Part shown: positions 1 to 64,000 of the stretch, one piece after another
How the letters are laid out: every line of letters begins with the position of its first letter
Numbering within the stretch: the first letter of the stretch is position 1
Origin: Escherichia phage MIZ6
Strand: one strand, 5' to 3'
Sequence record: OR192075.1
DNA length: 64,000 nucleotides
Position numbers and translations under genes: made by a program
The notes under the pieces: generated by a model
Told to the model about the DNA's origin: nothing
The model's input: the letters and a program-made list of their open reading frames with translations, nothing else
The model's database searches: none

Positions 1-1827
<1,827 letters not shown>

Positions 1828-1858
1828 CGATAATGCATAAAAAGATGAGGAAATTCTA

Positions 1859-3862
1859 ATGACTCTATTATCACCGGGTTTCGAAACGAAAGAAACTACT
1901 CTCTCCACTACCATTGTGCAATCTGCGACTGGTCGCGCTGCACTGGTAGGTAAATTCCAATGGGGTCCAGCTTTCCAGATTATTCAAGTAACTAATGAAG
2001 TTGAATTAGTTAATAAATTTGGTCAGCCGGATAATAACACCGCAGACTATTTCATGAGCGGGGCTAACTTCCTCCAGTATGGCAATGACCTGCGTGTTGT
2101 TCGTGTATTGAATAAAGAAAAAGCGAAAAACGCAACTGCCCTAGCTGGTAACATCGAGTTTGAAATCACAAACGAAGGTTCAAACTATGAAGTAGGCGAT
2201 ACCATCAAGATTAAACATAACCGTCAAGATATTGAAACGGCTGGTAAAGTAACTAAAGTTGATGGTGATGGTAAAGTTAAGGGTGTATTTATCCCAACTG
2301 GTAAAATTATCGCTCACGCTAAAGCAATCGGTGTATATCCAGAACTTGATGGCGGTTGGACGGCAGAGTTCACTTCTTCGTCAGGTAACGGTAGTGCGGC
2401 GCTGTCAGTAACTAAAATTGTTACTGATTCCGGTCTTCTGTTAACGGATCTGGAAACTTCCCGCGCCAATATCACAAATCAGACTTTCTTGACTAAACTC
2501 CAGAAGTATGATATGCCAGCGGTAAGCGCGATCTATGCTGGTGAGATTGGCAACTCGCTGGAAGTTGAAATTCTGGCACGTAGCGCGTTCAGTGGCGCGG
2601 TAGCACCTGAATTAACTATATATCCGTTCGGCGGAACTCGTGCCGCAGCACGCAACCTGATTCCATATGCACCGCAGAATGATAATCAATATGCATTTAT
2701 TGTTCGTCGCGATGGTGTTGTGGTAGAATCCTATGTACTGTCTACTCTGAAAGGGGATAAAGACGTATACGGCAATTCTATCTACATGGACGACTTCTTT
2801 GCTCGTGGTTCTAGCCAGTACATCTATGCAACCGCTCAAGGGTGGGTAGATGGTTTCAGTGGTATTATCTCTCTTGCTGGTGGTGTTTCTGCTAACGAAG
2901 CAACGACTGCTGGTGTTGGTGCTGATCCGTTCATCGGTGCGATGATGCAAGGTTGGGATCTGTTTGCTGAACGAGAATCTATTCATGTAAACCTGTTGAT
3001 CGCTGGTGCATGTGCTGGCGAAGGCGATGCGTTCTCTACCGTACAGAAACATGCTGTTTCCATCGGTGATGAGCGTCAGGATTGCTTAGTAATGGTTTCT
3101 CCGCCGCGTAGCACTGTTGTTAATATTCCGGTGACTACCGCAATTGATAACCTGATTGCATGGCGCGAAGGTTCAGGAAACTATAATGAAAACAACATGA
3201 ACATTAATACCACTTACGCGGTTATTGATGGTAACTACAAATATCAGTATGACAAATACAACGACGTAAACCGTTGGGTTCCGTTGGCTGCTGATATTGC
3301 TGGTTTGTGCGCTCGCACTGATGCTGTATCCCAGCCGTGGATGAGTCCGGCAGGTTATAACCGTGGTCAGATCATGAACGTGGTTAAACTGGCAATTGAG
3401 CCTCGCAAGGCGCACCGCGATCGTCTGTACCAGGCCGCAATTAACCCGGTAATCGGTGCTGGTGGTGAAGGGTTTATCCTGATGGGTGATAAAACCGCTA
3501 CGACTGTTCCTAGCCCGTTTGACCGCATTAACGTTCGTCGTCTGTTTAACATGCTGAAAAAGAATATCGGCGATTCAAGCAAATACAAACTGTTTGAAAA
3601 CAACGATAACTTTACTCGCGCTTCCTTCCGTATGGAGGTTTCGCAATATCTCAGCACGATTCGCTCTCTGGGTGGCATTTATGACTTCCGAGTACAATGC
3701 GACACCACGAATAACACGCCGGATGTAATTGATCGTAATGAATTTGTTGCTAGTATGTTCATCAAACCAGCAAAATCGATCAACTATATCATGCTCAATT
3801 TCACTGCTGTTGCAACTGGTGCTGATTTTGACGAAATTATCGGTCCAGCTAACCAGGCATAA
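1859..3862 (+). CDS. 18: Tail sheath protein gp18
   Basis: 667-aa ORF; N-terminus MTLLSPGFETKE and long conserved blocks match T4 gp18. Confidence 0.95.
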   Translation: MTLLSPGFETKETTLSTTIVQSATGRAALVGKFQWGPAFQIIQVTNEVELVNKFGQPDNNTADYFMSGANFLQYGNDLRVVRVLNKEKAKNATALAGNIEFEITNEGSNYEVGDTIKIKHNRQDIETAGKVTKVDGDGKVKGVFIPTGKIIAHAKAIGVYPELDGGWTAEFTSSSGNGSAALSVTKIVTDSGLLLTDLETSRANITNQTFLTKLQKYDMPAVSAIYAGEIGNSLEVEILARSAFSGAVAPELTIYPFGGTRAAARNLIPYAPQNDNQYAFIVRRDGVVVESYVLSTLKGDKDVYGNSIYMDDFFARGSSQYIYATAQGWVDGFSGIISLAGGVSANEATTAGVGADPFIGAMMQGWDLFAERESIHVNLLIAGACAGEGDAFSTVQKHAVSIGDERQDCLVMVSPPRSTVVNIPVTTAIDNLIAWREGSGNYNENNMNINTTYAVIDGNYKYQYDKYNDVNRWVPLAADIAGLCARTDAVSQPWMSPAGYNRGQIMNVVKLAIEPRKAHRDRLYQAAINPVIGAGGEGFILMGDKTATTVPSPFDRINVRRLFNMLKKNIGDSSKYKLFENNDNFTRASFRMEVSQYLSTIRSLGGIYDFRVQCDTTNNTPDVIDRNEFVASMFIKPAKSINYIMLNFTAVATGADFDEIIGPANQA

Positions 3863-3896
3863 TCAGTAAATTAGCATAGATTAAAAGTTAAATCAA

Positions 3897-3915
3897 GCGG
3901 GGAGAAGTTCCCCGC
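3897..3915 (+). other. GC-rich hairpin GCGGGG-AGAAGTT-CCCCGC between genes 18 and 19 (copy 1 of 2 identical)
   Basis: Perfect 6-bp stem, 7-nt loop; no T-run after it; identical 19-mer recurs at 4443..4461. Confidence 0.6.
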
Positions 3916-3935
3916 TCTATTAAGGAATATCAATT

Positions 3936-4430
3936 ATGGCACTCGATTTGAATGATATTACACGCGGTTTCGAGTCTGGCGATTTTGCTCGTCCTAACCT
4001 GTTTGAAGTTGAGATCCCGTATCTGGGGCAAAACTTTAAGCTGATGTGTAAGGCTGCGACTGTCCCGGCTGCTACCGTAGAAAAAATTGCTGTAGGCTAT
4101 CAAAACCGTAAAATTAACATCGCTGGCGACCGTGTATACGACGACTGGACCATCACTGTATTCAACGATGACGCACACAAGATCCGTGATGCTATCGTTG
4201 CATGGAGCGATCAGACACATGGCACAGGTTCGGCGATCACTGGTGCAACTCCTGCACAATATAAGAAACAAGCTATTGTTCGTCAACTTAACCGTAACAC
4301 CGAATCAACTAGCGAAAAAACATTGTACGGTATTTTCCCGACCAACGTTGGTGAAGTAACCCTCGATTGGGAACAAAACAACGAAGTTGAAACGTTTGAA
4401 GTTACTTTTGCTATCGATTGGGTAGAATAA
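3936..4430 (+). CDS. 19: Tail tube protein gp19
   Basis: 164-aa ORF directly after sheath gene; size and position as T4 gp19. Confidence 0.85.
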   Translation: MALDLNDITRGFESGDFARPNLFEVEIPYLGQNFKLMCKAATVPAATVEKIAVGYQNRKINIAGDRVYDDWTITVFNDDAHKIRDAIVAWSDQTHGTGSAITGATPAQYKKQAIVRQLNRNTESTSEKTLYGIFPTNVGEVTLDWEQNNEVETFEVTFAIDWVE

Positions 4431-4442
4431 ATATATTATCAT

Positions 4443-4461
4443 GCGGGGAGAAGTTCCCCGC
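4443..4461 (+). other. GC-rich hairpin GCGGGG-AGAAGTT-CCCCGC between genes 19 and 20 (copy 2)
   Basis: Identical 19-mer to 3897..3915; lies 27 nt before gene 20 ATG. Confidence 0.6.
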
Positions 4462-4488
4462 CTAATTTCTCCCAATTCGAGGTGAATA

Positions 4489-6054
4489 ATGTTTAGTAGA
4501 TTAAAAATGCTTGCGCGTTGGGCTGATTTTGACAACGACAAATACGAAGAACAAATTAAAGATAAAGCAGAGTCTATCGCCGCACCTAAAAACAATGATG
4601 GTGCTACGGAAGTAGAAATTAATGATAATTTACCTGCTAGCGCGTGGAACTCTCTTACCCAGCAATTTTACAGCACCGACCAGAAAATCAGCACAACTAA
4701 GCAATTAGTTAACACATATCGCGGTTTGATGAATAACCATGAAGTCGAAAACGCTGTACAAAATATCGTTAACGATGCGATTGTATTTGAAGAAGGTCAT
4801 GAAGTTGTTTCATTAAATCTTGAGGCGACTGGCTTTAGTGAATCTGTAAAAGAGCGCATTCATGAAGAATTTAAAGATCTTTTAAACACTATCCAGTTTG
4901 ATAGGCGCGGTCAGGATATGTTCCGTCGCTGGTATGTCGATTCGCGTATTTTCTTCCATAAAATCATCGGCAAAAATCCAAAAGATGGTATCGTAGAATT
5001 ACGCCAGCTTGACCCACGTAATCTTGAATACGTTCGAGAGATCATTACAGAAGACACACCGGAAGGTAAAATTTATAAAGCAACGAAAGAATATTTCATT
5101 TACACTGTAGGCAATAGCTCTTATTGCGCAGGTGGTCAAGTATTCTCTCCTAATAGTCGCGTTAAAATCCCGCGTAGTGCTATTACATACGCTCACAGCG
5201 GCTTGATGGATTGCGATGATAAATATATCATTGGTTATTTGCATCGGGCTGTTAAGCCAGCAAACCAGCTTAAATTGTTGGAAGACGCAATGGTCGTTTA
5301 TCGTATCACGCGTGCACCGGAACGCCGAGTGTTCTTTATTGATACCGGAAACATGAACAACCGCAAGGCTGCACAGCACATGAACTCAGTGGCACAGTCT
5401 TTTAAAAACCGCGTTGTTTATGATGCATCGACTGGTAAACTTAAAAACCAGCAAGCAAATCTATCAATGACAGAGGACTACTGGTTACAGCGTCGAGATG
5501 GTAAAGCAATCACCGACGTTACTACTTTACCCGGTGCATCCGGTATGAGTGATATCGATGATATTCGCTACTTTAACCGTAAATTGTATGAAGCGTTGCG
5601 TGTACCATTGTCACGCAGTAATCTCTCCGATGCTAATATGGTGATCGGTGGTGACGGTTCAGAAATTACTCGCGATGAGTTGGAATTTTCGAAATTCATT
5701 AGAACTCTGCAATCACAGTTTTCGGAAGTATTGCGCGATCCTCTGAAATATAATCTGATTCTCAAAAATGTAATTACGGAAGACGATTGGGATCGTGAAA
5801 TAAATAATATCAAGGTGGTTTTCCATCGGGACTCTTATTATACAGAAGTTAAAGACGCGGAAATTTTAGAACGTCGAATCGGTCTAATCGAACGTATTAC
5901 ACCTTACATTGGTAAATATTTCTCTAACCAGACAGTGATGCGTGACATTCTGAAATATACCGATGACCAGATGGACACCGAGAAGAAACAGATCGAAGAA
6001 GAAGCGAACGATCCGCGCTTTAAACAAACTCCCGATGAAATAGAGGATTTTTAA
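4489..6054 (+). CDS. 20: Portal vertex protein gp20
   Basis: 521-aa ORF; blocks such as IGYLHRAVKPANQLKLLEDA and TEDYWLQRRDGKA match T4 gp20. Confidence 0.95.
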   Translation: MFSRLKMLARWADFDNDKYEEQIKDKAESIAAPKNNDGATEVEINDNLPASAWNSLTQQFYSTDQKISTTKQLVNTYRGLMNNHEVENAVQNIVNDAIVFEEGHEVVSLNLEATGFSESVKERIHEEFKDLLNTIQFDRRGQDMFRRWYVDSRIFFHKIIGKNPKDGIVELRQLDPRNLEYVREIITEDTPEGKIYKATKEYFIYTVGNSSYCAGGQVFSPNSRVKIPRSAITYAHSGLMDCDDKYIIGYLHRAVKPANQLKLLEDAMVVYRITRAPERRVFFIDTGNMNNRKAAQHMNSVAQSFKNRVVYDASTGKLKNQQANLSMTEDYWLQRRDGKAITDVTTLPGASGMSDIDDIRYFNRKLYEALRVPLSRSNLSDANMVIGGDGSEITRDELEFSKFIRTLQSQFSEVLRDPLKYNLILKNVITEDDWDREINNIKVVFHRDSYYTEVKDAEILERRIGLIERITPYIGKYFSNQTVMRDILKYTDDQMDTEKKQIEEEANDPRFKQTPDEIEDF

Positions 6055-6297
6055 ATGAAACAATTTATCGAAGCAATTAAAACTCGCGATCTAACGCTGA
6101 TCGAAAAAGAATTTGATAAGATCATGGAGGCTAAAAAAGCCCAGATCATCGAATCCCAGCGTGTCGAAATCGCATCCAGTATCATGATCGAAGGTGAGGA
6201 AGAAAAAGACCGCGATGATGAAGAAGATATGGAAGATGAGGACGACGAAGACGAAGATCGCAAAGACGATAAAAAAGACAAAGAAGACGACGAATAA
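6055..6297 (+). CDS. 67: Prohead core protein gp67-like (acidic C-terminus)
   Basis: 80-aa ORF with Asp/Glu-rich tail, between genes 20 and 21 as in T4. Confidence 0.6.
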   Translation: MKQFIEAIKTRDLTLIEKEFDKIMEAKKAQIIESQRVEIASSIMIEGEEEKDRDDEEDMEDEDDEDEDRKDDKKDKEDDE

Positions 6298-6309
6298 TAG
6301 GAAGCCAAC

Positions 6310-6717
6310 ATGATTAAAGATTTTACTCCTAAAGCTGACTTAGAAACTTTTCTGCCGGAAGCACAGGAAAAATTGGACATGTTGGCTATGTTTGAGTCAG
6401 AAGAACTATTGAAAATCGTTGAAGGTATCTCCGAGGATGAGCCGGAACTGGCGGTAGCAATGCTGTCTATCATCGACGGAATTACTGTAAATGAAGCAAT
6501 GGTTAAACATGTAAACGCACGCGGGGAAGTTGCACGTAAGAAAGATCGCAAAACCCGTGAGCGCAATGCTTACATGACTACTGGCCTAAGCAAAGCTAAA
6601 CGCCGTCAAATTGCCCGTCGTGCTGCAAAAACCAAACGTGCAAATCCATCTATCGAACGTCATGCGGAACGTAAGCGCAAAAAAGCAATGCGTAAACGTA
6701 AGGCGTTAGGATTATAA
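6310..6717 (+). CDS. 68: Prohead core protein gp68-like
   Basis: 135-aa ORF with basic C-terminus; position between 67 and 21. Confidence 0.55.
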   Translation: MIKDFTPKADLETFLPEAQEKLDMLAMFESEELLKIVEGISEDEPELAVAMLSIIDGITVNEAMVKHVNARGEVARKKDRKTRERNAYMTTGLSKAKRRQIARRAAKTKRANPSIERHAERKRKKAMRKRKALGL

Positions 6718-6728
6718 CAGGAAACAAC

Positions 6729-7424
6729 ATGGAAAAGAACGAATTACTGATCGAACAATGGGGCGTTCCTTGTGCTCGCGGTAGTTCGTCATTGCTTGAA
6801 TCATTTGATGATAAGGCTACAGGAAATCTCTATATTCAAGGGATTTTCCTGCAAGCCGAAACGGTAAACCGCAATAAACGCTGGTATCCTCGCAGTGTTC
6901 TCGAAAATGCGGTTACTAAATACATACATGAACAAGTTGAGACACATCAAGCTCTAGGCGAACTTAATCACCCAGCAAGAGCAATGCCAGATCCATCTAA
7001 TGCTTGCATCATAATTGAAAAATTATGGTGGGAAGGTAATAACGTGATGGGTAAAGCCCGTGTTATTGAAGGGGATAAAGGCGCAGGTGATAAACTTGCT
7101 GCACTGATTCGCGCTGGCTGGATTCCTGGCGTTTCCTCCCGTGGGTTGGGTCGGTTGAAAGACTCTGGTCGCGGATACAATATTGTACAGGAAGGTTTTG
7201 TGTTGACGGTTGGTGTTGATGTTGTATGGGGTCCGAGCGCACCAGATGCGTGGGTAACTCCGGTGGTTGAGTCAACGGATAGCGATTCTAGCGCGTCAGA
7301 CGCACCAGAAATCGATAAAACCGAAAAAGTGACTAACCCTACAGCCTCGCAACAAAACATCGTAGAATCGAATAATAGCGCGTTTATGGCGCTCGCAGAA
7401 GCGTTATCTAAACGCTATAAATAA
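6729..7424 (+). CDS. 21: Prohead core protease gp21
   Basis: 231-aa ORF; ALGELNHP and AGWIPGVSSRGLG blocks match T4 gp21. Confidence 0.9.
   Translation: MEKNELLIEQWGVPCARGSSSLLESFDDKATGNLYIQGIFLQAETVNRNKRWYPRSVLENAVTKYIHEQVETHQALGELNHPARAMPDPSNACIIIEKLWWEGNNVMGKARVIEGDKGAGDKLAALIRAGWIPGVSSRGLGRLKDSGRGYNIVQEGFVLTVGVDVVWGPSAPDAWVTPVVESTDSDSSASDAPEIDKTEKVTNPTASQQNIVESNNSAFMALAEALSKRYK
7416..7423 (+). promoter_or_regulatory. Late promoter TATAAATA upstream of gene 22
   Basis: Exact TATAAATA overlapping gene 21 stop, 33 nt before gene 22 ATG. Confidence 0.7.
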
Positions 7425-7455
7425 TAACGTCGTTATCAACAAGAAGGTTATAACC

Positions 7456-8250
7456 ATGCTTAAAGAAATGCTGCTCGAAGAAGCAAAACAGATCACCGTA
7501 GACGTTGCTCTCGATGACCTGTTTGAATCCGTCGAACTGTCGCCGGAAGTAAAAGAAAATTTTGGTACTATCTACGCTCAGGCGGTAAAAGCTAATGCTG
7601 TTGCTCTGGCAGAAAGCCACATTGAAAAAATCGCCGCTAAAGCCGATGAACTGGTAGAATCAAAGGTCGAAGAAGCACGCACCGAGATTGAAACCAAACT
7701 GTACGAAGATGCAGATAAATTCCTGAATCACTTAGGCGCTAAATGGCTGGCAGAAAATAAAGAAGCCGTCACCCGTAATATTAAAGCGGATCTGTGCGAA
7801 TCCCTGATTGGTTCTCTGAAAGATGTTTTCGTTACTCACAATGTTGTAGTACCGGAAGAATCTGTAGACGTTGTTGCTGAACTTGACGAAGCACTCAAAG
7901 AAGAAAAAGAAAAAACCTCTGAACTCTTTGATGCCAAACTGCAACTTGAAAGCGAAATTCGTGGCATGAAGCGCGAACAAGCGATCAATGAAAGCACTCG
8001 TGATCTTTCCGATACTCAGAAAGAAAAAGTAACCGCGCTGATTGAAGGTCTGGAATATAGCGAAACTTTCGATAAGAAATTAACTGCAATTGTCGAAATG
8101 GTTGCTAAGAAAGAAGACAAACCAGCGAAGATTGAAGAATCACTAAATACTGATGCCGACAAGCTGAATGTTATTGCAGAAGCTGTCGAAGAATCAGAGA
8201 AAAAGGCAACTGTAGATTCCGGCGTATCCCGCTACCTGAATTTCATCTAA
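7456..8250 (+). CDS. 22: Prohead core scaffold protein gp22
   Basis: 264-aa acidic, helix-rich ORF between 21 and 23. Confidence 0.8.
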   Translation: MLKEMLLEEAKQITVDVALDDLFESVELSPEVKENFGTIYAQAVKANAVALAESHIEKIAAKADELVESKVEEARTEIETKLYEDADKFLNHLGAKWLAENKEAVTRNIKADLCESLIGSLKDVFVTHNVVVPEESVDVVAELDEALKEEKEKTSELFDAKLQLESEIRGMKREQAINESTRDLSDTQKEKVTALIEGLEYSETFDKKLTAIVEMVAKKEDKPAKIEESLNTDADKLNVIAEAVEESEKKATVDSGVSRYLNFI

Positions 8251-8268
8251 TGTAATTCAAATCTACTT

Positions 8269-8276
8269 TATAAATA
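8269..8276 (+). promoter_or_regulatory. Late promoter TATAAATA upstream of gene 23
   Basis: Exact TATAAATA 34 nt upstream of gene 23 ATG. Confidence 0.75.
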
Positions 8277-8309
8277 CTTTAGGTTAACAACAAACAAGGT
8301 TTAAAGAAC

Positions 8310-9908
8310 ATGAAAACTACCAAAGAACTGATGGAAAAATGGTCCCCGCTGCTGGAGAACGAAAAACTGCCGGAAATCGCAACTGCGTCTAAGCAGAAAC
8401 TGGTTGCTAAAATTCTGGAATCTCAGGAAGCGGATTTTGCTGTAGACCCGATCTATAAGGATGAAAAAGTTGTTGAAGCATTCGGTGGCTTTATCGCAGA
8501 AGCCGAAGTTGCTGGCGACCACGGTTATGACGCATCTCACATCGCGGCTGGTCAGACTACTGGTGCAATCACCAACGTAGGTCCGGCTGTTATCGGTATG
8601 GTTCGCCGTGCTATCCCTAACCTGATCGCATTTGATATTTGTGGTGTTCAGCCGATGAGCACTCCGACTAGCCAGATCTTTGCAATCCGTTCTGTATACG
8701 GTCCAGATCCGCTGGCAGGTGGCAATGCTCAGAATGTTCGTGAAGCATTCCATCCGATGTATGCACCTGATGCGTTCCATAGCTCTCTTGCTGCTAAAGG
8801 TGCAACTGTAGGTTCACCAACTGGTACTGCATTCGCTAAACTAACTCTCAGTACTCCGATTGATGCAGGTGATATTGTACATCACACCTTCGCAGAAACT
8901 GGCATTGCGTATCTGCAAAACGTTACCGCAGAACAAGTAACCCCGACCAAAGCTGGCAGCGAGTCCGAAGATGAAGTTGTCATGAAGCTGATGGAAGAAG
9001 GTAAACTGGCTGAAATCGCTTTCGGTATGGCGACTTCCATTGCCGAAATTCAGGAAGGCTTTAACGGTTCCAGCAATAACCCGTGGGCTGAAATGTCAAT
9101 GCGTATTGACAAACAGGTTGTTGAAGCGAAATCTCGCCAACTGAAAGCCCGTTACTCTATCGAAGTTGCGCAGGATCTGCGTGCTGTACACGGTATGGAT
9201 GCTGACGCTGAACTGAATGCTATCCTGGCTAACGAAGTTCTGCTTGAAATCAACCGTGAAATCGTTGACGTCATCAACTTTACCGCTCAGGTTGGTAAGA
9301 CTGGTATGACTCAGACCGTTGGTTCTAAAGCTGGTGTATTTGACCTGCAAGACCCGATCGATACTCGCGGTGCTCGTTGGGCTGGTGAATCCTTCAAATC
9401 TCTGATCTACCAGATCGACAAAGAAGCTGCTGAAATCGCTCGTCAGACTGGTCGCGGTGCTGGTAACTTTGTTATCGCTTCCCGTAACGTTGTAAACATT
9501 CTTGCTTCTGCTGATCAGGGTATCAGTCTTGCTATGCAGGGTGCTGCAAAAGGTCTGAATACCGACACCACTAAAGCTGTGTTCGCTGGTGTTCTGGCTG
9601 GTAAGTACAAAGTGTTCATCGACCAGTATGCTCGTCAAGACTACTTCACCGTAGGTTACAAAGGCGACAACGAAATGGATGCTGGTATCTACTATGCTCC
9701 GTATGTTGCTCTGACTCCGCTGCGTGCAACTGACCCGCAGTCTTTCCACCCGGTTCTGGGCTTCAAGACTCGCTATGGCATCGGCATTAACCCGTTTGCA
9801 GACAGCAAATCCCAGGCACCGTCCGCTCGCATCACCTCCGGTATGTTGAGCAAAGACAGCGTAGGTAAAAACGCATACTTCCGTCGTGTATGGGTTAAAG
9901 GTTGCTAA
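8310..9908 (+). CDS. 23: Major capsid protein gp23
   Basis: 532-aa ORF; typical T4 gp23 N-terminal propeptide region and conserved core blocks. Confidence 0.95.
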   Translation: MKTTKELMEKWSPLLENEKLPEIATASKQKLVAKILESQEADFAVDPIYKDEKVVEAFGGFIAEAEVAGDHGYDASHIAAGQTTGAITNVGPAVIGMVRRAIPNLIAFDICGVQPMSTPTSQIFAIRSVYGPDPLAGGNAQNVREAFHPMYAPDAFHSSLAAKGATVGSPTGTAFAKLTLSTPIDAGDIVHHTFAETGIAYLQNVTAEQVTPTKAGSESEDEVVMKLMEEGKLAEIAFGMATSIAEIQEGFNGSSNNPWAEMSMRIDKQVVEAKSRQLKARYSIEVAQDLRAVHGMDADAELNAILANEVLLEINREIVDVINFTAQVGKTGMTQTVGSKAGVFDLQDPIDTRGARWAGESFKSLIYQIDKEAAEIARQTGRGAGNFVIASRNVVNILASADQGISLAMQGAAKGLNTDTTKAVFAGVLAGKYKVFIDQYARQDYFTVGYKGDNEMDAGIYYAPYVALTPLRATDPQSFHPVLGFKTRYGIGINPFADSKSQAPSARITSGMLSKDSVGKNAYFRRVWVKGC

Positions 9909-9994
9909 TATAAGCCAATTCCTGAAAAACTCCGGTCGGGTGCAATACCCGACTTATCATAAACCTTATGACAGTGTAAAGTGTTAATTCCAAA

Positions 9995-10023
9995 GGGAAG
10001 ACTCGAAAGGGTCTTCCCTTTTT
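9995..10023 (+). terminator. Rho-independent terminator after gene 23
   Basis: Stem GGGAAGAC/GTCTTCCC, loop TCGAAAGG, followed by TTTTT. Confidence 0.75.
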
Positions 10024-10039
10024 GCGTATTATATCCCGT

Positions 10040-10047
10040 TATAAATA
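10040..10047 (+). promoter_or_regulatory. Late promoter TATAAATA downstream of gene 23 terminator
   Basis: Exact TATAAATA; precedes a ~340-nt leader and a small ORF. Confidence 0.5.
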
Positions 10048-10388
10048 AGGTTGCAAGCCTATATTCTACTGGGAGCGAAAATAGATACACACAACAAAGA
10101 CAGGAAGATGCAGAACATCGGTGGCTATGATATGTGTGATTGCTTTTGATGCTGGATTTATTAAAACACAACAAACAATTCCACCAATTTTCGTAGTAAC
10201 TGCATGGCAAAGGGACCAATGAATGAAATGAGCGTTCATGTTGATATTGGGTCGGATAGATTTGGTAGATATACAGATCTGGTGTATGCCGACCTTGTTA
10301 TGACATTCCAGCGTGACGCTAGCGGTAATTTTTGGTTTTGGTACGCTGTTCCCTGAATTAACCCAAAATTCTCCATAAGGAGGAATGC

Positions 10389-10541
10389 ATGAGTAAGAAA
10401 GAAAACAGCTATGTTATGACTCGTAAGGAATACAACGAATTGATGTTAGCATTAGCTTATGCAATTATTCGTTCTGATCATGCAATTAATCTGGTAAACA
10501 AAGTTAACCGTAGCGTTGATAATGTTTCTAGGAAGAAGTAA
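10389..10541 (+). CDS. Hypothetical small protein (50 aa)
   Basis: ATG preceded by AAGGAGG at 10377..10383; followed by terminator hairpin. Confidence 0.4.
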   Translation: MSKKENSYVMTRKEYNELMLALAYAIIRSDHAINLVNKVNRSVDNVSRKK

Positions 10542-10551
10542 GTTTATTTTT

Positions 10552-10580
10552 GGAATCCTTCGGATTCCTTTTTCTTTTTG
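10552..10580 (+). terminator. Rho-independent terminator
   Basis: Stem GGAATCC/GGATTCC, loop TTC, then T-run. Confidence 0.6.
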
Positions 10581-10588
10581 TATAAATA
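10581..10588 (+). promoter_or_regulatory. Late promoter TATAAATA upstream of gene 24
   Basis: Exact TATAAATA 38 nt upstream of ATG at 10626. Confidence 0.7.
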
Positions 10589-10625
10589 TGATATATCCAT
10601 TAAGGCAAATACAGGATTCATAAAC

Positions 10626-11867
10626 ATGACTCATATTTTTACTGAACTGTTGCGGGAATCTACTTCCTCAGTAGCTAACCAGACAGCGCGACCGCAACTA
10701 TTATCATTAACTCGCGCGGTAAACAACCTGATTTTCTCTGATCTGGTAGCAATCCAGCCAACGGATCAACCAGTATCTGCATTGTACGGCCTACGTTATC
10801 TTAATCATGATGGTCAGATGACTTTCCGAACTGCTGCAACCTACGGTGGCGCGGTTGGTGATCGCACAGAGATTGAAGAGTTTTCAAAAGAAAAATCTTA
10901 TGAAGAAGGCGCACTATTCAAATCAGGCGATGTTGTATACGAAGTTGTGACCGCTGGTACAGTCGGTGAAGATGCCGCAACTCCAGAAGCTGCGATCTTT
11001 AAAGGCGTAATGACAAACAAAATTCGTTTCTATAGCGATTGTGCATCGGTAGAATACTTTGAAGATAAAAACACCGAAATTGCGTCTACCTCTATGCAGT
11101 TTGACAAGTGGCAAGTTAATGTAGGTTCTCGTAAACTGAAAACCTCGTTCACCACTGAATTAATGCAGGATCTTGAGGCAAGCCAAATCAACTCTGAAAA
11201 CTCTGTAATTGATCTTCTGGCTACTGTTGCTTCCGAAGAGATCAACAAAGATATTATTCAGAAGTTGATCACTGTATCATCTCGCTATAAAATTAAAGGG
11301 ATCACCCCTGATGGCGTACTTTCTCTCGTTAGCGTTCAGGATGCACCAACACAAGCGCGTGAACTTTACCGCTATGCTTGCGAGATGAGCAATCAAATGT
11401 TGCGGACTTCCTCCTTTGCTGGTACATACGTTTTGGCGTCTTCTCGCGTGGTTGGCCTCCTGCAATCTTCCGGTTGGATGGAAGAAACCGACAATGCTCT
11501 AAGCGAAGGTCGTCTACGTTGCGGTCTGGAAGTGTACGCAGACACGACAACACCTTTCGATTATATGCTCGTTGGTTGTAAGCACATGATCGGTGATATG
11601 GAGAGTGTAGGTTCTCTGTTCTACTCCCCATATACAGAAGCCGACGGCGCTGGCGCGTATAAGAGTGTAATTGACCCTAATAGCTTCCAGCATCATGTAG
11701 CTATTATGAATCGTTATTCACTCTCTGTCAACCCATACACATCAAAAGTTGATCAGGAAGAACACCAGGTCATCAAGGGTGACGATTGGGGTAAAATGGC
11801 TGGACGTTCAGAAATGTCCTACATTTTAGGAATCGAACTGCCACCGCTTGAGATTGACAACGCTTAA
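10626..11867 (+). CDS. 24: Capsid vertex protein gp24
   Basis: Start moved to ATG 10626 (MTHIFTELLRES aligns with T4 gp24 N-terminus); track start 10578 is TTG inside the promoter box. Confidence 0.9.
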   Translation: MTHIFTELLRESTSSVANQTARPQLLSLTRAVNNLIFSDLVAIQPTDQPVSALYGLRYLNHDGQMTFRTAATYGGAVGDRTEIEEFSKEKSYEEGALFKSGDVVYEVVTAGTVGEDAATPEAAIFKGVMTNKIRFYSDCASVEYFEDKNTEIASTSMQFDKWQVNVGSRKLKTSFTTELMQDLEASQINSENSVIDLLATVASEEINKDIIQKLITVSSRYKIKGITPDGVLSLVSVQDAPTQARELYRYACEMSNQMLRTSSFAGTYVLASSRVVGLLQSSGWMEETDNALSEGRLRCGLEVYADTTTPFDYMLVGCKHMIGDMESVGSLFYSPYTEADGAGAYKSVIDPNSFQHHVAIMNRYSLSVNPYTSKVDQEEHQVIKGDDWGKMAGRSEMSYILGIELPPLEIDNA

Positions 11868-12455
11868 CTAAATATCTAACCAAGACAAGTCAGATCCGCC
11901 CAAGATTTTTTCGACGGCGGATCTATTTTCTTGATGATATAAGTTAAAACATGGTATCCCATGTCTACGGGCAACATAAACAGCAATTCTAGTTCCTCCA
12001 GAAACGATTCCATTAACTTCTTTCGCCCAGAATATCACACAATCTACAGGATCATCAAGTGTCTCACCTAAGACTTGAGCAACATTTCTAAAAAACAGAT
12101 TTTGCATGTATAACGGTATAGAACGAGGATTATCATAAACGTGTTCTAATTCATCCATCGCCAGATTTTTTTGTTCTAAGGTTTGCCATGCAATCACATC
12201 ATGACCGTTATGCTTGTGGTCATAAAACTTCCAATTTGGAATGAAAATTTTTCTATAATCTGGATCGTAATACCTCATGAAAGCATTGTCCATACCGTAA
12301 GCCCCTCCAGAATGCGCTACAACGCGATTTTCTGACAATACCCTCCCGATGGTACTAGCCATTATCAAAATGTCGCTAGGCGCTTTTCTAGAGCCTATTA
12401 AAGCACATCTACGAAGTGGTTTTACTCCAAATAGATCTTGTAACTGGTCAAACAT
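11868..12455 (-). CDS. SLOG-superfamily Rossmann protein (DprA/Smf-like)
   Basis: 195 aa; IGSRK ... SGGAYGMD ... RN ... SGGTRIA pattern resembles DprA/Smf nucleotide-binding fold. Confidence 0.45.
   Translation of the reverse strand: MFDQLQDLFGVKPLRRCALIGSRKAPSDILIMASTIGRVLSENRVVAHSGGAYGMDNAFMRYYDPDYRKIFIPNWKFYDHKHNGHDVIAWQTLEQKNLAMDELEHVYDNPRSIPLYMQNLFFRNVAQVLGETLDDPVDCVIFWAKEVNGIVSGGTRIAVYVARRHGIPCFNLYHQENRSAVEKILGGSDLSWLDI
11892..11932 (+). terminator. Possible terminator hairpin after gene 24 (long loop)
   Basis: AGATCCGCC ... GGCGGATCT inverted repeat followed by ATTTTCTT; overlaps 3' end of minus-strand ORF. Confidence 0.35.
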
Positions 12456-12607
12456 AATATTTCCTCCATAGAAAGCAATATCATACTACAAGTTAATAAC
12501 AAATACAAGTATCCGCGTAGCGGAAGCGAGCACAGCGAGCAATAAAACACTTCCAGTAATTGATTAATAAATGTTCGAAACAAATTTTTATTATTCTATA
12601 AGATAAG

Positions 12608-12633
12608 TCTTCGTTTTGATCATAATTTAATCA
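12608..12633. repeat. Direct repeat copy 1 (TCTTCGTTTTGATCATAATTTAATCA) in AT-rich noncoding region
   Basis: 26-nt exact match to 12758..12783, 150 bp apart. Confidence 0.7.
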
Positions 12634-12757
12634 TACATGTAAAAACTACACAAAAGGATATCGCTTCGCGAACTCCTACGGAGTATAACATTTGTGTTAC
12701 AATATGTAGTGATTAATAATTAACCAAAGATACATTTTTCTATGTTCTAAAGATCTT

Positions 12758-12783
12758 TCTTCGTTTTGATCATAATTTAATCA
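12758..12783. repeat. Direct repeat copy 2
   Basis: Exact 26-nt copy of 12608..12633. Confidence 0.7.
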
Positions 12784-12835
12784 AACAGTATTAATATTGT
12801 GCACATGTAAACTAAAATTATGTTAATAACAGATA

Positions 12836-12861
12836 CAAAAAAGCCGCCCCAAAGGACGGCT
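12836..12861 (-). terminator. Rho-independent terminator (minus strand)
   Basis: Hairpin AGCCG...CGGCT preceded on plus strand by A-run (T-run on minus). Confidence 0.55.
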
Positions 12862-12869
12862 AATGTTAA

Positions 12870-13307
12870 TTATTTGTTGATAACGATCTGATTTCGGCGA
12901 ATGGTAACATTACTCTTAGAGATGATCAGATCATCCGGCACTACGTTAGTTTTGTATGGCTGGAAGCGAACAAGCATCTGATTGCGTTTAGACCCTTCCT
13001 TAATCTTGATTTCCATCTGGATATTGTTGCCTACGTGAGCAACCGCAATTTCACCTTTATTCTCATAGACCCACTTGCTGGTAACGTCTCCCGCAAAAGC
13101 CTTAATAACTTGCAATGCTTCGTCGTATGCGGTAGAGCTGTGAACTTTCAGAAGGCCAGCCGTAGCAAGACGGGAGCAGGTGATCGCCGGAGATTGCCAA
13201 ACATCAACATTAATTTGCTCAATCAGAGTAACACCGCCCTGGTCAACTGCTTTGAATGCTTCGAACATTGCCTTTTTCATTGCTACGTGGTTTTTACGGA
13301 ATTTCAT
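12870..13307 (-). CDS. Hypothetical protein (145 aa)
   Basis: ORF with ATG start; no recognisable motif. Confidence 0.5.
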   Translation of the reverse strand: MKFRKNHVAMKKAMFEAFKAVDQGGVTLIEQINVDVWQSPAITCSRLATAGLLKVHSSTAYDEALQVIKAFAGDVTSKWVYENKGEIAVAHVGNNIQMEIKIKEGSKRNQMLVRFQPYKTNVVPDDLIISKSNVTIRRNQIVINK

Positions 13308-13353
13308 AATTAGTCACCTCTATTGATTAGTTATTCAGAATATTAATTACAAA

Positions 13354-13629
13354 TCAGGACATTGCCCGTTTGAATGCGTCCATTATAACAGTGTTATTTG
13401 GCTTGTCAACACGTTTTTGAACTTTATTTTTAAATTTTTTGTTGATGTGGTGTTTACGATAAACAACCTTTTCACGGTTGGCGTAAGCCTCGCGTGCGTC
13501 TTTTACCATCAACCATGCCTTAGCCGCATCTTGTCCGCTGATCCCGCCAATCTTCTTAGCAATATCAACAAAATTAAGACCGTGGTCTTCGCGTAGCATG
13601 TAAACCATTAACGCTGTTTTCTTGTCCAT
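13354..13629 (-). CDS. Hypothetical protein, possible helix-turn-helix (91 aa from internal ATG)
   Basis: ATG at 13629 overlaps upstream stop (ATGA coupling); track ORF extends to 13737 in frame. Confidence 0.4.
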   Translation of the reverse strand: MDKKTALMVYMLREDHGLNFVDIAKKIGGISGQDAAKAWLMVKDAREAYANREKVVYRKHHINKKFKNKVQKRVDKPNNTVIMDAFKRAMS

Positions 13630-13826
13630 CACTTCGCCCCATTGACGATTAACAGGATAGTGATCAGCACCGGAAACTGGATCATGATAGTGCCAATAAA
13701 CCGGATAAATGCATTTTCTGACTTCCACACATGACATGCGACTAGCTGATAGACCATTGTTGAAACCAGAACTAGGATATAAACCGAAAGCGGTGTAACT
13801 TCGATTAGTCGGGAAATCTCATTCAT
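13629..13826 (-). CDS. Small membrane protein (65 aa)
   Basis: Two hydrophobic stretches; SD GAGGTGA before ATG; consensus promoter upstream. Confidence 0.45.
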   Translation of the reverse strand: MNEISRLIEVTPLSVYILVLVSTMVYQLVACHVWKSENAFIRFIGTIMIQFPVLITILLIVNGAK

Positions 13827-13953
13827 ACTTCACCTCATACATTCATAAACACAACAACGAATAATACAGTAACAGTTATCAACGCCATTTTCAACCCCAT
13901 ATTCATAATATTTTCTTCGCCTCACTATGGACAATAGCATGTCGATGCGTGCC

Positions 13954-13981
13954 ATTATAGGCATCTAAATCGCTCTGTCAA
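13954..13981 (-). promoter_or_regulatory. Sigma70-type early promoter (TTGACA-16-TATAAT)
   Basis: Minus-strand TTGACA and TATAAT hexamers with 16-nt spacer upstream of 13629..13826. Confidence 0.6.
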
Positions 13982-13990
13982 GCACAAAAA

Positions 13991-14016
13991 CAAAAAAGCC
14001 ACCCCGAAGGATGGCT
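13991..14016 (-). terminator. Rho-independent terminator after hoc
   Basis: Hairpin AGCCA-CCCCGAAGGA-TGGCT with A-run on plus (T-run on minus). Confidence 0.6.
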
Positions 14017-14027
14017 GATAGATTTCA

Positions 14028-15242
14028 TTAAGCAGGATGCGTTTCACGAATGCGTAGAACTCGCTCTAACGTCTCTCGGTCCAGTTTATGTAACTCTTTG
14101 GAATGATACATGAAACCATTGCGAGATTCCATGCAAGTGCAATCACTATATTTTTCTTCCGCTGCCGCGATTGTCTCCAGATCTTTGGCGTACTTGCTGG
14201 TTGAATAAACTTCTCGATCACGCCACTCTAACCCAGCCTCATTGAATTTAACAATCTCGTCAAATACCCACCATCCAATGTAGATAAATGAAGTTTTGCG
14301 CCACGGGATCGGGTGTACGTAACGAAACATTTTAACAACTTCCATTGAACATTTTCGGCTTGTACTTGCTGCAACTTCTACTGTTTCATCTTCGATCTGT
14401 TGATATAGTTTAGCAACACACCAGAATTTGGCTGTGTCATCGTAAGTAGCACTCTCTTTGAACAGATGACCGTCTGGAGTGATAGAAAATCCTTCCAGTG
14501 CTTCGCCGACCTCACTACCGATCAGAGTCGGTGACATTTGCCCTTCGCGCTGCAAATACCAGTTATATTTGATCGTCAAATTAGGCATACCGCTAGAATC
14601 GCCTACAATGTTCTCTGACACAACATAATTAAGTAAGATCTCATTACCTAGTGCCACGGTCTTTGATTCCACCACATCCTGATCTACGTTCATTGTTGCC
14701 AGCATTATTTTAGTCGATGCGCTAGCGGCTGAATCTTCCGACTCACCCCACACTTTTACAGTATACACGCCGTTTTTATCTGCTGTAAATTCTTGGATCG
14801 TAATATCCTGTTTTGTTTCTATAACTTCTTCGCCCTTACTCCAACTATAATGTAGTTCATAGTTGTCTGCTGGAGTCTTCCCACCAGAAAAATTTACTGT
14901 TGCATGTAATTCTACGTCTGATTGTGATGATACGTAGAATTGCTGTGGTTCGGTGATATTTACGATTAATTCAGCTTCTTCCATGAGGAAAACTTCAGAT
15001 TCTACTGATTCCGTCGTATCGGTATCTTGTACCGTTACTTTATAGCTACCCGCATTTTCACTTGTTGCGTCTGCTACAGTTAGCGTAGCTGTGTTATTTT
15101 CATGCGGTTGGTCGTCTTTTGTCCATGTATATGTCAAATTGCTGGGTAATGGTTCGTCACCCGCTACAGTCGCCGTTAAGGTGAAACCATCTCCAGCAAG
15201 AAAACATCTTTTGTTAGATTGTATTGATACTGTGAAAGCCAT
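14028..15242 (-). CDS. hoc: Hoc-like outer capsid protein with Ig-like repeats
   Basis: 404 aa; three tandem Ig-like segments (LTYTWTKD...SYKVTV; YELHYSWSK...YTVKVWG) plus distinct C-terminal domain. Confidence 0.65.
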   Translation of the reverse strand: MAFTVSIQSNKRCFLAGDGFTLTATVAGDEPLPSNLTYTWTKDDQPHENNTATLTVADATSENAGSYKVTVQDTDTTESVESEVFLMEEAELIVNITEPQQFYVSSQSDVELHATVNFSGGKTPADNYELHYSWSKGEEVIETKQDITIQEFTADKNGVYTVKVWGESEDSAASASTKIMLATMNVDQDVVESKTVALGNEILLNYVVSENIVGDSSGMPNLTIKYNWYLQREGQMSPTLIGSEVGEALEGFSITPDGHLFKESATYDDTAKFWCVAKLYQQIEDETVEVAASTSRKCSMEVVKMFRYVHPIPWRKTSFIYIGWWVFDEIVKFNEAGLEWRDREVYSTSKYAKDLETIAAAEEKYSDCTCMESRNGFMYHSKELHKLDRETLERVLRIRETHPA

Positions 15243-15507
15243 ATAAAGCCACTCCCATCGAAAATCCGAATTTAATTAATTGAAATAGTTGATTGTCATC
15301 AACCAGATAACCATTGCGAGATTCCAATACATGAGTATTAGAATAGTGATGCAACGAGGCCGAAATAGTATCGATCTCGTCTGGGTATTTGTTCTATTTG
15401 ATGTAATACATTGATTTTGTTAGACATGTAGTATCCTCTTTTTAATTGCATAACGGAACTACAATTAAAATTATAACAAATATTTCACAACTTTTATCAC
15501 CCAAAAA

Positions 15508-16236
15508 TTACTTGAGTGTGTGGAATTGGCTATGTTTAGTCTCTCGCACCTTGACAGACCCATCGCGTTTGATATAATAGATCAGTGACTTGAGGGTGTC
15601 GTGTACATACGCGTGCGGGAAACGCTCTGGATACTTCTTCCAATCTGGAGTATTAACGATCCAGTCGAAAATCCACCACGGGCAGGAGTAGTAACCACGA
15701 CCGCCACCGATCAAACAAATGGTCGGACGGAAACCAGTAAGATCGCAAAATGAATCAGTGTCATGTGCAGGAGAACGATGCTCTGCTTCGTCAGAGAAAA
15801 TGTTGGCTACCGGAGATTCTACTTTAACTTCCGGTACAACCACAATTTCAACTGGTACTGTGTGTGGTTTGGCTTCTTCTACAACTGTAACTGTAACTGT
15901 AATTGGTTCTTCTTTTTGTTCTGGTTCTTTCATTGCTTCAACCAGAGACGGATCAACTTCGTCGAATACTACTTTATCATCTGCGGTATCTGCTGCCAGA
16001 ATAAGATCGTTAATACTGGTTCCTTCTGCCGGAGTTTCTTCTTCCATTTCGGAAGCCAGTTTAGTTAATTCGGTTTCTACGAACTCGATCATGTTCTCTA
16101 GTGATAACGTCTTTTTGACCTTAATATCAAATTGTTTCGCGTAGTCCGCTAATTCTGTTTTAGCGGTTTTCTGTGCTTCTTTGTCGTCGGACGCCGCAAT
16201 AGCGCGGAGTTCTTCGAAATATTCTTTATCAAACAT
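15508..16236 (-). CDS. Hypothetical protein (acidic N-half); T4 inh sits at this position
   Basis: 242 aa; SD GGAG before ATG; no confident motif. Confidence 0.5.
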   Translation of the reverse strand: MFDKEYFEELRAIAASDDKEAQKTAKTELADYAKQFDIKVKKTLSLENMIEFVETELTKLASEMEEETPAEGTSINDLILAADTADDKVVFDEVDPSLVEAMKEPEQKEEPITVTVTVVEEAKPHTVPVEIVVVPEVKVESPVANIFSDEAEHRSPAHDTDSFCDLTGFRPTICLIGGGRGYYSCPWWIFDWIVNTPDWKKYPERFPHAYVHDTLKSLIYYIKRDGSVKVRETKHSQFHTLK

Positions 16237-16262
16237 GTTATTCTCCTGATTGGGGGTGTTTG

Positions 16263-16270
16263 TATAAATA
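16263..16270 (+). promoter_or_regulatory. Late promoter TATAAATA upstream of uvsW
   Basis: Exact TATAAATA 37 nt upstream of ATG 16307. Confidence 0.65.
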
Positions 16271-16306
16271 TTTGTATACTGTATTTATTGAGTGAGGCTA
16301 TTCGCT

Positions 16307-17809
16307 ATGCAAGATATTAAAATTCACTTTCTGAACTACTCCCATGTTCAAATTGAATGTAGCGATTCAATTTTATTAGAAATGCGAGATTATTTTAGTT
16401 TTGAAGTCGAGGGAGCGCGGTTTCAAAAAAGATTTAAGTATGGTGGATGGGATGGGCGTATTCGTCTTTTAGATTACAACGGAAAGCTGCCAATCGGCCT
16501 AACTAAAACCGTGGGAATCTTCGCTAAAAATATGGGCTATAGCGTATGGGTAGATCCTCGCTTATTCGAAAAAGAACAAGTTACAGAAGAAGAAATTACA
16601 AAATGGTGTAATGACTTAGAATTATATTCCGGCGCTAACAGGATCACCCCGCATTGGTATCAATCAAAGGCCGTCTTTGAAGGTATTCATCATAAACGCC
16701 GTATGTTAGTTTTGCCTACGTCCGCTGGTAAATCTGCGATTGCTTGTATGTTGTCTCGTTGGTACTTAGAGAACTACGAAGGGAAAGTGTTGATCATCGT
16801 TCCTACCACGTCGCTAGTGCTGCAAATGCGTGATGACTTTGTTGATTATCGCCAGTTTCCTTATGAAGCAATTCATACTATCATGAGCGGTACTAGTAAA
16901 CACGTAGGTGATCGCCTGATCGTTGTTAGTACGTGGCAATCTGCATGTAAACAACCTCGTGAGTGGTTCCAACAATTCGGGATGGTTATTGTTGACGAAT
17001 GTCACAAGGCCACTGCTAAAAACCTGCTAAACATCGTTACTGATATGGAACATTGCCAGTTTAAGATCGGCATGACTGGTTCCCCTCGTGACGGGAAAGC
17101 TAACATGATGCAGTATGTCGGGCTTTTCGGTGATATTTCTAAGATCGTGAGTATTGACCGCCTGATGGAAGAAGGTCAAGTGACAAAACTGAAAATTAAC
17201 TGTCTTTTCCTTCGTTATACCGATGAGGAATGTAGCGCGGTTAAGGGGCGAGAATATGCGGAAGAGATCAAGTATATTACGTCTAATCCACGACGAAATA
17301 AGTTTGCTTGTAATTTGGCGCTAAAACTCGCTAAGAATGGCGAAAACGTATTCCTGATGTTCCGCAATACTAAGCACGGAAAACTTATGTATGACGCGTT
17401 ACAGAAGGTACACGACAAGGTTTATTATATTGACGGTGGAGTTAAGACAGAAGAACGTGATGAATTTAAGAAATTAGCGGAAGGGGAAACAGGGATCATT
17501 TGTGTTGCGTCTTATGGTGTGTTCTCTACTGGTGTTTCAATTAAGAATTTGCACCATGTTATTTTCGGTCATCCCGTGAAGGAATCAACTATCGTTCGTC
17601 AGAGTATCGGTCGTGCATTGCGTAAACATGGTTCGAAAGACATTGCAACGGTCTGGGATCTTATAGATCATTTGGCAGTGAAGACAAAGAGCAAGAATGC
17701 TAAAAAACAGTTTAGCCACCTTAATTATGCTCTTAAACATGCCCTTGAAAGAATAAAAATTTACAACACCGACCGATTCGAATATGTCACGAAAACCATC
17801 GAGATTTAA
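16307..17809 (+). CDS. uvsW: UvsW recombination/repair helicase
   Basis: Start moved to ATG 16307 (track start is GTG); PTSAGKS Walker A and DECH box; resembles T4 UvsW along whole length. Confidence 0.95.
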   Translation: MQDIKIHFLNYSHVQIECSDSILLEMRDYFSFEVEGARFQKRFKYGGWDGRIRLLDYNGKLPIGLTKTVGIFAKNMGYSVWVDPRLFEKEQVTEEEITKWCNDLELYSGANRITPHWYQSKAVFEGIHHKRRMLVLPTSAGKSAIACMLSRWYLENYEGKVLIIVPTTSLVLQMRDDFVDYRQFPYEAIHTIMSGTSKHVGDRLIVVSTWQSACKQPREWFQQFGMVIVDECHKATAKNLLNIVTDMEHCQFKIGMTGSPRDGKANMMQYVGLFGDISKIVSIDRLMEEGQVTKLKINCLFLRYTDEECSAVKGREYAEEIKYITSNPRRNKFACNLALKLAKNGENVFLMFRNTKHGKLMYDALQKVHDKVYYIDGGVKTEERDEFKKLAEGETGIICVASYGVFSTGVSIKNLHHVIFGHPVKESTIVRQSIGRALRKHGSKDIATVWDLIDHLAVKTKSKNAKKQFSHLNYALKHALERIKIYNTDRFEYVTKTIEI

Positions 17810-17815
17810 TAAATA

Positions 17816-17839
17816 GGGGCTTTAATGCCCCTTTATTCT
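17816..17839 (+). terminator. Terminator/attenuator hairpin after uvsW
   Basis: GGGGC-TTTAAT-GCCCC followed by TTTATTCT. Confidence 0.5.
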
Positions 17840-17852
17840 ACGGAGATTAAAA

Positions 17853-18089
17853 ATGATTAGCTTTAAACGTTTTTTGGTTGAGGCCGCTATTGACGGTTTC
17901 ATGCGTAAGATTTATTCTTGTAATACTATCGAGGGATTAAATGAACTTGAGGCATATTATGAGAAGCGCAAGAAAGAAACAGAATTGAAACCTGCTGATG
18001 ATATTTCGATCCGTGATGCCATCGCTGGACGCCGTAAGCAATTGGAAGCGGACAACGAGCCAGAAGAGGAGCCGGAAGAGGATTTTTAA
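17853..18089 (+). CDS. uvsW.1: UvsW.1-like small acidic protein
   Basis: 78-aa ORF directly after uvsW, as uvsW.1 in T4. Confidence 0.6.
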   Translation: MISFKRFLVEAAIDGFMRKIYSCNTIEGLNELEAYYEKRKKETELKPADDISIRDAIAGRRKQLEADNEPEEEPEEDF

Positions 18090-18094
18090 GATAT

Positions 18095-18119
18095 AAAAAA
18101 GCCCCATCAATGATGGGGC
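18095..18119 (-). terminator. Rho-independent terminator (minus strand)
   Basis: Hairpin GCCCCATC-AAT-GATGGGGC with T-run on minus strand. Confidence 0.6.
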
Positions 18120-18152
18120 AAAATAAACCAATTAAAATCGGTTATCAACAAA

Positions 18153-18329
18153 TTACATTAACAGCATTGTTTGCTCTACGAGTTGTTCTTGTTCTTCGCC
18201 GTTCGCATCTTCACTAATCGAACGTTCTGTTACTAGCTGTAAGCAGTAGCCAGTGTGAACAACGCCGTTTTCTGTCTGGACTGCTAACGCATCCTCGACA
18301 GGTTGTTTACAACAAATACAGATTTTCAT
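18153..18329 (-). CDS. Hypothetical Cys-rich small protein (58 aa)
   Basis: ORF below track cutoff; N-terminus MKICICCKQP; lies between uvsY and terminator. Confidence 0.3.
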   Translation of the reverse strand: MKICICCKQPVEDALAVQTENGVVHTGYCLQLVTERSISEDANGEEQEQLVEQTMLLM

Positions 18330-18350
18330 AAAAATTCCTCCTGCATGTAT

Positions 18351-18758
18351 TTAGCGACCAGATTCCAGCATACGCAATTCTATAGCATTCTTGATCGCAA
18401 ATCCACGAGATTTAACGATATCAAGTGCGCGACCAGCAAAATCCATTACCATCTGGTAATATGCAATTTTCGTATCAAGCGGTAAGATCTCGTCGTCTGC
18501 TGCCATGACAACTTTCAATTCTGATTTCTCATATTCAGCACGACACCAGTCATCACTACGGTTAGTGTAAAAGTCAAGACGATTTTTCATAGCCTTTTTC
18601 TTTTTAGCCTCAAGAGCAATCGTCTCTCTTTTCGCCTCGCTGTAAATCCTTAACCACTTTGAGTATACTACCGGATTATTCAGCGCCTCCCATTGCAACT
18701 TAGTCGCATCGATCTTCATGTCAGCTTCTAATTGTTCTTTCAAATCGTTTAGGTCCAT
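18351..18758 (-). CDS. uvsY: UvsY recombination mediator
   Basis: 135 aa; KSRGFAIK and YSKWL blocks match T4 UvsY. Confidence 0.9.
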   Translation of the reverse strand: MDLNDLKEQLEADMKIDATKLQWEALNNPVVYSKWLRIYSEAKRETIALEAKKKKAMKNRLDFYTNRSDDWCRAEYEKSELKVVMAADDEILPLDTKIAYYQMVMDFAGRALDIVKSRGFAIKNAIELRMLESGR

Positions 18759-18805
18759 AATATCCCCTTATTCACACTAAGACCTATATCATATCACACA
18801 CAAAA

Positions 18806-19192
18806 TCACTTTGCAAGTCTTATGCGTAGTTGTTCAAGATCATCTGGGTTATCTATTACTGAAAAGTAGATTGATACTATGATTGAGTTATCGTCGTACT
18901 GCGGGGTTACTTCTACTGTCAGGTTTCGGACCCGTGGTTCATAGTTTCGGATCGCCTCATTGATGTTTTTTGATAAGGTATCCACTGTCAGTGGGTTCAT
19001 GTTCTCAAACAGTGATTTATTGAGATCGCATCCAAACAGTGGATCAAATGGACGAGATCCCTTGCGAGTAGTCACGATCAGTAGAATAGAATCCTTAACC
19101 GCTTTAATCCCTATGTTCTTTTTAACGTCGTTATTCCACGATCTGGATATATTGAGATCCAAATCAGTATACATCTGATTAATAGTTGCCAT
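18806..19192 (-). CDS. 25: Baseplate wedge protein gp25
   Basis: TTRKGSRPFDP.FGCDL and FSVIDNPDD blocks match T4 gp25; start moved to ATG 19192. Confidence 0.9.
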   Translation of the reverse strand: MATINQMYTDLDLNISRSWNNDVKKNIGIKAVKDSILLIVTTRKGSRPFDPLFGCDLNKSLFENMNPLTVDTLSKNINEAIRNYEPRVRNLTVEVTPQYDDNSIIVSIYFSVIDNPDDLEQLRIRLAK

Positions 19193-19200
19193 GTTATACC

Positions 19201-19830
19201 TCAAAGAATTTTAAGGAAACTGGATAGACCTGATAATGAATATACACCAGATTCCCCGCATTCGCACTTGATCGGTACTGCCAGCGTGATTTGATTTCTT
19301 GTTAGCTCGTCGATCACTTCTTCCACTTTATCCGTGGTAAGCATATCCAGCACGCGGTCAAAGTCCTGTGCGTTCAGGTCGTCTATATTGAATTGCTGAT
19401 CGCCGATCACGATATATTCGATACATGCAATTACCATCTGCATAATATCAACATCTTCTGTAAACTTAGGTTGACGAAATTTTATTTTTACTTGCCCTAA
19501 GTCCAGAATATACGGTTCAACTTCTGGTATCTGTGTGCGTGAAACATCAAGAGAGTATACTTTCTCTTTATTGCATACACCACACACCCAAGTAGCATCA
19601 ATTTTCATCTTATTGAGGCTGTGACACCATAAGAGAAGAAAAATATATTCTGCTTCGCATTTCTCTAGCTCTAATGCATTGATCCCCGTACATTCATGTA
19701 TGATCTCTATAACAACCTCTGACAGCTTGCCAGTCTCTTTTGCTGCTACCAGTTTTTGAAATTCGCCGAAGGTGAAAGCACGGGCGTGTATCAACTTTTC
19801 GCCTAATTGGATCTTGAAAAAGTATTGCAT
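19201..19830 (-). CDS. 26: Baseplate hub protein gp26 (by synteny)
   Basis: 209-aa ORF upstream of gene 25, divergent from gene 51. Confidence 0.55.
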   Translation of the reverse strand: MQYFFKIQLGEKLIHARAFTFGEFQKLVAAKETGKLSEVVIEIIHECTGINALELEKCEAEYIFLLLWCHSLNKMKIDATWVCGVCNKEKVYSLDVSRTQIPEVEPYILDLGQVKIKFRQPKFTEDVDIMQMVIACIEYIVIGDQQFNIDDLNAQDFDRVLDMLTTDKVEEVIDELTRNQITLAVPIKCECGESGVYSLSGLSSFLKIL

Positions 19831-19872
19831 AATAAAACACCCTTTATAAACACATAGAATTATTTAGTATTT

Positions 19873-19880
19873 TATAAATA
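19873..19880 (+). promoter_or_regulatory. Late promoter TATAAATA upstream of gene 51
   Basis: Exact TATAAATA 21 nt upstream of ATG 19901. Confidence 0.65.
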
Positions 19881-19900
19881 CCCGAAAGGGGGATTATACC

Positions 19901-20671
19901 ATGAATATTATCAGAATAAAACTACCGGAAGGTGTGCAGAGATTTAAACCATTCACGGTAAAAGATTATAGAGATTTCCTTCTGGTGTCAACTGAAATTA
20001 AGATGAATCCAGAAGAAGAACAAACGATTCTTGATGAGCTATTAGAAGAAATATATCCAGACGTAGATCCGGCATTTCGTGAATATATTTTCCTGAATGT
20101 CTTTACTAGTTCAATTGGTAAAACTAAGATACCGCTTTGTTTTACTTGCCCGACTTGCAACAAAGAAAGAAAAATGTTGCTTAACTTACAGATTGAAGCA
20201 CTAAAACCAATCGTTCTAGAGGCCGCAGGGCTTAAAATAACTTTCCGGTATGTTAAACCATCAACCGACTATGCAAAAACGTTTCTGGATGCGATAGAGC
20301 GTGTATCTGACGGTATTAATGATTATCTATGGACTGAATTACCGGAAGAAGTTAGAGACCAGGTTATCGATTCAATCTCATTTGCTGAATTTGAAGAAGT
20401 TGTCAAGCAGATGCACACAATCAAGATCGAACAAAAGATATCTTGTTGTGAAAGTCATGACCTGAAATACATAGGTCTTCTTCCATTATTCAAATTGTTG
20501 TTGAATCCAGATGAGTTATTCATCTTTTATCGAATAAACCATCTATTGGCAAAATCAAATTATTCTATCAGTGATCTTATGGATATGTTACCGGTCGAGA
20601 GAAACATTGCACTGACACTGGTCGAGAAAGACGTAAAAGAGGCAAATAATGCAAAGAACGGGGTTTCCTAA
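19901..20671 (+). CDS. 51: Baseplate hub assembly protein gp51 (by synteny)
   Basis: 256-aa ORF heading the 51-27-28-29-48-54 block. Confidence 0.55.
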   Translation: MNIIRIKLPEGVQRFKPFTVKDYRDFLLVSTEIKMNPEEEQTILDELLEEIYPDVDPAFREYIFLNVFTSSIGKTKIPLCFTCPTCNKERKMLLNLQIEALKPIVLEAAGLKITFRYVKPSTDYAKTFLDAIERVSDGINDYLWTELPEEVRDQVIDSISFAEFEEVVKQMHTIKIEQKISCCESHDLKYIGLLPLFKLLLNPDELFIFYRINHLLAKSNYSISDLMDMLPVERNIALTLVEKDVKEANNAKNGVS

Positions 20672-21758
20672 TGTCTCAATAAAACTTTATCAGGATTATG
20701 AGGCATTTCTAAATCATCGCTTTATAGAATTGGGTGCTACCTTTGTTACAATGACTCTGCGTGATTCGATTCGTGGGGTGAACGAAGGATTGTTGCAATT
20801 CTATGATAATAAGGCGATGCATACAAAATTAAACGGGAGAGAGATCATTCAGATTTCGCTATCCACTGCTAATACAGATGAAGTGTTTAACCGAATCTAT
20901 GGGATCTCTCATAGCAATGTAACAATTGACCAAAAATCTGACAACATTTTAACATTCCAGTTAAAGAGCTATCACGAAACACTAAACCTTAAATTTTCTC
21001 GCTCATTGACAAATAACGCTGTTAATAACGTAACTAGCATGATTGATGCCATCTATAAGGAAGTTCCTTTATGGAAACCTACTATAAAGGGTGATAACGT
21101 TGTTATTCCTCGTTGTCCGTGGGTTAGTACCATAAATGACTATATGGATTTTGTGAGGGCATACGGGCAAAGCGTAGAAACAGAGTCTTTCGTGTATTGC
21201 TGGGAAGATTTTGATGGTATAACGATCGCTGGACACGATACAATATTAAAAAATGAGCCAATACCAGCTATAATCTGTGAGCCTAGACTCATGGGGCAAT
21301 TTATTGATATGTCGCCTAATCTGATGGTTTTTAATTTCGAGTGGCAGACTAAGAGCAATGCTAAAGTTAAAAATTCATTTAGCAATGTGACATACACAAC
21401 TATTGATTTTGTTACTAAGCAGTATAATAAAATTATTGTTGGTAATGGGGATAATATTGCACACTTTGCTCATGGTGGCGCTTATGGCGATTTAACTTAT
21501 AAGAATGCGTTTTTGGAAGGTTCTAAACTTGCCACAATAGAACAATATGATTCATATGCTACCGCCGTGTGTCACGGTAATTTTTCGTTGCGCCCCGGTA
21601 TGGTTATTCGATTCTTTGATGAGAAGCAACAAGCACGCAATGATTTTATTGTTGACGAAGTGGTGCATGAAATTAGCCGAGAGCAATCATTAACTCACCT
21701 GTATATGATCGGTAACAGCGAAGAATTACAGGAAGTCAAATTTGAAGGTAAGATATAA
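20649..21758 (+). CDS. 27: Baseplate hub subunit gp27
   Basis: 369-aa ORF; size and position as T4 gp27. Confidence 0.65.
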   Translation: MQRTGFPNVSIKLYQDYEAFLNHRFIELGATFVTMTLRDSIRGVNEGLLQFYDNKAMHTKLNGREIIQISLSTANTDEVFNRIYGISHSNVTIDQKSDNILTFQLKSYHETLNLKFSRSLTNNAVNNVTSMIDAIYKEVPLWKPTIKGDNVVIPRCPWVSTINDYMDFVRAYGQSVETESFVYCWEDFDGITIAGHDTILKNEPIPAIICEPRLMGQFIDMSPNLMVFNFEWQTKSNAKVKNSFSNVTYTTIDFVTKQYNKIIVGNGDNIAHFAHGGAYGDLTYKNAFLEGSKLATIEQYDSYATAVCHGNFSLRPGMVIRFFDEKQQARNDFIVDEVVHEISREQSLTHLYMIGNSEELQEVKFEGKI

Positions 21759-22276
21759 TGACAGAAACTAAACCTATGTTAAAATTTGTTGTTCCTGTAA
21801 AAAAATTAGAGATAAACGGGAAACATATCAAGATTCCAAAAATGGGGATTAAGCAACATCGATTATTAAAAGATGTTCGTAGCTGTGATGAAACATTAAA
21901 GATTCTTCTTGATTCAATCTGTCCTGGGTTAAACGCTGCCGAGTCTGAATTGGTTATGCTTAACCTTTGTGCGTTTAATGGTAAGTGTCTGGAAGAAAAA
22001 GATGGTCTTAAGCTGTCTGATGTGTATATTTGTACAGAGACTGAATTTACTTTAAATGGTAAAGTCTTTAAATTTAAAAATCCAATGTACACTTCTGACC
22101 CCATTATCGATGACGCTGATTTCTTGAGTCATCATTATCACGATCCTAGTGTAGACTTCCATGATTTCCCAGCTTTTATTATGGATTGGGCTACAGGATT
22201 AAGAAAAACTATTGCGCTGGATACACCGGAAGGTACTATCTATGGTGGAATTAACATATTGGATCGCCTATCATGA
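21758..22276 (+). CDS. 28: Baseplate hub distal subunit gp28
   Basis: 172-aa ORF; ATGA overlap with gene 27. Confidence 0.6.
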   Translation: MTETKPMLKFVVPVKKLEINGKHIKIPKMGIKQHRLLKDVRSCDETLKILLDSICPGLNAAESELVMLNLCAFNGKCLEEKDGLKLSDVYICTETEFTLNGKVFKFKNPMYTSDPIIDDADFLSHHYHDPSVDFHDFPAFIMDWATGLRKTIALDTPEGTIYGGINILDRLS

Positions 22277-24006
22277 ATGACGCATTAACATCATTTCGCG
22301 GGATGCGCAAGGAAGCGGAAGAAAACCCGATTGATAAACTTAACAAATTAGATAAACTTGATTCTATTGATAATTTGCAAGCCGCTACCGAATTGGTGGC
22401 AGAGACAGTAGAACAAAAATCTAATGAAGTTGTTGGTGCGGTAGAGGATAACACCGCAGCCAATGAATTGACGGCAGAAAATACACAATCTACCGCTGGC
22501 AATACCCAAAAAACTTATGAAGAATTGCAAAAACTCAATAATTTCTCTTCTCAGATGAATGAGAAATTACGTGGTTTTGGTGTTATGATGGAACGTAGAT
22601 TTGGTGTTGTCAGTAAAATGGCTAGCGGTATTGGTGCGATTGAAGAAGCACTGAAAAAACCGGAACAACCGCAAACAATGCCATCACCTCAGCCAGTTTT
22701 GCCTACTGTACCGGAACAGCCTAATAATGACAACTATCAAGGTCTTCCAAAGAAAAAACCGGATGTTGAGGAACGGAAGAAAAAGAACGCCGCAGATAAG
22801 CGCAATGCGGATTCTATGGAAAATCTTCTTAAAGTTGTTCGTGGAGGATTTAAAGAAACCATAGGTATCTCTAATAAGGTCTTAGGGATGTTATTTAAGA
22901 TCACCTTGACCGCTATGGCAGAAGCCGCAAAATGGGGCGCTATTTTGATGGGTATTGTTTTTGCCATTGATACCCTTATGATTCATTTCAGATATTGGAG
23001 TGATTTATTCGAAACAAAATTTGATGAATTTATGGATAAAGCCGGAGAATGGGCTGGACCAATTAGTGATATTCTAACAACTATTCGTCAAGTTCGAGAT
23101 TATTGGTCTAAAGGCGAATATGGAGAGTTAATTAAATCTCTTGTTATGGGTATTGGTGATGCATTCTATAAAACCTTTATCCAACTTGATCGAATTATCA
23201 CTACTGGTATTGCTAAAATTCTTCGCATGATCCCTGGTATGGGTGATTATGCCGATAAGTTAGAATACGGTGCTTTAAAGTCTGCTGTCGCTCAAGGCTA
23301 TACGCCAAATGAAAGAGAACTCGAATTAATGGATAAGGTCGAGTCTGAACATGAAGAAGACAAATATGGAGAGCGTACTGGTTGGACCGGAAAAGCCCGT
23401 GATATTGGCGAAGCTATTGGGGATTCTATTAAGGATAAAGTTAACGAAGGTCTTGTTAGTCTGGGCTGGCGAGATCAAAAGGATGTTGACGCAGAGAAAC
23501 GACAAGAAGAATTAAAACGCGGGGAATATAAGTCTGTTTCTGCTGAACAACGATCTGCTAGTCGTAAACTTAGAATTAAAAGCGAGGGCGCGATCAATAA
23601 TATTAATGAAGTTATGGAGAATTTGAGCGGTGACTATGACAAAGAAAGAATGGGAGAGTTGAAAAAGGATATTGATGTTTACCGTGAGCAAGTTCAAGAT
23701 CCTACATTAGTTGAAAGTGATCGTTCTCAGTTAGAGCGTCTTATTGAAAAATTTGATGAGATGTATGCTGATAAAACTAAGGGTGCGGTTCCAACTAATC
23801 CTGTTCCTGCAACTGAAACGGAAACAGCAAAACAAGCGGAACGTACTGAACAAATGCAGAAACAAGCTGCAATCCAGCAACAAACGACAAATCAGACCTC
23901 AAACGTAAATAATACACAAATTGTAACAAACAATAGAACTGTTAAACAGGGTGCACCAACAACTAGAATTGATGCCCCCGGTACAATTAATATGGGGAAC
24001 TTTTAA
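22273..24006 (+). CDS. 29: Baseplate hub subunit / tail length determinator gp29
   Basis: 577-aa ORF, helix-rich with Gln-rich C-terminus; position as T4 gp29. Confidence 0.65.
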   Translation: MNDALTSFRGMRKEAEENPIDKLNKLDKLDSIDNLQAATELVAETVEQKSNEVVGAVEDNTAANELTAENTQSTAGNTQKTYEELQKLNNFSSQMNEKLRGFGVMMERRFGVVSKMASGIGAIEEALKKPEQPQTMPSPQPVLPTVPEQPNNDNYQGLPKKKPDVEERKKKNAADKRNADSMENLLKVVRGGFKETIGISNKVLGMLFKITLTAMAEAAKWGAILMGIVFAIDTLMIHFRYWSDLFETKFDEFMDKAGEWAGPISDILTTIRQVRDYWSKGEYGELIKSLVMGIGDAFYKTFIQLDRIITTGIAKILRMIPGMGDYADKLEYGALKSAVAQGYTPNERELELMDKVESEHEEDKYGERTGWTGKARDIGEAIGDSIKDKVNEGLVSLGWRDQKDVDAEKRQEELKRGEYKSVSAEQRSASRKLRIKSEGAINNINEVMENLSGDYDKERMGELKKDIDVYREQVQDPTLVESDRSQLERLIEKFDEMYADKTKGAVPTNPVPATETETAKQAERTEQMQKQAAIQQQTTNQTSNVNNTQIVTNNRTVKQGAPTTRIDAPGTINMGNF

Positions 24007-25064
24007 TGAAAATTAGTGTTATCAATGATGCCGTTGATAGCTTTAAAGCGGGGGTTAAAACCTCCGCTGGTTTTACCTCAAAAAATAAAGGGAAAACATT
24101 AACCGCTCAATTCCCCGCTGAACGTGCTAGCGGTAATGATGCTAGCGGTTATTATATCAACGACTTATATAATAATGGTCTGTTATTCACTGCATACGAT
24201 TATACATCTCGTACTACTGGATCGTTGCGTGATTTCAGGAAAAAGAAAAATGTTGCTAGCGGTTTTGGCGGTAGCGTTAATATCGCTGGTTTTGATTTAA
24301 ATTTGGGAGGGAGAAATGCTGCATTTGACCGCGAGGCAATTGCTAATATTCTTCTTCCTCGTAGTCAATCTGACGTTGACGCTGCTAGCCATAAGTTTAA
24401 TGATGTTGGTGAATCTGTCATTTCTCGCGGCGGTGGTACTTTAGGCGGTGCTCTTTCTAATATGGCATCTACTGCCGTTTTTGGTGGTATCGAAAGTATT
24501 ACTGGTGGATACCTTGCCGATCACGGTGAACAGATTTATAATACTGCGCGAAGCATGTATGCTGGTGCTGACGCACGAACTAAAAACTACGTATGGCATT
24601 TAACCCCACGTAGTATTGAAGACCTTCGCAATATTCTGATCATATACGAAACGTTTTTAGAATTGTCTTATGGATCTAGTGGTATTTCCAGCACCGCAAA
24701 AGAATTAAAAGCGGAAGTTGATGCGTGGTATAAAAATACACTATTGAGAAAATCCACCCCAGAGGAAGCGAAGAGAAATGATACTCTGTTTGAAGGGATC
24801 ACCGATTTTCTATCAAACGCAATTACTGTATCTAACCCGACAATATGGATGATCTCTAACTTTGGTAAGCGTACATCGTTTGAAGGGCGTAGCGATGCAT
24901 TTGGTCCCGCTCAGATCTCAAGTGTACGTCTGGACAAGTCGCCTGATGGTAAGTTTAATGGCCTTGCTATTTCTCCTAACTTGCCTAGTACATTTGTTCT
25001 TGAAGTATCATTTAGAGAGATCTTGACACTTTCCCGTGGTACTATATTTGGGAGTGCGGTATAA
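24006..25064 (+). CDS. 48: Baseplate tail tube cap gp48
   Basis: 352-aa ORF; position and size as T4 gp48. Confidence 0.7.
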   Translation: MKISVINDAVDSFKAGVKTSAGFTSKNKGKTLTAQFPAERASGNDASGYYINDLYNNGLLFTAYDYTSRTTGSLRDFRKKKNVASGFGGSVNIAGFDLNLGGRNAAFDREAIANILLPRSQSDVDAASHKFNDVGESVISRGGGTLGGALSNMASTAVFGGIESITGGYLADHGEQIYNTARSMYAGADARTKNYVWHLTPRSIEDLRNILIIYETFLELSYGSSGISSTAKELKAEVDAWYKNTLLRKSTPEEAKRNDTLFEGITDFLSNAITVSNPTIWMISNFGKRTSFEGRSDAFGPAQISSVRLDKSPDGKFNGLAISPNLPSTFVLEVSFREILTLSRGTIFGSAV

Positions 25065-25996
25065 TGTTTGATTTAAATGACTTTAACGAACAAGCCGCTA
25101 ACCTTGACTTTCAGCGATCTAACTTATTCAGCGTGGCATTTGCCACCACTCCAAGTAATAAGACACAAGCGATCCTAGAAAGTATGGGCGGTGCGGTATA
25201 TGATATTATACCAAATGCATTAAATGACTATTTCGGGATTACTCGTGGTGATTATACTGACGCATTAACAAATCTTGCTGTACAGGGTGTTAGGCGTGCT
25301 GTTGATTCATCTGGTGTCAAAAAGTATCTTTTAGGTGCAATGTCATCCCGCGTAGTTCAATCTCTTCTGGGGCAATTTGATGTTGGTACGTATGCGCTTG
25401 ACTGGTTCAATATGGCATATAAGACAAGCGGTCTTCTGGTGTATGCTGTTAAGGTTCCAGAAAACAGATTGAATTATGAAATGGACCGTAACCACAATGC
25501 ACCAAACATTCGAATTACCGGACGTGATTTTGATCCGCTTGTGTTGAGCTTTAGAATGGACTCTAGCGCATCAAACTATAGAGCAATGCAAGATTGGGTT
25601 AACTCAGTAGAAGACCCCGTCACAGGGCTTCGTGCGCTTCCTGTTGACGTTGAAGCGGATATTCAGGTCAACTTACATAACCGAATGGGAGTCCCTCACA
25701 CGATCATGATGTTTAATGGTTGTGTTCCTGTTGGTGTGAGTGCACCGGAATTAACCTATGAAAACAACAACGAAATTACAACATTCGATGTTACTTTTGC
25801 GTATAGGACTATGCAAACTGGTGCTGTAGGAGAGCAAGCCGCGCGAGAATGGATTGAGGATAAGGCAATAAACGCAATAACAAACACTTTCGGCAATAAT
25901 TTACTTGATAGTGGGTTATCTGCTGCTGGTAATGCTTTATCGCGTCTAAATGGCGTTGGTGGGCGTGTGGTGAATACTGTCACTAACTGGTTCTGA
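25064..25996 (+). CDS. 54: Baseplate tail tube initiator gp54
   Basis: 310-aa ORF; N-terminus MFDLNDF; gp19-like fold signature; position as T4 gp54. Confidence 0.75.
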   Translation: MFDLNDFNEQAANLDFQRSNLFSVAFATTPSNKTQAILESMGGAVYDIIPNALNDYFGITRGDYTDALTNLAVQGVRRAVDSSGVKKYLLGAMSSRVVQSLLGQFDVGTYALDWFNMAYKTSGLLVYAVKVPENRLNYEMDRNHNAPNIRITGRDFDPLVLSFRMDSSASNYRAMQDWVNSVEDPVTGLRALPVDVEADIQVNLHNRMGVPHTIMMFNGCVPVGVSAPELTYENNNEITTFDVTFAYRTMQTGAVGEQAAREWIEDKAINAITNTFGNNLLDSGLSAAGNALSRLNGVGGRVVNTVTNWF

Positions 25997-26005
25997 TAAG
26001 CGAAA

Positions 26006-26034
26006 GGCGGGGATTATCCCCCGCCTTTTTATTT
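26006..26034 (+). terminator. Rho-independent terminator after gene 54
   Basis: GGCGGGG-ATTAT-CCCCCGCC followed by TTTTTATTTT. Confidence 0.75.
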
Positions 26035-26514
26035 TGCTAAATCATTGCAATATTTTAGTGCCTTAGTTTGAAATTCTGCGCTGTTAAGTTCTTCATAACG
26101 GTCATAATCACCGTTTAATGCTGTCTTTCTTGCTTCTTGCTCTATCTGCATGTCAGACATGATAATACAGCGATCCCGTGCTTTCATCTTCTCAAGTTGT
26201 ATAGACTCTTCTTTCTGCTTGCGCAATTCTTCTTGACGCTTCTTTTCTTCTTGTGCTTTCTCTTCCCGCGCTTCTTTGATTGCATCCTTGAACATCTGCG
26301 TTTGTGGTGCTAAACCAACTTTAACGCGATCCACGTCTCGACGTTCCATTTTAGAAATAAAGCATGATTCGATCTGATCATCACTTGCATATGCTGCTTT
26401 ACATTCACGAAGCAAGAAAACCGGATCTGATTTAGCATTCATCATAGCTTCCATGTTGGCACAACCAGTAAGCATGAATGCAGCCGCAAGACCAATCAGT
26501 TTAATCATTTTCAT
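26029..26514 (-). CDS. Predicted lipoprotein with coiled-coil region
   Basis: 161 aa; signal peptide with lipobox LTGC; charged Glu/Lys/Arg-rich helix. Confidence 0.6.
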   Translation of the reverse strand: MKMIKLIGLAAAFMLTGCANMEAMMNAKSDPVFLLRECKAAYASDDQIESCFISKMERRDVDRVKVGLAPQTQMFKDAIKEAREEKAQEEKKRQEELRKQKEESIQLEKMKARDRCIIMSDMQIEQEARKTALNGDYDRYEELNSAEFQTKALKYCNDLAK

Positions 26515-27335
26515 TTAGTCACCTCACCGAAAATTGTAAATTGTCTACGATTCTCATCGCCGAAAGATTCTACTACGTCGTTTACCTTGACGCAAGTCCC
26601 GCGCGGTAAAATTACTTCACATTCGCAAGGGTTCCATGCAATTGACCCAACAACAAAACCTTTATGGTCTTTTACGTCAATTACCCATGATACATTACAA
26701 GAATGTTGCATCTTTCCGGTCATGGATTCATATCGATTCTCACAATAAAGGCTAGTGCTATTTGAAAGCCAGCCTCCAAAGATGATCGGTGTCATGCTGG
26801 TCGATACAAAGTTTTTAAAGGTAAACTCCTTATCTTCAATAATACGCTCTATTGTCTGAATGTCAAGATGTTGACCGCGATAAAGAGTACCGTTTAACTT
26901 TTCGGTTTTATCCATGACACAATCCATCAAATCAACAATCTCTGATATCTCATCGGTCATGTCTTCTTCCCCTAAGAGAGCACCATTTACCCATTCGTAT
27001 TGTTCAGACACATAATCACAGATTGCATTATATTCTGCTGGGGTTATGTTGTTATGTTTGTAATGTTTGAATACATTATCTCCAAAGTCTTCGGAGTGTA
27101 CTTCATACATCACATTAATGATTTTCTTGACAAATCCATAATCTTGTGTCTCACGCTCAAGGAAGCGGATAACCTTCACATAATCATCAAAGTTAATCTG
27201 ATCGCTGATCATCTCAGTGATCATGTAACCATTAATCCCCTCAATGTCATATGTTTCGATGTAATTATCCATACGTTCCATCATTGATTCGCGTGATTCT
27301 TCTGAAAGACGAAAATCCTGTAATTTCTTGAACAT
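26511..27335 (-). CDS. ADP-ribosyltransferase (Alt/Mod-family paralog)
   Basis: 274 aa; R-S-E triad context LYRG ... FVSTS ... CECEVILPRG parallels Alt. Confidence 0.7.
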   Translation of the reverse strand: MFKKLQDFRLSEESRESMMERMDNYIETYDIEGINGYMITEMISDQINFDDYVKVIRFLERETQDYGFVKKIINVMYEVHSEDFGDNVFKHYKHNNITPAEYNAICDYVSEQYEWVNGALLGEEDMTDEISEIVDLMDCVMDKTEKLNGTLYRGQHLDIQTIERIIEDKEFTFKNFVSTSMTPIIFGGWLSNSTSLYCENRYESMTGKMQHSCNVSWVIDVKDHKGFVVGSIAWNPCECEVILPRGTCVKVNDVVESFGDENRRQFTIFGEVTK

Positions 27336-27354
27336 TTTAAACCTCCCATATAAC

Positions 27355-27386
27355 AGAAAACGGGGCTAGTATAAAACTAGTCCCCG
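27355..27386 (-). terminator. Terminator-like hairpin after alt
   Basis: CGGGGCTAGT ... ACTAGTCCCCG imperfect stem preceded by plus-strand A-run. Confidence 0.45.
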
Positions 27387-27413
27387 TTTGAGTCAACCAT
27401 TATTTCTTAAAAA

Positions 27414-29465
27414 TTACATTTTAAATTTATCTGGCATTGCGTCTACAGATACCAGATCAGCGATAAGCTGACGTAGAGTTGCCTTATCTGCTTTCTTACG
27501 TTCGGTTTTAGCTTCGCTAATGAAGCTGGAGAAAGACAGGTCAGAAGCAGGTTTAACAACACCTTCACGGATGAATGCATCACCGTCCGCGATCATCTCA
27601 CCAGATTCTTGTAATGCTGCCAGTTCACTTTTGTTCATAATATGTGCCTCAATGTAATAAGTTTCTTGTGAATCCGTCGATGCCGTAGCACGAGTTACCG
27701 TATCAAAGGATAACACAACACCGCGAGGAAGTAAAATCTCGCATTCTTTGTAAGCAAATGCTTTGTTACCTACTGGCAATACAGGGATGTTTTCCGCGCC
27801 AGCAATGGAGAAAGCAACATTAGCGCCACCTTCACCGCGAGAGCCAGCCATAGAATCAACACCAGCAATGGCACTAGCCACGTTTGCATTCCAGCCACCA
27901 AAAATGTTAGGTGCAAGGGAAGTGCTCACATAGTTTTTAAAGTAAAACGCTTTTTGCTTACGTGCAGTTTCCCACATTTGAGACCGGAAGTCCATACCAC
28001 GATACAGAATAGTACCCGGATCAAGTTTAACGCCATAGTTAGAGAAGGCATTATCCAGTGCATCGCACATCTTGACCAATTCTTCTGGATCTGCGATTCC
28101 CTCAAACTCTTCCAGCTTACGATCAGTTAGGAAGTTGTTCATATTGATGTATGCTGCATCGGCATATTCGCTCAACACAAAACCTTCCGCGCCCGGCAGA
28201 TCAAGATCAATATCTGCCATCATTTCACCCATGTTGCTAGCAATTGCTTCAAACATACCGGACGCAACATTACGAAGGGCATCGGTTTTAATCTGGGTGA
28301 TATGACTACGCAGCATTTCAGCTTTTACATCTGCTGGCATAGACTGGTCTACTCGATCCATTGCCAGGGCGGTGATCTTGTTTTCGAATACTTCCTCGCT
28401 CATGATTTCTTTTAAGCGTTTGATTGAGGCTGCGATAACTTCCGCAGACAACGGATCATATTGATCCTGAACTTTTACCAGTTCGCTTACTGCGTATTTT
28501 GCATCGGCTTCGCTTTCAAAAATAGTACGCATGAAACCATAGCGAGTGATAATATCACTTGTCCAGTCATTCAGAGAACGAGCGGTTGAACGTTCTAAGG
28601 CTTGACGATCAATCAGAGTATTAAACTGTTTCTTAGGTTCGGCTTCGGTGATATCTTCTTCCGGTTTAAGATTAATTTTTTCTGGATGATTCACATAGTC
28701 GCTGTTATAGGTCGCTTGAGTTTTCAGCATTTCTTCTTTAGTCAAACGAGATTTAGCCGCTACGCGTTGTTCTGCTTCCGCGTTTCGTTCTTCTTCTGAC
28801 ACAAGACTAGCCGCATACGCCTCATCTTTAGTCAGAGATTCACCAGTAGCCTTAGATACCCAGCGATCACCTAAATCACTTTCTACTTTAGTGAACAAGG
28901 ATTCATCAAGTTTAATCCCTTTAATCTTATCAATCGCCATCCCGCGACGCTTGACAACAACTAAAGCGATCTTTTTGCTGGTCATTACTTCCTGCTGGAA
29001 TACTTCAAACTTCGGTGTACGACGCACCAGACGCTCTATAACGCGCTTAACCAGTTCGGTCTTACCTTTCATGCGGGATACGTTAAAACGGAACATAACA
29101 GCGTCTAATTGCGCTTTACGGGCTGTTTCCATAACCACATCAAAAGCACTTGCCATAACTGCAATCGGGTTATCGCCTAGACCATTTTTAAGCTGTACAA
29201 TACGACCGCTTTTGTTCATTTCGCACAGTACAACATGTGCGGTCTTGTCACCCATACGAATGATTTTAGGTGTTTTGTTGGTGAAGTTACAAAGACGGAC
29301 AATCACATCTTTATCGCGTGTCTGTACTGCAAAAAGCTGTTTAGGATTCTGCTTAGGCTTTAAGCACTGTACCGGAGCAATACTGCCAAAGTTTTCTTCC
29401 TCTTCCGTCAACAGCCATTTCTCGAAAGATTCAATCATTAGATCGTCGATTTCTAAGTTAAACAT
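27414..29465 (-). CDS. alt: ADP-ribosyltransferase Alt
   Basis: 683 aa; LYRGMDF ... YVSTS ... YKECEILLPRG; size and position (after gene 54) as T4 Alt. Confidence 0.8.
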   Translation of the reverse strand: MFNLEIDDLMIESFEKWLLTEEEENFGSIAPVQCLKPKQNPKQLFAVQTRDKDVIVRLCNFTNKTPKIIRMGDKTAHVVLCEMNKSGRIVQLKNGLGDNPIAVMASAFDVVMETARKAQLDAVMFRFNVSRMKGKTELVKRVIERLVRRTPKFEVFQQEVMTSKKIALVVVKRRGMAIDKIKGIKLDESLFTKVESDLGDRWVSKATGESLTKDEAYAASLVSEEERNAEAEQRVAAKSRLTKEEMLKTQATYNSDYVNHPEKINLKPEEDITEAEPKKQFNTLIDRQALERSTARSLNDWTSDIITRYGFMRTIFESEADAKYAVSELVKVQDQYDPLSAEVIAASIKRLKEIMSEEVFENKITALAMDRVDQSMPADVKAEMLRSHITQIKTDALRNVASGMFEAIASNMGEMMADIDLDLPGAEGFVLSEYADAAYINMNNFLTDRKLEEFEGIADPEELVKMCDALDNAFSNYGVKLDPGTILYRGMDFRSQMWETARKQKAFYFKNYVSTSLAPNIFGGWNANVASAIAGVDSMAGSRGEGGANVAFSIAGAENIPVLPVGNKAFAYKECEILLPRGVVLSFDTVTRATASTDSQETYYIEAHIMNKSELAALQESGEMIADGDAFIREGVVKPASDLSFSSFISEAKTERKKADKATLRQLIADLVSVDAMPDKFKM

Positions 29466-29505
29466 TTTATATCCTCTAGTTGATAACCTATAAACCTATA
29501 TTTAT

Positions 29506-29534
29506 GAAAAAGGGGCTTAACGCCCCCTTTTATT
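29506..29534. terminator. Bidirectional terminator hairpin
   Basis: AAAAA-GGGGC-TTAAC-GCCCC-CTTTTATT. Confidence 0.6.
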
Positions 29535-29745
29535 ATAATGCACCATCGAGTAATTGCTCTAAGGTGTATCCTGAATAGTCTTTTTCAATAAGGGTATATT
29601 TTCCTACTCGTTTAATACAACCGCGCATTTCAACGTATTCTGCGTAGTTGATGGTACGAGTTGTTCCATCTTCCAGTAATGCAGTACCGATTTCGTTAAT
29701 GCGGTCATAAGTTACGTCGGTAATGATGATTTCGATGTTAGCCAT
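29533..29745 (-). CDS. Hypothetical early protein (70 aa)
   Basis: SD GGAGTATCAA before ATG; promoter cassette upstream. Confidence 0.5.
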   Translation of the reverse strand: MANIEIIITDVTYDRINEIGTALLEDGTTRTINYAEYVEMRGCIKRVGKYTLIEKDYSGYTLEQLLDGAL

Positions 29746-29781
29746 TTGATACTCCTTAGTAGTTCGTTTCGGTATGGGTGT

Positions 29782-29810
29782 ATTATGCTATACACCCTCT
29801 GTTATGTCAA
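29782..29810 (-). promoter_or_regulatory. Early promoter cassette (TTGACA-17-CATAAT) with inverted repeat over -10
   Basis: Minus-strand TTGACA; inverted repeat GGGTGTAT/ATACACCC 29776..29797; conserved leader + SD. Confidence 0.55.
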
Positions 29811-29816
29811 CAACTT

Positions 29817-29996
29817 TTAGAACATTTTTGAAATTAATTTTGCTTTGATTTCGCAGAGAACACCTAAAGATTTCTCGTCACCCGCTTTTGCTGCTTCTGA
29901 TTGCATTTTTGAAATGGCTTCAATGTCAGTGCAATTATAAGCCGCTTGAACTTTAGCGATTGCGATGATTGCCGATTCGATGGTTAAGTGTTTCAT
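29817..29996 (-). CDS. Hypothetical early protein (59 aa)
   Basis: ORF just below track cutoff; ATG preceded by GGAGAATCAAAC; promoter cassette upstream. Confidence 0.45.
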   Translation of the reverse strand: MKHLTIESAIIAIAKVQAAYNCTDIEAISKMQSEAAKAGDEKSLGVLCEIKAKLISKMF

Positions 29997-30028
29997 GTTT
30001 GATTCTCCTTTCGTTTCGGTATGTGTGC

Positions 30029-30058
30029 ATTATAGGGGGATCACCGATCCCCTGTCAA
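30029..30058 (-). promoter_or_regulatory. Early promoter cassette (TTGACA-18-TATAAT); spacer is GGGGATC-ACC-GATCCCC palindrome
   Basis: Consensus hexamers; spacer palindrome contains two GATC sites. Confidence 0.6.
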
Positions 30059-30065
30059 CAACTTT

Positions 30066-30584
30066 TTAGTTATTTTTTAATTGCTCATCTTGTAATAGGG
30101 CAATAACATGCTGTCGATGTTCTTCCGATTGAGGCACACCGAAAAAGTTTGTTTTGTAGAAATACTCTAATCGGTCTTCTCGTGTGCTCTCTTCCATCAT
30201 GATCGCGGGTAGTCCGAGATTTCGGAAACGTCGCTTTTCTGCTGGCGTAAAATCACTGTAATACAACATAGAATCATCATTACCAGCAATGCTAAACTCA
30301 TCATTCATAAAGGAGAATATTGCGTTTAAACGCTGTTTACCGTCCACGATTTCGATCTCATAGCGAGAGCCATCATCAATCTTAGCCATTGCGATAGCAC
30401 CAACCGGAAAATCATTAATCAGGTTTTCGATAAACATACGTTTGTTTTCGGTGTCCCATACCAAAGGACGCTGATAATCTGGGTTCATGTTGATATAGCC
30501 ATCTTCTAACCACGCCTCATAAACAGAGATGACAAAGTTTTTAGTATTGGTATAGTAACGGCGTTTAGGCGTTAAACGGTTCAT
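30066..30584 (-). CDS. DUF262 (ParB/Srx-like, GmrS N-domain-like) protein
   Basis: 172 aa from ATG 30584 (SD AGGAG upstream); motifs DYQRP and VDGKQR typical of DUF262. Confidence 0.55.
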   Translation of the reverse strand: MNRLTPKRRYYTNTKNFVISVYEAWLEDGYINMNPDYQRPLVWDTENKRMFIENLINDFPVGAIAMAKIDDGSRYEIEIVDGKQRLNAIFSFMNDEFSIAGNDDSMLYYSDFTPAEKRRFRNLGLPAIMMEESTREDRLEYFYKTNFFGVPQSEEHRQHVIALLQDEQLKNN

Positions 30585-30585
30585 G

Positions 30586-30918
30586 TTATAGTCTCCTGAA
30601 TGGATCATCACGTAAATCAATATCTTTTAAGAACTCATCCCATGAATGGCGGATATTGTTCTTAATTCTCCAGATAAGCGCAGGGATTGAACGCTCTCCC
30701 ATCTGGAAGTAGGGATCATATGATCCGTATGCCCAATATGCTACTACAATTCCACAATCAGCGCAATAGTATTCTATTTCACTTGCTGGCGACCAAATTC
30801 CATCAATATGATCGGTGATCCTGCTTTCGATGTTATGGCTATGGCAATCAGGGCAACGGATGCAATGACCTTGTTTATCGTAATTTGACGTTAGAGAATA
30901 CTTAAACAATCTCATCAT
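30586..30918 (-). CDS. Zn-ribbon protein, possible degenerate HNH-like His-Me finger
   Basis: 110 aa; CIRCPDCHSH ... DHID ... CADCG; stop abuts downstream ATG. Confidence 0.45.
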   Translation of the reverse strand: MMRLFKYSLTSNYDKQGHCIRCPDCHSHNIESRITDHIDGIWSPASEIEYYCADCGIVVAYWAYGSYDPYFQMGERSIPALIWRIKNNIRHSWDEFLKDIDLRDDPFRRL

Positions 30919-31631
30919 AGATCCTTATTGGCTTCAAATACTGCCTTTGCGAATCCTCGCGGGGTAAGTGACCTGATAGTCTTTGTTCTGGTTCCTTTCC
31001 CGCCTAGCTTAGAATGCTGTTTACTGTACCCTTTATTAATCTGCAACGGTTTCTTTTCTGGCATTATAAAGCCTTGTCCGGTCCATAAGCAAGTCTTTTT
31101 CGGGTACATATCACGGGCGGCAATATACTCAGGAAACGTAGGATGTTTATCATCTTCCGGCAAATAACCGCCATATTCCCACGGATGGAACATGTAATCA
31201 GGCTTACGCCACATACTAGAGATAACGCTTACAGGATTCTCTATCATGTAGGGAACTCCTATCCATTCACCCAAATAAGCGGTTATTTTAGCTGCCCGTA
31301 CATCATGAACTTGAATCAATGGTCCTTGTTCTCGTTTCTTTCGTTCAAAGTGCGCAGCGCCACTAACAGCTAAATTGGTGCACGGTGGGAATGCAAATAT
31401 AATATCCGGTTTCCCCCATTCAAGGTCCATTGCTCTTTCCAGCCAGTTCAAATCAATCCAGGTGTTTACATAGGTAATGTTTGGATGTTCAAATCTGGTA
31501 TTATACTTTTTGTATGTACCGTGGTCGGCGTCATCCGCATTAAAGCAGACTACCTTATGACCTGCTTTAGCCCATTCTAGCCCCATTATCCCCGATCCGT
31601 CAAAGTTGCAGAATATTAATTTTTGTTTCAT
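30915..31631 (-). CDS. Minimal C5-cytosine methyltransferase-fold protein
   Basis: 238 aa; FDGSG (motif I-like), FPPCT (motif IV PC-like), ENP (motif VI-like) at DNMT-like spacing; too short for a full TRD. Confidence 0.45.
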   Translation of the reverse strand: MKQKLIFCNFDGSGIMGLEWAKAGHKVVCFNADDADHGTYKKYNTRFEHPNITYVNTWIDLNWLERAMDLEWGKPDIIFAFPPCTNLAVSGAAHFERKKREQGPLIQVHDVRAAKITAYLGEWIGVPYMIENPVSVISSMWRKPDYMFHPWEYGGYLPEDDKHPTFPEYIAARDMYPKKTCLWTGQGFIMPEKKPLQINKGYSKQHSKLGGKGTRTKTIRSLTPRGFAKAVFEANKDL

Positions 31632-31873
31632 ATACGACCCTTTAACCCAGCACAGATTTTAGTCGGTTCTTTACCGTGCCACATTAAGTAAAGTCCGTTA
31701 ATGCGACCTTGTTTTGTGTGTGATTCTTTTCTGATCTTCTTATAGTGTCGTGCTTCCTCAACTGATTGTTTAGAATACCAATCATAAAGGAAGAGGCACA
31801 AAGGCCAACCATTAGCGGCCTTAATGCAGTTATTAAGAAATTCCTTATTGCGTTTAATTAATTTTCTTTTCAC
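31628..31873 (-). CDS. Hypothetical basic protein (81 aa)
   Basis: GTG start overlapping upstream stop (GTGA); GGGGG SD-like upstream. Confidence 0.4.
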   Translation of the reverse strand: MKRKLIKRNKEFLNNCIKAANGWPLCLFLYDWYSKQSVEEARHYKKIRKESHTKQGRINGLYLMWHGKEPTKICAGLKGRI

Positions 31874-32121
31874 GCTGCCCCCATTGGTTTGATAGTAACA
31901 GAATCTAAAAGACCTTTGTTAGCCAGTTCGCGGCAAGTTTTCAGATCCGCAACTTCCCAGCCAGCCGCAATCAGGTTATCAATGAGGCTGTTAGCAACTT
32001 CTTCGCTCATGAAAGAGCACTGTTTGCCTATGGTGTAGCGTACACGCTGTAATTTCAGTTTACGGAAGCCTTTAACGTTCAGGTCTTTAGCGATTTTCTT
32101 TGCGGTTTCGATGTTAGCCAT
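31870..32121 (-). CDS. Hypothetical protein (83 aa), first gene of operon
   Basis: ATG preceded by GGAGAATCAAAC leader. Confidence 0.5.
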   Translation of the reverse strand: MANIETAKKIAKDLNVKGFRKLKLQRVRYTIGKQCSFMSEEVANSLIDNLIAAGWEVADLKTCRELANKGLLDSVTIKPMGAA

Positions 32122-32161
32122 TGTTTGATTCTCCTAAGTGGTATCTCGTCTTGATGGTTGT

Positions 32162-32191
32162 ATTGTAGGGGATCTCCCGATCCCCTGTCAA
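32162..32191 (-). promoter_or_regulatory. Early promoter cassette (TTGACA-18-TACAAT), palindromic GATC spacer
   Basis: Spacer GGGGATC-GGGA-GATCCCC; heads the five-gene operon 30066..32121. Confidence 0.55.
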
Positions 32192-32205
32192 CACTTTTTA
32201 TAAAA

Positions 32206-32373
32206 TTATTTGTTAATTTCTGGTGCGTTGCTCGGATAGTAACCTTCTTTAACACCAAGATATTTTGCAACCATTCCTACAATCTTCTGTGCTACTACAA
32301 TGTCAAATTTCAGATAATCTTCGCCGTGGGTTTCAATGATATATGCTTCACATGCTGCTTTAGTCTCGAACAT
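32206..32373 (-). CDS. Hypothetical small protein (55 aa), paralog of 36524..36691
   Basis: 3' 72 nt identical to 36524..36595; SD GGAGAATCAAA before ATG. Confidence 0.5.
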   Translation of the reverse strand: MFETKAACEAYIIETHGEDYLKFDIVVAQKIVGMVAKYLGVKEGYYPSNAPEINK

Positions 32374-32407
32374 TTTGATTCTCCTATTTCGTTTCGTTAT
32401 GTGTGTA

Positions 32408-32436
32408 TTATAGGGGATCTCCCGATCCCCGTCAAC
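32408..32436 (-). promoter_or_regulatory. Early promoter cassette (TTGACG-17-TATAAT), palindromic GATC spacer
   Basis: Spacer GGGATCGGGAGATCCCC. Confidence 0.55.
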
Positions 32437-32448
32437 AACTTTTTAAAA

Positions 32449-32922
32449 TTATTTGCACCAAATTCGAATGATTTCGTCTCGTTCAAATTTTTGCCAGATT
32501 ACTCGGTCGCCCGCTGCCATAATACTGACAAATCCAGTTATATTTCCGGTGTACTTGCTTTTAGTTTCTGCATCATATTCAAAGAATGGAGCTTTAAGAT
32601 CGCTAAACTCATCTTTTCCCACAAACTTCATAACATGACGGTGTGCGTAATATTCGCTTCTTAGTGTTGTTGTGATAGTTCCGTCATCATTTGATTTCAG
32701 ATGCAATTCGGCATCTTCATAAAGACTTGCATCTCGTTGTTTACTTTCGATACCATCATTATATGTTGATTTGGTTGCACTCCAACATTGATATGTCTTA
32801 TCTACATTTTCGATCTTTTCCTGTGTCATGTCAAAAAGCGGCGCAACCTTTTTCTTAGCCGCGTGCGCAACGTTGGTCATAGACAGTGCCGCAACAACCG
32901 CAATAGCAATAATTTTCTTCAT
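32449..32922 (-). CDS. Predicted secreted/periplasmic protein
   Basis: 157 aa; N-terminal signal peptide MKKIIAIAVVAALSMTNVAHA followed by AKKK. Confidence 0.55.
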   Translation of the reverse strand: MKKIIAIAVVAALSMTNVAHAAKKKVAPLFDMTQEKIENVDKTYQCWSATKSTYNDGIESKQRDASLYEDAELHLKSNDDGTITTTLRSEYYAHRHVMKFVGKDEFSDLKAPFFEYDAETKSKYTGNITGFVSIMAAGDRVIWQKFERDEIIRIWCK

Positions 32923-32983
32923 AATATCATCTCCTTTGGTTTATATGGCGGGAGTATCTTAGCAATACTCCCTTAATACTATA

Positions 32984-33265
32984 TTATTCGTGATTAGTTT
33001 CGATGTTGTGCATTTTGCACCAGTTCAGCCAATCGCCCAGATCTTGATAGTTGATGCTTTTATCTGCTGCCATCGTTTTTGTCTTGATACCCATATGTGC
33101 GTTATGAGTAAGCATTTTTACAGTGAACTCAATTTTATCGCCTTTAGCTTTAACATCAACCAGTTTGGTCCACTGGCTACCAGCGCCGCGAATGTTCATG
33201 CCAACGATGTTTCCGATGTATGCTTCTTTGTTTTTCAGGATTTCGGTTGCTTTGATGAATTTCAT
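32984..33265 (-). CDS. Hypothetical early protein (93 aa)
   Basis: Conserved leader and promoter cassette upstream. Confidence 0.5.
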   Translation of the reverse strand: MKFIKATEILKNKEAYIGNIVGMNIRGAGSQWTKLVDVKAKGDKIEFTVKMLTHNAHMGIKTKTMAADKSINYQDLGDWLNWCKMHNIETNHE

Positions 33266-33298
33266 TTTTGATTCTCCAGTTCGTTTCGGTATGGGTGT

Positions 33299-33327
33299 AT
33301 TATGCTATGTTCTTACTTTGGTGTCAA
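33299..33327 (-). promoter_or_regulatory. Early promoter cassette (TTGACA-17-CATAAT)
   Basis: Minus-strand hexamers; A-tract upstream of -35. Confidence 0.55.
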
Positions 33328-33335
33328 CAACTTTT

Positions 33336-33605
33336 TTAGATATTTTCAGAAATAAATTTTAAAACTTGACGTAAATGTTTCTCATCTTTGATAGTCGCCG
33401 GAAGTTCTTCTTTTACTTCCTGTGCAAGATAGATATTTCCGTTCCAAGTGAAAGATCCGTCTTCGTTTACGCGATAGCTGAACATCCACTCGCAATCATT
33501 TTCGATTTCATATACACACAGAAGGGTGTAATCGTTAAAGCTATTGATTTCAAGGTCGAAGCCGTGACGTTTTGCAAAGTTGGTAGTGGTTTTAGTCAGT
33601 GCCAT
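33336..33605 (-). CDS. Hypothetical early protein (89 aa)
   Basis: Conserved leader GGAGAATCAAACA before ATG. Confidence 0.5.
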   Translation of the reverse strand: MALTKTTTNFAKRHGFDLEINSFNDYTLLCVYEIENDCEWMFSYRVNEDGSFTWNGNIYLAQEVKEELPATIKDEKHLRQVLKFISENI

Positions 33606-33645
33606 TGTTTGATTCTCCTAAGTGGTATCTCGTTTCGATGGGTGT

Positions 33646-33674
33646 ATTATGCTATACACAGGATCTGGTGTCAA
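33646..33674 (-). promoter_or_regulatory. Early promoter cassette (TTGACA-17-CATAAT)
   Basis: Minus-strand hexamers; partial inverted repeat over -10. Confidence 0.55.
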
Positions 33675-33696
33675 CAACTTTTTTAAAAAATAGGCA

Positions 33697-33722
33697 ATAA
33701 AAAAGCCGACACTATGGTCGGC
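33697..33722 (-). terminator. Rho-independent terminator
   Basis: GCCGAC-ACTATG-GTCGGC with A-run on plus strand. Confidence 0.65.
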
Positions 33723-33727
33723 ACATT

Positions 33728-33982
33728 TTAAAAATTCTTGCTATATATGCAAGCCTCATAATCTAGAGGATGACCGCCAATCCTACCAGGCTTAATATTC
33801 CAACCGCATCGATATTTGCTGACCATGCTAACCGTTTCGGTTCTTAGAGCATTTCTTTGCAAATCATACCCCCTAAATTCTTGTCTATAAGGACAGTCCG
33901 CTTTGCAAGTTGGCGGTTCTACGTCATTTAGCGGGTCAGAAGCAGTTGGCTTTATTATCAATTCTTTGTTTGCAATAATCAT
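33728..33982 (-). CDS. Hypothetical protein (start uncertain)
   Basis: Track ORF 33728..34045 overlaps upstream gene; internal ATG at 33982 chosen; Cys-containing. Confidence 0.3.
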   Translation of the reverse strand: MIIANKELIIKPTASDPLNDVEPPTCKADCPYRQEFRGYDLQRNALRTETVSMVSKYRCGWNIKPGRIGGHPLDYEACIYSKNF

Positions 33983-34115
33983 AAGCACATCCCATTGAAG
34001 GCAATTTAACATCTTCGCAATAAGTGTTGAATCCGTCAAATACAATCACTTCGTATTTGACTCCATCGGCGATAGCTTTTACTTTATACCATCCATGCTT
34101 GTATAAAATCTTCAT
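33936..34115 (-). CDS. Hypothetical small protein (59 aa)
   Basis: ATG at 34115 preceded by GAGGGAAATAAAG; track ORF extends with TTG start. Confidence 0.45.
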   Translation of the reverse strand: MKILYKHGWYKVKAIADGVKYEVIVFDGFNTYCEDVKLPSMGCAYDYCKQRIDNKANCF

Positions 34116-34148
34116 CTTTATTTCCCTCAATCTCGTTTCGATTGGTGT

Positions 34149-34177
34149 ATTATGCTATAGGCGTGAACTGGTGTCAA
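34149..34177 (-). promoter_or_regulatory. Early promoter cassette (TTGACA-17-CATAAT)
   Basis: Minus-strand hexamers. Confidence 0.55.
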
Positions 34178-34202
34178 TGCCTTTTTTTAAAATTTTATGC
34201 AA

Positions 34203-34227
34203 TAAAAAAGCCGACACTAAGGTCGGC
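34203..34227 (-). terminator. Rho-independent terminator
   Basis: GCCGAC-ACTAAG-GTCGGC with A-run on plus strand. Confidence 0.65.
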
Positions 34228-34235
34228 TAATAAAA

Positions 34236-34544
34236 TCATTTAGACAAATAATCATTCTGTGCAATCCGGTCGGCGTATGCTGGTGTTATGTCAATCGCCA
34301 GCACTTTAACGCGTGCTTTCTTGCGACCTGGGTTTTCTCGTAACCAGTGCTCATGACCGTGAACATTTTTATACTTTGATGCTGTTTCGAAAGTACGGAT
34401 CGGACCTGGGTAATCAGCGTAAAGGATCTCTAGATCTTCGGTGATGTAAAAATATACATCGTAATTGCTGTTCTCTAGCTTAAGCAGAGACTTTCGGAAC
34501 ATTGGGAGATTTTCGCGGGTAAATTCAAAGATATTATCTTTCAT
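34236..34544 (-). CDS. HxHW-motif small protein family, member 1
   Basis: 102 aa; YDVYFYITEDLEI ... HGHEHWL ... VKVLAIDI. Confidence 0.5.
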   Translation of the reverse strand: MKDNIFEFTRENLPMFRKSLLKLENSNYDVYFYITEDLEILYADYPGPIRTFETASKYKNVHGHEHWLRENPGRKKARVKVLAIDITPAYADRIAQNDYLSK

Positions 34545-34567
34545 AGTATTATCCTCAATAGTTGGAT

Positions 34568-34588
34568 GAAAAGGGGCGTTAACGCCCC
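34568..34588 (-). terminator. Terminator-like hairpin
   Basis: GGGGCG-TTAA-CGCCCC with flanking A/T runs. Confidence 0.5.
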
Positions 34589-34594
34589 CATATA

Positions 34595-34882
34595 TTAAAA
34601 CAGTCCTTCCTGTACACCGTAGTAGAGTTCGTCGCTGATAATTTCATTAATGCGACGGTGTGCATATTCCTGATTTGCGAAGTTGTCAGCAAGTTCTACT
34701 TTAGTTTCGCCGTCATGAGTCCATTTAGTGATAACTTTACCATCTGCAAATTTGAAGTTGAACTCTTTAGCTACTGCATCGCGTACCAGACGTGCAAACT
34801 TATTGTTGCGGATTGCATTGTCGGTTTCGTGTGCAGCGTGAGCAAATTTGTTAACTTTCAGAGTGATAGTGATGTATGCCAT
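34595..34882 (-). CDS. Hypothetical early protein (95 aa)
   Basis: Leader GGAGAATCAAATT before ATG. Confidence 0.5.
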   Translation of the reverse strand: MAYITITLKVNKFAHAAHETDNAIRNNKFARLVRDAVAKEFNFKFADGKVITKWTHDGETKVELADNFANQEYAHRRINEIISDELYYGVQEGLF

Positions 34883-34928
34883 AATTTGATTCTCCTAGTT
34901 AGAAAGTGTATCTCGTTTCGATGGGTGT

Positions 34929-34957
34929 ATTATGCTATACACCCGATCCGTTGTCAA
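34929..34957 (-). promoter_or_regulatory. Early promoter cassette (TTGACA-17-CATAAT) with inverted repeat GGGTGTAT/ATACACCC
   Basis: Perfect 8-bp inverted repeat 34923..34944 overlapping -10. Confidence 0.55.
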
Positions 34958-34963
34958 CACTTT

Positions 34964-35242
34964 TTATAAAATAATTTTTTGATATTTTTCTATGATGTTT
35001 GTGTAGGTCACATCAACCGCTAGCACCGTTGCTTCGAATCCACCGTTTAGCCAATGGCTATGGTCATGATCGTGAAAGAAACCAAGACCAGTACGAAGAC
35101 CTTCTTTATATTCGGCGCGTACATTTAGATCATCATCGATAAACAGATAAAACCATGAATTTTTACTAGGATTGATGATACAACCTTTCAGATTAGGGAG
35201 AATATCACGACTAAGAATAAACTTATCACCTACTTTTAGCAT
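34964..35242 (-). CDS. HxHW-motif family, member 2
   Basis: From ATG 35242 (SD GTGAGGAAA); FYLFIDDDLNV ... HDHDHSHWL ... VLAVDV. Confidence 0.5.
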   Translation of the reverse strand: MLKVGDKFILSRDILPNLKGCIINPSKNSWFYLFIDDDLNVRAEYKEGLRTGLGFFHDHDHSHWLNGGFEATVLAVDVTYTNIIEKYQKIIL

Positions 35243-35256
35243 AATATTTTCCTCAC

Positions 35257-35565
35257 TTATAAAGTTTGACCGTTGTTTTTCGCGTAATGCTGAATGCGTG
35301 CTTGATCTGCTTCCGCTGGTGATAGATTCCATGCGATCACTACAACTTCTGACGCATCATGATCATTATCACTTACCCAATGATTATGATTCATACAATT
35401 GTTTGCTATCGCGTGAGAAAATGATCTCATTACCGGAGACGTATAATCATAGTAACGGATTTTCAGATTTTCATCAACGTACAAGTAGATCGTATACGGC
35501 TTATATTCAGTAACCAGTAACAGACAGTTACGCAATTCTGGGAAAATCTTTTTAGTTAATTTCAT
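35257..35565 (-). CDS. HxHW-motif family, member 3
   Basis: From ATG 35565 (SD CGAGGATTA); IYLYVDENLKI ... NHNHW ... VVVIAW. Confidence 0.45.
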   Translation of the reverse strand: MKLTKKIFPELRNCLLLVTEYKPYTIYLYVDENLKIRYYDYTSPVMRSFSHAIANNCMNHNHWVSDNDHDASEVVVIAWNLSPAEADQARIQHYAKNNGQTL

Positions 35566-35566
35566 T

Positions 35567-35785
35567 TTATAATCCTCGGTCGCGGCTATAGTACACGGTA
35601 CGCCATACAATTTCATGTTTCGTGTCGCTCCAGCACACGATCTCATTTACTCTTAAATCTTTGTTATCAACAAAAGATGAACATTGTGACGCTTCTTTCA
35701 TCATTTTATCTGCTGTTTTCTCATCAAATACAGCACAGATTTCTTTATACACTCGATAATCTTTGAATTGACTCTGGATACCCAT
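35567..35785 (-). CDS. Hypothetical small protein, paralog of 35745..36002
   Basis: Shared FK.Y..Y ... KMM.EAS.C.SF motif with neighbour; 41-nt out-of-frame overlap. Confidence 0.4.
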   Translation of the reverse strand: MGIQSQFKDYRVYKEICAVFDEKTADKMMKEASQCSSFVDNKDLRVNEIVCWSDTKHEIVWRTVYYSRDRGL

Positions 35786-36002
35786 AATTAACACCATTCC
35801 AACCAATTGTTTTTGAGAAAACGTTTATCCACTGTTGAGTGTAGCATGTTTCTTTCCATGATACAATACGAGTAGAATAATGGTTTTTGTTTCCAGAAAA
35901 GGACGGGCATTTTGATGCATCTTCCATCATCTTTTCGGCGAACTCTGGTGCGTATACTCGCAGGATCTGTTGATATGCTTTGTATTCTTTAAATTTGCTC
36001 AT
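35745..36002 (-). CDS. Hypothetical small protein, paralog of 35567..35785
   Basis: MSKFKEYKAY ... EKMMEDASKCPSF. Confidence 0.4.
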   Translation of the reverse strand: MSKFKEYKAYQQILRVYAPEFAEKMMEDASKCPSFSGNKNHYSTRIVSWKETCYTQQWINVFSKTIGWNGVNYGYPESIQRLSSV

Positions 36003-36267
36003 AATCATTCACTACCTTATCAGCTTCTTTTGTTGTTTTTACATCAACTGCGATAACTCGTAAAGGTTCGTCATGGTTCCACCAGTGGTCATGAATATCA
36101 GCTTGTGATTTATCACCAAAGGAATCACGAATATCATTTTTACATTTATAGCTAATGTGACCTTCATAGTCAACATAAAGGTAATTATCGAAAATCGGCG
36201 TTTTTAAGATCATACCGAAAAATCTTTCTTTGTGTGTCTTATCCAGCGTTGCAGTAATTCGCATCAT
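35989..36267 (-). CDS. HxHW-motif family, member 4
   Basis: NYLYVDYEGHI ... IHDHWW ... VIAVDV; SD AGAGGAATA. Confidence 0.5.
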   Translation of the reverse strand: MMRITATLDKTHKERFFGMILKTPIFDNYLYVDYEGHISYKCKNDIRDSFGDKSQADIHDHWWNHDEPLRVIAVDVKTTKEADKVVNDYEQI

Positions 36268-36279
36268 AATATATTCCTC

Positions 36280-36459
36280 TTAGAAAGGGATGGTCATTTC
36301 TTGAGCTTGTACGTTCTCGTTAGGATTAAACTTCATCCAGCCGATATTGTCTACCAGCATATGCACATTTTTATCATATCCTACGTGGGTAGTCAATACT
36401 GTATGTGCTTTACCTTCAATGATGAGTTCCATGTACTTCTGAACTTCGATAGCTTTCAT
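36280..36459 (-). CDS. Hypothetical small protein (59 aa)
   Basis: ATG preceded by GGAGAATCAAA; promoter cassette upstream. Confidence 0.45.
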   Translation of the reverse strand: MKAIEVQKYMELIIEGKAHTVLTTHVGYDKNVHMLVDNIGWMKFNPNENVQAQEMTIPF

Positions 36460-36491
36460 TTTGATTCTCCGTTTGTTGTCTTGATGGGAGT

Positions 36492-36520
36492 ATCTTACTA
36501 CTCCCTTTAATCATTGTCAA
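36492..36520 (-). promoter_or_regulatory. Early promoter cassette (TTGACA-17-TAAGAT) with inverted repeat GGGAGTA/TACTCCC
   Basis: Minus-strand hexamers; heads the run 36459 down to 34964. Confidence 0.5.
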
Positions 36521-36523
36521 CTA

Positions 36524-36691
36524 TTATTTGTTAATTTCTGGTGCGTTGCTCGGATAGTAACCTTCTTTAACACCAAGATATTTTGCAACCATTCCGGTGA
36601 TCTTCTGTGCTACTACGATATCGAATTTCAGGTAGTCTTCACCGTGGTTTGCTACAATGTATGCTTCGCATTCTGCTTTAGTCTGGAACAT
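36524..36691 (-). CDS. Hypothetical small protein (55 aa), paralog of 32206..32373
   Basis: 3' 72 nt identical to 32206..32277. Confidence 0.5.
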   Translation of the reverse strand: MFQTKAECEAYIVANHGEDYLKFDIVVAQKITGMVAKYLGVKEGYYPSNAPEINK

Positions 36692-36723
36692 TTTTGATTC
36701 TCCTATCTCGTTGGTATGTGTGC

Positions 36724-36752
36724 ATTATAGGGGATCACCGATCCCCTGTCAA
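36724..36752 (-). promoter_or_regulatory. Early promoter cassette (TTGACA-17-TATAAT), palindromic GATC spacer
   Basis: Spacer GGGGATCACCGATCCCC. Confidence 0.6.
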
Positions 36753-36757
36753 CAACT

Positions 36758-37051
36758 TTATAATGCTTTATATGCGTATTTCATAAATTTGTCTGCCACT
36801 TCATTGGCATGTTCAGATTCTACGCCTGATTCGAGAACAATAGCTAGGTCGGTTTCGTCATTCCCGCCGTACCAATGATTTGATGTTCGATTTTTTTCAA
36901 TTGGAAATTGGTCACTTTTATCTGTGCGACAAAATACATCTAAATGCTCGTCGATGTAAAAGATCCAATCTTCATAAAGAATAACGGTATTAGCCAGATT
37001 TTTATTGCCTTCAACGAAAGGTTCGGCTACAAACAAATTAGTATGTTCCAT
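36758..37051 (-). CDS. HxHW-motif family, member 5 (divergent)
   Basis: From ATG 37051; ILYEDWIFYIDEHLDV ... SNHWYGG ... LAIVLESG. Confidence 0.4.
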   Translation of the reverse strand: MEHTNLFVAEPFVEGNKNLANTVILYEDWIFYIDEHLDVFCRTDKSDQFPIEKNRTSNHWYGGNDETDLAIVLESGVESEHANEVADKFMKYAYKAL

Positions 37052-37067
37052 AGTATTTTCCTCAAAA

Positions 37068-37259
37068 TTATACAGCTTCGTAAACTTCCCAATGTCCAAC
37101 ACCAGCACGCTTAACGAAAAGGTTTTCTTTTATGTTATTCATAAACGTCTGGATGGATTTAATGCGGTTTGAAGGTTTCCATTCTTCGTTGGTATTGCGT
37201 CGATACATCATAACATTACCAGTTCGCTTATATTCAGCAACCATTTTAAGACCACACAT
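37068..37259 (-). CDS. Hypothetical small protein (63 aa)
   Basis: SD TTGAGGATAA before ATG. Confidence 0.45.
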   Translation of the reverse strand: MCGLKMVAEYKRTGNVMMYRRNTNEEWKPSNRIKSIQTFMNNIKENLFVKRAGVGHWEVYEAV

Positions 37260-37315
37260 AATATTATCCTCAATTTGTGGGAGAGTATTACCCTCCCGAT
37301 TATTGTTATACTACA

Positions 37316-37618
37316 TTACGCAAAATGGCGTGTCAATGCTTCTTTTGCTGTTCCGCTAAGATTCTCGATCTCTCCTGGCATAACATCAACCGCAAGAACT
37401 TCTACAACATCCTCTGATCCTAACCAGTGAGTATGACCTTTGTAGAACTTGATATCCCATTTATCGCTATCGCTAGCCCACCACACATCACCGTCGATAA
37501 AGTTGATGTAAAGCACACTACGCCACATTGAATTAATTACTTTCAATACTGCGCCTTTCATCTCTTCCACGGTGTGGTCTTCCATTTTGAAGACCTCACC
37601 TACCTGAACTTTTGCCAT
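37316..37618 (-). CDS. HxHW-motif family, member 6
   Basis: LYINFIDGDVW ... GHTHWLG ... VLAVDV; SD AGAGGTGA. Confidence 0.5.
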   Translation of the reverse strand: MAKVQVGEVFKMEDHTVEEMKGAVLKVINSMWRSVLYINFIDGDVWWASDSDKWDIKFYKGHTHWLGSEDVVEVLAVDVMPGEIENLSGTAKEALTRHFA

Positions 37619-37635
37619 TTAGTCACCTCTCTTTA

Positions 37636-37815
37636 TTACATAACAATCACGCCAGCCGTTGAAAGTTGATGTTTCAACTGAGCATTTTCTGCTACCGTCA
37701 AATCAATGATTTCTTGTGACGCTGCAATCATATAGCCATTGGTGATATTGTTTTGCATCAGTTCAATGGTTTCTTCGTTGTAGCGGATTTTAGCGATGAT
37801 TTCGTTGAAGTTCAT
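37636..37815 (-). CDS. Hypothetical small protein (59 aa)
   Basis: ATG 37815 preceded by GGAGAATCAATT; track ORF extends with TTG start. Confidence 0.45.
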   Translation of the reverse strand: MNFNEIIAKIRYNEETIELMQNNITNGYMIAASQEIIDLTVAENAQLKHQLSTAGVIVM

Positions 37816-37849
37816 AATTGATTCTCCTAGTTCGTTTCGGTATGTGTGT

Positions 37850-37878
37850 AGTATAGGGGATCGGTGATCCCCTGTCAA
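37850..37878 (-). promoter_or_regulatory. Early promoter cassette (TTGACA-17-TATACT), palindromic GATC spacer
   Basis: Spacer GGGGATCACCGATCCCC on minus strand. Confidence 0.55.
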
Positions 37879-37886
37879 CAACTTTT

Positions 37887-38198
37887 TTAAAGTTTTTCCA
37901 TGATAACGGTCATAATTACATCTTCTGCGCGAGCGGTCAGATTATCAGCGTCAGCATGTGGGCGGCTGGTTGTTACAGAGATAACACCGTTGCGCACTGG
38001 TTTGATGTTGATATCAAGATGATCCGCGAAACGTTCGCCAGTTACAGAATGAATTTTGGTGTTAAATTCTTTTGCCAGTGCCTTGCGAACTTCACGAATC
38101 AGGGTAGCGTTTTTCAGTTGGTTCTCCGCGCTCATGGTCTTCTGGGTGTTCATGGTTCCGTCGAAGTCAATCATTGGCAGCGTTACGATGTATTTCAT
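37887..38198 (-). CDS. Hypothetical early protein (103 aa)
   Basis: ATG 38198 preceded by GGAGAATCAAAA. Confidence 0.5.
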   Translation of the reverse strand: MKYIVTLPMIDFDGTMNTQKTMSAENQLKNATLIREVRKALAKEFNTKIHSVTGERFADHLDINIKPVRNGVISVTTSRPHADADNLTARAEDVIMTVIMEKL

Positions 38199-38243
38199 TT
38201 TTGATTCTCCGTTTAAGAAAGTGTGTTTCGTTTTGATGTGTGT

Positions 38244-38272
38244 AGTATAGGGGATCACCGATCCCCTGTCAA
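38244..38272 (-). promoter_or_regulatory. Early promoter cassette (TTGACA-17-TATACT), palindromic GATC spacer
   Basis: Spacer GGGGATCGGTGATCCCC. Confidence 0.55.
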
Positions 38273-38284
38273 CAACTTTTTGAA

Positions 38285-38761
38285 TTATTTTTCTTGATGC
38301 TCGCGATCGTACTTTTCGAAATAAAATTCTACTGGCTGGTCGTGGATTGACAGCAAGCCAAAGCGTTTAGCCGCTCGCAATCCCATATTGCGCTGAATGT
38401 ACTTCTGGAAGTTCTCGCGTATACACTTACGCCAGTATTCTAAGCCCATACAGCTTTTATAAAGATTGCATTGCACACACGCCGGATTCATGTTATAAAG
38501 TATATCATGCTCCGGTTTATGCATTCCTACAACCTTATATTTCCATGATCCATCATCATTACGGGCAATTCGTCCATTTTCATCATAGACTACCTTTGAG
38601 CGTCGCAATACTGGTTTGATGTGGTCTGCGTGCCAGCGATCCCCTAGTTCCTCGCCACAATAGGCACAACGTCCACCATATTTCATTTTCAGGATCTGGC
38701 GTTGCTCTTTCTTTGACAATTTTTTAGGTTTAGGGGCTTTCGCCCCTTCATTATCACACAT
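38285..38761 (-). CDS. HNH endonuclease (free-standing, homing-endonuclease-like)
   Basis: CAYCG ... HADHIKP ... N ... CVQCN ... K motif; overlaps ligase stop by 8 nt. Confidence 0.7.
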   Translation of the reverse strand: MCDNEGAKAPKPKKLSKKEQRQILKMKYGGRCAYCGEELGDRWHADHIKPVLRRSKVVYDENGRIARNDDGSWKYKVVGMHKPEHDILYNMNPACVQCNLYKSCMGLEYWRKCIRENFQKYIQRNMGLRAAKRFGLLSIHDQPVEFYFEKYDREHQEK

Positions 38762-40250
38762 CGAATACCTCTTTTACTGTATTTGCAGTGGTCTTGTCGT
38801 AGCGAATACGTTTGATGATTGGGAGAAATAAAGAGAACTCCGGTTCATCTTCTTTACGTGATTTGCTGCGGATATACCCGTTGCATGTCATCTCAATAAC
38901 TTTTCCAATCAGGTTATGACGGTCAGCCCATAACATTTCTCGGTCGAGTTCATTTCGACGATCGAACGGAATTACACGTTCAGTACCATCATCACCTTTT
39001 TCGGTTGTAGTGTCGGTTAATCCCGATCCGGTGTTAGTCATCATTCGTCCGCACGCACTACGGACAGTAAAACCGCCTACCTTATTGGGGTCTTTACTAT
39101 GCGGATATACATCAACAATTTCCGCGTCGAAGTCAATCACTTCTTTAAATTTAACCTGATCTTTACTACGGCGATCTTCAAATACACCATGTAAATTTTT
39201 AAGGATAATACCTTCTAAGCCCATGTTGACATAACGATGATATACTTCGCGAGCTTCATCGATATTGTTAACTACAGTGTTTTCGATGATCTGAACACGA
39301 GGATCGTTAAGTTCTTCAACAATCTGTTTTAGTTCTTCGAATCGATCTTTATATTGCTTCGTTGCTTTCTCGTTTCCGTAATACACATCACGGTCGATAA
39401 CATCCCAGACAGTGTAAACAATACATTGGGCTTCTTCTTTTGGAATAGTTCCTTTAAGTGATTTGTTGAGGATACCATTTCCGGTCTGACGATCTGCAAC
39501 AACGGATTCTTTCACTGCTTCCGCTACTGGCGTTAATGGCATTTCCTCTTCTTCAAATATCCATGACAGAGTACCATCATAAACGCTTTCAACGAAGTTC
39601 TGCGCTGGTGTTTGCGAAAGGGTAGGCATATATACCAATTCGCCATCTAGAACAATTCCACGGCCTCGTAGACGCTCTAAAACCGCAAACAAATCATCAA
39701 GCCCTTGATAGGTATTACCTGAGCGGGTATAGATTGCTAATGTTTCCCCGTCAATATCAGCCATACCACGAGCGCCATCGCTTTTAAGTTGTGCATACGC
39801 CGGATACTTGATATTAGCAATAGTCTTATCAGAACATGACGATGCAAGGTGGCACGGCTGCTGGGGGATCAGTTTCTTCCATACCTTGTTTGCAGTAGTA
39901 GCGGAACAACCACATTCCAGATCACGATTCAGGACCATCATTGCAACTTTAGCATCATCTTCTGACAAGCAAGTCAGAGTATCGGTAACTAGCTGTAATG
40001 CTGCATTACCAGTTACTTGACGCGTGGCAAGTTTATTTTTAAAGACCTGTAATGCACCGGATAAAGACAATACAGACGAATAGCGAGACGGTTTATCGTA
40101 TTTCTTTACGCCAAACGTAACCTGTTTGCAATATGCCAGATAAAAGCATTCTTTCAGCGTTTCATTGCTCGCGGATTCTTTCAGAATCTTTTCTTTCAGC
40201 GATGTTTTGTCTGTTGCTGCAAGCTGATTAATGATATTAAGAATTGACAT
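38754..40250 (-). CDS. 30: ATP-dependent DNA ligase gp30
   Basis: Start moved to ATG 40250 (SD GAGGTG); catalytic lysine motif KSDGAR; resembles T4 DNA ligase along whole length. Confidence 0.95.
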   Translation of the reverse strand: MSILNIINQLAATDKTSLKEKILKESASNETLKECFYLAYCKQVTFGVKKYDKPSRYSSVLSLSGALQVFKNKLATRQVTGNAALQLVTDTLTCLSEDDAKVAMMVLNRDLECGCSATTANKVWKKLIPQQPCHLASSCSDKTIANIKYPAYAQLKSDGARGMADIDGETLAIYTRSGNTYQGLDDLFAVLERLRGRGIVLDGELVYMPTLSQTPAQNFVESVYDGTLSWIFEEEEMPLTPVAEAVKESVVADRQTGNGILNKSLKGTIPKEEAQCIVYTVWDVIDRDVYYGNEKATKQYKDRFEELKQIVEELNDPRVQIIENTVVNNIDEAREVYHRYVNMGLEGIILKNLHGVFEDRRSKDQVKFKEVIDFDAEIVDVYPHSKDPNKVGGFTVRSACGRMMTNTGSGLTDTTTEKGDDGTERVIPFDRRNELDREMLWADRHNLIGKVIEMTCNGYIRSKSRKEDEPEFSLFLPIIKRIRYDKTTANTVKEVFDV

Positions 40251-40716
40251 TTTCACCTCGTTTTGTTAAACGTTCACGAATATCATTGAGGATACTACAA
40301 AATTCCGATTCAGTCAATATAGTCTTTAACGGATCAGTTCCACCTATGCTATGACGTAATTTCTTATTTCCGGTAGAGAGTAATGCTTTACAAAATTCTG
40401 GGTTATTCCGTGCCATCGTAACAAATGCCAGATGTACCAGTCTGTAATAATGCTCACTCATTCGATGAATCGGGCGACCCTGAAAATATAACATGTGATT
40501 CTCAATCTTTTCAGTTCTTCCGGTTCTTTTTGCTTTGCCACCGTGCATCAAAAAGATTTCTCTTTGTCTCTGAGGGTTCTTAAATCTTAGCCCCTGTAAA
40601 AATCCTTCTGTGCTGTTAATATCGCAACCAAATAGACGGAATGGTCTTTTATTGAAATTACTCAATTCACCCGATGGATAAGGTCCACCCGCATAGATAT
40701 CAATTTCAGAAGTCAT
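40237..40716 (-). CDS. NADAR-like (YbiA/DUF1768-like) domain protein
   Basis: 159 aa; IDIYAGGPYPSGELSNF ... FRLFG ... STEGFLQGLRF resembles NADAR N-terminal signature. Confidence 0.5.
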   Translation of the reverse strand: MTSEIDIYAGGPYPSGELSNFNKRPFRLFGCDINSTEGFLQGLRFKNPQRQREIFLMHGGKAKRTGRTEKIENHMLYFQGRPIHRMSEHYYRLVHLAFVTMARNNPEFCKALLSTGNKKLRHSIGGTDPLKTILTESEFCSILNDIRERLTKRGENVNS

Positions 40717-40870
40717 TGAAACTAATCTCGCTAATCAGAGAGAACGGATCATAATCGTCATTAGGAATATCGATAGTAATCGAATGAGGGTTTACCCATA
40801 CACCAAACTGGTCTTCTTCGGTGAATACTTCGGTATGGATTTCGTGGATGTTTACATTCATAGTTTTCAT
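40706..40870 (-). CDS. Hypothetical small acidic protein (54 aa)
   Basis: ATG preceded by AAGGAA; overlaps next gene start by 11 nt. Confidence 0.3.
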   Translation of the reverse strand: MKTMNVNIHEIHTEVFTEEDQFGVWVNPHSITIDIPNDDYDPFSLISEISFNDF

Positions 40871-40914
40871 AATAAAATTTCCTTAATAATCAATAACTTA
40901 CAAAATCATATAGC

Positions 40915-40942
40915 CAAAATATAGGCGGGATTATTTCCCGCC
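40915..40942 (-). terminator. Rho-independent terminator after gene 31
   Basis: GGCGGGA-TTATT-TCCCGCC with T-run on minus strand. Confidence 0.6.
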
Positions 40943-40953
40943 GTTTAAAATCA

Positions 40954-41277
40954 TTAACCGTAAACTACCACAATATTCTGTTTGTGCGTTACAGTCCATT
41001 TCAGGTCGATCTCTTCTTCCTTCTTAACGCCGTTAATAACGTCTGGATGAGGAACTTTATTCATCTTGCCATGTGGCAGTAAAACAGTTTTACCCAGCAA
41101 TTCTTTATCTACCGTTTCACCGATATCAATAATCTTACCTACCAGCGGAATCTCGCCCATAGTGCGCTTTTGCTCAATAATGATCCCCATAGAGCTTTTT
41201 ACTTCTGTCCCTGCGCTTTCTGCTTTAGCTTCAATAATCACATAGTCACCAAGTGCTTTAGGAGTTTTAACGGTCAT
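40954..41277 (-). CDS. 31: Co-chaperonin gp31 (GroES-like)
   Basis: 107 aa; GDYVII ... VPHP pattern and position as T4 gp31. Confidence 0.65.
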   Translation of the reverse strand: MTVKTPKALGDYVIIEAKAESAGTEVKSSMGIIIEQKRTMGEIPLVGKIIDIGETVDKELLGKTVLLPHGKMNKVPHPDVINGVKKEEEIDLKWTVTHKQNIVVVYG

Positions 41278-41318
41278 AATTTTATTACCTCTTCAAATCA
41301 ATACAGTTTAATGATGAA

Positions 41319-41633
41319 TTATTTATAAATTTCGACGATCTGCGCTGGAGTCAGCCCGTCTACATTAATCAGACTATCAAGCCCAAAACTACGGAAACCT
41401 TCAACTGCAATTTCATATACTGGCAAAGATGTTTCTGATTCTTTACGCGGTTTTTCAACATTAGGAACTAACCACTTTTCGTATGTTTCGAAAGGCATCA
41501 GTGCCGGATCTCGCGTGGCGATCATCTCACGGACAGTACCATCTTTCTTAGTAAACTGCAAAGAGTGAGTACCGACCGAAAACATTTTCTTTAGTGCTTC
41601 ACGAAGTGCGATATTATCAACTTGTTCAGTCAT
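41319..41633 (-). CDS. Hypothetical protein (104 aa)
   Basis: ATG at 41633; overlaps cd stop. Confidence 0.45.
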   Translation of the reverse strand: MTEQVDNIALREALKKMFSVGTHSLQFTKKDGTVREMIATRDPALMPFETYEKWLVPNVEKPRKESETSLPVYEIAVEGFRSFGLDSLINVDGLTPAQIVEIYK

Positions 41634-42132
41634 TATCAATACCCTTCAAATCAGTCAATAATGCTTTTGGAATACGCGTGATCGTAATATCTGCATTATT
41701 CAGAATATCAGCCCAATCACGCCCACCATTTCGATCATATGTGTCGCAATAGTATAGATGTTTAATTCCACTGTTTGCAATTGCTTTAGCGCAATCTGGA
41801 CACGGTGAAGCAGTACACCACATACTAGCGCCTTCAATCGATACACCGCTACGTGCAGCAAACAAAATAGCATTTAATTCAGCGTGGATTTCGTTTTTCT
41901 GTGACCATGCGCTATGTTCTGGTCGTTTTTCTGGGATCATTTTGCCGTCATCATCCAGCCAACCGTTTTTATGTGCATGACAGCTACAATTTACTTGCCC
42001 TGCTGGAGTTCCGTTAAATCCAGTAGAAATGATTCGCCCGTCTTTTTCAATTAGTGCGCCTACCTTCCACGAAACGCATTTAGAGTTCTTTGCGATTAGA
42101 TAGGCGATCTGCATGTAAGTTTGTGACAACAT
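41626..42132 (-). CDS. cd: dCMP deaminase
   Basis: HAELNAI ... PCPDCAKAI zinc-binding deaminase motifs. Confidence 0.9.
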   Translation of the reverse strand: MLSQTYMQIAYLIAKNSKCVSWKVGALIEKDGRIISTGFNGTPAGQVNCSCHAHKNGWLDDDGKMIPEKRPEHSAWSQKNEIHAELNAILFAARSGVSIEGASMWCTASPCPDCAKAIANSGIKHLYYCDTYDRNGGRDWADILNNADITITRIPKALLTDLKGIDND

Positions 42133-42158
42133 AATATAATCCTCACATCACATATTAA

Positions 42159-42362
42159 TTAACCGTATACGCGAAAGTATTCTACTGATCCGTCGCTATA
42201 CTGTTTTACATTGAATGTATTCACACCATGATTATTTCTCATGATGACATATACACTGCGACGTTCATCGCTAAACGGCATAACTGGCGCTGGTTCAATA
42301 TCAACACTAAAACCACGTTTAGCAAGTGCTTCGCCTAATTGCTTGAGTTTATCGGTAAACAT
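42159..42362 (-). CDS. Hypothetical small protein (67 aa)
   Basis: ATG overlaps pseT stop (TAATG). Confidence 0.45.
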   Translation of the reverse strand: MFTDKLKQLGEALAKRGFSVDIEPAPVMPFSDERRSVYVIMRNNHGVNTFNVKQYSDGSVEYFRVYG

Positions 42363-43240
42363 TAAAAGTCTCCGTAGTTAACCTGAAAACATTCTACACC
42401 AATTGAGCGGTACATGTCAACCACTTGATCACGGTCATCTACTGCCAACACAACATGATAACGCGGTGCAATTTCAGAGAAGAAAATCTCTTTCTTCACT
42501 TCATGATCAGGACGACGATCATTAGTTTCACGTTGAAAATGATCGCTAGGTTCAATACCCTGTTCACGCAGCCATTGCAGAGTATCTTCTTCGCAAACAT
42601 CCTCACGCCCTGAGCATGTAATGATACGATAACCATTATCACGATACAGTTTAAGCATTTCGATCACTTGCGGACGCGGTTTATCTTCTTTGACCTTTGT
42701 CCAGTCAAACGGATGACGACCGCCCTTATCCGCTAATGTTCCATCAATATCAAAGATCACTGCCTTCGGCAGCATGGTATTCGGTTTGTATACTTCTTGA
42801 CCCATATATTCCTGCATCAGATAAAATTGGTTGCGCAAATTAGAAAGTGGAATTGCTTTCTCGCCGCGATAGAAATTACGTTTCTTTAGTGTCTCAAATG
42901 ATTCATTGAACACTTGTTCAGTATACACCGCGTTAAATTCTTTTGCAAGTTCTTTGTAGAATACACGATGTTTTTCTTTCAGGTTGGTATCGGAGATAAT
43001 GATACTCAATCCGCGTGATAGAGTCTCACGAGCAATCATTCTCTGAATAGACTCTACCAGCTTTTCTTTTTCCTTAGTATACTTGTATTTCAAATGTGAG
43101 TCAACACCAAACAACATAAGACGAAGATCATCACGATTCACATTACGATAATTACTAAACCGTTTACACGTTTCCATAGCCCATGTAGTTTTACCGGACC
43201 CAGAACAACCAACGGTTAAAATCACTTCACATTTCGGCAT
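42362..43240 (-). CDS. pseT: Polynucleotide kinase / 3'-phosphatase
   Basis: From ATG 43240; Walker A GCSGSGKTT and HAD phosphatase motif VIFDIDGTL. Confidence 0.9.
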   Translation of the reverse strand: MPKCEVILTVGCSGSGKTTWAMETCKRFSNYRNVNRDDLRLMLFGVDSHLKYKYTKEKEKLVESIQRMIARETLSRGLSIIISDTNLKEKHRVFYKELAKEFNAVYTEQVFNESFETLKKRNFYRGEKAIPLSNLRNQFYLMQEYMGQEVYKPNTMLPKAVIFDIDGTLADKGGRHPFDWTKVKEDKPRPQVIEMLKLYRDNGYRIITCSGREDVCEEDTLQWLREQGIEPSDHFQRETNDRRPDHEVKKEIFFSEIAPRYHVVLAVDDRDQVVDMYRSIGVECFQVNYGDF

Positions 43241-43692
43241 TATTTCTCCTTCGGTTTGCACCGTTCCTCATTAAGTTCTTTTCGATAATAACACATGATC
43301 AACTTACTTTCAAGTGTATATCTCTTAATATCCGCAAGCCAGACTCTGAATTTTTGGGAGTCCTCCCACGACATAGAAACTCTAGGTTTACCGTCTATTG
43401 TATCCACTTTCAGGTCAATGTCAACTTTTTCTATTGGTGCTGGTAGTTGAGGATGTAATTTCGGTTCCTGTGAATAATGGTCCATTGTACACGAAGAAAG
43501 AGCAAATACAATAGGTACAACGAAGACATGGATTATTGCGGTCTGAAAATTCTTATGTGCTTTCTTAAACATCCAGTGTATCACGAAAATTGAAAACACC
43601 ATCAGGATAATAATGCTTGCACATATCCCCAGATAATCAACCAGATTAAAATTGCTTATCTGCTCTTGCGTAGGCAATATTTCTATGCTCAT
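43240..43692 (-). CDS. Putative o-spanin-like lipoprotein (start uncertain)
   Basis: Lipobox-like FALSSC after hydrophobic segment; position equivalent to T4 pseT.2. Confidence 0.4.
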   Translation of the reverse strand: MSIEILPTQEQISNFNLVDYLGICASIIILMVFSIFVIHWMFKKAHKNFQTAIIHVFVVPIVFALSSCTMDHYSQEPKLHPQLPAPIEKVDIDLKVDTIDGKPRVSMSWEDSQKFRVWLADIKRYTLESKLIMCYYRKELNEERCKPKEK

Positions 43693-44012
43693 TTAGTAGC
43701 CTCCTTTAATTCTTCGGTAAACTCCTTAAATGAATCATTAAGCTGTTTCTCTACCAACTTGGGTTTTTGTGCTACTACATAGCCTCGTGTAGCGTCTTTC
43801 ATTGCTTTGTTTTGTTCTTCTGCAAACTTAGTTCTTATTCCGTACATATCCTTTTGTAGTGAGTCTACGACCTTCATCTTTTCATCTGTCTTTTTCTTAT
43901 ACTCTGTAAATTCCTGATTCAGTCGATCTACCTCCTTTTTATTTTCCCACCACATATTGCCACCTACCCCCAGCAACACAGATATGATAACAATGTATAT
44001 CAGCTTTGACAT
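43689..44012 (-). CDS. Putative i-spanin-like protein (N-terminal TM + coiled coil)
   Basis: From ATG 44012 (SD GGGGG); TM helix then charged helical region; position equivalent to T4 pseT.3. Confidence 0.45.
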   Translation of the reverse strand: MSKLIYIVIISVLLGVGGNMWWENKKEVDRLNQEFTEYKKKTDEKMKVVDSLQKDMYGIRTKFAEEQNKAMKDATRGYVVAQKPKLVEKQLNDSFKEFTEELKEATK

Positions 44013-44026
44013 ATTACCCCCAACGA

Positions 44027-44050
44027 CAAAAGGCGGGGAACTAGCCCCGC
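44027..44050 (-). terminator. Rho-independent terminator after rnlA
   Basis: GCGGGG-AACTAG-CCCCGC with A-run on plus strand. Confidence 0.55.
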
Positions 44051-44056
44051 TTATTA

Positions 44057-45226
44057 TTACCAATCAATCTTATCAGCCGGAATCAGTTTCTTATAATTCC
44101 GTAGATAGTAAGTTTTCATTGAATCCAGAATACGGTCATAATCAAGACCATCAAATGCAATCATCAGACACATGAAAATATATGCTTGTGCATCACCATG
44201 TTTACGTGATTCGATAGTCGCATTGGATGCATATGTCTTTCTGTCTTCTCCCGCGTGTGCGTTATAAAATTCTGTTGCTGTCGTGAAGGCATTGCGAAGA
44301 ATAGACCTGAATGCCTCCTCGAATAGCTCGATTCGTTCCAGTGCTTCCGGTTCGCCTTCATATGCAGCACGCAAATCATCGGTTTCGCTTTCTACGACAT
44401 AGTAGATCAGATTATTAGGAAACATCGATGTGTTTTTAATGTTATGCACACCAATATACCATTCACTCTTCACTTTGAACATTTGACCGTCTTTAGTGCG
44501 TGCAACAATTCCTTCGATACCTTCTGCGGTCCGAACTTCATCAAGAATATTGCTAAAACGCGCTGAATCAACCTGTAACGCATTTACCAGATGAGGACGT
44601 AGGATTGCGTCAGCAAATAGCATTTGATGCGGTACGTACTCTCCTGTGACGTTATGGCGTACATTCAGAAGTGTTAGCGACGGTTCAGAATATTCTACAA
44701 CAATTCGGTTGCTGGGTGCTGTATATTCAAAGTTGAAAGTATAATCAGACCCAATATCAGCAATCTTAGCGCGTAGATCCGCATACTTCTCTGAATACAG
44801 AAGACCGTTTGCTCTCTCTGCCTGGCTTGAGTACAAGGCCGCTTTAGACTTCAACTGAACATAGCCGTTATCAATGTAGGTGCTTACTAGACTACCGTCC
44901 ATTTTGTCCATGACCATTTCCACATCTTCCGGCTTAAAGCGAGCGCGATCATTCTCGCCTAAATTAAAAAACTTCTCCATAGGACGAGATGCAATGCGGA
45001 CCGGACGACCTTTATCGTCAATTTCAAACATGATCCCGCGACACTCTAACGCATCTGGTTTATTCCACATTTCCGGTTTGCTCAAGTACAGATAACTAAA
45101 AATGCGCATACGGGTTTGCATCGCCGTAATTTCATCTTTGTAATAGAACGTATCAGATCCGTCACATAGTGCCATCAGATTTTTGAACAATGCTAAAACT
45201 TTTTTGTTGTTTTCTTTTGTTGACAT
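44057..45226 (-). CDS. rnlA: RNA ligase 1
   Basis: PDALECRGIMFE and RIASRPMEKFFNL blocks match T4 Rnl1. Confidence 0.9.
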   Translation of the reverse strand: MSTKENNKKVLALFKNLMALCDGSDTFYYKDEITAMQTRMRIFSYLYLSKPEMWNKPDALECRGIMFEIDDKGRPVRIASRPMEKFFNLGENDRARFKPEDVEMVMDKMDGSLVSTYIDNGYVQLKSKAALYSSQAERANGLLYSEKYADLRAKIADIGSDYTFNFEYTAPSNRIVVEYSEPSLTLLNVRHNVTGEYVPHQMLFADAILRPHLVNALQVDSARFSNILDEVRTAEGIEGIVARTKDGQMFKVKSEWYIGVHNIKNTSMFPNNLIYYVVESETDDLRAAYEGEPEALERIELFEEAFRSILRNAFTTATEFYNAHAGEDRKTYASNATIESRKHGDAQAYIFMCLMIAFDGLDYDRILDSMKTYYLRNYKKLIPADKIDW

Positions 45227-45623
45227 AATTTGTGTTCCATTCTGGTTTAAATTTGGTGATCAAAACAGGTTCTTCGATATCGGCAGTGCTTATAATATCC
45301 TTACCCGTTGGATTCTCGATGTACAACTCAAAGCACTGTCGGTAATAGAATGTTACTGTCTTACCTTCCTCTAGCGCCTTATGAATATTCTTACTCTTGC
45401 GAGTATCCGCTGTTGGTGTTTGTCTGTTAATGCTAGTCCGGTAATAATTGATCCGCTTTCTGAGATTGACAGTCTGACCAATGTATACCAGTTCATCATC
45501 AACAACAATAGCGTAAAGAACATTTAAACGGTTCTTCTGAGGCGGCAGAATCACATCACCATCTTTACACTCTAAACATGAATATTTAACGAATCCATAG
45601 TTTTCTATTAGCTCATTAATCAT
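45162..45623 (-). CDS. denA: Endonuclease II (GIY-YIG)
   Basis: YAIVVDDELVYIGQTVNLRKRINYYRT matches T4 EndoII GIY-YIG core. Confidence 0.8.
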   Translation of the reverse strand: MINELIENYGFVKYSCLECKDGDVILPPQKNRLNVLYAIVVDDELVYIGQTVNLRKRINYYRTSINRQTPTADTRKSKNIHKALEEGKTVTFYYRQCFELYIENPTGKDIISTADIEEPVLITKFKPEWNTNYVNKRKQQKSFSIVQKSDGTM

Positions 45624-45640
45624 TATCCTTTCCTCACGTC

Positions 45641-45666
45641 ACAACAAAGGCGGGATTTCTCCCGCC
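45641..45666 (-). terminator. Terminator-like hairpin
   Basis: GGCGGGA-TTTC-TCCCGCC. Confidence 0.45.
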
Positions 45667-45673
45667 CACCTTA

Positions 45674-46072
45674 TTAACTTTCCAGAATATCGCGAGCTTC
45701 GTTACGCTCCTTGATGATTTTCAGGACAAATTCCAGTTTTTCTTTGTTCAGTGTTCCGTTTTCCATTGCTTCTTTGACGGTAAACACTCCGCCACCTTGC
45801 CCGTATACAGTGACAGTGATTTCACCTAACATCGTGGTATGAAAACCGCCAATTTTCGGTGATTCGAAAGAAACAATTACCTCGCGAACAGTATTACCGT
45901 CGTTGATTTCTGAGAGGGTAATGTCGTTTTTGTAGGCGGTTGCTTTAACCATACGGATCAGCATAGTCTGATCTGGGGAGATGGTCATTTTGTCCATTGC
46001 ATGTTGCAATGCAGCGTAACCGAAAACTTTAACGAAGTCCAGAACATCTTTGCGAGTTTGAAATTTAATCAT
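45674..46072 (-). CDS. Hypothetical protein (132 aa)
   Basis: SD AAGGAGTAC before ATG; promoter cassette upstream. Confidence 0.5.
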   Translation of the reverse strand: MIKFQTRKDVLDFVKVFGYAALQHAMDKMTISPDQTMLIRMVKATAYKNDITLSEINDGNTVREVIVSFESPKIGGFHTTMLGEITVTVYGQGGGVFTVKEAMENGTLNKEKLEFVLKIIKERNEARDILES

Positions 46073-46105
46073 CTTGGTACTCCTTAGTTGTTTTGGTGTG
46101 GGAGT

Positions 46106-46134
46106 ATCTTACTACTCCCGTGATATGCTGTCAA
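46106..46134 (-). promoter_or_regulatory. Early promoter cassette (TTGACA-17-TAAGAT), inverted repeat GGGAGTA/TACTCCC
   Basis: Minus-strand hexamers. Confidence 0.5.
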
Positions 46135-46142
46135 CTGCTTTT

Positions 46143-46292
46143 TTATGCAACCGCAAACATCAACATTTGAACATTCTTGGCTGTCTGGCTTTCAAAGTTC
46201 TGACATTCTTTGATAATGTCCTCTACTTTCTCGCCGGAGATCTCCGCGTAAGTTTCGATTGCCATTTTCAGTACCGCGTCAAAGTTGTTCAT
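46143..46292 (-). CDS. Hypothetical small protein (49 aa)
   Basis: ATG preceded by GGAGAATCAAA; intact after anchoring to flanking ORFs. Confidence 0.4.
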   Translation of the reverse strand: MNNFDAVLKMAIETYAEISGEKVEDIIKECQNFESQTAKNVQMLMFAVA

Positions 46293-46332
46293 TTGATTCT
46301 CCTTAAAGTGTATTTCGTTTCGATGGGGGGGT

Positions 46333-46361
46333 ATATTACTACCCCCGTTTCATGCTGTCAA
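46333..46361 (-). promoter_or_regulatory. Early promoter cassette (TTGACA-17-TAATAT)
   Basis: Inverted repeat GGGGGTA/TACCCCC over -10. Confidence 0.5.
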
Positions 46362-46580
46362 CTACTTTTTAATGACAAGTTCGAATTTTGCTACCTTGCG
46401 TCCTCGTTTATTGAAAGCAACCCACGGACGGTTTTCAATGTAGAACAATTCTTCACCAATAATGAATACTGGCTGATTGTAAAGGCGACCCATCAGGTCA
46501 CGCTGGCGAATGGTAGTAGATTCGTATACTTCGCCTACTACAAAGTGTTTGCTGATAGAGTCGGTGCAAGTAAATTTCAT
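46362..46580 (-). CDS. Hypothetical early protein (72 aa)
   Basis: Leader GGAGAATCAAA before ATG. Confidence 0.5.
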   Translation of the reverse strand: MKFTCTDSISKHFVVGEVYESTTIRQRDLMGRLYNQPVFIIGEELFYIENRPWVAFNKRGRKVAKFELVIKK

Positions 46581-46611
46581 TTTGATTCTCCTTTGTTTTC
46601 TTGATGGGAGT

Positions 46612-46641
46612 ATCTTACTACCCCCCGTTATTCAGTGTCAA
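46612..46641 (-). promoter_or_regulatory. Early promoter cassette (TTGACA-18-TAAGAT)
   Basis: Inverted repeat GGGAGTA/TACCCCC variant. Confidence 0.5.
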
Positions 46642-46648
46642 CTACTTT

Positions 46649-46867
46649 TTACTTGTTGTATTCATTCCACCACTGGGTGAGCTTATCAATTATTTTTGTG
46701 TTTCTATCCAACTTCTCCCACCGTTTTCTATGGTTTATCAACCGGAATAGGTAAGGTGTACTTGTTAAGTGAACTCGGTCAATGTAGTGATTGATGTACT
46801 GCTTTTCGATTCTAAGTTTCATCTTTTTACGATGAAAATATGCAATGACTTGTTCTTCTGTTTCCAT
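46649..46867 (-). CDS. Hypothetical early protein (72 aa)
   Basis: SD GGAGGAACAT before ATG. Confidence 0.5.
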   Translation of the reverse strand: METEEQVIAYFHRKKMKLRIEKQYINHYIDRVHLTSTPYLFRLINHRKRWEKLDRNTKIIDKLTQWWNEYNK

Positions 46868-46891
46868 ATGTTCCTCCGTTTCGATGGGTGC

Positions 46892-46920
46892 ATTATGCTA
46901 TACCCCGATCCGATTGTCAA
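46892..46920 (-). promoter_or_regulatory. Early promoter cassette (TTGACA-17-CATAAT)
   Basis: Minus-strand hexamers. Confidence 0.55.
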
Positions 46921-46931
46921 CACCCAATAAC

Positions 46932-46955
46932 AAAAAAGTCGCCACTATGGGCGAC
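46932..46955 (-). terminator. Rho-independent terminator
   Basis: GTCGCC-ACTATGG-GCGAC with A-run on plus strand. Confidence 0.6.
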
Positions 46956-46967
46956 TTTGAACAAACA

Positions 46968-47444
46968 TTAATCATGACCGTGATTTGCAATATCCGCTCG
47001 CGTCTTATCTTTGTGATTTCCTACGTCAAAGACACGATAACCATTTTCACGCAAAACTTTAATCACTTCTGGGTTATCCTCAAAGACTCCGACAACTTCA
47101 TCTTTATCAAAGGATTTAATTACCTCTAATTTGATGTGATAGTCTTTACGGGAATCGGTACGGCCTCTCATAAAGATTTTATCAAAACACACCCCGTTAG
47201 AAATTAACCAATCAATTGTTTCCATGTAAGCATGTGAACTTCGTCCGGTGAGGATGTAAATCAAATGCCCGTTGTCGGAAAGAGCATTAATAACACGAAT
47301 TACATCGTAAATGGGGGAATCTCCCCCACATGCCTTGTTATATTCGATCCATGACTCGACTTTATCAAGATTTTCGGTTGGCATCTTTGCTAGTCGATGC
47401 GTTGGATCTGTGATCGTAAAATCTAAATCGACAAAATATATCAT
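46968..47444 (-). CDS. HAD-like phosphatase/nucleotidase
   Basis: FVDLDFTI (DxDxT-like motif I), ILTGR, C-terminal FEDNP. Confidence 0.45.
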   Translation of the reverse strand: MIYFVDLDFTITDPTHRLAKMPTENLDKVESWIEYNKACGGDSPIYDVIRVINALSDNGHLIYILTGRSSHAYMETIDWLISNGVCFDKIFMRGRTDSRKDYHIKLEVIKSFDKDEVVGVFEDNPEVIKVLRENGYRVFDVGNHKDKTRADIANHGHD

Positions 47445-48604
47445 AGATATTTCCCGAATCGGTTGTAGTCGTCGTCTGTTAAATCGGTATTAACCTGAGA
47501 TACCAGATACATGATCTCTACTTCCTGCGCTGCATTCTGTACTTCGTCAGAGTTCAACCATTTACGCATCCACGGTAACGGATGACGACGAACACTAAAC
47601 GGGCTTTTCAGTCCGGCAGCACGCATACGGGAATCTGCCAGGTATTCTATATAGGTTTTCAGAATTTCCGGTGACAGGTTAGGAATTGCCCCCATTGCGA
47701 ATAGGTGGTCTACCCATTCTTTTTCTTGCTCGACAACATCCAGAAAGATTTTCGTTGCTTCGCCTTCAAGTTCTTCCGCAATCTGTTTCCACTCATCACC
47801 ATCAACCCCCGTTTGCCATTGACGAATAATGTATTGTGTGCCTTTTAAGTGAAGTTGTTCATCACGCGCAATAAATTTCATGATCTTCGCGTTACCTTCC
47901 AGTAAACCACGTTCGGCAAAGCTGAAAGTACATGCAAAGGACACATAAAAACGGATTGCCTCCAGTGCATTAACGCAATGCATACACAGATAGAGTGATT
48001 CCATCAGATTGCGTTTAGTTTCTTCCACGTACGAAATGCTATCAGAATATGCATCAAGGTCAAATTCATTTTCAGAAGAACGACTAAAACTTTCTTTAGC
48101 GTCCTCGTATTCACGGATTTTCACCAGAACATCATCATAATATTTCCCGATAGATTCCGCTCGCTTCATGATAGCAGGGTTATCGATGATCTGGTCGAAC
48201 TCACTAGCCGGATCAATGAAACAGTTACGCATAATGTGTGTATAGCTTCGGCTATGAATCGTTTCGCTGAATGTCCATGTTTGCAACCATGTATCGAGAG
48301 TTGGATCAGATACAATTGGACCAAATGCTGCGGACGGTGCGCGACCTTGAATAGAATCAAGTAATGTCTGATACTTCAAGTTTTCAGTAAAGAAACGCTT
48401 TTCAACGTCACCCATATTAAGATATTGAATGCGGTCGGTTGCAAGTGAAATTTCTTCTGGACGCCAGAAAAATGACAATTGCTTTTCGATCAGTTCTTCA
48501 AATACTTGATGACGCTGAATATCATAGCGAGCTATACCCAACCCACTACCCAGAAACATCGGTTCGTTCATAATATCAACATGTTCGCGGTTAAATACGC
48601 TCAT
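47441..48604 (-). CDS. nrdB: Ribonucleotide reductase small subunit
   Basis: Di-iron ligand motifs (ETIHSRSY, ERGLLEG context); 387 aa. Confidence 0.95.
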   Translation of the reverse strand: MSVFNREHVDIMNEPMFLGSGLGIARYDIQRHQVFEELIEKQLSFFWRPEEISLATDRIQYLNMGDVEKRFFTENLKYQTLLDSIQGRAPSAAFGPIVSDPTLDTWLQTWTFSETIHSRSYTHIMRNCFIDPASEFDQIIDNPAIMKRAESIGKYYDDVLVKIREYEDAKESFSRSSENEFDLDAYSDSISYVEETKRNLMESLYLCMHCVNALEAIRFYVSFACTFSFAERGLLEGNAKIMKFIARDEQLHLKGTQYIIRQWQTGVDGDEWKQIAEELEGEATKIFLDVVEQEKEWVDHLFAMGAIPNLSPEILKTYIEYLADSRMRAAGLKSPFSVRRHPLPWMRKWLNSDEVQNAAQEVEIMYLVSQVNTDLTDDDYNRFGKYL

Positions 48605-48619
48605 TAATTCACCTCACTA

Positions 48620-48787
48620 TCACTTTTTAACACAAAAGAACTTAGTATTTCTGTTTATTTCGCTATCCTGCTGCAATTCCTGCACAGCTTCAAAACAATT
48701 TTGATATGATGAAAACTCTACGCTGGTAACAGTTCCTTTATTATATACGCCTACGCTAACGGAAAGCAATAACCATAATGTAGTCAT
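48620..48787 (-). CDS. Small membrane/secreted protein, tandem paralog 1 (55 aa)
   Basis: MTTLWLLLSVSVGVYN hydrophobic N-terminus; start overlaps upstream stop (TAATG). Confidence 0.4.
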   Translation of the reverse strand: MTTLWLLLSVSVGVYNKGTVTSVEFSSYQNCFEAVQELQQDSEINRNTKFFCVKK

Positions 48788-48960
48788 TAGTTCACCTTTT
48801 GTTTTTCAACGCAATATAGATTCATAAAGCGTTTATTGTCTTCGCTGATAATCTCGCGAGCTTTAACGCAATCCTGCTTTGTTGCAAACTCAATGCTTGA
48901 CATATTTCCGTAATTATACATTGAATTGCTTATTGCAATCAATAACCATACAGTAGCCAT
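48787..48960 (-). CDS. Small membrane/secreted protein, tandem paralog 2 (57 aa)
   Basis: MATVWLLIAISNSMYN; shares SS.EF and C.K.E motifs with paralog 1. Confidence 0.4.
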   Translation of the reverse strand: MATVWLLIAISNSMYNYGNMSSIEFATKQDCVKAREIISEDNKRFMNLYCVEKQKVN

Positions 48961-49127
48961 TATCCGACAACCTCAAAACATTTATCATCAGGAAGAATCG
49001 CCCATTCTACACCGTATTCATCCTCGACGTAGTAGCAAGTCCCATCATGTCGAGCATCATATTCATCACCAACAACAAAGCTATCAGCTAGTTCAAAATC
49101 TACAGCAACACATTTTAATTTGGTCAT
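48960..49127 (-). CDS. Hypothetical small protein (55 aa from ATG 49127)
   Basis: SD GTGAGGATTT before ATG; track ORF extends to GTG at 49190. Confidence 0.4.
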   Translation of the reverse strand: MTKLKCVAVDFELADSFVVGDEYDARHDGTCYYVEDEYGVEWAILPDDKCFEVVG

Positions 49128-49158
49128 AATAAAATCCTCACTTGTTTTTGATGGTTGT

Positions 49159-49187
49159 ATTATAGCGGGGATTTCTCCCCGCGTCAA
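49159..49187 (-). promoter_or_regulatory. Early promoter cassette (TTGACG-17-TATAAT), spacer palindrome CGGGGA-TTTC-TCCCCG
   Basis: Sits 9 nt below nrdA stop. Confidence 0.5.
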
Positions 49188-49195
49188 CACTTATT

Positions 49196-51439
49196 TTACA
49201 GCTTGCAAGATGAGCACTCGCTAGAGTCTTCCGTACCATCTGCACCGTCGCGAACGTTCGCATAATACAGGGTTTTCAGACCGTAATATTGAGCAAACAA
49301 CATATCATCTAAAACATCAGCAATATCGACTTTACCCGTCTTATAAGTGCTTGGATCGTAGGATGTGTTGGAACTAATCGCCTGATCTACAAACTTCTGC
49401 ATGATCGCTGCCAGTGTCAGATAAGGCTTGTTACCTTTCTTGATCAGTGTCCAAAGCAGGTCAATAACATCAGCATTATTCTCTACGTTCGGAATAACCT
49501 GATTAAATTGCCCTTCTTTCGATCCTTTAACCGATACAATACCGCGAGGCGGTTCAATACCGTTTGTGCTGTTAGATACCTGAGAAGACGACTCACAAGG
49601 CATCAGAGCCGAAAGCGTACTGTTACGAATGCCATATTTTTTCAGGTCTTCGCGCAGTTCTTCCCAATCCATCTCATATACCGGATCAACCAGTTCATCT
49701 ACTGTCTTTTTGTACCAGTCGATAGGCAGTTCACCGCGACCATAACGTGTTTCGTGCATCAGTTCGCAAGCACCCTTCTCTTTAGCCAGTTGCACACTAG
49801 CCTTAATCAGAGCATATTGCAAGCGTTCAAACGTTTTATGCGTAAACTCGTTAGCGTCTTCATATGTGAAGAAATTATCCGCGAGATACGATGCAAAGTT
49901 AGTCACCCCAACACCCAGAGAGCGACGTTTTTTGGCTGTCAGAGCTTGCTCTACAGGATAATCCTGGTAATCTAACAGGTTGTCAAGTGCACGCACCATA
50001 ACCATAGCAATGCGTTCTACTTCTTCCATATTTTCGATATCAAAGTTTCCTAAAACATATGCTGCCAAAGTACATAGGCTGATCTCTGAATCATCACGAC
50101 CCATCGGTTTTGTAGGCAGAGCAATTTCACAACACAGGTTGGATTGTTTAATCGGTGCTACATTACGAATAAACGCCCCGTGATTGTTCATGTTGTCTGT
50201 GAACGTTGGGTAGATTCGACCAGTGTTAAAACGTTCAATTGCCACCGCTAAAAACAGGTCTTCGGCTTTAACACGAGTTTTACGAACACTCGGATCTTTT
50301 TCCAGTTTTTCGTAAAGCTGGCGGAAACCTTCCTCATCTCGGAAGTATAGATCCCACAACAAGCCACCTGCAACATCTGGACTAAACAGAGTAATGTAAT
50401 CCCGTTTAAGGAATCGCTCTACCATCAGGTTATTAATCTGTACGCCGTAATCAAGATGACGAATGCGGTTATCTTCCACCCCCTTATTGTTCTTTAACAC
50501 AATCAGACTTTCAAACTCTAAATGCCACATTGGGTAATAGAGAGTCGCCGCCCCGCCACGAATACCGCCTTGTGAGCATGACTTAACGGCAGTCTGAAAA
50601 TGTTTCCAGAATGGGATAACGCCAGTATGACGAACTTCACCATGCCCGATCTTAGATCCTTCCGCGCGAATCATGCCAGCGTTGATACCGATACCAGCAC
50701 GCTTGCTAATATACTTGATGATTGCATTTGCTGTTTCGTTGATGCCCTGCAATGAGTCATCACTTTCAATCACCACACACGAACTAAATTGGCGTGTTGG
50801 GGTACGCACACCTGCCATAATCGGAGTAGGCAGAGAGATTTGCTTATTCGCAACAGCATTATAAAAATCAATCACATGTTCAAGTCGATTTTCGGTCTCT
50901 TCTTGATGCAAGCACATACCGATCAGCATATACGCAAATTGCGGTGTTTCGATGATTTTCTTAGTGCTGCGATCCTGAACAAGATATTTCTCTTTTAACT
51001 GCATCGCACCAGCATAGGTCATTTTAAAATCAAGTTTATGGTCGATGAATTTCTCCAGATATTCCACTTCTTCACGGGAATACTTTTGCAGAATTTCGCG
51101 ATCATATTTTCCGATTGCAATATTACGCTCAATATGGCTATAAAAATCAATAGGTTGGAATTGACCGTATACTGATTTACGAAGCGCGAACATTGCAAGG
51201 TTACTTGCTACATATTGATAATCGGGTGTTTCTACCGTGATGTTATCTGCGGCGACCTTAATCAATACTTTCTGGATATCATTGGTAGACATACCTTCTG
51301 TCAGAAGTGGTTCAACCATATCAAACAATTCATATGGATCAACGTTATGACCTTCGGCTGCCGCTTCCAGAATTTTCATTACTTTTTCTTTTTCAAACGG
51401 AACAGTCAGACCGGAAGACTTAACAACATTTTTAATCAT
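49196..51439 (-). CDS. nrdA: Ribonucleotide reductase large subunit
   Basis: 747 aa; N-terminal ATP-cone and catalytic Cys/Asn/Glu blocks. Confidence 0.95.
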   Translation of the reverse strand: MIKNVVKSSGLTVPFEKEKVMKILEAAAEGHNVDPYELFDMVEPLLTEGMSTNDIQKVLIKVAADNITVETPDYQYVASNLAMFALRKSVYGQFQPIDFYSHIERNIAIGKYDREILQKYSREEVEYLEKFIDHKLDFKMTYAGAMQLKEKYLVQDRSTKKIIETPQFAYMLIGMCLHQEETENRLEHVIDFYNAVANKQISLPTPIMAGVRTPTRQFSSCVVIESDDSLQGINETANAIIKYISKRAGIGINAGMIRAEGSKIGHGEVRHTGVIPFWKHFQTAVKSCSQGGIRGGAATLYYPMWHLEFESLIVLKNNKGVEDNRIRHLDYGVQINNLMVERFLKRDYITLFSPDVAGGLLWDLYFRDEEGFRQLYEKLEKDPSVRKTRVKAEDLFLAVAIERFNTGRIYPTFTDNMNNHGAFIRNVAPIKQSNLCCEIALPTKPMGRDDSEISLCTLAAYVLGNFDIENMEEVERIAMVMVRALDNLLDYQDYPVEQALTAKKRRSLGVGVTNFASYLADNFFTYEDANEFTHKTFERLQYALIKASVQLAKEKGACELMHETRYGRGELPIDWYKKTVDELVDPVYEMDWEELREDLKKYGIRNSTLSALMPCESSSQVSNSTNGIEPPRGIVSVKGSKEGQFNQVIPNVENNADVIDLLWTLIKKGNKPYLTLAAIMQKFVDQAISSNTSYDPSTYKTGKVDIADVLDDMLFAQYYGLKTLYYANVRDGADGTEDSSECSSCKL

Positions 51440-51486
51440 ATTACCTCACTTCATATTTTAGCAGGAACAAGTTTATCCTCCATATT

Positions 51487-51502
51487 GGGGGCTTTCGCCC
51501 CC
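51487..51502. other. GC-rich hairpin GGGGGC-TTTC-GCCCCC between td and nrdA
   Basis: T-rich tail is on the plus strand, opposite to both flanking genes. Confidence 0.5.
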
Positions 51503-51507
51503 TTTGT

Positions 51508-52740
51508 TTATACTGCCATTTGAGCGGTGATCGCTGGATGGCTTTGATAGTTGTGAATTTTAAAGTCTTTCGGAGTCTTTGTCAATACCTCATCTAAAGA
51601 TTTAAATTCCGGCAACTCAATTGTTGGTTTATCAAACGGAACACGGCTTAACTGTTCCATAACTTGATCAAAGTGGTTTTTGTAAATGTGAGTATCTCCA
51701 CCAGAGAAAATCAGTTCTCCTACCTCAAGATCACACATTTTCGCTATGATGTGAGTTAACAGCGCATAGCTGGCAACATTAAAGGGCAAGCCCAAAAAGC
51801 TGTCTACGCTTCGCTGAAACCACATACAAGACAGTTTACCTTCATTGACGTAGAATTGCACGAAAGGATGACATACACCCAATACAGCATTATGTGTTCC
51901 TTGTACGTTCCATGAGTCAATGATGATACGTCGATCCGTTGGATTGTTTTTAATTTGTTCAATCACGTTTTGTAACTGGTCTTCCCAAATCTTCGGGCGA
52001 TAGACATATTCTTCATCGTCTTTAGTGCTCGATGTGTCTACGTCCATACTAGCAAAGATCGTGGTATCTGGTGCTAAAATATCCCCACCCAGATAATCAC
52101 TATCAAGTAGATAACCGAAATAACCATCATCTACCCATTCCTGGAATCCCCACAAGCAATATGCATCATTAACAAAATTAGATTGAGTCTTCCAGTGATC
52201 TGCTACTAAGAATTGATTATATTCAGAATCAAACTCTTCATAACGCATACCACGCCAGATAGCACATAAACGGTCTTCTGTGTCGTTGGTTGGCGTAAAG
52301 TCTTCTACCCACGGGTGTTTAAATGTATGTGTATATTTGCTCTTAACGCGCTTAATTTTGATTTCACCGTGTGGATGAATCGGTTTGCGTCGCCATGCCA
52401 TACCATACATATTGCCGACATTATAACCATTGAATCGCAAAGGATTCTTTTCTTTCATATCAAGACAGTTGCCGCGCCAAATGTCGAAGGCTTCTTCGTC
52501 AAACTTTCCGCGTGTAATTTCCTGTAAGCGACGGCGGTCAAGTGATCCCTCCATAAACCATAGCAATTCGCCAATTACAGAGGCTGTAGCCATCTTTTTA
52601 GTGGTCAGTAACGGAAACCCCTTGCTTAAGTCAATTCGCATCTCTGCGCCGAATTTAGAGAGCGTACCTACCCCCGTTCGGTCTTCACGAGGCCAACCGT
52701 TATCAAGAACATCACGCAATAGTTTCAAATATTCTTTCAT
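51508..52740 (-). CDS. td: Thymidylate synthase with ~135-aa in-frame insertion
   Basis: NPTDRRIIIDSWN, VCHPFVQFYV, GGDTHIYKNH (Asn retained); 410 aa versus ~265-290 typical. Confidence 0.85.
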   Translation of the reverse strand: MKEYLKLLRDVLDNGWPREDRTGVGTLSKFGAEMRIDLSKGFPLLTTKKMATASVIGELLWFMEGSLDRRRLQEITRGKFDEEAFDIWRGNCLDMKEKNPLRFNGYNVGNMYGMAWRRKPIHPHGEIKIKRVKSKYTHTFKHPWVEDFTPTNDTEDRLCAIWRGMRYEEFDSEYNQFLVADHWKTQSNFVNDAYCLWGFQEWVDDGYFGYLLDSDYLGGDILAPDTTIFASMDVDTSSTKDDEEYVYRPKIWEDQLQNVIEQIKNNPTDRRIIIDSWNVQGTHNAVLGVCHPFVQFYVNEGKLSCMWFQRSVDSFLGLPFNVASYALLTHIIAKMCDLEVGELIFSGGDTHIYKNHFDQVMEQLSRVPFDKPTIELPEFKSLDEVLTKTPKDFKIHNYQSHPAITAQMAV

Positions 52741-52981
52741 CCCACATCACCTTTTTCTTGTTGATTGCTTTCTTACGCAGTTTTGCTACTGTCTCGTCAA
52801 TATCGATAAAGACAACGCCACGGTCGAATACAGTAGCAGGTCTTGAGATATCGCTATTTTCTTGCACAGGAAGCCATGATGCGCTCGCTTCATCATAGAG
52901 ATATTGTAAACCGTAATAATCTACGGCTACTGCGTAGTTTTCACTGGTAGCCGTCCATAATTGAATAATACCGACTTTCAT
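52712..52981 (-). CDS. Hypothetical protein (90 aa from ATG 52981)
   Basis: ATG overlaps upstream stop (TAATG). Confidence 0.4.
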   Translation of the reverse strand: MKVGIIQLWTATSENYAVAVDYYGLQYLYDEASASWLPVQENSDISRPATVFDRGVVFIDIDETVAKLRKKAINKKKVMWDERIFETIA

Positions 52982-53073
52982 TATTGTTCCCGTCCGCAAT
53001 GTAAGCACCGACTACCAGCAAACATTAAAGATTCACCACAATGTTTGCACTCATAATCTGTCAGAATTTTCAT
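52981..53073 (-). CDS. Tiny Zn-ribbon protein (30 aa)
   Basis: MKILTDYECKHCG ... CLHCG, two CxxC pairs. Confidence 0.3.
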   Translation of the reverse strand: MKILTDYECKHCGESLMFAGSRCLHCGREQ

Positions 53074-53074
53074 G

Positions 53075-53644
53075 TTACGCCTTCTTACGTTCTAAAATTT
53101 GTTCGCTGATCAGGTAATTATCAAGGAAGTAATTATGTTCTTCTTTGGTTACAAAGTCAAAATATAATTCCTGAATCATTTCCTTAGAGATACCAACATC
53201 ATATTCAAATGGATCGTTGATCCCTGAACGTTGAACATACGTTAACACAATACGGTCCGCAAAGTCAACCGCTTTTTCAATCAGGGAAGGTCCGCCGATA
53301 ACACTTACCAAACCTTGCGTTTTCTCTAGGGCTTTTAACAGATCCTTCAATTCAATTCCAGTATACACATCAGGTTGGTCGCCATTTTTAGCTTTCGGTT
53401 CTGGCTTGCTGGTATCGGTGCTAATAACCACATTCAAACGTCCCCAAAGTGCTTTAGGCAGACTTTCAAAGGTATTACGTCCCATTACTACCGCAGCAAA
53501 ATCAACCTCGCCAATAGTGCGGATTTTAAAGTTTTCCATATCTTTTTTGATTGGACGCCCCCACGGTAAACCGCCTTTAAAACCAAAAGCCCAATTTTCA
53601 TCCGACATTTTAGTGTCACCAATCGCAAATACACATTGAATCAT
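53075..53644 (-). CDS. frd: Dihydrofolate reductase
   Basis: 189 aa; GLPWGRP and NVVIS motifs. Confidence 0.85.
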   Translation of the reverse strand: MIQCVFAIGDTKMSDENWAFGFKGGLPWGRPIKKDMENFKIRTIGEVDFAAVVMGRNTFESLPKALWGRLNVVISTDTSKPEPKAKNGDQPDVYTGIELKDLLKALEKTQGLVSVIGGPSLIEKAVDFADRIVLTYVQRSGINDPFEYDVGISKEMIQELYFDFVTKEEHNYFLDNYLISEQILERKKA

Positions 53645-53659
53645 AATATAAATCTCCTA

Positions 53660-53989
53660 TCAAATCAGTTTAAAGAAGTTTTCGTTTACATTTTCTTCTG
53701 TGATTGCTGTCTTAAATTCTTGACCGTTATCCGGTGTGATGAAATAACGGTCAGAATAATCACGAAAACGTTTTAAGTGAGATACCCCAACATTAACACC
53801 ATTTTCCCAAAAACGAAAGGTAATCATTTTTGGTTCATATCGATAGTCGCTGGTTAACACAGTACCATCACCGCGACGGGCTTCATAAACCGTAATACAT
53901 TCACGATTAGCGGCTTTAAGGCATTCTTCAATAGTGCCGCACGAGATAATACTTACTTTTTCATCTACGATTTGTTCTACAGTCCACAT
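53660..53989 (-). CDS. Hypothetical protein (109 aa)
   Basis: SD AGAGGATTAT before ATG; promoter cassette upstream. Confidence 0.5.
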   Translation of the reverse strand: MWTVEQIVDEKVSIISCGTIEECLKAANRECITVYEARRGDGTVLTSDYRYEPKMITFRFWENGVNVGVSHLKRFRDYSDRYFITPDNGQEFKTAITEENVNENFFKLI

Positions 53990-54020
53990 AATATAATCCT
54001 CTCTTTGTTTTGATGTTTGT

Positions 54021-54048
54021 ATTATACACTATTGCGTTGCGCTGTCAA
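54021..54048 (-). promoter_or_regulatory. Early promoter cassette (TTGACA-16-TATAAT)
   Basis: -35 overlaps stop of upstream gene. Confidence 0.5.
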
Positions 54049-54374
54049 CCTTTTTGTTCCATGAAAAGCGGTGCTGTTTCTTCTTTCAGTTTAATAACTA
54101 GCGCGGAAACTTCATCAAGAAAATCTTTTTCCATATGAGCAAGCATTGATTTAGAATCTTTGATGACTTTCAAAGAATATTCACTTAGATTTCCTTGTCC
54201 TAACAATAATGCAGGATACACACTATGTGGGATCTCGATTTCATGATATTCGCTCATATTATAATATTTGTGAATTTTTAAATCTATATTTCTTCGTTGT
54301 ACGTCCACATCAGCAATGACATACAGAAGTTCGATTTTATCACTTTTCTGGGAAAGGGTAGCATTCAAAAACAT
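54045..54374 (-). CDS. Hypothetical protein (109 aa)
   Basis: SD CGGAGGATTAA before ATG. Confidence 0.5.
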   Translation of the reverse strand: MFLNATLSQKSDKIELLYVIADVDVQRRNIDLKIHKYYNMSEYHEIEIPHSVYPALLLGQGNLSEYSLKVIKDSKSMLAHMEKDFLDEVSALVIKLKEETAPLFMEQKG

Positions 54375-54403
54375 TGTTAATCCTCCGTTGTTTCGATGAG
54401 TTC

Positions 54404-54431
54404 ATTATACATTACCTCGCCAACATGTCAA
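54404..54431 (-). promoter_or_regulatory. Early promoter cassette (TTGACA-16-TATAAT)
   Basis: Minus-strand hexamers. Confidence 0.5.
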
Positions 54432-54454
54432 TACATTTTCATAAAATTTTAGGC

Positions 54455-54483
54455 AATAAAAAAGCCTCCCCGAAGGAAGGCTT
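54455..54483 (-). terminator. Rho-independent terminator after gene 32
   Basis: AAGCCT-CCCCGAAGGA-AGGCTT with A-run on plus strand. Confidence 0.6.
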
Positions 54484-54492
54484 TAAAATTCA

Positions 54493-55461
54493 TTACATCC
54501 CTAACAGAGCGTCAAGATCATCCAGATCAGAAGCGGAGGAAGTACCGCCACCCAGGTCCAGAGATGCCATCAGGTCATCAGCGGAAGAATCTAACGCCGT
54601 GCTAGCTGCGTTAATACCAACTACAGTGCTAGCTGCGGTAGTACCAGCGTCGAATGCATTCATCTGTGCGTCAAAATCATCAAGCTGGCTGTTAATCGCT
54701 GCCGCAGCACTGGAAGCCGCAGCACCAGCTACCATAGAAACGCCCATAGTTTTCTTAAATTTGGTTTCCAGTTCATCGAACGGTTTAAACTGGCTAGGCG
54801 CTACAATCTCACTCAGATCAACCATGTTTTCCATCAGATATTTCTGATATGCTTCGTCTTCAATTTTCGGAAGCTGTGATTGCTGCATGAAACGAGAATC
54901 ATCATAGTTCTGGTGTTTATCAACCTTCTTAGCTTTCAGGAGGAAGTTAGCACCGGAGAACACACAAGTTACATCTACCGGAACTTCGCCCATGTCGGTA
55001 TTCACGTTCACCATTGCAACGATCTTATCATAAATTTTCTGACCGAAGCGGAATTTGAATACCTTACCTTCATTTTCTGGTGCTTGAGGATCTTTCAGTA
55101 CCAGAATGTTTGCGTAGTAAGACGCTTTACGCTTAATCAGTTGCCATTCGGTTTTATCGGTATTGTATAGGTCTTTTTCGTTAATATATTTGCACACAGG
55201 GCAAGAATCAAAATCACCGTGGGTGCTGGAGCAGTTTTCCCAATACCATTTACCATTAACTTTGAAGGAATGGTTTACCAGTTTCACAATCGGCAGACCG
55301 TCTTCTGTCTTAGACGGCAGGAAGCGAATCAGGGCTTCACCGTTACCTGCTGCATCAGTCTTAATCTTCCACTCTTTCGGATCTTCTTTGGAGAAACCGT
55401 TGCCACCTTTCAGTGCGGCCAGTTGAGCTTGCAGTTTGGAAGAATCTTGGCGTTTAAACAT
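54493..55461 (-). CDS. 32: Single-stranded DNA-binding protein gp32
   Basis: From ATG 55461; [13 protein letters not shown], zinc ligands H-C-C-C, acidic C-terminus. Confidence 0.95.
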
Positions 55462-55521
55462 ATTCACTATTCCTTCTTTTGATTAATTTACTAGACTATT
55501 ATACAGATTTAAATTTACTTG

Positions 55522-56202
55522 TCAACTATTTGTTTCGGCTTTTAATTGAGATATTTCTTTACACTCTTTAACTACTTTAACAAATAATGCTCTTGCTTTT
55601 GCGGCGTCAATAACAAGTAGTTTCTTGTACGCCTTCATTTTAACACTATAAGTTTGCCAAATCAAGTCTTTGGCTACCTTGTCGTGTTCGTCGATTATAT
55701 TTAGAAAGCTATCTAACAACATAAAAGACTCAAACGATATAATCCGATTTTGCAGTAGTTTAAAGATACCGCTAGTTTCGGTTGCGGGATTGTATGTGAT
55801 TAGCTCTTTAAGAGTAACCCCGCGTTTCTCGGAGAAGTATACCAGACTTTTAATGTCATCGTCAAATCGTGTTGCTGCATCGGTTATCTTTCCTATGTAT
55901 TCCATATAAAAGCCGTATGCGTCAACATCAGTGATTTCACCTACCCATGCATCGGTATTGGCTACCAGATTGCTTAGGAATAGGAAGTATAGTTCTCTTA
56001 GATTGTACTTTTCCGCTAATTTTGCGAAATAATACTTATCTCTGCGTTTATTGAATGCGGCATCAGACAACCGCATCCTCCAATTGTATTTTACACAATC
56101 ATAACGCCCGTTCATATGAGCTTTCATCATGCAATATAACATATACACAGATTTAGCATTAATTCGCATATCTGGATCTGGAGGAAGACGGTTTCTGATC
56201 AT
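55522..56202 (-). CDS. 59: Helicase loader gp59
   Basis: KSVYMLYCMMKAHMNGRYD and YFAKLAEKY blocks match T4 gp59. Confidence 0.9.
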   Translation of the reverse strand: MIRNRLPPDPDMRINAKSVYMLYCMMKAHMNGRYDCVKYNWRMRLSDAAFNKRRDKYYFAKLAEKYNLRELYFLFLSNLVANTDAWVGEITDVDAYGFYMEYIGKITDAATRFDDDIKSLVYFSEKRGVTLKELITYNPATETSGIFKLLQNRIISFESFMLLDSFLNIIDEHDKVAKDLIWQTYSVKMKAYKKLLVIDAAKARALFVKVVKECKEISQLKAETNS

Positions 56203-56211
56203 ACATACCCC

Positions 56212-56481
56212 TTAAATATCGAGAGTGTTGGTCGGTTCGTCGATCACTCCCTTCCTGAGCGTTCTATTTACTATACATTCTTGTGTGATCTTGTCAATAA
56301 TGGACACCGGAATATACTTCTGATAGTGACCATATTCGATAGAGTTTTCCTCTACAAACTGCGTTGTCGCTTCAAGATAAGTCAACCCCTCTTCAACAAC
56401 CAGTTTTTCGATTGCAAGACCGTTTGCTGTTTTATTCGCGGCTTTTACCGCATGTTCATTAAGCATTGAACACCCGATCAT
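56212..56481 (-). CDS. Possible late transcription co-activator gp33 (by synteny only)
   Basis: 89-aa ORF between gene 59 and dsbA, where gene 33 lies in T4; alternative ATG at 56466. Confidence 0.35.
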   Translation of the reverse strand: MIGCSMLNEHAVKAANKTANGLAIEKLVVEEGLTYLEATTQFVEENSIEYGHYQKYIPVSIIDKITQECIVNRTLRKGVIDEPTNTLDI

Positions 56482-56734
56482 AGAGTTCTACTGCTTCATC
56501 GCGTTCTGCTTCGAAGGTTTCGCGCTGTTGTTGGTGATACAGTTTAAACAGAATGCCCCACATTTTACCATCTACGCCTAATTCTTCTTTAGCACGCTGC
56601 TTGATCTCTTTGATCTTATCGCCGTATGCTTCTTGAATGGTTTTCTGATCGCTGGCTTCTTTAATCAGTTGTGCCAGGGTATTTCCGTGCACTGCTTCGT
56701 CAAATACTACTTTTTCTTTTTTCTGTTCAGTCAT
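56459..56734 (-). CDS. dsbA: dsDNA-binding protein DsbA
   Basis: VFDEAVHG ... LGVDGKM ... VELYD blocks match T4 DsbA. Confidence 0.75.
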   Translation of the reverse strand: MTEQKKEKVVFDEAVHGNTLAQLIKEASDQKTIQEAYGDKIKEIKQRAKEELGVDGKMWGILFKLYHQQQRETFEAERDEAVELYDRVFNA

Positions 56735-56738
56735 AATA

Positions 56739-57335
56739 TTAACCCTCTTTCGTCATTAATTGAAAACCACGTTCAGCTTTTGAGATTTCGCTAGGACTTA
56801 AATCGTCACCAACATATTCTAGCATCATTTCTCGGATAATGTCAAGTGCTTTTTCATCACCTGATTTTAACTCGAACTCAAGTTCATAGTGAGCATCTCC
56901 AATTCCTTCGCCTAAACGTCGATAATAGAAAGTGTCTTTGCACATTTCCACTATACCACAACCCATATCTAGAGTCAATGACTTGCGATGTGTCATTATT
57001 TGCATTAGAGGAATGACATGTTCTGAGTTCACCCCTAGACTATCAACAAAATGGGCGAACTCATCCCATTTTGAAAACGTCATTTCCTCACGGTTGAACA
57101 GTCCAGATTCACCATCGACAATTTTGACCATGACTAATGTTCTATAAACGTCAAGTCGTGCATAAATTCCTTTTCGACGTAGTGCATGGTCTTCGGTATC
57201 ATAATAAAATTCGTGTTTTAATATGTTATCTCGGTCGACGAGATTGTACCCGTCATACATTGCCACCCACACATCACAGATTGTTTCCACGCCTTCATGT
57301 GAATGAGCATAGTATTTTAATTCAAGCTCTCTCAT
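56739..57335 (-). CDS. CYTH-like (triphosphate tunnel metalloenzyme) domain protein
   Basis: 198 aa; N-terminal ELELKY (ExExK), central YDTEDHALRRKGIYARLDVY, C-terminal HYELEFELK. Confidence 0.5.
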   Translation of the reverse strand: MRELELKYYAHSHEGVETICDVWVAMYDGYNLVDRDNILKHEFYYDTEDHALRRKGIYARLDVYRTLVMVKIVDGESGLFNREEMTFSKWDEFAHFVDSLGVNSEHVIPLMQIMTHRKSLTLDMGCGIVEMCKDTFYYRRLGEGIGDAHYELEFELKSGDEKALDIIREMMLEYVGDDLSPSEISKAERGFQLMTKEG

Positions 57336-57345
57336 ATGTCAACCC

Positions 57346-58293
57346 TTAGAACTCACCAATTTTCTGCAACATTTTAACTAACGCATTTGTTACAAAATAG
57401 TTATAAATTTTACCGCGTGGTGCTGGTTTAGATTTTTCCCATGCTAACAAAATTTCATATTCGATGTTATCGGGAATAAATTCAAAATCAATAAGTTCGC
57501 GGTTTTCGTCAAAGCGTCGTGCTTCTTCCTCTGTCATCAAAGACTTTGGATCTTCGGCATCGAAAATTTGCTCTAACCATTTGGTTGCAATTGGTTTAGC
57601 TCGTTCCCCTTCCAGTCGTGAGATAATGAAATCGCTACGGCACTTGATAGAAGCTACACCGTCTTTTGCGTCACCCTTAACACATTTTACCATAAGGTCT
57701 TTGTAAGGGCTACCGTATTTGCATTTCTTCCATGCTTTCTGTACTGGTGCCCACTGTTTCACGTTTTTGTATTTGTGCAACTGTGTGTAGTCACCATCGC
57801 CGGAGTTGATTAGCACCTGGCGACCTTCTACAGAAAACTTTTTAGTTAATACAGCGATTATATCATCCGCTTCAACTTTGTCAACCTTAATAACGTGATA
57901 AGGCATGTTCTCTTTAAACTCTTCGGTGATCTTATTGATCGCAGCAAAGATCATCTCCCAATCACGCGGATCTGCGTCTCGTTTTTCCTTACGGTTGCGT
58001 TTATAGTAAGGGGCGATATCACGTCGCCAGTAACCTTTACTTGAATCAAAGGCAAGTACCGTAATTGGGTATTGCTCTTTGAATTTTGTCATATTATAAC
58101 GCATGGTGTCAAGGATAAGATGACGGATCATGCCTTCATTAATAGGATCTTCCGGTTTAAAGGTATGCGAGATAGTAGCAATCATAAGCTGCGACATATC
58201 AATCAAATGCACACCTTCCGGCAGTTTATCTTCTGGATCATCGAAGAAATCATTAAGTGTAGCGGTAGTTTTTGTAAACGGGTTATACGTCAT
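57346..58293 (-). CDS. rnh: RNase H (5'-3' exonuclease / flap endonuclease)
   Basis: EADDIIAVL and SGDGDYTQL acidic motifs; resembles T4 RNase H. Confidence 0.9.
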   Translation of the reverse strand: MTYNPFTKTTATLNDFFDDPEDKLPEGVHLIDMSQLMIATISHTFKPEDPINEGMIRHLILDTMRYNMTKFKEQYPITVLAFDSSKGYWRRDIAPYYKRNRKEKRDADPRDWEMIFAAINKITEEFKENMPYHVIKVDKVEADDIIAVLTKKFSVEGRQVLINSGDGDYTQLHKYKNVKQWAPVQKAWKKCKYGSPYKDLMVKCVKGDAKDGVASIKCRSDFIISRLEGERAKPIATKWLEQIFDAEDPKSLMTEEEARRFDENRELIDFEFIPDNIEYEILLAWEKSKPAPRGKIYNYFVTNALVKMLQKIGEF

Positions 58294-58295
58294 AA

Positions 58296-58481
58296 TTAAG
58301 TTCTCTCCACTCTCACAACAACATATTCACCAAACGAGTTAGATACTTCACGGTCATACCCGTACTTTTCCATAACTCGCAGAATTGCATTGTTTAATTC
58401 GGCACGGAAATAATTATAATCCTTATCAGGGATTCTGTCAACTACCCATTTTGCACCTTCTGACAAATCAACTTTAACCAT
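58296..58481 (-). CDS. Hypothetical small protein (61 aa)
   Basis: ORF abutting rnh. Confidence 0.4.
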   Translation of the reverse strand: MVKVDLSEGAKWVVDRIPDKDYNYFRAELNNAILRVMEKYGYDREVSNSFGEYVVVRVERT

Positions 58482-58519
58482 AATATATCATCCTCTTTTG
58501 TTTCTATCAAGCCTTATTT

Positions 58520-58527
58520 TATAAATA
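58520..58527 (+). promoter_or_regulatory. Late promoter TATAAATA upstream of gene 34
   Basis: Exact TATAAATA; SD AAAGGAGA; ATG 58556. Confidence 0.7.
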
Positions 58528-58555
58528 TGAACATACTATAAAAGGAGACCCAATA

Positions 58556-61500
58556 ATGGCAGATTTTTCTCAACATTTCAAGGCCACATTTGGCTTTGAC
58601 GCTGGTAATGAAAAGGTCGTCAATGTAGCATACGCAGATAAAAACACATCAACGGATGCGGTCAACGTTGAATTTTTCAATTACCATAATGGTATTACTC
58701 AGTATGACACAACTCGCGGTTATGATCAATACGGAACTACAATCTATCAAAACCGTCCGTATTATGCAAAAGAAGATATCACAAAGCCAGCAGGTGATTT
58801 TGACCCGACTAAATGGCAAGCACTGCGCACCGATCCACGTTGGGATTATATTGCAGCAACTTCCGGTGATACTCCTTTAAAGTCTGGTGATTATATCGCA
58901 GCAGATGGTCAATTTGCAAACTTGACTTTCTCTATGCCAACTAAACCAGCAGAGGGAGACACTATAACAGTAAAAGATATCGGTGGCAAGTGTGGTGTTA
59001 ACGAATTATCGTTCTTGAGTTCAGGACATGAGTTTTACCATAACGGTAATGTGTATAACCGAAAATGGTATTGCACTACCCCGTATGCAATGAACTATTT
59101 CATCTTTGTTCGGAATCGTTGGCATGTTTATCAGACGGGAACAGAGCCGCGCGGTGTGTACGCACAGCCAGCGATTGATGCTATTCAAATGCAGAATGGT
59201 GACCAGGTATTTCGTCGTAGTTCGTTGGGTAATATTACCTTAGTGCTTCCTAAGTTTGCCAACAATGGCGACATGATCCAGACTACAGACCTTGACGGAT
59301 TAACCGCAACCAACCACGTTACGGTTAAAGTTCATGAGCACGCAGAAGAACAATCAATTGGCACGTCCGGTCTAAAAGAGATTATCGGTAAGCGTAGCGG
59401 TCATGGTGTATTCATCTTTGACAAGACGGAAAACTTATGGCGTTTGTGGGATGGTGATCAGTCTGTTCGTCTTAAACCGATCATCGATGACACTCGCTTG
59501 CAACCTAATAGCTATGTTGCTGTATTTGGTGATCGTGATGTTACTCTGACGCTGCCGACCAATGTCGAGCCGGGTGATCGTATTCAAGTTTCTATGCAGT
59601 ATATGCACGGAAACCAGAATTGCCGTATTATCACCCCCACAGAGGATACAAAAATCCTTATGCAGAAAAACATGGTTCAGTTTCCTAAGCGTAGCGAGTA
59701 CCCATTCAACGGGACCGACACATGGAAGGAAGTGTCTGAATTGTCGTTCAATGCGGCTAGTGATTATGTACCTTATCTGGAGTTCTCTTATTCAGAAGGT
59801 GATGATGGTAAGAAACATTGGCTGGTAGCACACTCTCATCCGATCGTCGAACGAGTAGACCCTACTCGTAAAGAGCGTGTTGGTGTAATTGCACTGGCTA
59901 CCCAGGATGAAACAAACAAAAACCATGAAGATAATCCTAGCGACGAAGTTGCGGTGACTCCAAAGGTTCTGGCTAATAAAACAGCCAACGAAACTCGACG
60001 CGGTATTGCTCGCATTGCAACTCAAGCGGAAACGCATCAAGATACTGGTTCCAACTTCCTGGATGATGTTATCGTTACGCCTAAAAAGTTAAATGACTGT
60101 GTTGCTACCGAAGCCCGTCGTGGTGTGATGGAAATTGCAACCCAGCACGAAACCAATGAAGGTTTAGACGATACCCGCGCTATTACTCCTAAGAAATTAG
60201 AAGAACGTCGCGCTTCCGAAGATCTCGCTGGTATTGCTGAAATTGTTCAGGTTGGCGGTAGTGCTGCCGCTCGACGTGGCGAAGCTGGTACAGGGATCTA
60301 TAACATCAACGACCATGCTAAAATTGTTACGCCAAAAAACATCAACGAGGTCAAGGCGACCGAAACTTCCCGTGGTGTTGGCTATCTGGCAACTGACGCG
60401 GAAGTGCAAGGGGCTACAGAATCAACCCCGCAAGATGCTTTACTAATCACGACTCGCACGCTAACGAAACGTACTGCTACCGAATCGCGCACTGGTATCG
60501 CTGAAATTGCAACTCAGGAAGAAACAAACTTAGGTCAAAGTGATAACCATATCATCACGCCTAAAAAGCTGCATACTCGCCGCGCAACGGAAACTTTACA
60601 TGGTTTAGCAGAAATTGCAACTCAGCCGGAATTTGACGCAGGTCTTGACGATGCTCGCATTTCTACTCCATTGAAGATTAAAACCTTCTTTGAGAATGCA
60701 CAGCGTTTGAAAGTAGATCCGACTCAGGGGCTTAACCTTACTGGTGATTTGTGGCAAGGTATCATGATCAGCGGTCTGGATGCAACCGAAGACACAAAAG
60801 GTGTCGCTAAAGTTGCTACTACTCAGCTTACGGATGCTGGTCAAGATGATACTACAATCATCACGCCTAAAAAGCTGCAAGGCAAAAAAGCCACCGAAGG
60901 TAAAGAAGGTATTATCCGCGTTGGTACTCAAGCCGAAACCGTGGCTGGTACACTGGCTAATGTAGCAATTTCTCCGAAGAACTTCAAATATGTTGTTCAG
61001 ACAGAGGATACATGGAAAGCAACCGAAGCTCGTCGTGGTTTCTTGAAAGTTGCTACTCAGGAAAACTGTTTTGTTGGTGACAATCTGCAAGGTTCTACTC
61101 AAGAACTAGGAAACTACCAGCATGACGGAATTGCTGTTACTCCGAAAGGATTAAACTACGCACTTGCTAATTTCTTACCTAAGATGGCAACCGCTCAGAA
61201 TAGTTTGAAATTGGGTAACGTAGAGGCCGCTAAATGGGCGCGTAGAGACATTGACCAGACCATAGAGAGCAATTACACGTTTAATAAAAACGTTAACGTG
61301 AAGGGCGATTTAGGGTGCTTAAAATCTGGTTCCTTTGAAACTCTTTCTGTGACTAAGAACTCTACTGATGTTCCGAGTAATGGTCATCTGGTGTTGGGTA
61401 AGCGTGGAGTTGACGGTCACACCGGAATTACTCTGCATGGTACAACCGCATCGGAAGGCATGAAAAACTCGTGGTCTATTATCGTTGGTGGTACTGGAAC

Positions 61501-62296
61501 AGCGCAAGTTGTTGATAGTGATGCTATCGCTTTCGGTCAAATCAATGATGGTGGAGTCGTCGAGCATTACGCCTTTGCTGTGGAACACAATGGCGACGCG
61601 ACAGCATATAGAGACTTTATTGCAGGTCGTAACCTGTATGCGAAACAAGGCGGTTTATACATTGTTGACCAGTCTAATCCGGCAATGACTCGTTCCCCAG
61701 ATGGTATGCTGAATATCGGTCACGGTGGAAGTGTTAACATCAAGGCAGGTCATCAAACGTTAACTACCGAGATCGCCGGACAGAAATATCAGATCGTACA
61801 CGCAGGAAACGCTGACGAAGTTCTTAACCGTCAGTTTGTTAAGAATGCTGGCGATACAATGGTCGGCAAGCTGACTATGGATAATGCGCCTATTGTTTCT
61901 GTTAAGCATGAAGCTAGCGCGGCAACCGCTCCGGCAATCGGCAACATCGGTTTCTGGAATATGCGAGTTACTACCCAGAACATCAAAGAAACTTATCCAG
62001 AGAAGAAAAACGGTACTCTGATGCAATGGGGTACTGACGCGGACGGGCTTACCCAGCTTTGGTCCCCTGATGGTACTCATAAACATTATATCCGTTCCGG
62101 TACTGGTGGTCAATGGACCGCATGGGGTGAAATTTACACCAAACAGAATAAGCCTACCGCTCAGGAAATCGGGGCAGTAGTTGCAGAAGGTGGTTTAATG
62201 AACTCTATGACGGTTCGTGATTGGATCAAAGTTGGTAATGTTAAAATCATCGCCAATAATCTGACTCGTACCGTAGACTTTATCTGGGAAGACTAA
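58556..62296 (+). CDS. 34: Long tail fibre proximal subunit gp34
   Basis: 1246 aa; repeated ITPKKL / GIAEIATQ fibre motifs. Confidence 0.85.
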   Translation: MADFSQHFKATFGFDAGNEKVVNVAYADKNTSTDAVNVEFFNYHNGITQYDTTRGYDQYGTTIYQNRPYYAKEDITKPAGDFDPTKWQALRTDPRWDYIAATSGDTPLKSGDYIAADGQFANLTFSMPTKPAEGDTITVKDIGGKCGVNELSFLSSGHEFYHNGNVYNRKWYCTTPYAMNYFIFVRNRWHVYQTGTEPRGVYAQPAIDAIQMQNGDQVFRRSSLGNITLVLPKFANNGDMIQTTDLDGLTATNHVTVKVHEHAEEQSIGTSGLKEIIGKRSGHGVFIFDKTENLWRLWDGDQSVRLKPIIDDTRLQPNSYVAVFGDRDVTLTLPTNVEPGDRIQVSMQYMHGNQNCRIITPTEDTKILMQKNMVQFPKRSEYPFNGTDTWKEVSELSFNAASDYVPYLEFSYSEGDDGKKHWLVAHSHPIVERVDPTRKERVGVIALATQDETNKNHEDNPSDEVAVTPKVLANKTANETRRGIARIATQAETHQDTGSNFLDDVIVTPKKLNDCVATEARRGVMEIATQHETNEGLDDTRAITPKKLEERRASEDLAGIAEIVQVGGSAAARRGEAGTGIYNINDHAKIVTPKNINEVKATETSRGVGYLATDAEVQGATESTPQDALLITTRTLTKRTATESRTGIAEIATQEETNLGQSDNHIITPKKLHTRRATETLHGLAEIATQPEFDAGLDDARISTPLKIKTFFENAQRLKVDPTQGLNLTGDLWQGIMISGLDATEDTKGVAKVATTQLTDAGQDDTTIITPKKLQGKKATEGKEGIIRVGTQAETVAGTLANVAISPKNFKYVVQTEDTWKATEARRGFLKVATQENCFVGDNLQGSTQELGNYQHDGIAVTPKGLNYALANFLPKMATAQNSLKLGNVEAAKWARRDIDQTIESNYTFNKNVNVKGDLGCLKSGSFETLSVTKNSTDVPSNGHLVLGKRGVDGHTGITLHGTTASEGMKNSWSIIVGGTGTAQVVDSDAIAFGQINDGGVVEHYAFAVEHNGDATAYRDFIAGRNLYAKQGGLYIVDQSNPAMTRSPDGMLNIGHGGSVNIKAGHQTLTTEIAGQKYQIVHAGNADEVLNRQFVKNAGDTMVGKLTMDNAPIVSVKHEASAATAPAIGNIGFWNMRVTTQNIKETYPEKKNGTLMQWGTDADGLTQLWSPDGTHKHYIRSGTGGQWTAWGEIYTKQNKPTAQEIGAVVAEGGLMNSMTVRDWIKVGNVKIIANNLTRTVDFIWED

Positions 62297-62301
62297 TTAA
62301 A

Positions 62302-62317
62302 GGGGGCGAAAGCCCCC
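62302..62317 (+). other. Hairpin GGGGGC-GAAA-GCCCCC between genes 34 and 35
   Basis: GNRA-type tetraloop; no T-run after it. Confidence 0.5.
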
Positions 62318-62329
62318 TATGGGGTTATT

Positions 62330-63469
62330 ATGACACAAGATATAGAATTACGCAACACTGGAATTAGGTTTGCGCATTTCGACGAAGACTCTGCGACATT
62401 TACCAGCATTTCAGAAAATAACTCTGTGATGTATAAGCTGGAAGTGCGCGGATCTAATGCGGATTCTACCAAACCAGCAAGAATTAGATTTAATGGAGTG
62501 GAGATCGTTGGCACTGGCTATGAAAATGGCCTAAATTTTAAAGTTCTTACTCCAACTGGACAACTACACGAAGAAAAGGTATTCTATGGTCGCGGTGCTG
62601 TTTTGGCAATGCGTGATTATCTTTCTTTGCTGAAAGGTGACTATATCATTGCGATGGCAACGCATGGAGAATTGTTTGCAGATCCGATAAGTGATGTTGT
62701 ATTTTCTAAGATGGGATCTGTATCATTCCCGAATCACATTTTGCTACAGCAAATGCCTCGCGTATCCTATGCAGCAATTTATTCTACTAAAATGGGTAAA
62801 ATTGTGTGCGAAGGGATGCAAGCGACCCACGGGGAAGGACAAGATTCATCTATACAAATTGAGAAGGTTTATGATACTATAGATGATCTTGCTATAACAG
62901 GAACACCACAACGATTTTTAGATTATCCGGTTGAGTATGTTAGCGAAGATGCCGAACATTTCGAGCTAATACAATGGCCTCGTGATGAGACCAGCGCACC
63001 ACTTGAGGATTTTAACATAAAGGCAGGTGACAAACTATCAATATCCTTTGAATTGTTCCGTGATAGTGCCGCAGCCGCAGCCAACGTAACAGCGCGTTTC
63101 TATCACAACTACTTCACCGATGGACAATATCAAACTGGTGTTCGATACAATGCCAGCAAAAAAGACCAATGGGAAAAGTTTGAAGCCGTCTATACCGTAC
63201 CGGAAGGTGTCGATAGTGTAGTAACTGGTTGTATCAGATATCCAACCAACTCCAATGAAGGTATTGTTAAAATTAGAAACATACTAATAACGCCGATCAG
63301 TGGAGTGGTCAAAACTACTGGTCCTACTTCATTTGGTGTTAATGGTGTTAGAACAACTCATATTCAGGATAACGGTGATTTTACTAACCCTGTAATGAGT
63401 CTTCTTAAGCTGCCTAGAGACAATAAACATATCACATCCAACAACTTTAAAGAGTTCGATGTTGATTAA
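62330..63469 (+). CDS. 35: Long tail fibre hinge protein gp35
   Basis: 379-aa ORF between genes 34 and 36. Confidence 0.65.
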   Translation: MTQDIELRNTGIRFAHFDEDSATFTSISENNSVMYKLEVRGSNADSTKPARIRFNGVEIVGTGYENGLNFKVLTPTGQLHEEKVFYGRGAVLAMRDYLSLLKGDYIIAMATHGELFADPISDVVFSKMGSVSFPNHILLQQMPRVSYAAIYSTKMGKIVCEGMQATHGEGQDSSIQIEKVYDTIDDLAITGTPQRFLDYPVEYVSEDAEHFELIQWPRDETSAPLEDFNIKAGDKLSISFELFRDSAAAAANVTARFYHNYFTDGQYQTGVRYNASKKDQWEKFEAVYTVPEGVDSVVTGCIRYPTNSNEGIVKIRNILITPISGVVKTTGPTSFGVNGVRTTHIQDNGDFTNPVMSLLKLPRDNKHITSNNFKEFDVD

Positions 63470-63481
63470 CATTTTTAACAA

Positions 63482-63509
63482 GCCGATCCATGTGGTCGGC
63501 TTTATTTTT
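63482..63509 (+). terminator. Rho-independent terminator after gene 35
   Basis: GCCGATC-CATGTG-GTCGGC followed by TTTATTTTT. Confidence 0.65.
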
Positions 63510-63631
63510 ATACAGTTGGTTAAAATGTAACCAAAACGAAGAAAGATCTTTAGAATAATAGAAAATTTGTTTCGGTTAAAAATTAGTCAGTGCCTCCGGC
63601 ACGTCGCGAAGCGATATTTTTGTTAACATTC

Positions 63632-63639
63632 TATAAATA
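63632..63639 (+). promoter_or_regulatory. Late promoter TATAAATA upstream of gene 36
   Basis: Exact TATAAATA 33 nt upstream of ATG 63673. Confidence 0.7.
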
Positions 63640-63672
63640 CTCGGAACTATAACTAATTTTTGAGGTTACTTT

Positions 63673-64000
63673 ATGGCAGATTTGAAATATGGATCTACTG
63701 TAGGTGGATCTCCCATTTGGACGCAAGGAAACTTGACGATCCAGCCAGCGGGGGATCAGCTTTTCTACAAAGGTCATAAAATCTATACCGCTTTTGATAG
63801 ACCTTCGGCTACCGATTTTGATGCTGTTAGTGCATCCGAAGGTGGCACATTTCAAAAGCAAGTTCATTTCGAGGAAGGTTTAAGCGTAGGTAGCGCATCG
63901 GCTGGAGAAACCAAAAAGAATGGTATCTTTAAAGGTCAGAGTGACGCTGCTAATTTTGACGGCGTAAGCTGGGGTTTGCATTCATGGAAGTCAATCGGCT
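63673..64000 (+). CDS. 36: Long tail fibre protein gp36 (3'-truncated by window end)
   Basis: N-terminus MADLKYGSTVGGSPIWTQGN aligns with T4 gp36 N-terminus. Confidence 0.8.
   Translation, partial: MADLKYGSTVGGSPIWTQGNLTIQPAGDQLFYKGHKIYTAFDRPSATDFDAVSASEGGTFQKQVHFEEGLSVGSASAGETKKNGIFKGQSDAANFDGVSWGLHSWKSIG

Follow-up and report, generated by a model that had tools for sequence, protein, structure and literature searches.

Six anciently duplicated paralogs sharing a His-Trp core in the hyperplastic region of RB49-like coliphages

Introduction

Early ORFans number in the hundreds in T4-type phages, and several of the characterised ones act in host takeover or anti-defence. The closest described system to the one analysed here is the set of ORFan cassettes of the Krischviruses RB49 and phi1 (Arbiol et al. 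2010, PMC2839356; Comeau et al. 2014, PMC4122927). These cassettes are flanked by PeSLs, a published repeat made up of an early promoter with a stem-loop in its spacer (PMC2839356). Krischviruses feature in cocktails for phage therapy, and their DNA is unmodified (PMC2839356, PMC4041780), which gives practical weight to the question of how they withstand host defences. Cas9 counter-selection is effective on RB49 (PMC4041780).

The six genes described below share the genus, the genomic region and the operon-bounding repeated cassettes of this system. ORFan192 and ORF210, published as minicircle genes, have their counterparts at 32449..32922 and 37887..38198 of the window (the whole 64,000-nucleotide stretch of DNA analysed here), a few genes away from the six. 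The PeSL papers treat the ORFs of the region as unrelated ORFans, and mention neither ORF197, 199, 200, 203, 206 or 208 nor any paralogy (PMC2839356, PMC4122927). Likewise, we found nothing about the six genes in the literature on RB49 ORFans and paralogs.

Results

Genomic setting of the six genes

The window comes from a Krischvirus (RB49-like, T4-type) genome with 99.3% identity to phage MIZ2, whose record has the same coordinates as the window. All six predicted ORFs are present on the minus strand at exactly the positions at which they had been recognised by eye, correspond to MIZ2 coding sequences annotated as hypothetical genes, and are equivalent to RB49/phi1 ORF197, 199, 200, 203, 206 and 208. 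The array is part of the hyperplastic stretch bounded by alt and DNA ligase gene 30. We refer to its members as p1 (34236..34544, 102 aa, ORF197, with HGHEHW followed by VLAIDI), p2 (34964..35242, 92 aa, ORF199, HDHDHSHW and VLAVDV), p3 (35257..35565, 102 aa, ORF200, NHNHW and VIAWNL), p4 (35989..36267, 92 aa, ORF203, IHDHWW and VIAVDV), p5 (36758..37051, 97 aa, ORF206, TSNHW and VLESGV) and p6 (37316..37618, 100 aa, ORF208, GHTHW and VLAVDV). In all six genes, a GAGG-type Shine-Dalgarno sequence (GAGGA for p1) lies 6-9 nt upstream of the ATG used here. Because of this placement, the shorter starts of p2, p3 and p5 (34964..35242, 35257..35565 and 36758..37051) are favoured over the longer mechanical ORFs.

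As originally described, the six ORFs are interleaved with unrelated small genes and promoter cassettes, which we confirmed from annotation, repeat families and a promoter scan. PeSLs at about 34128, 34908, 36692, 37818 and 38212 delimit three multi-gene units containing one, three and two family genes; the cassettes detailed next are on the minus strand. The cassette at 36692..36778, which comprises repeat families D1, D2 and D3, carries a sigma70 early promoter with a 12/12 match (36752->36724; TTGACA, a 17-nt palindromic stem-loop, TATAAT) and heads the operon 36691..34964 encoding p4, p3 and p2. The cassette at 37818..37904, with an 11/12 match in the promoter scan (37878->37850), heads the operon 37815..36758 encoding p6 and p5. 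A third PeSL early promoter, at 34908..34983, heads 34882..34595, followed by a hairpin (34566-34600) and then by p1. Terminator-like hairpins flank p1 on both sides. Downstream, the array ends at a terminator hairpin and the next PeSL (34128..34228, families D1 and D11; terminator 34228..34209). No late promoter (TATAAATA) was found between 20 and 41 kb. This context is consistent with early transcription of the six genes from sigma70-type PeSL cassettes.

Six proteins, one family

The paralogy of the six ORFs, first proposed from motifs seen by eye, is statistically supported by both pairwise phmmer comparisons and leave-one-out HMM searches, in which a profile built from five members was searched against the window's complete set of 585 stop-to-stop ORFs. 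Every search ranked the left-out member first among the non-members, with E values from 5.1e-5 to 3.4e-11 (1e-10, 4.6e-7, 3.4e-11, 5.8e-8, 5.1e-5 and 2.1e-7 for p1 to p6), and the best unrelated ORF reached 0.016 or worse. That ORF, at 18806..19204 (E 0.016), was considered as a seventh member and rejected as a chance match; read by eye, it is a gp25-like baseplate protein. In pairwise phmmer comparisons, p1 and p3 are the closest paralogs (E 2e-13), p2 is joined to p1, p3, p4 and p6 (E 1e-5 to 2e-4), and p5 has no pairwise link and is joined to the family by the profile only. The copies are mutually only 17-30% identical.

Each window protein matches one PHROGs group with an E value of 1e-48 to 1e-64. 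The groups concerned, all of "unknown function", split the family five ways: phrog_9345 (shared by p1, E 1.5e-48, and p3), phrog_17255 (p2), phrog_15972 (p4), phrog_15965 (p5) and phrog_16486 (p6). phrog_9345 is reached weakly by p2 (E 1.5e-5) and p4 (E 3e-3), and never by p5 or p6. As PHROGs keeps five separate groups, the leave-one-out profiles were needed to unite all six proteins. The six constitute a single family of anciently duplicated paralogs.

Conserved core and predicted fold

We next consider which residues define the family, using p2 numbering throughout (H61, H63, W64, positions 36 and 77). Across 102 representative sequences, invariance is limited to the second His of the motif (H63), the Trp and a single aromatic residue in the YxY/F position. 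The first His (H61) is kept in 98 of the 102; position 36 is D, N or T, position 77 is D, N or G, and there is no conserved Cys. The conserved core consists of beta3 (YLYID), HxHW and beta5 (VLAxDV), while the loop at 46-60 and the N-terminus vary strongly between paralog groups and are also the most variable parts within ortholog groups.

These data refine the motifs of the original prediction. HxHW is common to five of the six window copies but not to p5, which has S-N-H-W; in the window lineage of p5 both the first His and the Asp have been lost, and most p5 orthologs read THNHW ... SDV. A C-terminal "His cluster" does exist in p2 (HDHDHSHW) and p1 (HGHEHW) but is peculiar to these two copies. 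The (V/L)AVDV strand is indeed shared, although its consensus is better written V-L/I-A-x-D/N/G-V. In the alignment, p6 orthologs carry an indel of 6-10 residues in the loop preceding the motif.

The AlphaFold2 model of p2 has a pLDDT of 91.6 and a pTM of 0.86, and BFVD models of other Krischvirus paralogs superpose on it with TM 0.60-0.73 at 19-24% identity, so the predicted fold is common to the paralogs. On these models, the family is a compact, single-domain alpha/beta fold, confidently predicted and with no detectable relatives. Consistent with the earlier failure to place it by eye, no known family could be assigned by searches of Pfam, function-bearing PHROGs, NCBIfam, PADLOC and the PDB, the last by both sequence and fold; PADLOC defence profiles and NCBIfam named families gave nothing above noise. 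A Pfam match of one divergent member to T4_Y03C (E 0.1) was set aside as chance, and T4 dda.1 belongs instead to Pfam Y01A. A strongly acidic, DNA-mimic character was rejected as a family-wide property (pI 4.5-7.9).

Distribution, retention and selection

An exhaustive search of 1.84e9 proteins with the family returned only 20 representatives with E<1e-3, and no T4 relatives; the family HMM also found no match in T4 between 5 and 25 kb. Relatives form 90 clusters, each orthologous to one of the six at an identity of at least 54%, and their contigs, where long, are about 165-176 kb. Single-protein scans of IMG/VR found no divergent members, which were found only on Logan contigs of 1.2-2.1 kb. 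The family is restricted to RB49-like (Krischvirus) coliphages.

Within this group, p1 to p6 are kept in identical order, downstream of PeSL cassettes, in 10 of 10 further Krischvirus genomes, and the neighbouring indel ORFans at 32449..32922, 33728..34115 and 37887..38198 are gained and lost across the genomes compared. The family units resemble the mobile ORFan cassettes of Arbiol et al. (2010, PMC2839356) in their PeSL flanking but not in presence/absence polymorphism: the family is in 10 of 10 genomes and varies by allele replacement. Keeping every copy in an unchanged order is just as typical of phage housekeeping as of an accessory role in anti-defence.

The original prediction of rapid diversification holds insofar as these are the most divergent genes locally, with amino-acid identities between Krischvirus genomes of 57-100%, compared with 97-100% for most neighbours. 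However, dS (0.11-0.89, against 0.05-0.11 in neighbours) is elevated as much as dN, and dN/dS is low. Divergence differs among copies: p2 is the best conserved between genomes (97-99% amino-acid identity), p5 ranges from 69 to 96%, and p4 (57-100% across the 10 genomes, maximum dS 2.7) occurs as two allele classes that are about 57% identical. Despite this divergence, and with dS raised, dN/dS of the family genes is 0.10-0.24, which indicates exchange of old alleles rather than positive selection. In the variable loop dN/dS is no higher than 0.21; it gave no sign of positive selection there and, likewise, none of an arms race within ortholog groups. The signature is that of old paralogs, and old alleles swapped by recombination, under purifying selection.

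A second paralogous pair and gene fusions

Packed between p4 and p3 in the same operon are two further paralogous genes, both on the minus strand (35567..35797 and 35745..36008) and both of phrog_8471 (phmmer E 1e-13 between them). p4, this pair, p3 and p2 overlap or abut. In a metagenomic protein of 260 aa (L004), two phrog_8471 stretches and a p3-like domain of phrog_9345 form one in-frame fusion. In another protein (P0091), two family domains are naturally fused in tandem; its AlphaFold model was poor (pLDDT 60) and lends no structural support to oligomers. Either fusion is represented by a single occurrence on a short metagenomic contig; a search for more fusions of the first kind (B-B-A) gave zero matches, even to close relatives, and was treated as uninformative. 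Together with the overlapping genes, these fusions are hints of use as an oligomer or with a partner.

Discussion

Our leading interpretation, put forward with low confidence and below an even chance, is that these proteins are early-expressed, target-specific binding or inhibitor modules for host takeover or counter-defence. They would be cytoplasmic and act stoichiometrically, as binding or inhibitor modules, against host components. Each paralog would recognise a separate target or target variant, with specificity residing in the variable N-terminus and pre-motif loop, and the invariant aromatic...His-Trp core would serve all of them either structurally or as a site for docking or for a ligand. 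The proteins would probably form oligomers, and a partnership with the co-operonic phrog_8471 proteins is conceivable. A takeover or anti-defence role is consistent with the genomic context. Furthermore, the DNA cytosine of RB49 is unmodified, and RB49-like phages would therefore need protein-based protection (PMC4041780). The argument for binding modules is built on context and on the exclusion of enzyme families.

By analogy with bacterial arrays of orphan immunity genes, the six genes might constitute a fixed panel of inhibitors with a novel fold, each neutralising a distinct immune effector or abortive-infection toxin of the host and possibly forming hetero-oligomers with the phrog_8471 proteins, though we think this unlikely.

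The invariant His-Trp and the nearly invariant other His of the motif could equally be a catalytic or a ligand site, and it is conceivable, if doubtful, that the family consists of small enzymes or ligand sponges whose HxHW site hydrolyses or sequesters a molecule derived from a nucleotide, for instance an immune signal. A metal or a phosphate would then be bound by the two histidines, either with an Asp/Asn of beta3 and beta5 or with the His pair from another subunit, and the Trp would stack on a base, an arrangement to which we give a low probability. Such a reading would give concrete form to the metal binding suggested earlier. That suggestion retains one invariant His but is weakened by the variation of its candidate Asp ligands (D/N/T and D/N/G), and the 102 representative sequences do not share three or more conserved metal-ligand residues (His, Asp, Glu or Cys). 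A metal site between subunits, drawing His from two of them, may nevertheless exist. The stretches H-D-H-D-H-S-H-W of p2 and H-G-H-E-H-W of p1 look like the HIT motif (H-phi-H-phi-H-phi-phi). However, p1 and p2 alone have the extra His residues, these are separated by polar residues, and the motif sits in a loop/helix and not on a beta-strand; no Pfam HIT profile match was obtained, the fold matches included no HIT structure, and membership of this superfamily is not supported. The lack of a conserved Cys for a Cys-His dyad (p1 and p6 have no Cys at all) speaks against a papain-like or C39 peptidase. Small anti-defence proteins of phages and toxin-immunity proteins (Tad2/DUF2829, AcrIIA7 and the Tas1 immunity protein) count among the nearest known systems, but neither sequence nor fold places the family with the Tad2/DUF2829 anti-Thoeris sponge.

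It is improbable that the six proteins are nucleic-acid-binding or RNA-polymerase/ribosome-binding regulators with an SH3/KOW-like barrel that redirect host transcription or translation early in infection. The one pointer to a KOW/Spt5-NusG-like domain is the source label on P0074; no Pfam KOW match was obtained at E<=1-10, and the VGD segment is confined to p2 and p6. Functionless, effectively neutral ORFan cargo hitch-hiking on mobile PeSL cassettes by recombination would suit a hyperplastic, PeSL-rich region with ORF gain and loss between close relatives (PMC2839356), but is very hard to reconcile with the presence of all six copies throughout the genomes examined (true indel ORFans come and go), with a dN/dS of 0.10-0.24, with motifs invariant across copies 17-30% identical, and with a confidently predicted fold.

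Were these genes ordinary structural or regulatory accessories, they would be of merely local interest. If they were instead an inhibitor panel, they would be a source of broad host range in the cytosine-unmodified Krischviruses. The family stands out among the ORFans of its region for its six paralogs, its universal retention, its confidently predicted fold without relatives and its invariant, mutable His-Trp site, and the six genes are few and clearly delimited, which suits them to screens by deletion and expression.

Six ORFs form a single paralogous family

Six small minus-strand ORFs, p1 to p6 (34236..34544, 34964..35242, 35257..35565, 35989..36267, 36758..37051 and 37316..37618), had been proposed from sequence alone to be paralogs sharing an HxHW motif. 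In a MAFFT alignment they are 17-30% identical and have H, W and V columns that do not vary. Pairwise phmmer searches link p1 to p3 (E = 2e-13) and p2 to p1, p3, p4 and p6 (E = 1e-5 to 2e-4; E scaled to a 300-protein genome). For leave-one-out searches, an HMM built from five members was run without filters on every stop-to-stop ORF of ≥40 aa in the window (585 in total). The omitted member was the top non-member every time (E = 1e-10, 4.6e-7, 3.4e-11, 5.8e-8, 5.1e-5 and 2.1e-7 for p1 to p6), with background matches among these ORFs at E ≥ 0.016, bearing out the proposed paralogy. The sole marginal match, 18806..19204, looks like a gp25-like baseplate protein and was not accepted as an additional member.

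We surveyed the motif across 102 representative sequences, comprising the window's six, their orthologs and divergent relatives (numbering follows p2). His63 and Trp64 are invariant, and the first His of HxHW, position 61, is present in 98 of 102, with Ser in the window p5 lineage and Asp in one relative. The aromatic of the YLYID strand, position 34, is aromatic throughout (Y in 94, F in 8); position 36 is D, N or T, and position 77 is D, N or G. The run of extra histidines behind the original prediction of a His cluster is found only in p1 and p2. In p5 (36758-37051), the MIZ2/RB49 lineage has lost two residues conserved elsewhere, with Ser for the first His and Gly for the strand Asp. Alleles outside this lineage retain both residues, and the two substitutions are not strictly coupled across sequences. 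Neither a signal peptide nor a hydrophobic span occurs in the family's proteins, which have no conserved Cys and a pI between 4.5 and 7.9.

A shared fold without recognisable relatives

The proteins had resisted assignment to a known family by eye, and database searches upheld this. Pfam gave no consistent match for single members or for 20 members at E ≤ 10, NCBIfam returned only noise and PADLOC nothing; the family profile had a single match among PDB sequences at E ≤ 10, a de novo design (E = 0.26). PHROGs spreads p1-p6 over five groups annotated as of unknown function: phrog_9345, which takes p1 and p3 and is weakly linked to p2 and p4, and 17255, 15972, 15965 and 16486.

An AlphaFold2 model of p2 (28-sequence alignment) is a compact domain (pLDDT 91.6, pTM 0.86) with elements β7-9, α12-18, β21-24, β31-35, β41-45, α54-57, α62-67, β70-75 and α83-91, HxHW lying where the third helix starts. 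Foldseek reached a best E of 1.0 against the PDB, and in BFVD found only Krischvirus paralogs of the family. Because these paralog models superpose on that of p2 (TM 0.60-0.73), the comparison confirms, at the level of predicted structure, that the paralogs share a common fold. In all tests run, the family is without recognisable relatives.

Distribution and divergent members

Profile searching of 5.8 billion clustered proteins gave 90 clusters, all orthologs of one of p1-p6 at ≥54% identity; the long contigs among those carrying them measure 165-176 kb. Exhaustive HMMER searching of 1.84 billion 50%-identity representatives yielded only 20 matches with E < 1e-3. Thirteen new sequences, P0091-P0103, diverge further; they lie on short Logan contigs from three related runs (SRR8048112, SRR8048117 and SRR8048118), and all thirteen retain hhYhD...HxHW...hhAxxV...(E)AD. 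The genes beside them are distant homologs of the window's neighbour genes, which suggests that they belong to a Krischvirus sister lineage. On contig L003 there are four family genes with five domains in all, their relative order matching that of the window; one of the four, P0091 (203 aa), consists of two family domains fused in tandem. On contig L004, a 260-aa ORF (318-1097) is an in-frame fusion of two phrog_8471 domains and a p3-like family domain; the former are homologous to window genes 35745..36008 and 35567..35797, both wedged between p4 and p3.

Genome setting and probable early transcription units

By megablast, 33000-39000 matches 58 phage records, best of all Escherichia phages MIZ2 and MIZ3 (99.3% identity, 100% of the query), with RB49 at 95.5% identity; all 12 Krischvirus-region records examined are classified as Straboviridae; Krischvirus. 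In the MIZ2 annotation, whose coordinates equal those of the window, p1-p6 are all minus-strand "hypothetical protein" CDSs, corresponding to ORF197, 199, 200, 203, 206 and 208 in phi1/RB49 numbering. A GAGG Shine-Dalgarno sequence lies 6-9 nt 5′ of the originally chosen ATG in all six. The array is flanked by an Alt-like ADP-ribosyltransferase gene (27414-29465) and by an HNH endonuclease gene and DNA ligase gene 30 (38285-40256). The HNH gene (38285-38761), which shares 8 nt with the 3′ end of gene 30, marks the border between conserved core and hyperplastic region. At 30066-31586, a DNA methyltransferase gene (30915-31586) has upstream of it a 172-aa gene, labelled DUF262 in the phage W115 annotation, and a 109-aa Cys/His-rich gene separates the two; the phage may use these genes to protect its own DNA or to counter restriction.

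Eleven minus-strand copies of PeSL, an early promoter with a stem-loop spacer known from RB49 and phi1 (PMC2839356), lie at 29.7-38.3 kb (29761-38298). Their layout (e.g. 36716-36778) is TTGACA, a 17-nt perfect palindrome as promoter spacer in two variants (GGGGATCnnnGATCCCC or GGGTGTAT), TATAAT, and a conserved leader with a Shine-Dalgarno sequence, finishing GGAGAATCAA-ATG. These copies score 11-12 of 12 in a promoter scan and no late promoter consensus occurs in 20-41 kb, so that early expression of the HxHW genes is the natural reading of the sequence.

The PeSLs split the array into three minus-strand transcription units. The first runs from the PeSL at 34957 through 34882..34595 (phrog_7474) and a hairpin to p1 and a terminator. 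The second leads from the PeSL at 36752 through a 55-aa and a 59-aa gene to p4, the two phrog_8471 genes, p3 and p2, the genes from p4 through p2 overlapping or abutting. The third passes from the PeSL at 37878 through a 59-aa gene, p6 and a 63-aa gene to p5. The GC-rich hairpin with T-run of the first unit (34566-34600; GGGGCGTTAACGCCCC TTTT, minus strand) sits directly 5′ of the p1 ribosome-binding site; lacking its own promoter, p1 would need read-through of this hairpin, which has a near-identical counterpart at 29504-29538. The phrog_8471 genes (35567-35797 and 35745-36008) overlap by 53 nt in the window because the upstream copy is longer than in other Krischviruses, and alleles of the downstream copy fall into two classes only 61% identical to each other.

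Other paralogs occur here too. Two 55-aa phrog_8009 genes (32206-32373 and 36524-36691), each directly 3′ of a PeSL, share 172 nt at 89% DNA identity, which marks them as recently duplicated or gene-converted, whereas the HxHW paralogs are ancient. A third pair, phrog_7474 (34595-34882, 95 aa, and 37887-38198, 103 aa), likewise leads off behind PeSLs; 37887-38198 is RB49/phi1 ORF210, among the genes for which PeSL minicircle formation has been shown.

Retention, divergence and selection

All six genes are retained, in the same order, in each of ten further Krischvirus genomes (GEC-3S, RB49, phi1, MIZ4, G37-3, FL15, FL38, UPWr_E1, Skers and JK32). Three neighbouring loci are patchy. ORF210 (37887..38198) is missing from three of the ten. 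RB49 ORFan192 (32449..32922, 157 aa), seen among the ten in FL38 alone, has a signal-peptide-like N-terminus (MKKIIAIAVVAALSMTNVAHA) and is likely an exported or periplasmic accessory protein. The Cys-rich cassette at 33728..34115, two overlapping genes of 84 and 59 aa, occurs in only four of the ten, its 84-aa gene having the region's maximum dN/dS (0.62).

Across these ten genomes, divergence within the region is by far the greatest in p1-p6 and the two phrog_8471 genes. Compared with the window copy, amino-acid identity is 88-100% for p1, 97-99% for p2, 92-99% for p3, 57-100% for p4 (two allele classes), 69-96% for p5 and 81-98% for p6, versus 97-100% for most neighbour genes. By the Nei-Gojobori method, the family genes have mean dS values of 0.11-0.89 versus 0.05-0.11 for neighbours, raised in step with dN (dN/dS 0.10-0.24); dN/dS is ≤0.21 in the 15 codons preceding the motif. 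Variability within orthologs peaks at loop 46-60 and the N-terminus and is lowest at β3, HxHW and β5. Allele classes of p4, p5 and a phrog_8471 gene are differently combined among phages. Together, the parallel rise of dS and dN, the low dN/dS and the recombined allele classes argue for alleles that have persisted for long periods, reassorted by recombination and held under purifying selection, and against fast adaptive change within lineages. The description "rapidly diversifying" therefore holds for the degree of divergence and fails for rapid adaptive change.

Possible functions

What is firmly established is that the HxHW proteins form one family confined to these phages, with a confidently predicted fold, that all six copies are kept under constraint, and that they lie behind early promoters. 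We tentatively favour their being target-specific binding or inhibitor modules, putatively for host takeover or counter-defence, because they are small, single-domain and by inference early, because a constant core is flanked by variable segments, and because no enzyme family, nor a full catalytic or metal-ligand set, is recognisable. The main rival, a putative activity that depends on a ligand or metal and centres on His-x-His-Trp, seems to us unlikely. A KOW/SH3-like binder of nucleic acid or RNA polymerase is quite improbable, the charge being acidic to neutral and a KOW profile match absent. Neutral cassette cargo, contradicted by constraint and by retention of all six copies, can be given very little credence.

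Further points favour binding or inhibitor modules. Six old copies, each individually conserved, suggest six specificities in place of a single activity. Domain fusions and tight operon packing hint that the proteins may act as oligomers or partner with phrog_8471 proteins. Cytosine is unmodified in the DNA of RB49-type phages (PMC4041780), which must therefore depend on protein-based countermeasures. Counting against this view, dN/dS carries no arms-race signal, and universal six-copy retention suits a core early function equally well.

In GenBank the HxHW genes are hypothetical proteins, partly clustered by PHROGs, and neither the PeSL papers nor the five-genome comparison mentions them or any paralogy. 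New here is that the six are recognised as one superfamily, whose His-Trp site is invariant and whose fold is apparently without precedent. The family itself is a new one of a well-known kind, the accessory early ORFans that T4-type phages carry in hyperplastic regions. Although not surprising in themselves, these genes are a compact and good target for anti-defence and takeover screens.

Follow-up and report, generated by a model that had tools for sequence, protein, structure and literature searches.

The small HNH gene directly behind the DNA ligase gene (gene 30) of Escherichia phage MIZ6 is, in our preferred reading, a resident and functional nuclease gene that is maintained by selection and is not currently mobile; we hold this reading at a probability of about 0.6. 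The gene closes the pseT-cd-31-30.3-30 block, which is conserved in RB49-like T4-type phages. The analysis was carried out on a stretch of 64,000 nucleotides from record OR192075.1, called the window throughout. Judged by where the sequences of relatives part, the mobile DNA at this locus consists of small ORFs that begin right past the HNH stop codon and are flanked by PeSL elements, i.e. early promoters with an embedded stem-loop. By sequence and position the HNH gene is RB49ORF212c of RB49 and ORF212 of phi1 (NP_891783.1, YP_001469556.1) and thus already known and annotated. It is 100% identical to the 'HNH endonuclease' CDS of Escherichia phage MIZ2, and the protein is 97-98% identical to those of RB49 and phi1. 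The sole new element here is that the distribution of the gene among the genomes compared is at odds with the label 'putative mobile element / homing endonuclease'.

The initial annotation had described a free-standing HNH gene next to the ligase gene, whose stop codon it overlaps by 8 nt. Both statements hold. The ORF, its Pfam and PHROG matches and the annotations of 12 relatives agree on the gene, and the overlap is seen as the shared string ATGTGTGA. The HNH start codon ATG (38761-38759) lies within the final ligase codons, the ligase stop TGA occupies 38756-38754, and a Shine-Dalgarno sequence AAAGAGG at 38774-38768 places its GAGG 6 nt 5' of the ATG. The same gene pair with the same 8-nt overlap was annotated independently in the GenBank/RefSeq entries of the 12 relatives. 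As the ORF matches both Pfam and PHROG profiles and has 177 homologues with E<=1e-5 in a large protein collection, these sequence comparisons show it not to be due to chance. ORF215, 30.3, 30 and the HNH gene form a tightly packed string, with 30.3 as an upstream member (Table 1). In RefSeq relatives gene 30 starts at an ATG two codons in, which yields 498 aa. The GC content of the HNH gene of 0.43, compared with 0.41 for the window, is uninformative as to a foreign origin.

Table 1. Features of the ligase/HNH locus in the window
Feature	Coordinates	Strand	Basis
HNH gene (HNN-variant, predicted Cys4 zinc-ribbon nuclease), 158 aa	38285..38761	(-)	ORF list, Pfam PF01844, PHROG 2118
Gene 30, ATP-dependent DNA ligase	38754..40256	(-)	Pfam DNA_ligase_A_M 2.8e-22, PHROG 114 1.4e-141, relatives' annotations
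Ligase/HNH junction	38754..38774	(-)	Shine-Dalgarno, HNH ATG and ligase stop; layout permitting translational coupling
Gene 30.3	40237..40716	(-)	Pfam Phage_30_3 6.5e-38; ORF overlaps ligase start
PeSL copy 1 (early promoter with embedded stem-loop)	38244..38272	(-)	promoter scan 11/12; repeat search
ORFan210 homologue, 103 aa, PeSL-flanked cassette gene	37887..38198	(-)	ORF list, PHROG 7474, PMC2839356
PeSL copy 2, other flank of ORFan210 cassette	37850..37878	(-)	promoter scan, repeat search
PeSL copy 3	36724..36752	(-)	promoter scan, repeat search

The promoter scan revealed no sigma-70-like promoter scoring above 9/12 upstream of the HNH gene inside the ligase gene, and a motif search found no late motif TATAAATA in front of it. 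A terminator-like hairpin (40942-40924, minus strand) follows gene 31 and lies upstream of the string ORF215-30.3-30-HNH. From this layout the HNH gene, having no recognisable promoter of its own, is most likely expressed from the ligase mRNA, and the overlap of its ATG and Shine-Dalgarno sequence with the ligase stop would allow for translational coupling.

The HNH protein matched PHROG 2118 ('HNH endonuclease') with E=8.9e-54. The Pfam HNH profile PF01844 reached 23.3 bits at a cutoff of 21.4, with an alignment limited to residues 32 to 53. The match is borderline and partial because about 29 additional residues, a beta-hairpin in the model, separate D46-H47 from N90. In an alignment of 60 family members C32, C35, D46, H47, N90, C95, C98, N99 and K102 are invariant, and a C-terminal segment is conserved as well (R129, A131, G135-L136, F146, F148, E149). 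Membership in the HNH superfamily is indicated by the profile score above threshold, the conserved D-H, Asn and metal Asn, and the two CxxC pairs. The final His of the motif is replaced by Asn (N99), which makes the protein an 'HNN' variant. Thus the 'classic HNH motif' of the initial annotation was correct as to the superfamily but slightly overstated in view of this replacement and the insertion. Residue 89 is Y in the window and D in the 12 relatives read; the column is variable across the family.

The AlphaFold2 model of the HNH protein (mean pLDDT 91) consists of strands followed by a helix (96-102) at CxxCN, and alignment and model together delimit a C-terminal domain that is helical, conserved and about 55 aa long. 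The top PDB matches in Foldseek were HNH domains (Cas9, Cap5, 4H9D) with probabilities up to 0.99 and weak E-values of at least 0.04; neither sequence nor fold searches of the PDB returned a close solved structure, only weak matches to the HNH core. PF01844 was the only domain found in the Pfam search, which yielded no NUMOD, AP2, IENR1 or HNH_3 module. Matches to PtuB, an HNH protein of a defence system/retron, and to Cas9 in PADLOC and NCBIfam were discarded, since they covered merely the generic CxxC...DH segment and stayed far below the cutoffs. Alignment and model suggest that a Cys4 zinc ribbon (C32, C35, C95, C98) probably holds the predicted beta-beta-alpha-metal site, in which D46-H47 would probably serve as the general base; N90 would be the structural Asn, and N99 would bind the metal. 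With such a site the protein most likely nicks or cuts DNA with Mg2+ or Mn2+.

Between positions 37000 and 41000 the window shows 100% identity to phage MIZ2 (OR167178.1; Krischvirus, an RB49-like T4-type coliphage), with coordinates unchanged, and 96-99% identity to the other records. In the phage collection all 58 Krischvirus genome records carried the HNH gene at the identical junction with 96-100% nucleotide identity. The aligned span equalled the query span in every record, which excludes indels. A 59th ligase-bearing record seemed to lack the gene but is just a partial RB49 entry of 1.5 kb. No empty site, i.e. a ligase gene without the HNH gene, was found in the 58 genome records or in the four diverged lineages described below.

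The ORF was intact in all 13 genomes that were read directly. Pooled Nei-Gojobori estimates over these genomes gave a dN/dS of 0.024 with a pS of 0.098 for the HNH gene, 0.030 and 0.114 for the ligase gene, and 0.059 and 0.079 for gene 30.3. Purifying selection on the HNH gene matches that on the essential ligase. The HNH gene and its flanking genes have diverged to a similar degree at synonymous sites, which gives no hint of a recent sweep or of decay. The low dN/dS alone is compatible with an active homing endonuclease, since spreading homing genes are constrained as well. Pairwise distances of the HNH gene and its neighbours correlated modestly (0.3-0.6); the value for pseT was an artefact of unaligned indels, and rampant recombination renders this correlation uninformative.

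Metagenomic contigs provided some deviating copies. In the Krischvirus-like contig L033 the codon of W110 is changed from TGG to TAG; if this stop is real, the HNH gene is dispensable under some conditions. In contig L025 the gene diverges past codon 75, at the contig end, and contig L034 has single-base deletions. The latter two oddities likely represent assembly problems and not decay.

The phage collection contains no ligase between 60% and 95% identity to that of the window; intermediate lineages were obtained by a search of the large protein collection and contig reading. Scans of IMG/VR and metagenomes with the ligase and a 70% HNH ortholog as queries yielded mostly Krischvirus and few new lineages. 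Four uncultured diverged lineages have the HNH ortholog directly 3' of the ligase gene with all catalytic and zinc residues kept. Ligase and HNH identities are 72% and 86% in L045/L046 (1-nt overlap at the junction), 71% and 69% in L023/L024 (TAATG overlap), 59% and 56% in L047 (16-nt gap), and 50% and 59% in L048/L049 (23-nt overlap as called). On these contigs and genomes the ligase-HNH pair is an old clade-wide syntenic unit, and the paired identities indicate that the HNH protein evolves no faster than the ligase. Only a few contigs cover the limits of the clade with this gene pair. In contigs L007-L010, with ligases 41-44% identical, no HNH ortholog was present within 4 kb.

Outside this clade the HNH family is met in other surroundings. 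A gp30-type ligase less than 60% identical occurs in 1,362 records of the phage collection, and the search with the HNH protein found matches in just 98 records outside Krischvirus. Among the organisms listed for these 98, small siphophage-type genomes prevail. Morganella vB_Mm5 is the sole T4-type phage among the matches listed and has its HNH homologue at another locus; Tequatrovirus (T4) was absent among the matched records listed in the tblastn search with the HNH protein. Family members are scattered in unrelated phages and prophages, where they often overlap the stop of the preceding gene. Because of this scatter a horizontal origin of the HNH gene is probable.

The sequence just downstream of the HNH gene behaves differently from the gene itself. 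The initial annotation had noted a promoter cassette upstream of the gene. The element is real and adjoins the HNH gene, but transcription reaches it only after the HNH stop: it lies downstream and serves as the promoter of the following gene. It is PeSL copy 1, TTGACA-GGGGATCGGTGATCCCC-TATACT, whose 17-nt palindromic spacer forms a hairpin with a 7-bp stem. It begins 12 nt past the HNH stop, and the gene it would drive is ORFan210. The window contains three near-identical TTGACA-palindrome-TATA strings where 0 are expected, and the copies score 11/12 and 12/12 as sigma-70 promoters. The PeSL cassettes of RB49 and phi1 have reportedly been treated by Arbiol et al. in 2010 and by Comeau et al. 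in 2014.

The 58 genomes have synteny breakpoints near 38301, 38227 and 38195, and the hyperplastic region opens with PeSL copy 1 as its first recombination breakpoint. The HNH gene has four different downstream neighbours among the 13 genomes, three of them joined through a PeSL. These three are ORFan210 (MIZ2, phi1, GEC-3S), an ORF209-like gene (SSG23, JK32, Makalu_002, UPWr_E1) and an ORF205-like gene (phiS); ORFan210 is missing at this site in the five latter phages. In phiS the PeSL behind the HNH gene leads directly to the ORF that follows copy 3 in the window (36524-36691). The fourth neighbour is ORF211 in RB49, JSE, Whisky, G2248 and GoldenSnicker. It starts 7 nt after the HNH stop; in these RB49-type genomes it displaces ORFan210 and substitutes for the last three HNH codons and the PeSL. 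The PeSL concept was described for RB49 and phi1, and in both phages mini-circles of ORFan210 formed by PeSL-to-PeSL recombination were shown experimentally (PMC2839356).

In our preferred reading the HNH gene would have arisen as a free-standing, horizontally acquired gene that was fixed long ago in the RB49-like clade. Since then it would have been inherited vertically, co-expressed with the ligase and kept by selection for a function beneficial to the phage. Candidate roles are nicking or processing of DNA that is later sealed by the ligase, or an attack on the DNA of the host or of competitors. Some points stand against a resident gene. The family is found in a variety of unrelated phage settings, as expected of a gene that was mobile in deep time; two genome papers class the gene as putatively mobile (see below); and one metagenomic contig carries the premature stop at W110. 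The HNH gene is a clean candidate for a domesticated phage nuclease, presumably beneficial and possibly linked to the ligase.

An active free-standing homing endonuclease is a possible alternative that we consider unlikely. Such an enzyme would cut the gene 30 region of co-infecting phages without the HNH gene, repair would copy the gene in, and nearby markers would be excluded; the apparent fixation would then reflect a sweep through all genomes sampled. A free-standing HNH ORF behind a conserved essential gene is indeed a typical site of a homing endonuclease, the family is scattered through unrelated phages, and the GC3 of the HNH gene is somewhat above that of the ligase gene (0.43 vs 0.36). 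In 2006 RB49ORF212c was placed among 'putative mobile DNA elements' (PMC1524935). Presumably it is also included in Table 5 of a 2010 paper, in the column 'other HNH' of RB49, phi-1 and JSE (PMC2993671); the two papers count it as a putatively mobile element or a homing gene. On the other hand, an empty site is missing in the 58 genomes and the four diverged lineages, and synonymous divergence similar to that of the flanks does not point to a recent sweep. Moreover, the gene is intact down to a ligase identity of 50%, where homing by homologous repair could not operate. The protein is without NUMOD, AP2 and HNH_3 modules, and the gene is without a recognisable promoter of its own.

A genuine homing endonuclease gene in the same gene block, 2.6 kb away, serves as an internal control: a NUMOD4+HNH_3 gene encoding 203 aa that phage phiS carries between genes 31 and 31.1. 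Copies are present in 12 of the 58 Krischvirus records, the window having none, and two of five copies examined are frameshifted. This gene is sporadic and decaying, and the ligase-linked HNH gene behaves otherwise. Other endonuclease genes of the genus are also sporadic: ORF040 occurs in RB49 only, segC in phi1 only, and HNH genes vary among Makalu phages (PMC2839356, PMC11611945). With homing endonucleases the window gene shares the stand-alone ORF; its presence is not sporadic and DNA-binding modules were not found. The initial annotation had viewed the gene as a mobile insertion point and had suggested a comparison of the gene 30 region in relatives, where conservation at this position in all of them with no sign of mobility would speak against that view. 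The comparison was run and gave exactly this result. With the gene in 58 of 58 records and in four diverged lineages, a constraint like that of the ligase, and no homing modules, the view of a mobile insertion point is not supported.

A more specific role, which we regard as doubtful, is that of a domesticated nickase coupled to the ligase and working with gp30. It might act in nick-and-seal repair or recombination, or it might make the initiating cut for PeSL-to-PeSL recombination. Two side observations touch on these versions: Gme HNH, the nearest solved relative, prefers damaged, AP-site DNA, and the region of PeSL-to-PeSL recombination begins at the HNH stop codon. If the protein were such a nickase, it would be a clade-specific component of T4-type DNA metabolism and not a selfish gene.

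We think it quite improbable that the protein is a second endonuclease VII-like junction resolvase, which would debranch DNA and leave nicks for the ligase. Its size and CxxC...DH...CxxCN layout resemble T4 gp49, and there are weak matches to PHROGs named 'endonuclease VII' (8.5e-08, 1.4e-06) and to BFVD models of like name. Yet the Pfam search gave no match to Endonuclease_7 (PF02945), hhalign against a manually entered T4 gp49 sequence reached a probability of 13% over 35 columns, and RB49 possesses a gene 49 of its own. In addition, Gme HNH reportedly does not act as a Holliday junction resolvase on its own (PMC3765158). A replacement of endonuclease VII by the HNH protein was ruled out by the gene 49 of RB49.

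Very improbable, too, is an accessory nuclease of the DNA packaging machine that stimulates cutting by the terminase, like HK97 gp74 and other terminase-linked HNH proteins. The homologue of SandraMuster and relatives (42.6% identity; among the closest outside the T4-type phages) is located at the genome end, where small ORFs and the gene of the large terminase lie just downstream of it, but most other family members are not beside terminase genes. The gene of the window resides in an early DNA-metabolism block distant from genes 16 and 17, its neighbours being 30.3, 30 and the PeSL cassettes, and profile comparison with HK97 gp74 detected no specific similarity (hhalign probability 0.5%). Furthermore, the terminase gp17 of T4-type phages has its own nuclease, and packaging is headful. 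Finally, a decaying relic of a former mobile element, now without function, could invoke the W110 stop of the one metagenomic contig, but is effectively ruled out by the selection data: the dN/dS of 0.024, invariant catalytic and zinc residues, and an ORF that is intact in 13 of 13 genomes read, free of indels in 58 of 58, and conserved to 50% ligase identity.

Compared with known systems, the HNH gene is placed like RB49ORF212c and phi1 ORF212 and overlaps gene 30 by 8 nt as they do; its sequence is essentially the same apart from Y89. With the free-standing homing endonucleases of T4-type phages (Mob, HNH type; Seg, GIY-YIG type) and the NUMOD4+HNH_3 gene it has in common a free-standing nuclease ORF between or behind conserved genes, and with the Mob type and the NUMOD4+HNH_3 gene also the HNH superfamily. 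Yet the T4-type homing genes are sporadic, often degenerate and equipped with NUMOD, AP2 or HNH_3 (PMC2839356; PMC11611945), whereas the HNH gene of the window is clade-universal, intact and restricted to a PF01844-type core. Like proteins of the HK97 gp74 type, the window protein is a small HNH protein of phage origin that has a zinc site, and several members of its family adjoin terminase genes; it differs by the lack of specific similarity, and its gene is far from the packaging genes of a headful packager.

The family profile reaches one solved structure, Gme HNH (Gmet_0936) of Geobacter (PDB 4H9D), with E=1e-4. Small and stand-alone, Gme HNH shows weak nicking that depends on Mn2+ and a preference for acid- and heat-damaged DNA (PMC3765158). 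Both proteins have a Cys4 zinc ribbon and the CxxC...DH...N...CxxCN ('HNN') layout with similar CxxC-DH and N-CxxC spacing, and C32/C35/C95/C98 of the phage protein are laid out as C38/C41/C73/C76 of 4H9D. However, identity is about 19-20% and the Foldseek E-value is weak (0.08); the phage protein adds about 29 residues between DH and N as well as the C-terminal domain (about 55 aa), for which Gme HNH has no counterpart. The PeSL of the window is like those of RB49 and phi1: a strong sigma-70-type promoter with a stem-loop, repeated, flanking ORFan210, and situated at indel breakpoints. The HNH gene differs from the genes of these cassettes in that it lies outside and forms the fixed edge against which the cassettes shuffle.

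In about half of the genus ORF211 starts 7 nt past the HNH stop, where it stands in place of the PeSL cassette, the promoter with an embedded stem-loop. The last three codons of the HNH gene are altered in these genomes (…ERENKE vs …EREHQEK). Because ORF211 both replaces the PeSL and rewrites these codons, the 3' end of the HNH gene itself contains the indel junction. The N-terminus of ORF211 is strongly hydrophobic, and a Pfam search with its 114 residues returned no match. Deletions in relatives had endpoints exactly from one PeSL copy to another; compared with the window they take out either ORFan210 or everything down to the ORF at 36524-36691. The palindromic spacer of each PeSL carries two GATC (Dam) sites, and a Dam methylase is encoded by RB49.

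Positions of cassettes and genes in the window and in related sequences
Feature	Sequence	Coordinates	Strand	Remarks
PeSL promoter/stem-loop cassettes, three near-identical copies	Window	36724-36752, 37850-37878, 38244-38272	(-)	Direct orientation
ORF211, 114 aa	L011 (RB49)	2175-2519	(-)	Also in JSE, Whisky, G2248, GoldenSnicker
HNH homologue, 48% identity	L001 (Morganella phage vB_Mm5)	3986-4414		Locus away from ligase
GIY-YIG (seg-like) ORF, weak match	L045 (uncultured relative, ligase 72% identical)	498-938		Upstream of rnlA
NUMOD4+HNH_3 homing-type endonuclease gene, 203 aa	L020 (phage phiS)	5552-6163	(-)	Between genes 31 and 31.1

Within the coding region, codon 89 (38495-38497 in the window) specifies Tyr in the window, as in MIZ2, and Asp in all 12 other Krischvirus genomes read. 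This residue adjoins the structural Asn90, and its column is variable in the wider family. Three metagenomic contigs carried irregular copies. The ortholog of a Krischvirus-like contig (L033, Logan ERR14656784, 3001-3474) is in frame and conserved apart from a TGG to TAG change at the nearly invariant W110, which reflects a natural null allele or else an error in sequencing. An ENA scaffold (L025, scaffold_8678, 5226-5724) matches the window identically up to HNH codon 75 and continues with unrelated sequence at the contig end, suggesting a chimeric assembly. Several 1-nt deletions in the HNH gene of a short contig (L034, GCA_002832725.1) suggest poor assembly.

Among the matches listed, a homologue of the HNH gene occurs in just one further T4-type phage, vB_Mm5, and its neighbours there are regB and a 171-aa ORF annotated as 'terminase large subunit', not the ligase gene. 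In unrelated phages and prophages (L036-L039, L001 and L003, L001 being vB_Mm5) members of the family very often start 1-4 nt within the stop of the preceding gene, which may encode a methylase, a 624-aa protein or a small ORF. Tight coupling to the upstream gene seems to be a habit of the HNH family and not specific to the ligase.

In the gene block of L045 pseT is apparently absent. With its GIY-YIG ORF, this lineage gives another case of endonuclease genes turning over beside a string of genes that is otherwise conserved. The NUMOD4+HNH_3 gene is missing from the window, where the matching site is the gene 31/31.1 junction near 41277-41319. The insertion is present in 12 of the 58 Krischvirus records, and the copies of G37-3 and FL20 are frameshifted by 1-nt indels. 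Sporadic and decaying, this gene is a textbook homing endonuclease.

Follow-up and report, generated by a model that had tools for sequence, protein, structure and literature searches.

A Krischvirus orthologue of T4 gene 30.3 (adfN), predicted to remove DarT1-added ADP-ribose from phage DNA, with a clade-specific Lys-to-Arg substitution at the active site

The DNA studied here, termed the window, is a 64,000-nucleotide stretch from Escherichia phage MIZ6 (OR192075.1). On its minus strand, a 159-aa ORF that starts with ATG and ends with TAA occupies positions 40237..40716, and IDIYAGGPYPSGELSNFNKRPFRLFGCDINSTEGFLQGLRF represents residues 5-45 of its translation. Positions 38000-43500 of the window match the same coordinates of Escherichia phage MIZ2 (OR167178.1) with 100% identity, and the corresponding MIZ2 CDS is deposited in GenBank as WNA14324.1, a "hypothetical protein". 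The region is also 98-99% identical to RB49 and to about 57 other Krischvirus genomes. Features of the locus and of the encoded protein are listed in Table 1.

Table 1. Positions of the gene 30.3 orthologue, its neighbours and its functionally relevant residues in the window
Feature	Position	Strand	Basis
adfN / gene 30.3 orthologue, 159-aa gp30.3-type NADAR, predicted DNA guanine-ADP-ribose glycohydrolase	40237..40716	-	
Gene 30, ATP-dependent DNA ligase	38754..40250	-	Pfam DNA_ligase_A_M, E 2.8e-22; MIZ2 GenBank annotation
54-aa ORF	40706..40870	-	ORF list; phrog_15277, E 3.7e-42, unknown function; CDS in MIZ2
Terminator-like GC-rich hairpin GGCGGGAAATAATCCCGCC followed by TATATTTTGG (T-run)	40924..40942	-	Consensus scan and direct reading
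E37, codon GAA, equivalent of the catalytic Glu	40606..40608	-	Alignment with T4 gp30.3; profile alignment to YbiA
R44, codon AGA, natural Lys-to-Arg at the phosphate-coordinating position	40585..40587	-	Sequence read; alignment
H122, codon CAT, His replacing the last-strand Glu/Asp	40351..40353	-	Alignment
C-terminal alpha-helix, residues 136-157	40246..40311	-	DSSP on AF2 model

The gene adjoins a DNA ligase gene, as stated in an earlier note on this DNA, and the two overlap by 14 nt. The ligase ATG at 40250 lies inside the last adfN codons and is preceded by GAGG (minus-strand sequence GAGGTGAAAATGTCAATTCTTAA), an arrangement suggesting that adfN and the ligase gene are probably co-transcribed and translationally coupled. 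At the other end, the stop of the 54-aa ORF overlaps the adfN start by 11 nt. The GC-rich hairpin is located directly downstream of gene 31 and may form the upstream boundary of a unit comprised of the 54-aa ORF, adfN and the ligase gene, a role that is only suggestive because the region has just as many such sites as would be expected by chance. In general, the promoter and terminator scan gave sites no more numerous than in shuffled sequence, and no promoter could be assigned to adfN. The most economical reading of the locus is a co-directional unit in which the 54-aa ORF, adfN and the ligase gene are followed by an HNH endonuclease gene.

The next gene downstream of that for the ligase, with an 8-nt overlap, encodes this 158-aa HNH endonuclease (38285-38761, minus strand; Pfam HNH, phrog_2118). 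The slot is taken in T4 by alt.1 and alt, and in the stretch 38285-38761 several close relatives align in two or three pieces. The endonuclease gene possibly arrived by mobile (homing) insertion. The segment 29533-38258, which separates alt from the ligase gene, comprises about 9 kb with some 27 small minus-strand ORFs, nearly all of them annotated as hypothetical, together with a DNA methyltransferase (30915..31586), while T4 has only alt.1 there. Hyperplastic regions of this kind are typical of T4-like genomes.

Gene order was also compared with that of T4 (NC_000866). In the window, polynucleotide kinase (PNK), dCMP deaminase (cd), a 31.1-like WYL_2 protein, gene 31, the 54-aa ORF, 30.3 and gene 30 succeed one another. 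In T4, gene 31 is followed by rIII and 30.4-30.9 upstream of 30.3, and by 30.2 and 30.1 downstream of it, before gene 30 is reached. None of T4 30.1, 30.2 and 30.4 was found by tblastn within the 64-kb window, and adfN overlaps the ligase gene directly because these genes are absent. The 31.1-like protein adjoining gene 31 (41319-41639, minus strand) matches Pfam WYL_2 (Sm-like SH3 beta-barrel) with E 1.2e-9, in agreement with the annotation of T4 31.1, and the Cpn10 match of the window gene 31 is sub-threshold only (E 0.004).

Two ADP-ribosyltransferases (ARTs) reported in the earlier note were recovered at the positions given there. The 683-aa product of 27414..29465, named Alt in that note and Alt-like in the MIZ2 annotation, matches Pfam ADPrib_exo_Tox with E 2e-9. 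The 274-aa product of 26511..27335, annotated in MIZ2 as ADP-ribosyltransferase, matches the same family with E 4e-16. Their paralogy is reflected in 37% identity over a catalytic core of 109 aa (E 1e-16). An association of NADAR and ART among early genes was noted by Iyer et al. 2022. In the present case the ARTs are near the NADAR gene because a T4-type gene order has been inherited, alt, 30 and 30.3 being neighbours in T4 as well.

Family assignment of the 159-aa protein is straightforward. It matches Pfam PF08010 Phage_30_3 ("Bacteriophage protein GP30.3") along profile positions 2-138 of 138 with 130.1 bits (E 6.5e-38), the gathering cut-off being 36 bits, and it belongs to phrog_652 (E 9e-45), listed in PHROGs with function unknown. 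Pairwise alignment with T4 gp30.3 (NC_000866) revealed 38% identity over 151 of 152 residues (E 6e-30). By these comparisons, the gene is identified as the Krischvirus (RB49-type) orthologue of T4 gene 30.3, which has been renamed adfN (anti-DarT factor NADAR).

The family is well populated. A tblastn search of the phage collection located the window protein in 1509 records, in 1501 of them near full length, and these records are mostly of T4-like myoviruses infecting enterobacteria, Aeromonas, Acinetobacter and Vibrio. The word-indexed homologue search returned 7 proteins with the single sequence and 2344 with an alignment as query. The 3443 matches obtained with the representative-library profile mix NADAR and NT5C domains of fusion proteins and do not give a family size, since the profile held the NT5C domain too; for residue counts, family membership was re-derived with a domain-only HMM. 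The protein is not part of a catalogued defence system, because its match to the NCBIfam model "DS32_2 NADAR family anti-phage protein" is sub-threshold (14.3 bits, cut-off 240) and the PADLOC search on it gave no match.

The fusion proteins encountered in this search are chromosomal proteins of about 322 aa, found by the hundreds in Bacteroidales (Muribaculaceae/Prevotellaceae; P0009-P0123; L004:2846-7661, also L005, L006 and L007). They carry an N-terminal gp30.3-type (His) NADAR and a C-terminal NT5C 5'(3')-deoxyribonucleotidase. As an illustration, the gene of one of them (P0123) belongs to a co-directional cluster that reads SIR2, three small ORFs, ADP_ribosyl_GH, the NADAR::NT5C gene itself and then a 223-aa ORF, with RelA/SpoT adjoining. 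Judged by its gene content, this is an NAD/ADP-ribose-themed bacterial cluster.

The NADAR-like protein claimed in the earlier note at 40237-40716 is thus borne out by the PF08010 match and by the predicted fold, and the translation quoted there matches. The "NADAR signature" proposed for the N-terminus holds in part. A remote resemblance exists and the fold agrees with it, but the match to Pfam NADAR (PF08719) stays at 15.6 bits (E 0.02), below the gathering cut-off of 35.1 bits, and membership in PF08719 was rejected by score in favour of the sister family PF08010. Sub-threshold PF08719 matches were obtained for 16 of 22 relatives, with 1.3e-4 as the best value. When the family profile was compared with PDB sequences, E. 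coli YbiA was the sole match (E 0.028); in the profile alignment, E37 of the window protein and the Lys typical of the family at position 44 align with the E and K of YbiA SEHYFQAQK. The NADAR likeness of the window protein is therefore remote at the level of sequence, weak but consistent. The predicted structure has the NADAR alpha+beta fold, its core beginning at about residue 4 of 159 in the AF2 model, and on this model the protein is placed in the NADAR fold superfamily.

Residues characteristic of gp30.3-type proteins could be traced in the alignments. E37, in the motif STEGFLQG, corresponds to E36 of T4, E43 of PnNADAR and E88 of the E. coli C7 NADAR, and Glu is found at this position in 133 of 135 non-redundant relatives; the catalytic role is that described for other NADARs (PMC11825919, PMC11543638). 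H122 (motif LRHSIGG) has T4 H123 (LKHSIAS) as its counterpart and is shared by 127 of 135 relatives. A His in the last strand is the hallmark of phage gp30.3-type NADARs (PMC11125620, PMC11543638), which two studies treat as a histidine-type branch within that superfamily (Schuller et al. 2023, PMC11543638; 2024 Toxins paper, PMC11125620). The C-terminal helix is predicted in full, and the ORF is 7 residues longer than T4 gp30.3.

The window protein departs from this pattern at R44. Its counterparts are K43 in T4, K50 in PnNADAR and K95 in the E. coli C7 NADAR, and Lys at this position coordinates the phosphates of ADP-ribose. The position was surveyed in a domain-only alignment of 140 representatives with no more than 50% mutual identity, 135 of which have a residue there. 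Lys was found in 132, Thr in two and Arg in one, and the single protein with Arg is also without the catalytic Glu. Beyond these representatives, R44 occurs only in the window protein, in a 98% identical cluster with 167 member sequences (P0001), and in a metagenomic relative of 68% identity (P0002) that keeps all other invariant residues. The closest outgroup relatives (about 42-47% identity) have Lys without exception. R44 is thus a fixed trait of the Krischvirus clade, since Arg together with an intact active site is limited to that clade.

Effects of changes at this position are known from two other NADARs. The K95R mutant of the E. coli C7 NADAR kept guanine-ADPr hydrolysis in vitro and lost the ability to rescue cells from DarT1 (PMC11543638), and K43A in T4 gp30.3 allowed partial rescue only (PMC11825919). 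With R44, coordination of the ADP-ribose phosphates is probably retained. The remaining active-site residues are conserved out to the 68% identical relative and the gene is intact in all 59 close genomes, which argues that the window protein works.

A body of published work is available for the T4 orthologue. The NADAR (gp30.3) of a phage infecting E. coli was reported to cleave guanine-ADP-ribose, and not thymine-ADP-ribose, in DNA, without protecting uninfected cells from DarT1 (PMC11125620); Johannesman et al. 2025 identify this in vitro study as one on T4 gp30.3 (PMC11825919). [quoted passage not shown] T4 and T2 devoid of adfN formed no plaques on DarTG1 hosts, while RB69, whose own allele is frameshifted and misses the last helix, was rescued by adfN expression. 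Mutants E36A, K43A and a C-terminal truncation of T4 gp30.3 were impaired, and the purified protein stripped ADP-ribose from DarT1-modified DNA. T4 AdfN is fully active only in T-even infection, for which DNA modification is not the reason, and it apparently needs a T-even factor (PMC11825919). In addition, a 2025 transposon-sequencing preprint independently found T4 30.3 to be conditionally essential on DarTG1 hosts (bioRxiv 10.1101/2025.11.20.689424). Krischvirus is placed outside Tevenvirinae, and our literature search disclosed no paper tying AdfN to Krischvirus or RB49.

The earlier note had suggested that a NADAR encoded here could counter DarT-like toxins of the host. This idea is supported and already published, because the gene corresponds to T4 30.3, which went unrecognized in that note; countering such a toxin by removal of ADP-ribose from DNA has been shown for the T4 family member (PMC11825919, PMC11125620, bioRxiv 10.1101/2025.11.20.689424). 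We consider it likely that the window protein acts as T4 AdfN does, removing DarT1-added ADP-ribose from guanine of phage DNA and so counteracting DarTG1. For both the putative substrate, guanine-ADP-ribose in DNA, and the anti-DarTG1 role we rely on what has been published for T4 AdfN and other NADARs. According to this proposal, a small stand-alone N-glycosidase of NADAR fold would be expressed early from the gene 31-30 region and would bind the ADP-ribose that the host toxin DarT1 had put on guanine of phage DNA. Hydrolysis of the bond between ribose and guanine would free ADP-ribose and make the DNA replicable again. Functionally, the phage NADAR would amount to a DarG1 antitoxin carried by the phage as an orphan. 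Against such a role stand the identity of only 38% to the characterized T4 enzyme, the Arg in place of the phosphate-binding Lys when C7 K95R gives no rescue in vivo (PMC11543638), the dependence of T4 AdfN on a T-even factor which Krischvirus may or may not supply, and the origin of the structural evidence in a predicted model.

The substitution at position 44 can be read in other ways. R44 could have weakened or retargeted the enzyme, making it a poor or non-functional anti-DarTG1 factor or directing it against another ADP-ribosylating system. The prevalence of Lys among non-redundant relatives agrees with this, as do the loss of in vivo antitoxin function in C7 K95R and the partial rescue by T4 K43A; we nevertheless regard it as unlikely, since Arg keeps the positive charge, K95R is catalytically active in vitro, and R44 is kept across the clade, at 68% identity, along with every other invariant residue. 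Clade-wide conservation and an intact gene in the 59 close genomes form the pattern of a functional, not a decaying, gene. There is also an outside chance that the Krischvirus Arg marks a functional shift, either to another substrate (a different ADP-ribosylated base, RNA, or a DarT1 variant) or as an adaptation to a background without the T-even cofactor.

Two further alternatives concern the substrate. In the first, in favour of which a 2022 proposal of Iyer et al. can be cited, the enzyme would chiefly process soluble ADP-ribose derivatives or ADP-ribosylated nucleotides, such as immune signals, toxic by-products or components of the nucleotide pool to be cleaned up, and not ADP-ribosylated DNA. 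The hundreds of bacterial relatives of the same subfamily fused to NT5C are in line with this proposal, and a cluster combining the fusion with SIR2 and ADP-ribosylglycohydrolase points to chemistry at the nucleotide level in at least some members. The proposal is, however, older than the T4 experiments, in which the T4 member was active on ADP-ribosylated DNA and had a clear DarTG1-dependent phenotype, and the stand-alone phage protein has no nucleotidase domain, so that for the window protein we hold it to be very unlikely. Hardly credible is the other suggestion of the earlier note, that the enzyme tunes, by reversing or limiting it, ADP-ribosylation by the phage's own Alt and its 274-aa paralogue. 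Both ARTs are encoded in the early region shared with the NADAR gene, at a distance of about 11-14 kb, but this proximity reflects the inherited T4 order and no specific operon, and nothing indicates NADAR action on ART products. T4 Alt modifies proteins (T4 record annotation), whereas all NADAR activities described so far, that of T4 gp30.3 included, concern ADPr joined N-glycosidically to guanine in DNA and leave thymine-ADPr untouched (PMC11125620, PMC11543638); moreover, host DarT1 accounts fully for the phenotype of T4 adfN. Neither weakened or retargeted activity, nor soluble substrates, nor reversal of the phage's own ADP-ribosylation is preferred to the function published for the orthologue.

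The AdfN function of gene 30.3 is already known, and the finding in the window repeats what has been published for a family with many members. Its product is entered as a "hypothetical protein" both in the GenBank record that matches the window and in the close relatives listed, and the name adfN-like NADAR (putative DNA ADP-ribosylglycohydrolase, anti-DarTG1) can be used instead. Candidates for phage therapy that are of RB49/Krischvirus type are predicted to withstand DarTG1 in hosts that carry it. Importance beyond annotation is small. What is new is confined to the clade-specific Lys-to-Arg change at the active site in Krischvirus, which offers a ready-made allele for work on ADP-ribose binding by NADARs or on the dependence of T4 AdfN on T-even infection. 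If the functional shift were true, comparison of the two natural alleles could reveal determinants of NADAR substrate specificity and the basis of the phage dependence of AdfN.

Among known systems, T4 AdfN is the closest. The two proteins belong to the same Pfam family, with 38% full-length identity and lengths of 159 and 152 aa, and both consist of a stand-alone NADAR core free of an N-terminal extension. Their genes occupy the same slot between genes 31 and 30, and the catalytic Glu, phage-type His and C-terminal helix are conserved. They differ in Arg44, which is Lys43 in T4, and in the carrier phage, a Krischvirus instead of a member of Tevenvirinae. Neither of the other T4 factors AdfA (61.2) and AdfM (tk.4, the macrodomain anti-DarTG2 factor) was found by tblastn within the 64-kb window of the 163.7-kb genome.

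DarG1, the antitoxin of DarTG1, belongs to the BC4488 subfamily and is represented by the Geobacter lovleyi NADAR (8BAT) and the E. coli C7 NADAR (PMC11543638). Identity of the window protein with DarG1 was rejected, because its gene has no DarT1 neighbour, the adjacent genes being those for the ligase and the 54-aa ORF, because its core starts at about residue 4 and lacks the N-terminal extension (159 aa versus 219 aa), and because the last strand has His, H122, where DarG1 has Asp. Identity in the structural alignment is about 11%. By analogy, the window protein is thus predicted to work like DarG1, yet it is no DarG1.

E. coli YbiA and PnNADAR (PF08719; 2B3W, 8BAU) differ from the window protein, which scores below the Pfam NADAR threshold. 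The window protein has H122 at the position of the last-strand Glu that defines the YbiA subfamily, and for this reason it was rejected as a YbiA-subfamily enzyme. YbiA, encoded on the chromosome, has in addition been connected with N-glycosidase activity on riboflavin intermediates (PMC11125620). [quoted passage not shown] These two belong to other NADAR clades, whereas the window protein falls in the T4-type (His) clade.

Follow-up and report, generated by a model that had tools for sequence, protein, structure and literature searches.

In phage T4, alc lies between rnlA and pseT.3 in a block with the order denA-rnlA-alc-pseT.3-pseT.2-pseT.1-pseT. The locus considered here has a spanin-like gene pair next to rnlA and no gene of the size of alc, and the question it raises is whether this absence is a local event or the mark of a phage that does not rely on hmC-based shutoff of host transcription, as a first-pass annotation of the DNA had suggested. 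The window, a stretch of 64,000 nucleotides, corresponds to bases 1–64000 of the complete public genome of MIZ2 (Krischvirus, RB49-like; 163,666 bp) with a 100% match, and is 98.3% identical to RB49 in a DNA comparison; the whole-genome searches reported below were run on the 163,666-bp MIZ2 genome. The best explanation, and a very probable one, is that the locus is the form which the T4 denA-rnlA-[alc]-pseT.3-pseT.2-pseT block takes in RB49-type phages (Krischvirus); it covers both the spanin pair and the genus-wide lack of alc and of the hmC genes.

The genes of the locus lie on the minus strand. A denA (endonuclease II) homologue (45162..45623; PHROG 1111, E=2e-52), whose product is 49% identical to T4 DenA (E=1e-41), is upstream of rnlA like in T4. 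The rnlA gene (RNA ligase 1/tail-fibre attachment; 44057..45226; PHROG 562, E=2e-124; 43% product identity to T4 RnlA, E=5e-91) is in turn upstream of the spanin pair, and pseT (polynucleotide kinase/phosphatase; 42362..43240; PHROG 505, E=8.5e-115; 44% product identity to T4 PseT) is directly downstream of the o-spanin gene, the last base of the o-spanin stop codon being shared with the pseT ATG. The two spanin ORFs at 43240..43692 and 43689..44012, which match PHROG 739/812 and T4 PseT.3/PseT.2, sit between rnlA and pseT, and their assignment to the T4 pseT.3/pseT.2 position in the first-pass annotation was correct, as was its placing of T4 alc between rnlA and pseT.3. No pseT.1 is present between the o-spanin gene and pseT, and a T4 PseT.1 query gave no tblastn match in the MIZ2 genome. 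The alc-less order is common to 58/58 Krischvirus records in single uninterrupted alignments and recurs in the metagenomic relatives L009, L011, L014 and L015; a search for related loci with the o-spanin returned only two IMG/VR loci, both near-identical. The T4-type late promoter TATAAATA has no exact occurrence on either strand between 42000 and 46200. Annotations place the start of rnlA at 45175 in MIZ2 and give the 389-aa form in RB49.

Only 44 nt lie between the rnlA stop codon (44057) and the i-spanin ATG (44012), so there is no room for an alc-sized gene (504 nt) at this junction. The sole feature of the gap, where T4 carries alc, is an intrinsic-terminator-like hairpin detected in a terminator scan (44024..44050, minus strand), which consists of GCGGGG-CTAGTT-CCCCGC (44050–44033) followed by CTTTTGT and folds at −12.2 kcal/mol (z=−1.84). 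Its stem is conserved, with differing loops, in RB49, L009 and L011/L012. A GC-rich stem-loop and T-run located directly after the rnlA stop codon have the features of a Rho-independent terminator, and we regard the element as a putative terminator. The earlier description of a terminator hairpin as all that separates rnlA from the i-spanin gene holds for this 44-nt interval and its conserved GC hairpin.

The first-pass annotation had also proposed a search of the full genome for alc, gene 42 and the α-gt and β-gt genes; when this was carried out, no homologue was found anywhere in the MIZ2 genome. In tblastn searches of the whole genome with T4 Alc, gp42, α-gt, β-gt, DenB, Arn and Ndd, no homologue was detected: the best Alc alignment had E=0.26, the best values for α-gt (1.4), β-gt (0.57), DenB (0.20) and Arn (0.006) were not significant, and the gp42 query gave only a weak paralogous match to td (E=0.007). 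A profile HMM of Alc likewise found nothing in 1600 stop-to-stop ORFs (best E=0.21 versus 1e-91 for the T4 control). The canonical gene 42/β-gt slot, from gene 43 to uvsX, contains one hypothetical ORF of 63 aa and the α-gt slot (47 to 55) two small ORFs only. In T4, gp56 and DenA act against cytosine DNA as part of the system that excludes C-DNA. A gp56 (dCTPase/dUTPase) homologue is retained (51% identity, E=2.5e-53), as is DenA, and the presence of both counts against the reading of MIZ2 as a phage with ordinary cytosine DNA. What MIZ2 shares with T4 Alc (PF17527) and the hmC network is limited to the flanking genes and homologues of gp56, DenA, Dam and Cd. Homologues of gp56 and DenA are known outside hmC phages too (PMC2993671).

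Alc terminates transcription on cytosine-containing DNA, and a phage with ordinary cytosine DNA therefore cannot keep alc; it follows that the absence is expected, genus-wide and already published, with no local deletion. In Petrov 2010 (Table 4), alc and denB are distributed like gene 42, with no RB49-type phage among the listed carriers, and a 2025 survey scored Krischvirus as being without hmC, denB, ndd and alc. LC-MS of Krischvirus TB34 found canonical cytosine, and genomes without the gene 42/56/gt/arn/alc/denB network were found to be susceptible to type II restriction (PMC2993671). The suggestion that the missing alc hints at a phage without hmC-based shutoff is supported by the genome-wide absence of hmC genes and by this literature, and it is not new: RB49-type phages are already known to lack alc together with the hmC genes, and their spanin pair is known as well. 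The result rediscovers the textbook difference between T-even and 'pseudo-T-even' RB49 phages, in which there is no Alc, DenB or Arn because there is no hmC. We infer that the host must be taken over by other means, for example the annotated Alt/Mod-type ADP-ribosyltransferases and Srd.

We turn to the proteins that occupy the locus. The i-spanin (43689..44012, minus strand; 107 aa) matches PHROG 739 'Rz-like spanin' (E=6.6e-27) and T4 PseT.3 (E=8e-10) and contains no Cys. It had been described as a TM plus coiled-coil protein. The TM portion of this description stands, with one hydrophobic N-terminal segment at approximately residues 4–20 (hydropathy windows cover 1–21 only) that is conserved in all relatives and T4 in a full-length alignment; the segment is inside an AF2 helix that runs continuously from residue 2 to 106 (mean pLDDT 79). 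The helix agrees with the description as well; that it forms a coiled coil is conjectural, the score in a crude heptad-periodicity test being no better than that of shuffles (reached by 1187 of 2000). The GenBank start in both MIZ2 and RB49 is 43955, which gives an 88-aa product lacking the TM segment, whereas the 107-aa form with the segment is kept in all relatives. ATG 44012, the start used in the first-pass annotation, is the better predicted start, and a useful by-product is that the RefSeq record of RB49 and those derived from it, like the MIZ2 annotation, make the i-spanin 19 codons too short. In domain searches, local Pfam had no spanin model and gave only sub-threshold noise (Terpene_synth, DUF2569), and NCBIfam gave noise only; PF26831 (Phage_T4_Spanin) is found precomputed on the relatives' proteins.

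The o-spanin ORF (43240..43692, minus strand) encodes a 150-aa precursor that matches PHROG 812 over residues 53–150 (E=2.7e-32) and is 48% identical to T4 PseT.2 (E=3e-19). Its ATG overlaps the i-spanin stop codon in a 4-nt ATGA, likewise in relatives, so that the order is i-spanin then o-spanin in a separated architecture, and a Shine-Dalgarno sequence read from the DNA, AAGGAGG (43700..43706, minus strand), stands 7 nt before the ATG at 43692. A lipoprotein signal peptide at residues 46–68 (43489..43557, minus strand) has a KKAHK n-region, a hydrophobic core and the lipobox LSSC (residues 65–68; Cys68 codon 43491–43489). Leu65 and Cys68 are invariant in the o-spanin family alignment, and the +2 residue, Thr69, is not an inner-membrane retention residue. 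The predicted mature protein, Cys68–Lys150 (83 aa; 43240..43491, minus strand), comprises a linker, a beta hairpin and a C-terminal helix in the AF2 model; C134 and C145 in this helix correspond to C87 and C98 of T4 PseT.2, which are essential (PMC6139136). The label 'lipobox protein' in the first-pass annotation is right, but the lipobox lies far from the N-terminus: an extension of 45 aa that includes an additional predicted TM helix precedes the signal. An ordinary short signal would place the lipobox Cys within ~25–30 residues of the start; here it is residue 68, which makes the signal atypical.

The extension (residues 1–45; 43558..43692, minus strand) was delineated by alignments and consists of an acidic tail and an extra predicted TM helix, with an AF2 helix at residues 17–44. 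The tail motif LPxx..FNLxD/E..LGxG is conserved. Across codons 1–45, comparison with L014 and L015 gave pN/pS of ~0.26–0.40 and, where dS is unsaturated, dN/dS of ~0.2, on a background of high synonymous divergence, and these ratios point to purifying selection on the extension. Among 50,697 phage records searched by tblastn, its carriers are the 58 Krischvirus records only. Within the o-spanin family, 1 of ~106 representatives has it; the Cys is at or before residue 30 in 84 of the ~106, and a genuine lipobox Cys beyond residue 40 occurs only in the Krischvirus cluster (a Cys at position 41 in P0089 was discounted, this being a 5′-truncated fragment). An HMM search of 1.84 billion representatives and tblastn against the 50,697 phage records recovered the extension in the Krischvirus clade only, and there always fused. 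On this ground we rejected its origin as a small membrane gene that exists elsewhere, either free-standing or joined to another gene. We also rejected a dual start at Met1/Met41 (holin/antiholin-like) as a general mechanism, Met41 being neither conserved nor preceded by an SD.

The empty junction and the long precursor could each be read as an accident. For the junction, this would be a recent deletion of alc in the isolate or its lineage, with the hairpin as the scar. Alc homologues are found in 1137 other phage records, usually adjoining the i-spanin gene, and it is exactly at the rnlA/i-spanin junction that T4 and these records carry alc; yet the junction is identical in all 58 Krischvirus genomes, relatives whose i-spanin is only 38–74% and o-spanin 53–82% identical share both the alc-less junction and the conserved hairpin, and the hmC genes are absent as a complete set too, which together leave a recent deletion next to no probability. 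For the precursor, the accident would be one of annotation: the first 40 codons of ORF 43240–43692 would not be protein and the o-spanin would start at Met41 (ATG 43572) with a 28-aa signal. Residues Met41–Cys68 (MFKKAHKNFQTAIIHVFVVPIVFALSSC) would indeed make a textbook lipoprotein signal, and the alignments to PHROG 812 and T4 PseT.2 begin only at about residue 53. Against this, it is ATG 43692 that has the strong SD AAGGAGG and the ATGA overlap whereas Met41 has no SD; P0007 and P0008, two relatives whose ORFs retain the extension, have Ile in place of Met41; and the frame is open across codons 1–45 with the low pN/pS and dN/dS and the conserved tail motif described above. A start at Met41 is on these grounds improbable, and we retain the 150-aa precursor.

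A further alternative concerns the DNA itself. Krischvirus phages, possibly including MIZ2, might modify cytosine along a pathway unrelated to that of gp42 and the T4 glucosyltransferases. It would then be wrong to read the lack of alc as a lack of modification-based discrimination between self and non-self, and a non-homologous analogue of Alc could exist. An AEM 2026 paper reports 5-hmdC and α-gentiobiosyl-hmdC in DNA of phage SAP, and cleavage of this DNA by BrxU, although neither an hmC synthase nor a glucosyltransferase is encoded in the SAP genome; the SAP locus is 98.3% identical to that of MIZ2. MIZ2 also encodes a predicted divergent C5-MTase-like ORF (30915–31631), and such an enzyme is a conceivable entry point to cytosine hypermodification. 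The first-pass annotation had called this a C5-MTase-fold gene. We find the motifs FDGSG (I, FxGxG), FPPC (IV, PC) and ENP (VI, ENV) and a match to PHROG 757 'DNA methyltransferase' (E=9e-84), but the match to PF00145 (15.2 bits, E=0.014) is below the gathering cut-off of 22, and support for a C5-MTase fold is weak; sequence searches gave no PDB or NCBIfam match. If the new route were real, this would be an alc-less locus in a phage that separates its own DNA from that of the host by a novel means. Several observations make it very unlikely. TB34, the Krischvirus with canonical cytosine, is 99.96% identical to SAP, and the SNP analysis made by the authors of that paper yielded no lead; the modification profile of SAP equals that of seven Tequatrovirus phages in the same collection, which suggests a mixed or swapped sample; no pathway homologue was found by tblastn or the Alc HMM; and network-less genomes are restriction-sensitive (PMC2993671). 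A possibly functional extra helix on the o-spanin is better supported than this route. That the clade-specific TM helix before the o-spanin lipobox serves a function is, by our estimate, an evenly balanced matter; a functional leader could be a released 67-aa two-helix membrane peptide or a gate on lipoprotein maturation. In a non-exhaustive literature search we found no account of the Krischvirus o-spanin extension, or of such a leader for any spanin, and the unusual two-helix leader offers lysis specialists a cheap test case.

By homology and anatomy, the 107-aa and 150-aa proteins are a predicted two-component spanin of the T4 type with separated genes (PseT.3/PseT.2; PHROG 739/812; PF26831). 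Homology, anatomy and conserved residues are our own evidence, and the lysis mechanism we infer from T4 and lambda. The N-terminal TM helix of the i-spanin would hold it in the inner membrane, with the long helical domain extending into the periplasm. The o-spanin precursor, assuming normal processing, would receive its lipid at Cys68 and be cut by signal peptidase II, and Thr at +2 would direct it to the outer membrane, after which the two proteins would bind each other through their C-terminal parts and form a complex across the periplasm. Once a T-holin and endolysin had cleared the peptidoglycan, the complexes would collapse and the inner and outer membranes fuse, a step that would depend on the two C-terminal o-spanin cysteines like in T4. 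A holin, an endolysin and a lysis-inhibition gene are annotated elsewhere in the MIZ2 genome.

The closest comparison is RB49 (NC_005066; also Phi1 and JSE), which has the same locus: DNA identity over 3 kb is 98.3%, the genes follow in the same order, the pseT.2 product likewise has 150 aa, and the differences amount to a handful of substitutions such as G24C in the MIZ2 extension. Kongari et al. 2018 (PMC6139136) had already placed RB49, Phi1 and JSE in the i-spanin and o-spanin families of T4; according to the same paper, lambda Rz/Rz1 is complemented by T4 PseT.3/PseT.2. MIZ2 resembles T4 in having separated spanin genes with a small stop/start overlap just upstream of pseT, an i-spanin without Cys, two C-terminal o-spanin Cys 11 residues apart and a mature o-spanin of 83 aa; identity to the T4 proteins is 31–34% for the i-spanin and 48% for the o-spanin. 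T4 PseT.3 has 117 aa, and the first helix of the MIZ2 i-spanin is 10 residues shorter than its counterpart. T4 PseT.2 is a 99-aa precursor (83 aa mature) with a 17-aa signal and its lipobox at Cys17, in contrast to Cys68 behind an extra TM helix in MIZ2, and T4 has alc upstream and pseT.1 downstream of its spanin genes where MIZ2 has neither. With lambda Rz/Rz1 the pair shares the two-component logic of an inner-membrane type II protein and an outer-membrane lipoprotein, but the sequences are not similar, one lambda gene lies inside the other, Rz1 is a proline-rich protein without fixed structure, and the two systems differ in their disulfide requirements. Krischvirus phages serve in therapy cocktails, and a link has been drawn between the absence of alc, denB and ndd in them and increased generalized transduction (PMC12115623).

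A 3-kb locus query matched Escherichia phage MIZ2 (OR167178.1) at 100% and aligned at 95–99%, without interruption, to each of 57 other Krischvirus (RB49-like, 'pseudo-T-even') genomes; whole-genome searches were run on the MIZ2 record (163,666 bp), whose bases 1–64000 are identical to the window. On the minus strand, the locus comprises denA (45162–45623), rnlA (44057–45226), a 107-aa i-spanin ORF (43689–44012), a 150-aa o-spanin ORF (43240–43692) whose start overlaps the i-spanin stop (ATGA), and pseT (42362–43240). The T4 record reads denA, rnlA, alc, pseT.3, pseT.2, pseT.1, pseT, and the first-pass annotation had thus correctly placed T4 alc between pseT.3 and rnlA. It had also described a hairpin and no alc-sized gene between the spanin pair and rnlA, as we find: the gap is 44 nt, too small for an alc-sized gene (167 codons), and includes GCGGGG-CTAGTT-CCCCGC followed by CTTTTGT, which is detected by a terminator scan. 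The hairpin folds at −12.2 kcal/mol (z = −1.84), and its stem recurs in RB49 and three metagenomic relatives with different loops. Based on the scan, the folding and the shared stem, this is a conserved terminator-like or RNA-stabilising hairpin. Two near-consensus sigma-70 promoter matches (11/12 each) lie within coding sequence: TTGACA-16-TACAAT in the o-spanin gene, pointing at pseT (43397–43424, −), and TTGACA-18-TAGAAT at the pseT 3′ end (42391–42420, −).

The absence of alc extends to the whole genome. With T4 proteins as tblastn queries, PseT, RnlA, DenA, gp56, Dam and Cd were found in MIZ2, while Alc, alpha-gt, beta-gt, DenB, Arn, Ndd, Imm, MotA, AsiA and PseT.1 gave no match and gp42 gave only a weak paralogous match to td, as expected. 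An Alc profile HMM built from T4 Alc and 19 homologues (identity down to 48%) reached a best E of 0.21 among all 1600 stop-to-stop MIZ2 ORFs, compared with 1e-91 for the T4 control. The canonical gene 42/beta-gt position holds just one small hypothetical ORF and the alpha-gt position just two small ORFs. Another 1137 phage records contain Alc homologues, typically adjoining the i-spanin gene, and the alc-less order is also found in relatives whose o-spanins are just 53–82% identical. Petrov et al. 2010 (PMC2993671) gave alc and denB 'the same distribution as gene 42', and the RB49 type is missing from that list; gene 56 and denA are kept more widely. In a 2025 survey, hmC, denB, ndd and alc were all scored as absent from Krischvirus. 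Since Alc causes transcription to terminate on DNA containing cytosine, and T4 strains that are viable with cytosine DNA bear alc mutations, a phage with cytosine DNA is expected to lack alc. The earlier suggestion that this phage may not use hmC-based shutoff is therefore supported. It is not new, because the literature already states the absence of alc and hmC; both this state and the spanin pair are known for RB49-like phages.

By LC-MS, the cytosine of Krischvirus TB34 (OX001802.1) is canonical, but Krischvirus SAP (OZ034687.1), 99.96% identical to TB34, was reported to carry hmC and gentiobiosyl-hmC, which its authors describe as unexplained; known pathway genes are in neither genome (PMC13390438). 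Seven Tequatrovirus phages belonging to the same collection as SAP have an identical modification profile (PMC13390438), and the SAP report is the single dissonant datum against the cytosine-DNA reading. The first-pass annotation had also cited a C5-MTase-fold gene, together with the missing alc, as a hint that the phage may not rely on hmC-based shutoff. The 238-aa ORF in question (30915–31631, −) has FDGSG, FPPC and ENP motifs resembling C5-MTase motifs I, IV and VI and strongly matches PHROG 757 'DNA methyltransferase', but its PF00145 score (15.2 bits) falls below the cut-off of 22, and PDB and NCBIfam searches gave no match. Its presence is compatible with cytosine DNA, though on its own it is weak evidence. 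Its MIZ2 annotation (30915–31586) is 15 codons short, losing FDGSG, and its neighbours (30066–30584 and 30586–30918) belong to PHROGs of unknown function. Three DNA methyltransferases are annotated in MIZ2: this one, a Dam homologue (118094–118906) and one at 153144–153983. A 170-kb uncultured relative with an 82% identical o-spanin encodes a bona fide PF00145 C5 DNA methylase near nrdB (L014:1-742), a place where MIZ2 has none.

The pair itself is a known spanin, given its PHROG and T4 homology, its conserved anatomy and the listing of RB49, Phi1 and JSE within the T4 i-spanin and o-spanin families by Kongari et al. 2018 (PMC6139136), who also showed that T4 PseT.3/PseT.2 complement lambda Rz/Rz1. 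By homology, the two proteins would form a complex that bridges the periplasm and, once murein is degraded, fuses the inner membrane with the outer one; elsewhere, the MIZ2 annotation lists holin, endolysin and rI-type genes. The i-spanin matches PHROG 739 'Rz-like spanin' (E = 6.6e-27) and T4 PseT.3 (E = 8e-10), aligning end to end with the latter, including the N-terminal hydrophobic segment and a C-terminal VVAxKPxLVE...SF motif, and has no cysteines. An AF2 model consisting of one long helix (residues 2–106, pLDDT 79) supports a helical protein. Of the proposed TM plus coiled-coil description, the hydrophobic segment and helix stand, but the coiled coil is inferred from the family, a crude heptad test being no better than shuffles. 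In the MIZ2 and RefSeq RB49 annotations an internal ATG (43955) is taken as the i-spanin start, and the resulting 88-aa product lacks the membrane anchor (43956–44012, −); all homologues, including T4 PseT.3, favour the 107-aa form starting at 44012, as first proposed. This mis-annotated start and the extended o-spanin leader are minor but concrete by-products of the analysis.

The lipobox protein in the pseT.2 position was likewise correctly recognised: it has an LSSC lipobox (Cys68, Thr at +2) and matches PHROG 812 (E = 2.7e-32) and T4 PseT.2 (E = 3e-19, 48% identity). The mature part is 83 aa, the same length as T4 PseT.2, and its C134 and C145, 11 residues apart, correspond to PseT.2 C87 and C98, both essential in T4 (PMC6139136). 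AF2 predicts a linker, beta hairpin and helix, broadly consistent with the published description of PseT.2 secondary structure (PMC6139136).

The precursor is unusual in that about 45 extra residues precede a lipoprotein signal of normal appearance (n-region KKAHK, hydrophobic core, LSSC; 43489–43692, −, including the signal). Within the extension, an acidic tail bearing the conserved motif LPxx..FNLxD/E..LGxG is followed by a second hydrophobic helix, predicted as an extra TM; AF2 places helices at 17–44 and 47–67. Several observations are evidence for its translation: ATG 43692, which overlaps the i-spanin stop, has a strong AAGGAGG 7 nt ahead of it; Met41 has no preceding Shine-Dalgarno sequence and is replaced by Ile in two relatives whose ORFs retain the extension; and pN/pS over codons 1–45 is ~0.26–0.40 (dN/dS ~0.2 where dS is unsaturated), with high synonymous divergence. 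The extension evolves faster than the mature domain but is under purifying selection. It is also specific to Krischvirus and close uncultured relatives. Among 50,697 phage records, tblastn located it in the 58 Krischvirus records and in no others; when 1.84 billion representatives were searched by HMM, this cluster alone matched profile positions 1–50 or had a genuine lipobox Cys beyond residue 40; the Cys lies at residue 30 or earlier in 84 of ~106 o-spanin family representatives, and the o-spanin of a sister lineage (L009) is of the ordinary kind, at 98 aa. The positive-inside rule would put the acidic tail in the periplasm and the KKAHK loop in the cytoplasm, with Cys68 correctly positioned for Lgt/LspA. 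Cleavage would free a 67-aa two-helix peptide. Our best guess is that the extension acts as a leader, either modulating maturation or remaining as a small membrane peptide. The extension appears undescribed: in a literature check that was not exhaustive, we did not see it mentioned in the spanin survey (Kongari et al. 2018, PMC6139136). At codon 24 (43621–43623, −), MIZ2 has Cys in the extra TM helix (GIGAS to GICAS), as does MIZ3 at least across the first 57 residues; RB49 and other relatives have Gly.

Two further genes in the window deserve mention. A second, stand-alone HAD-phosphatase paralogue of the PseT C-terminal domain (46968–47444, −; PHROG 415, E = 3e-51), annotated 'polynucleotide kinase', adjoins nrdB. 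The 410-aa thymidylate synthase (51508–52740, −) matches Pfam in two stretches, a split that points to an insertion of ~130 aa (~residues 120–250) at the position of the TS small domain.
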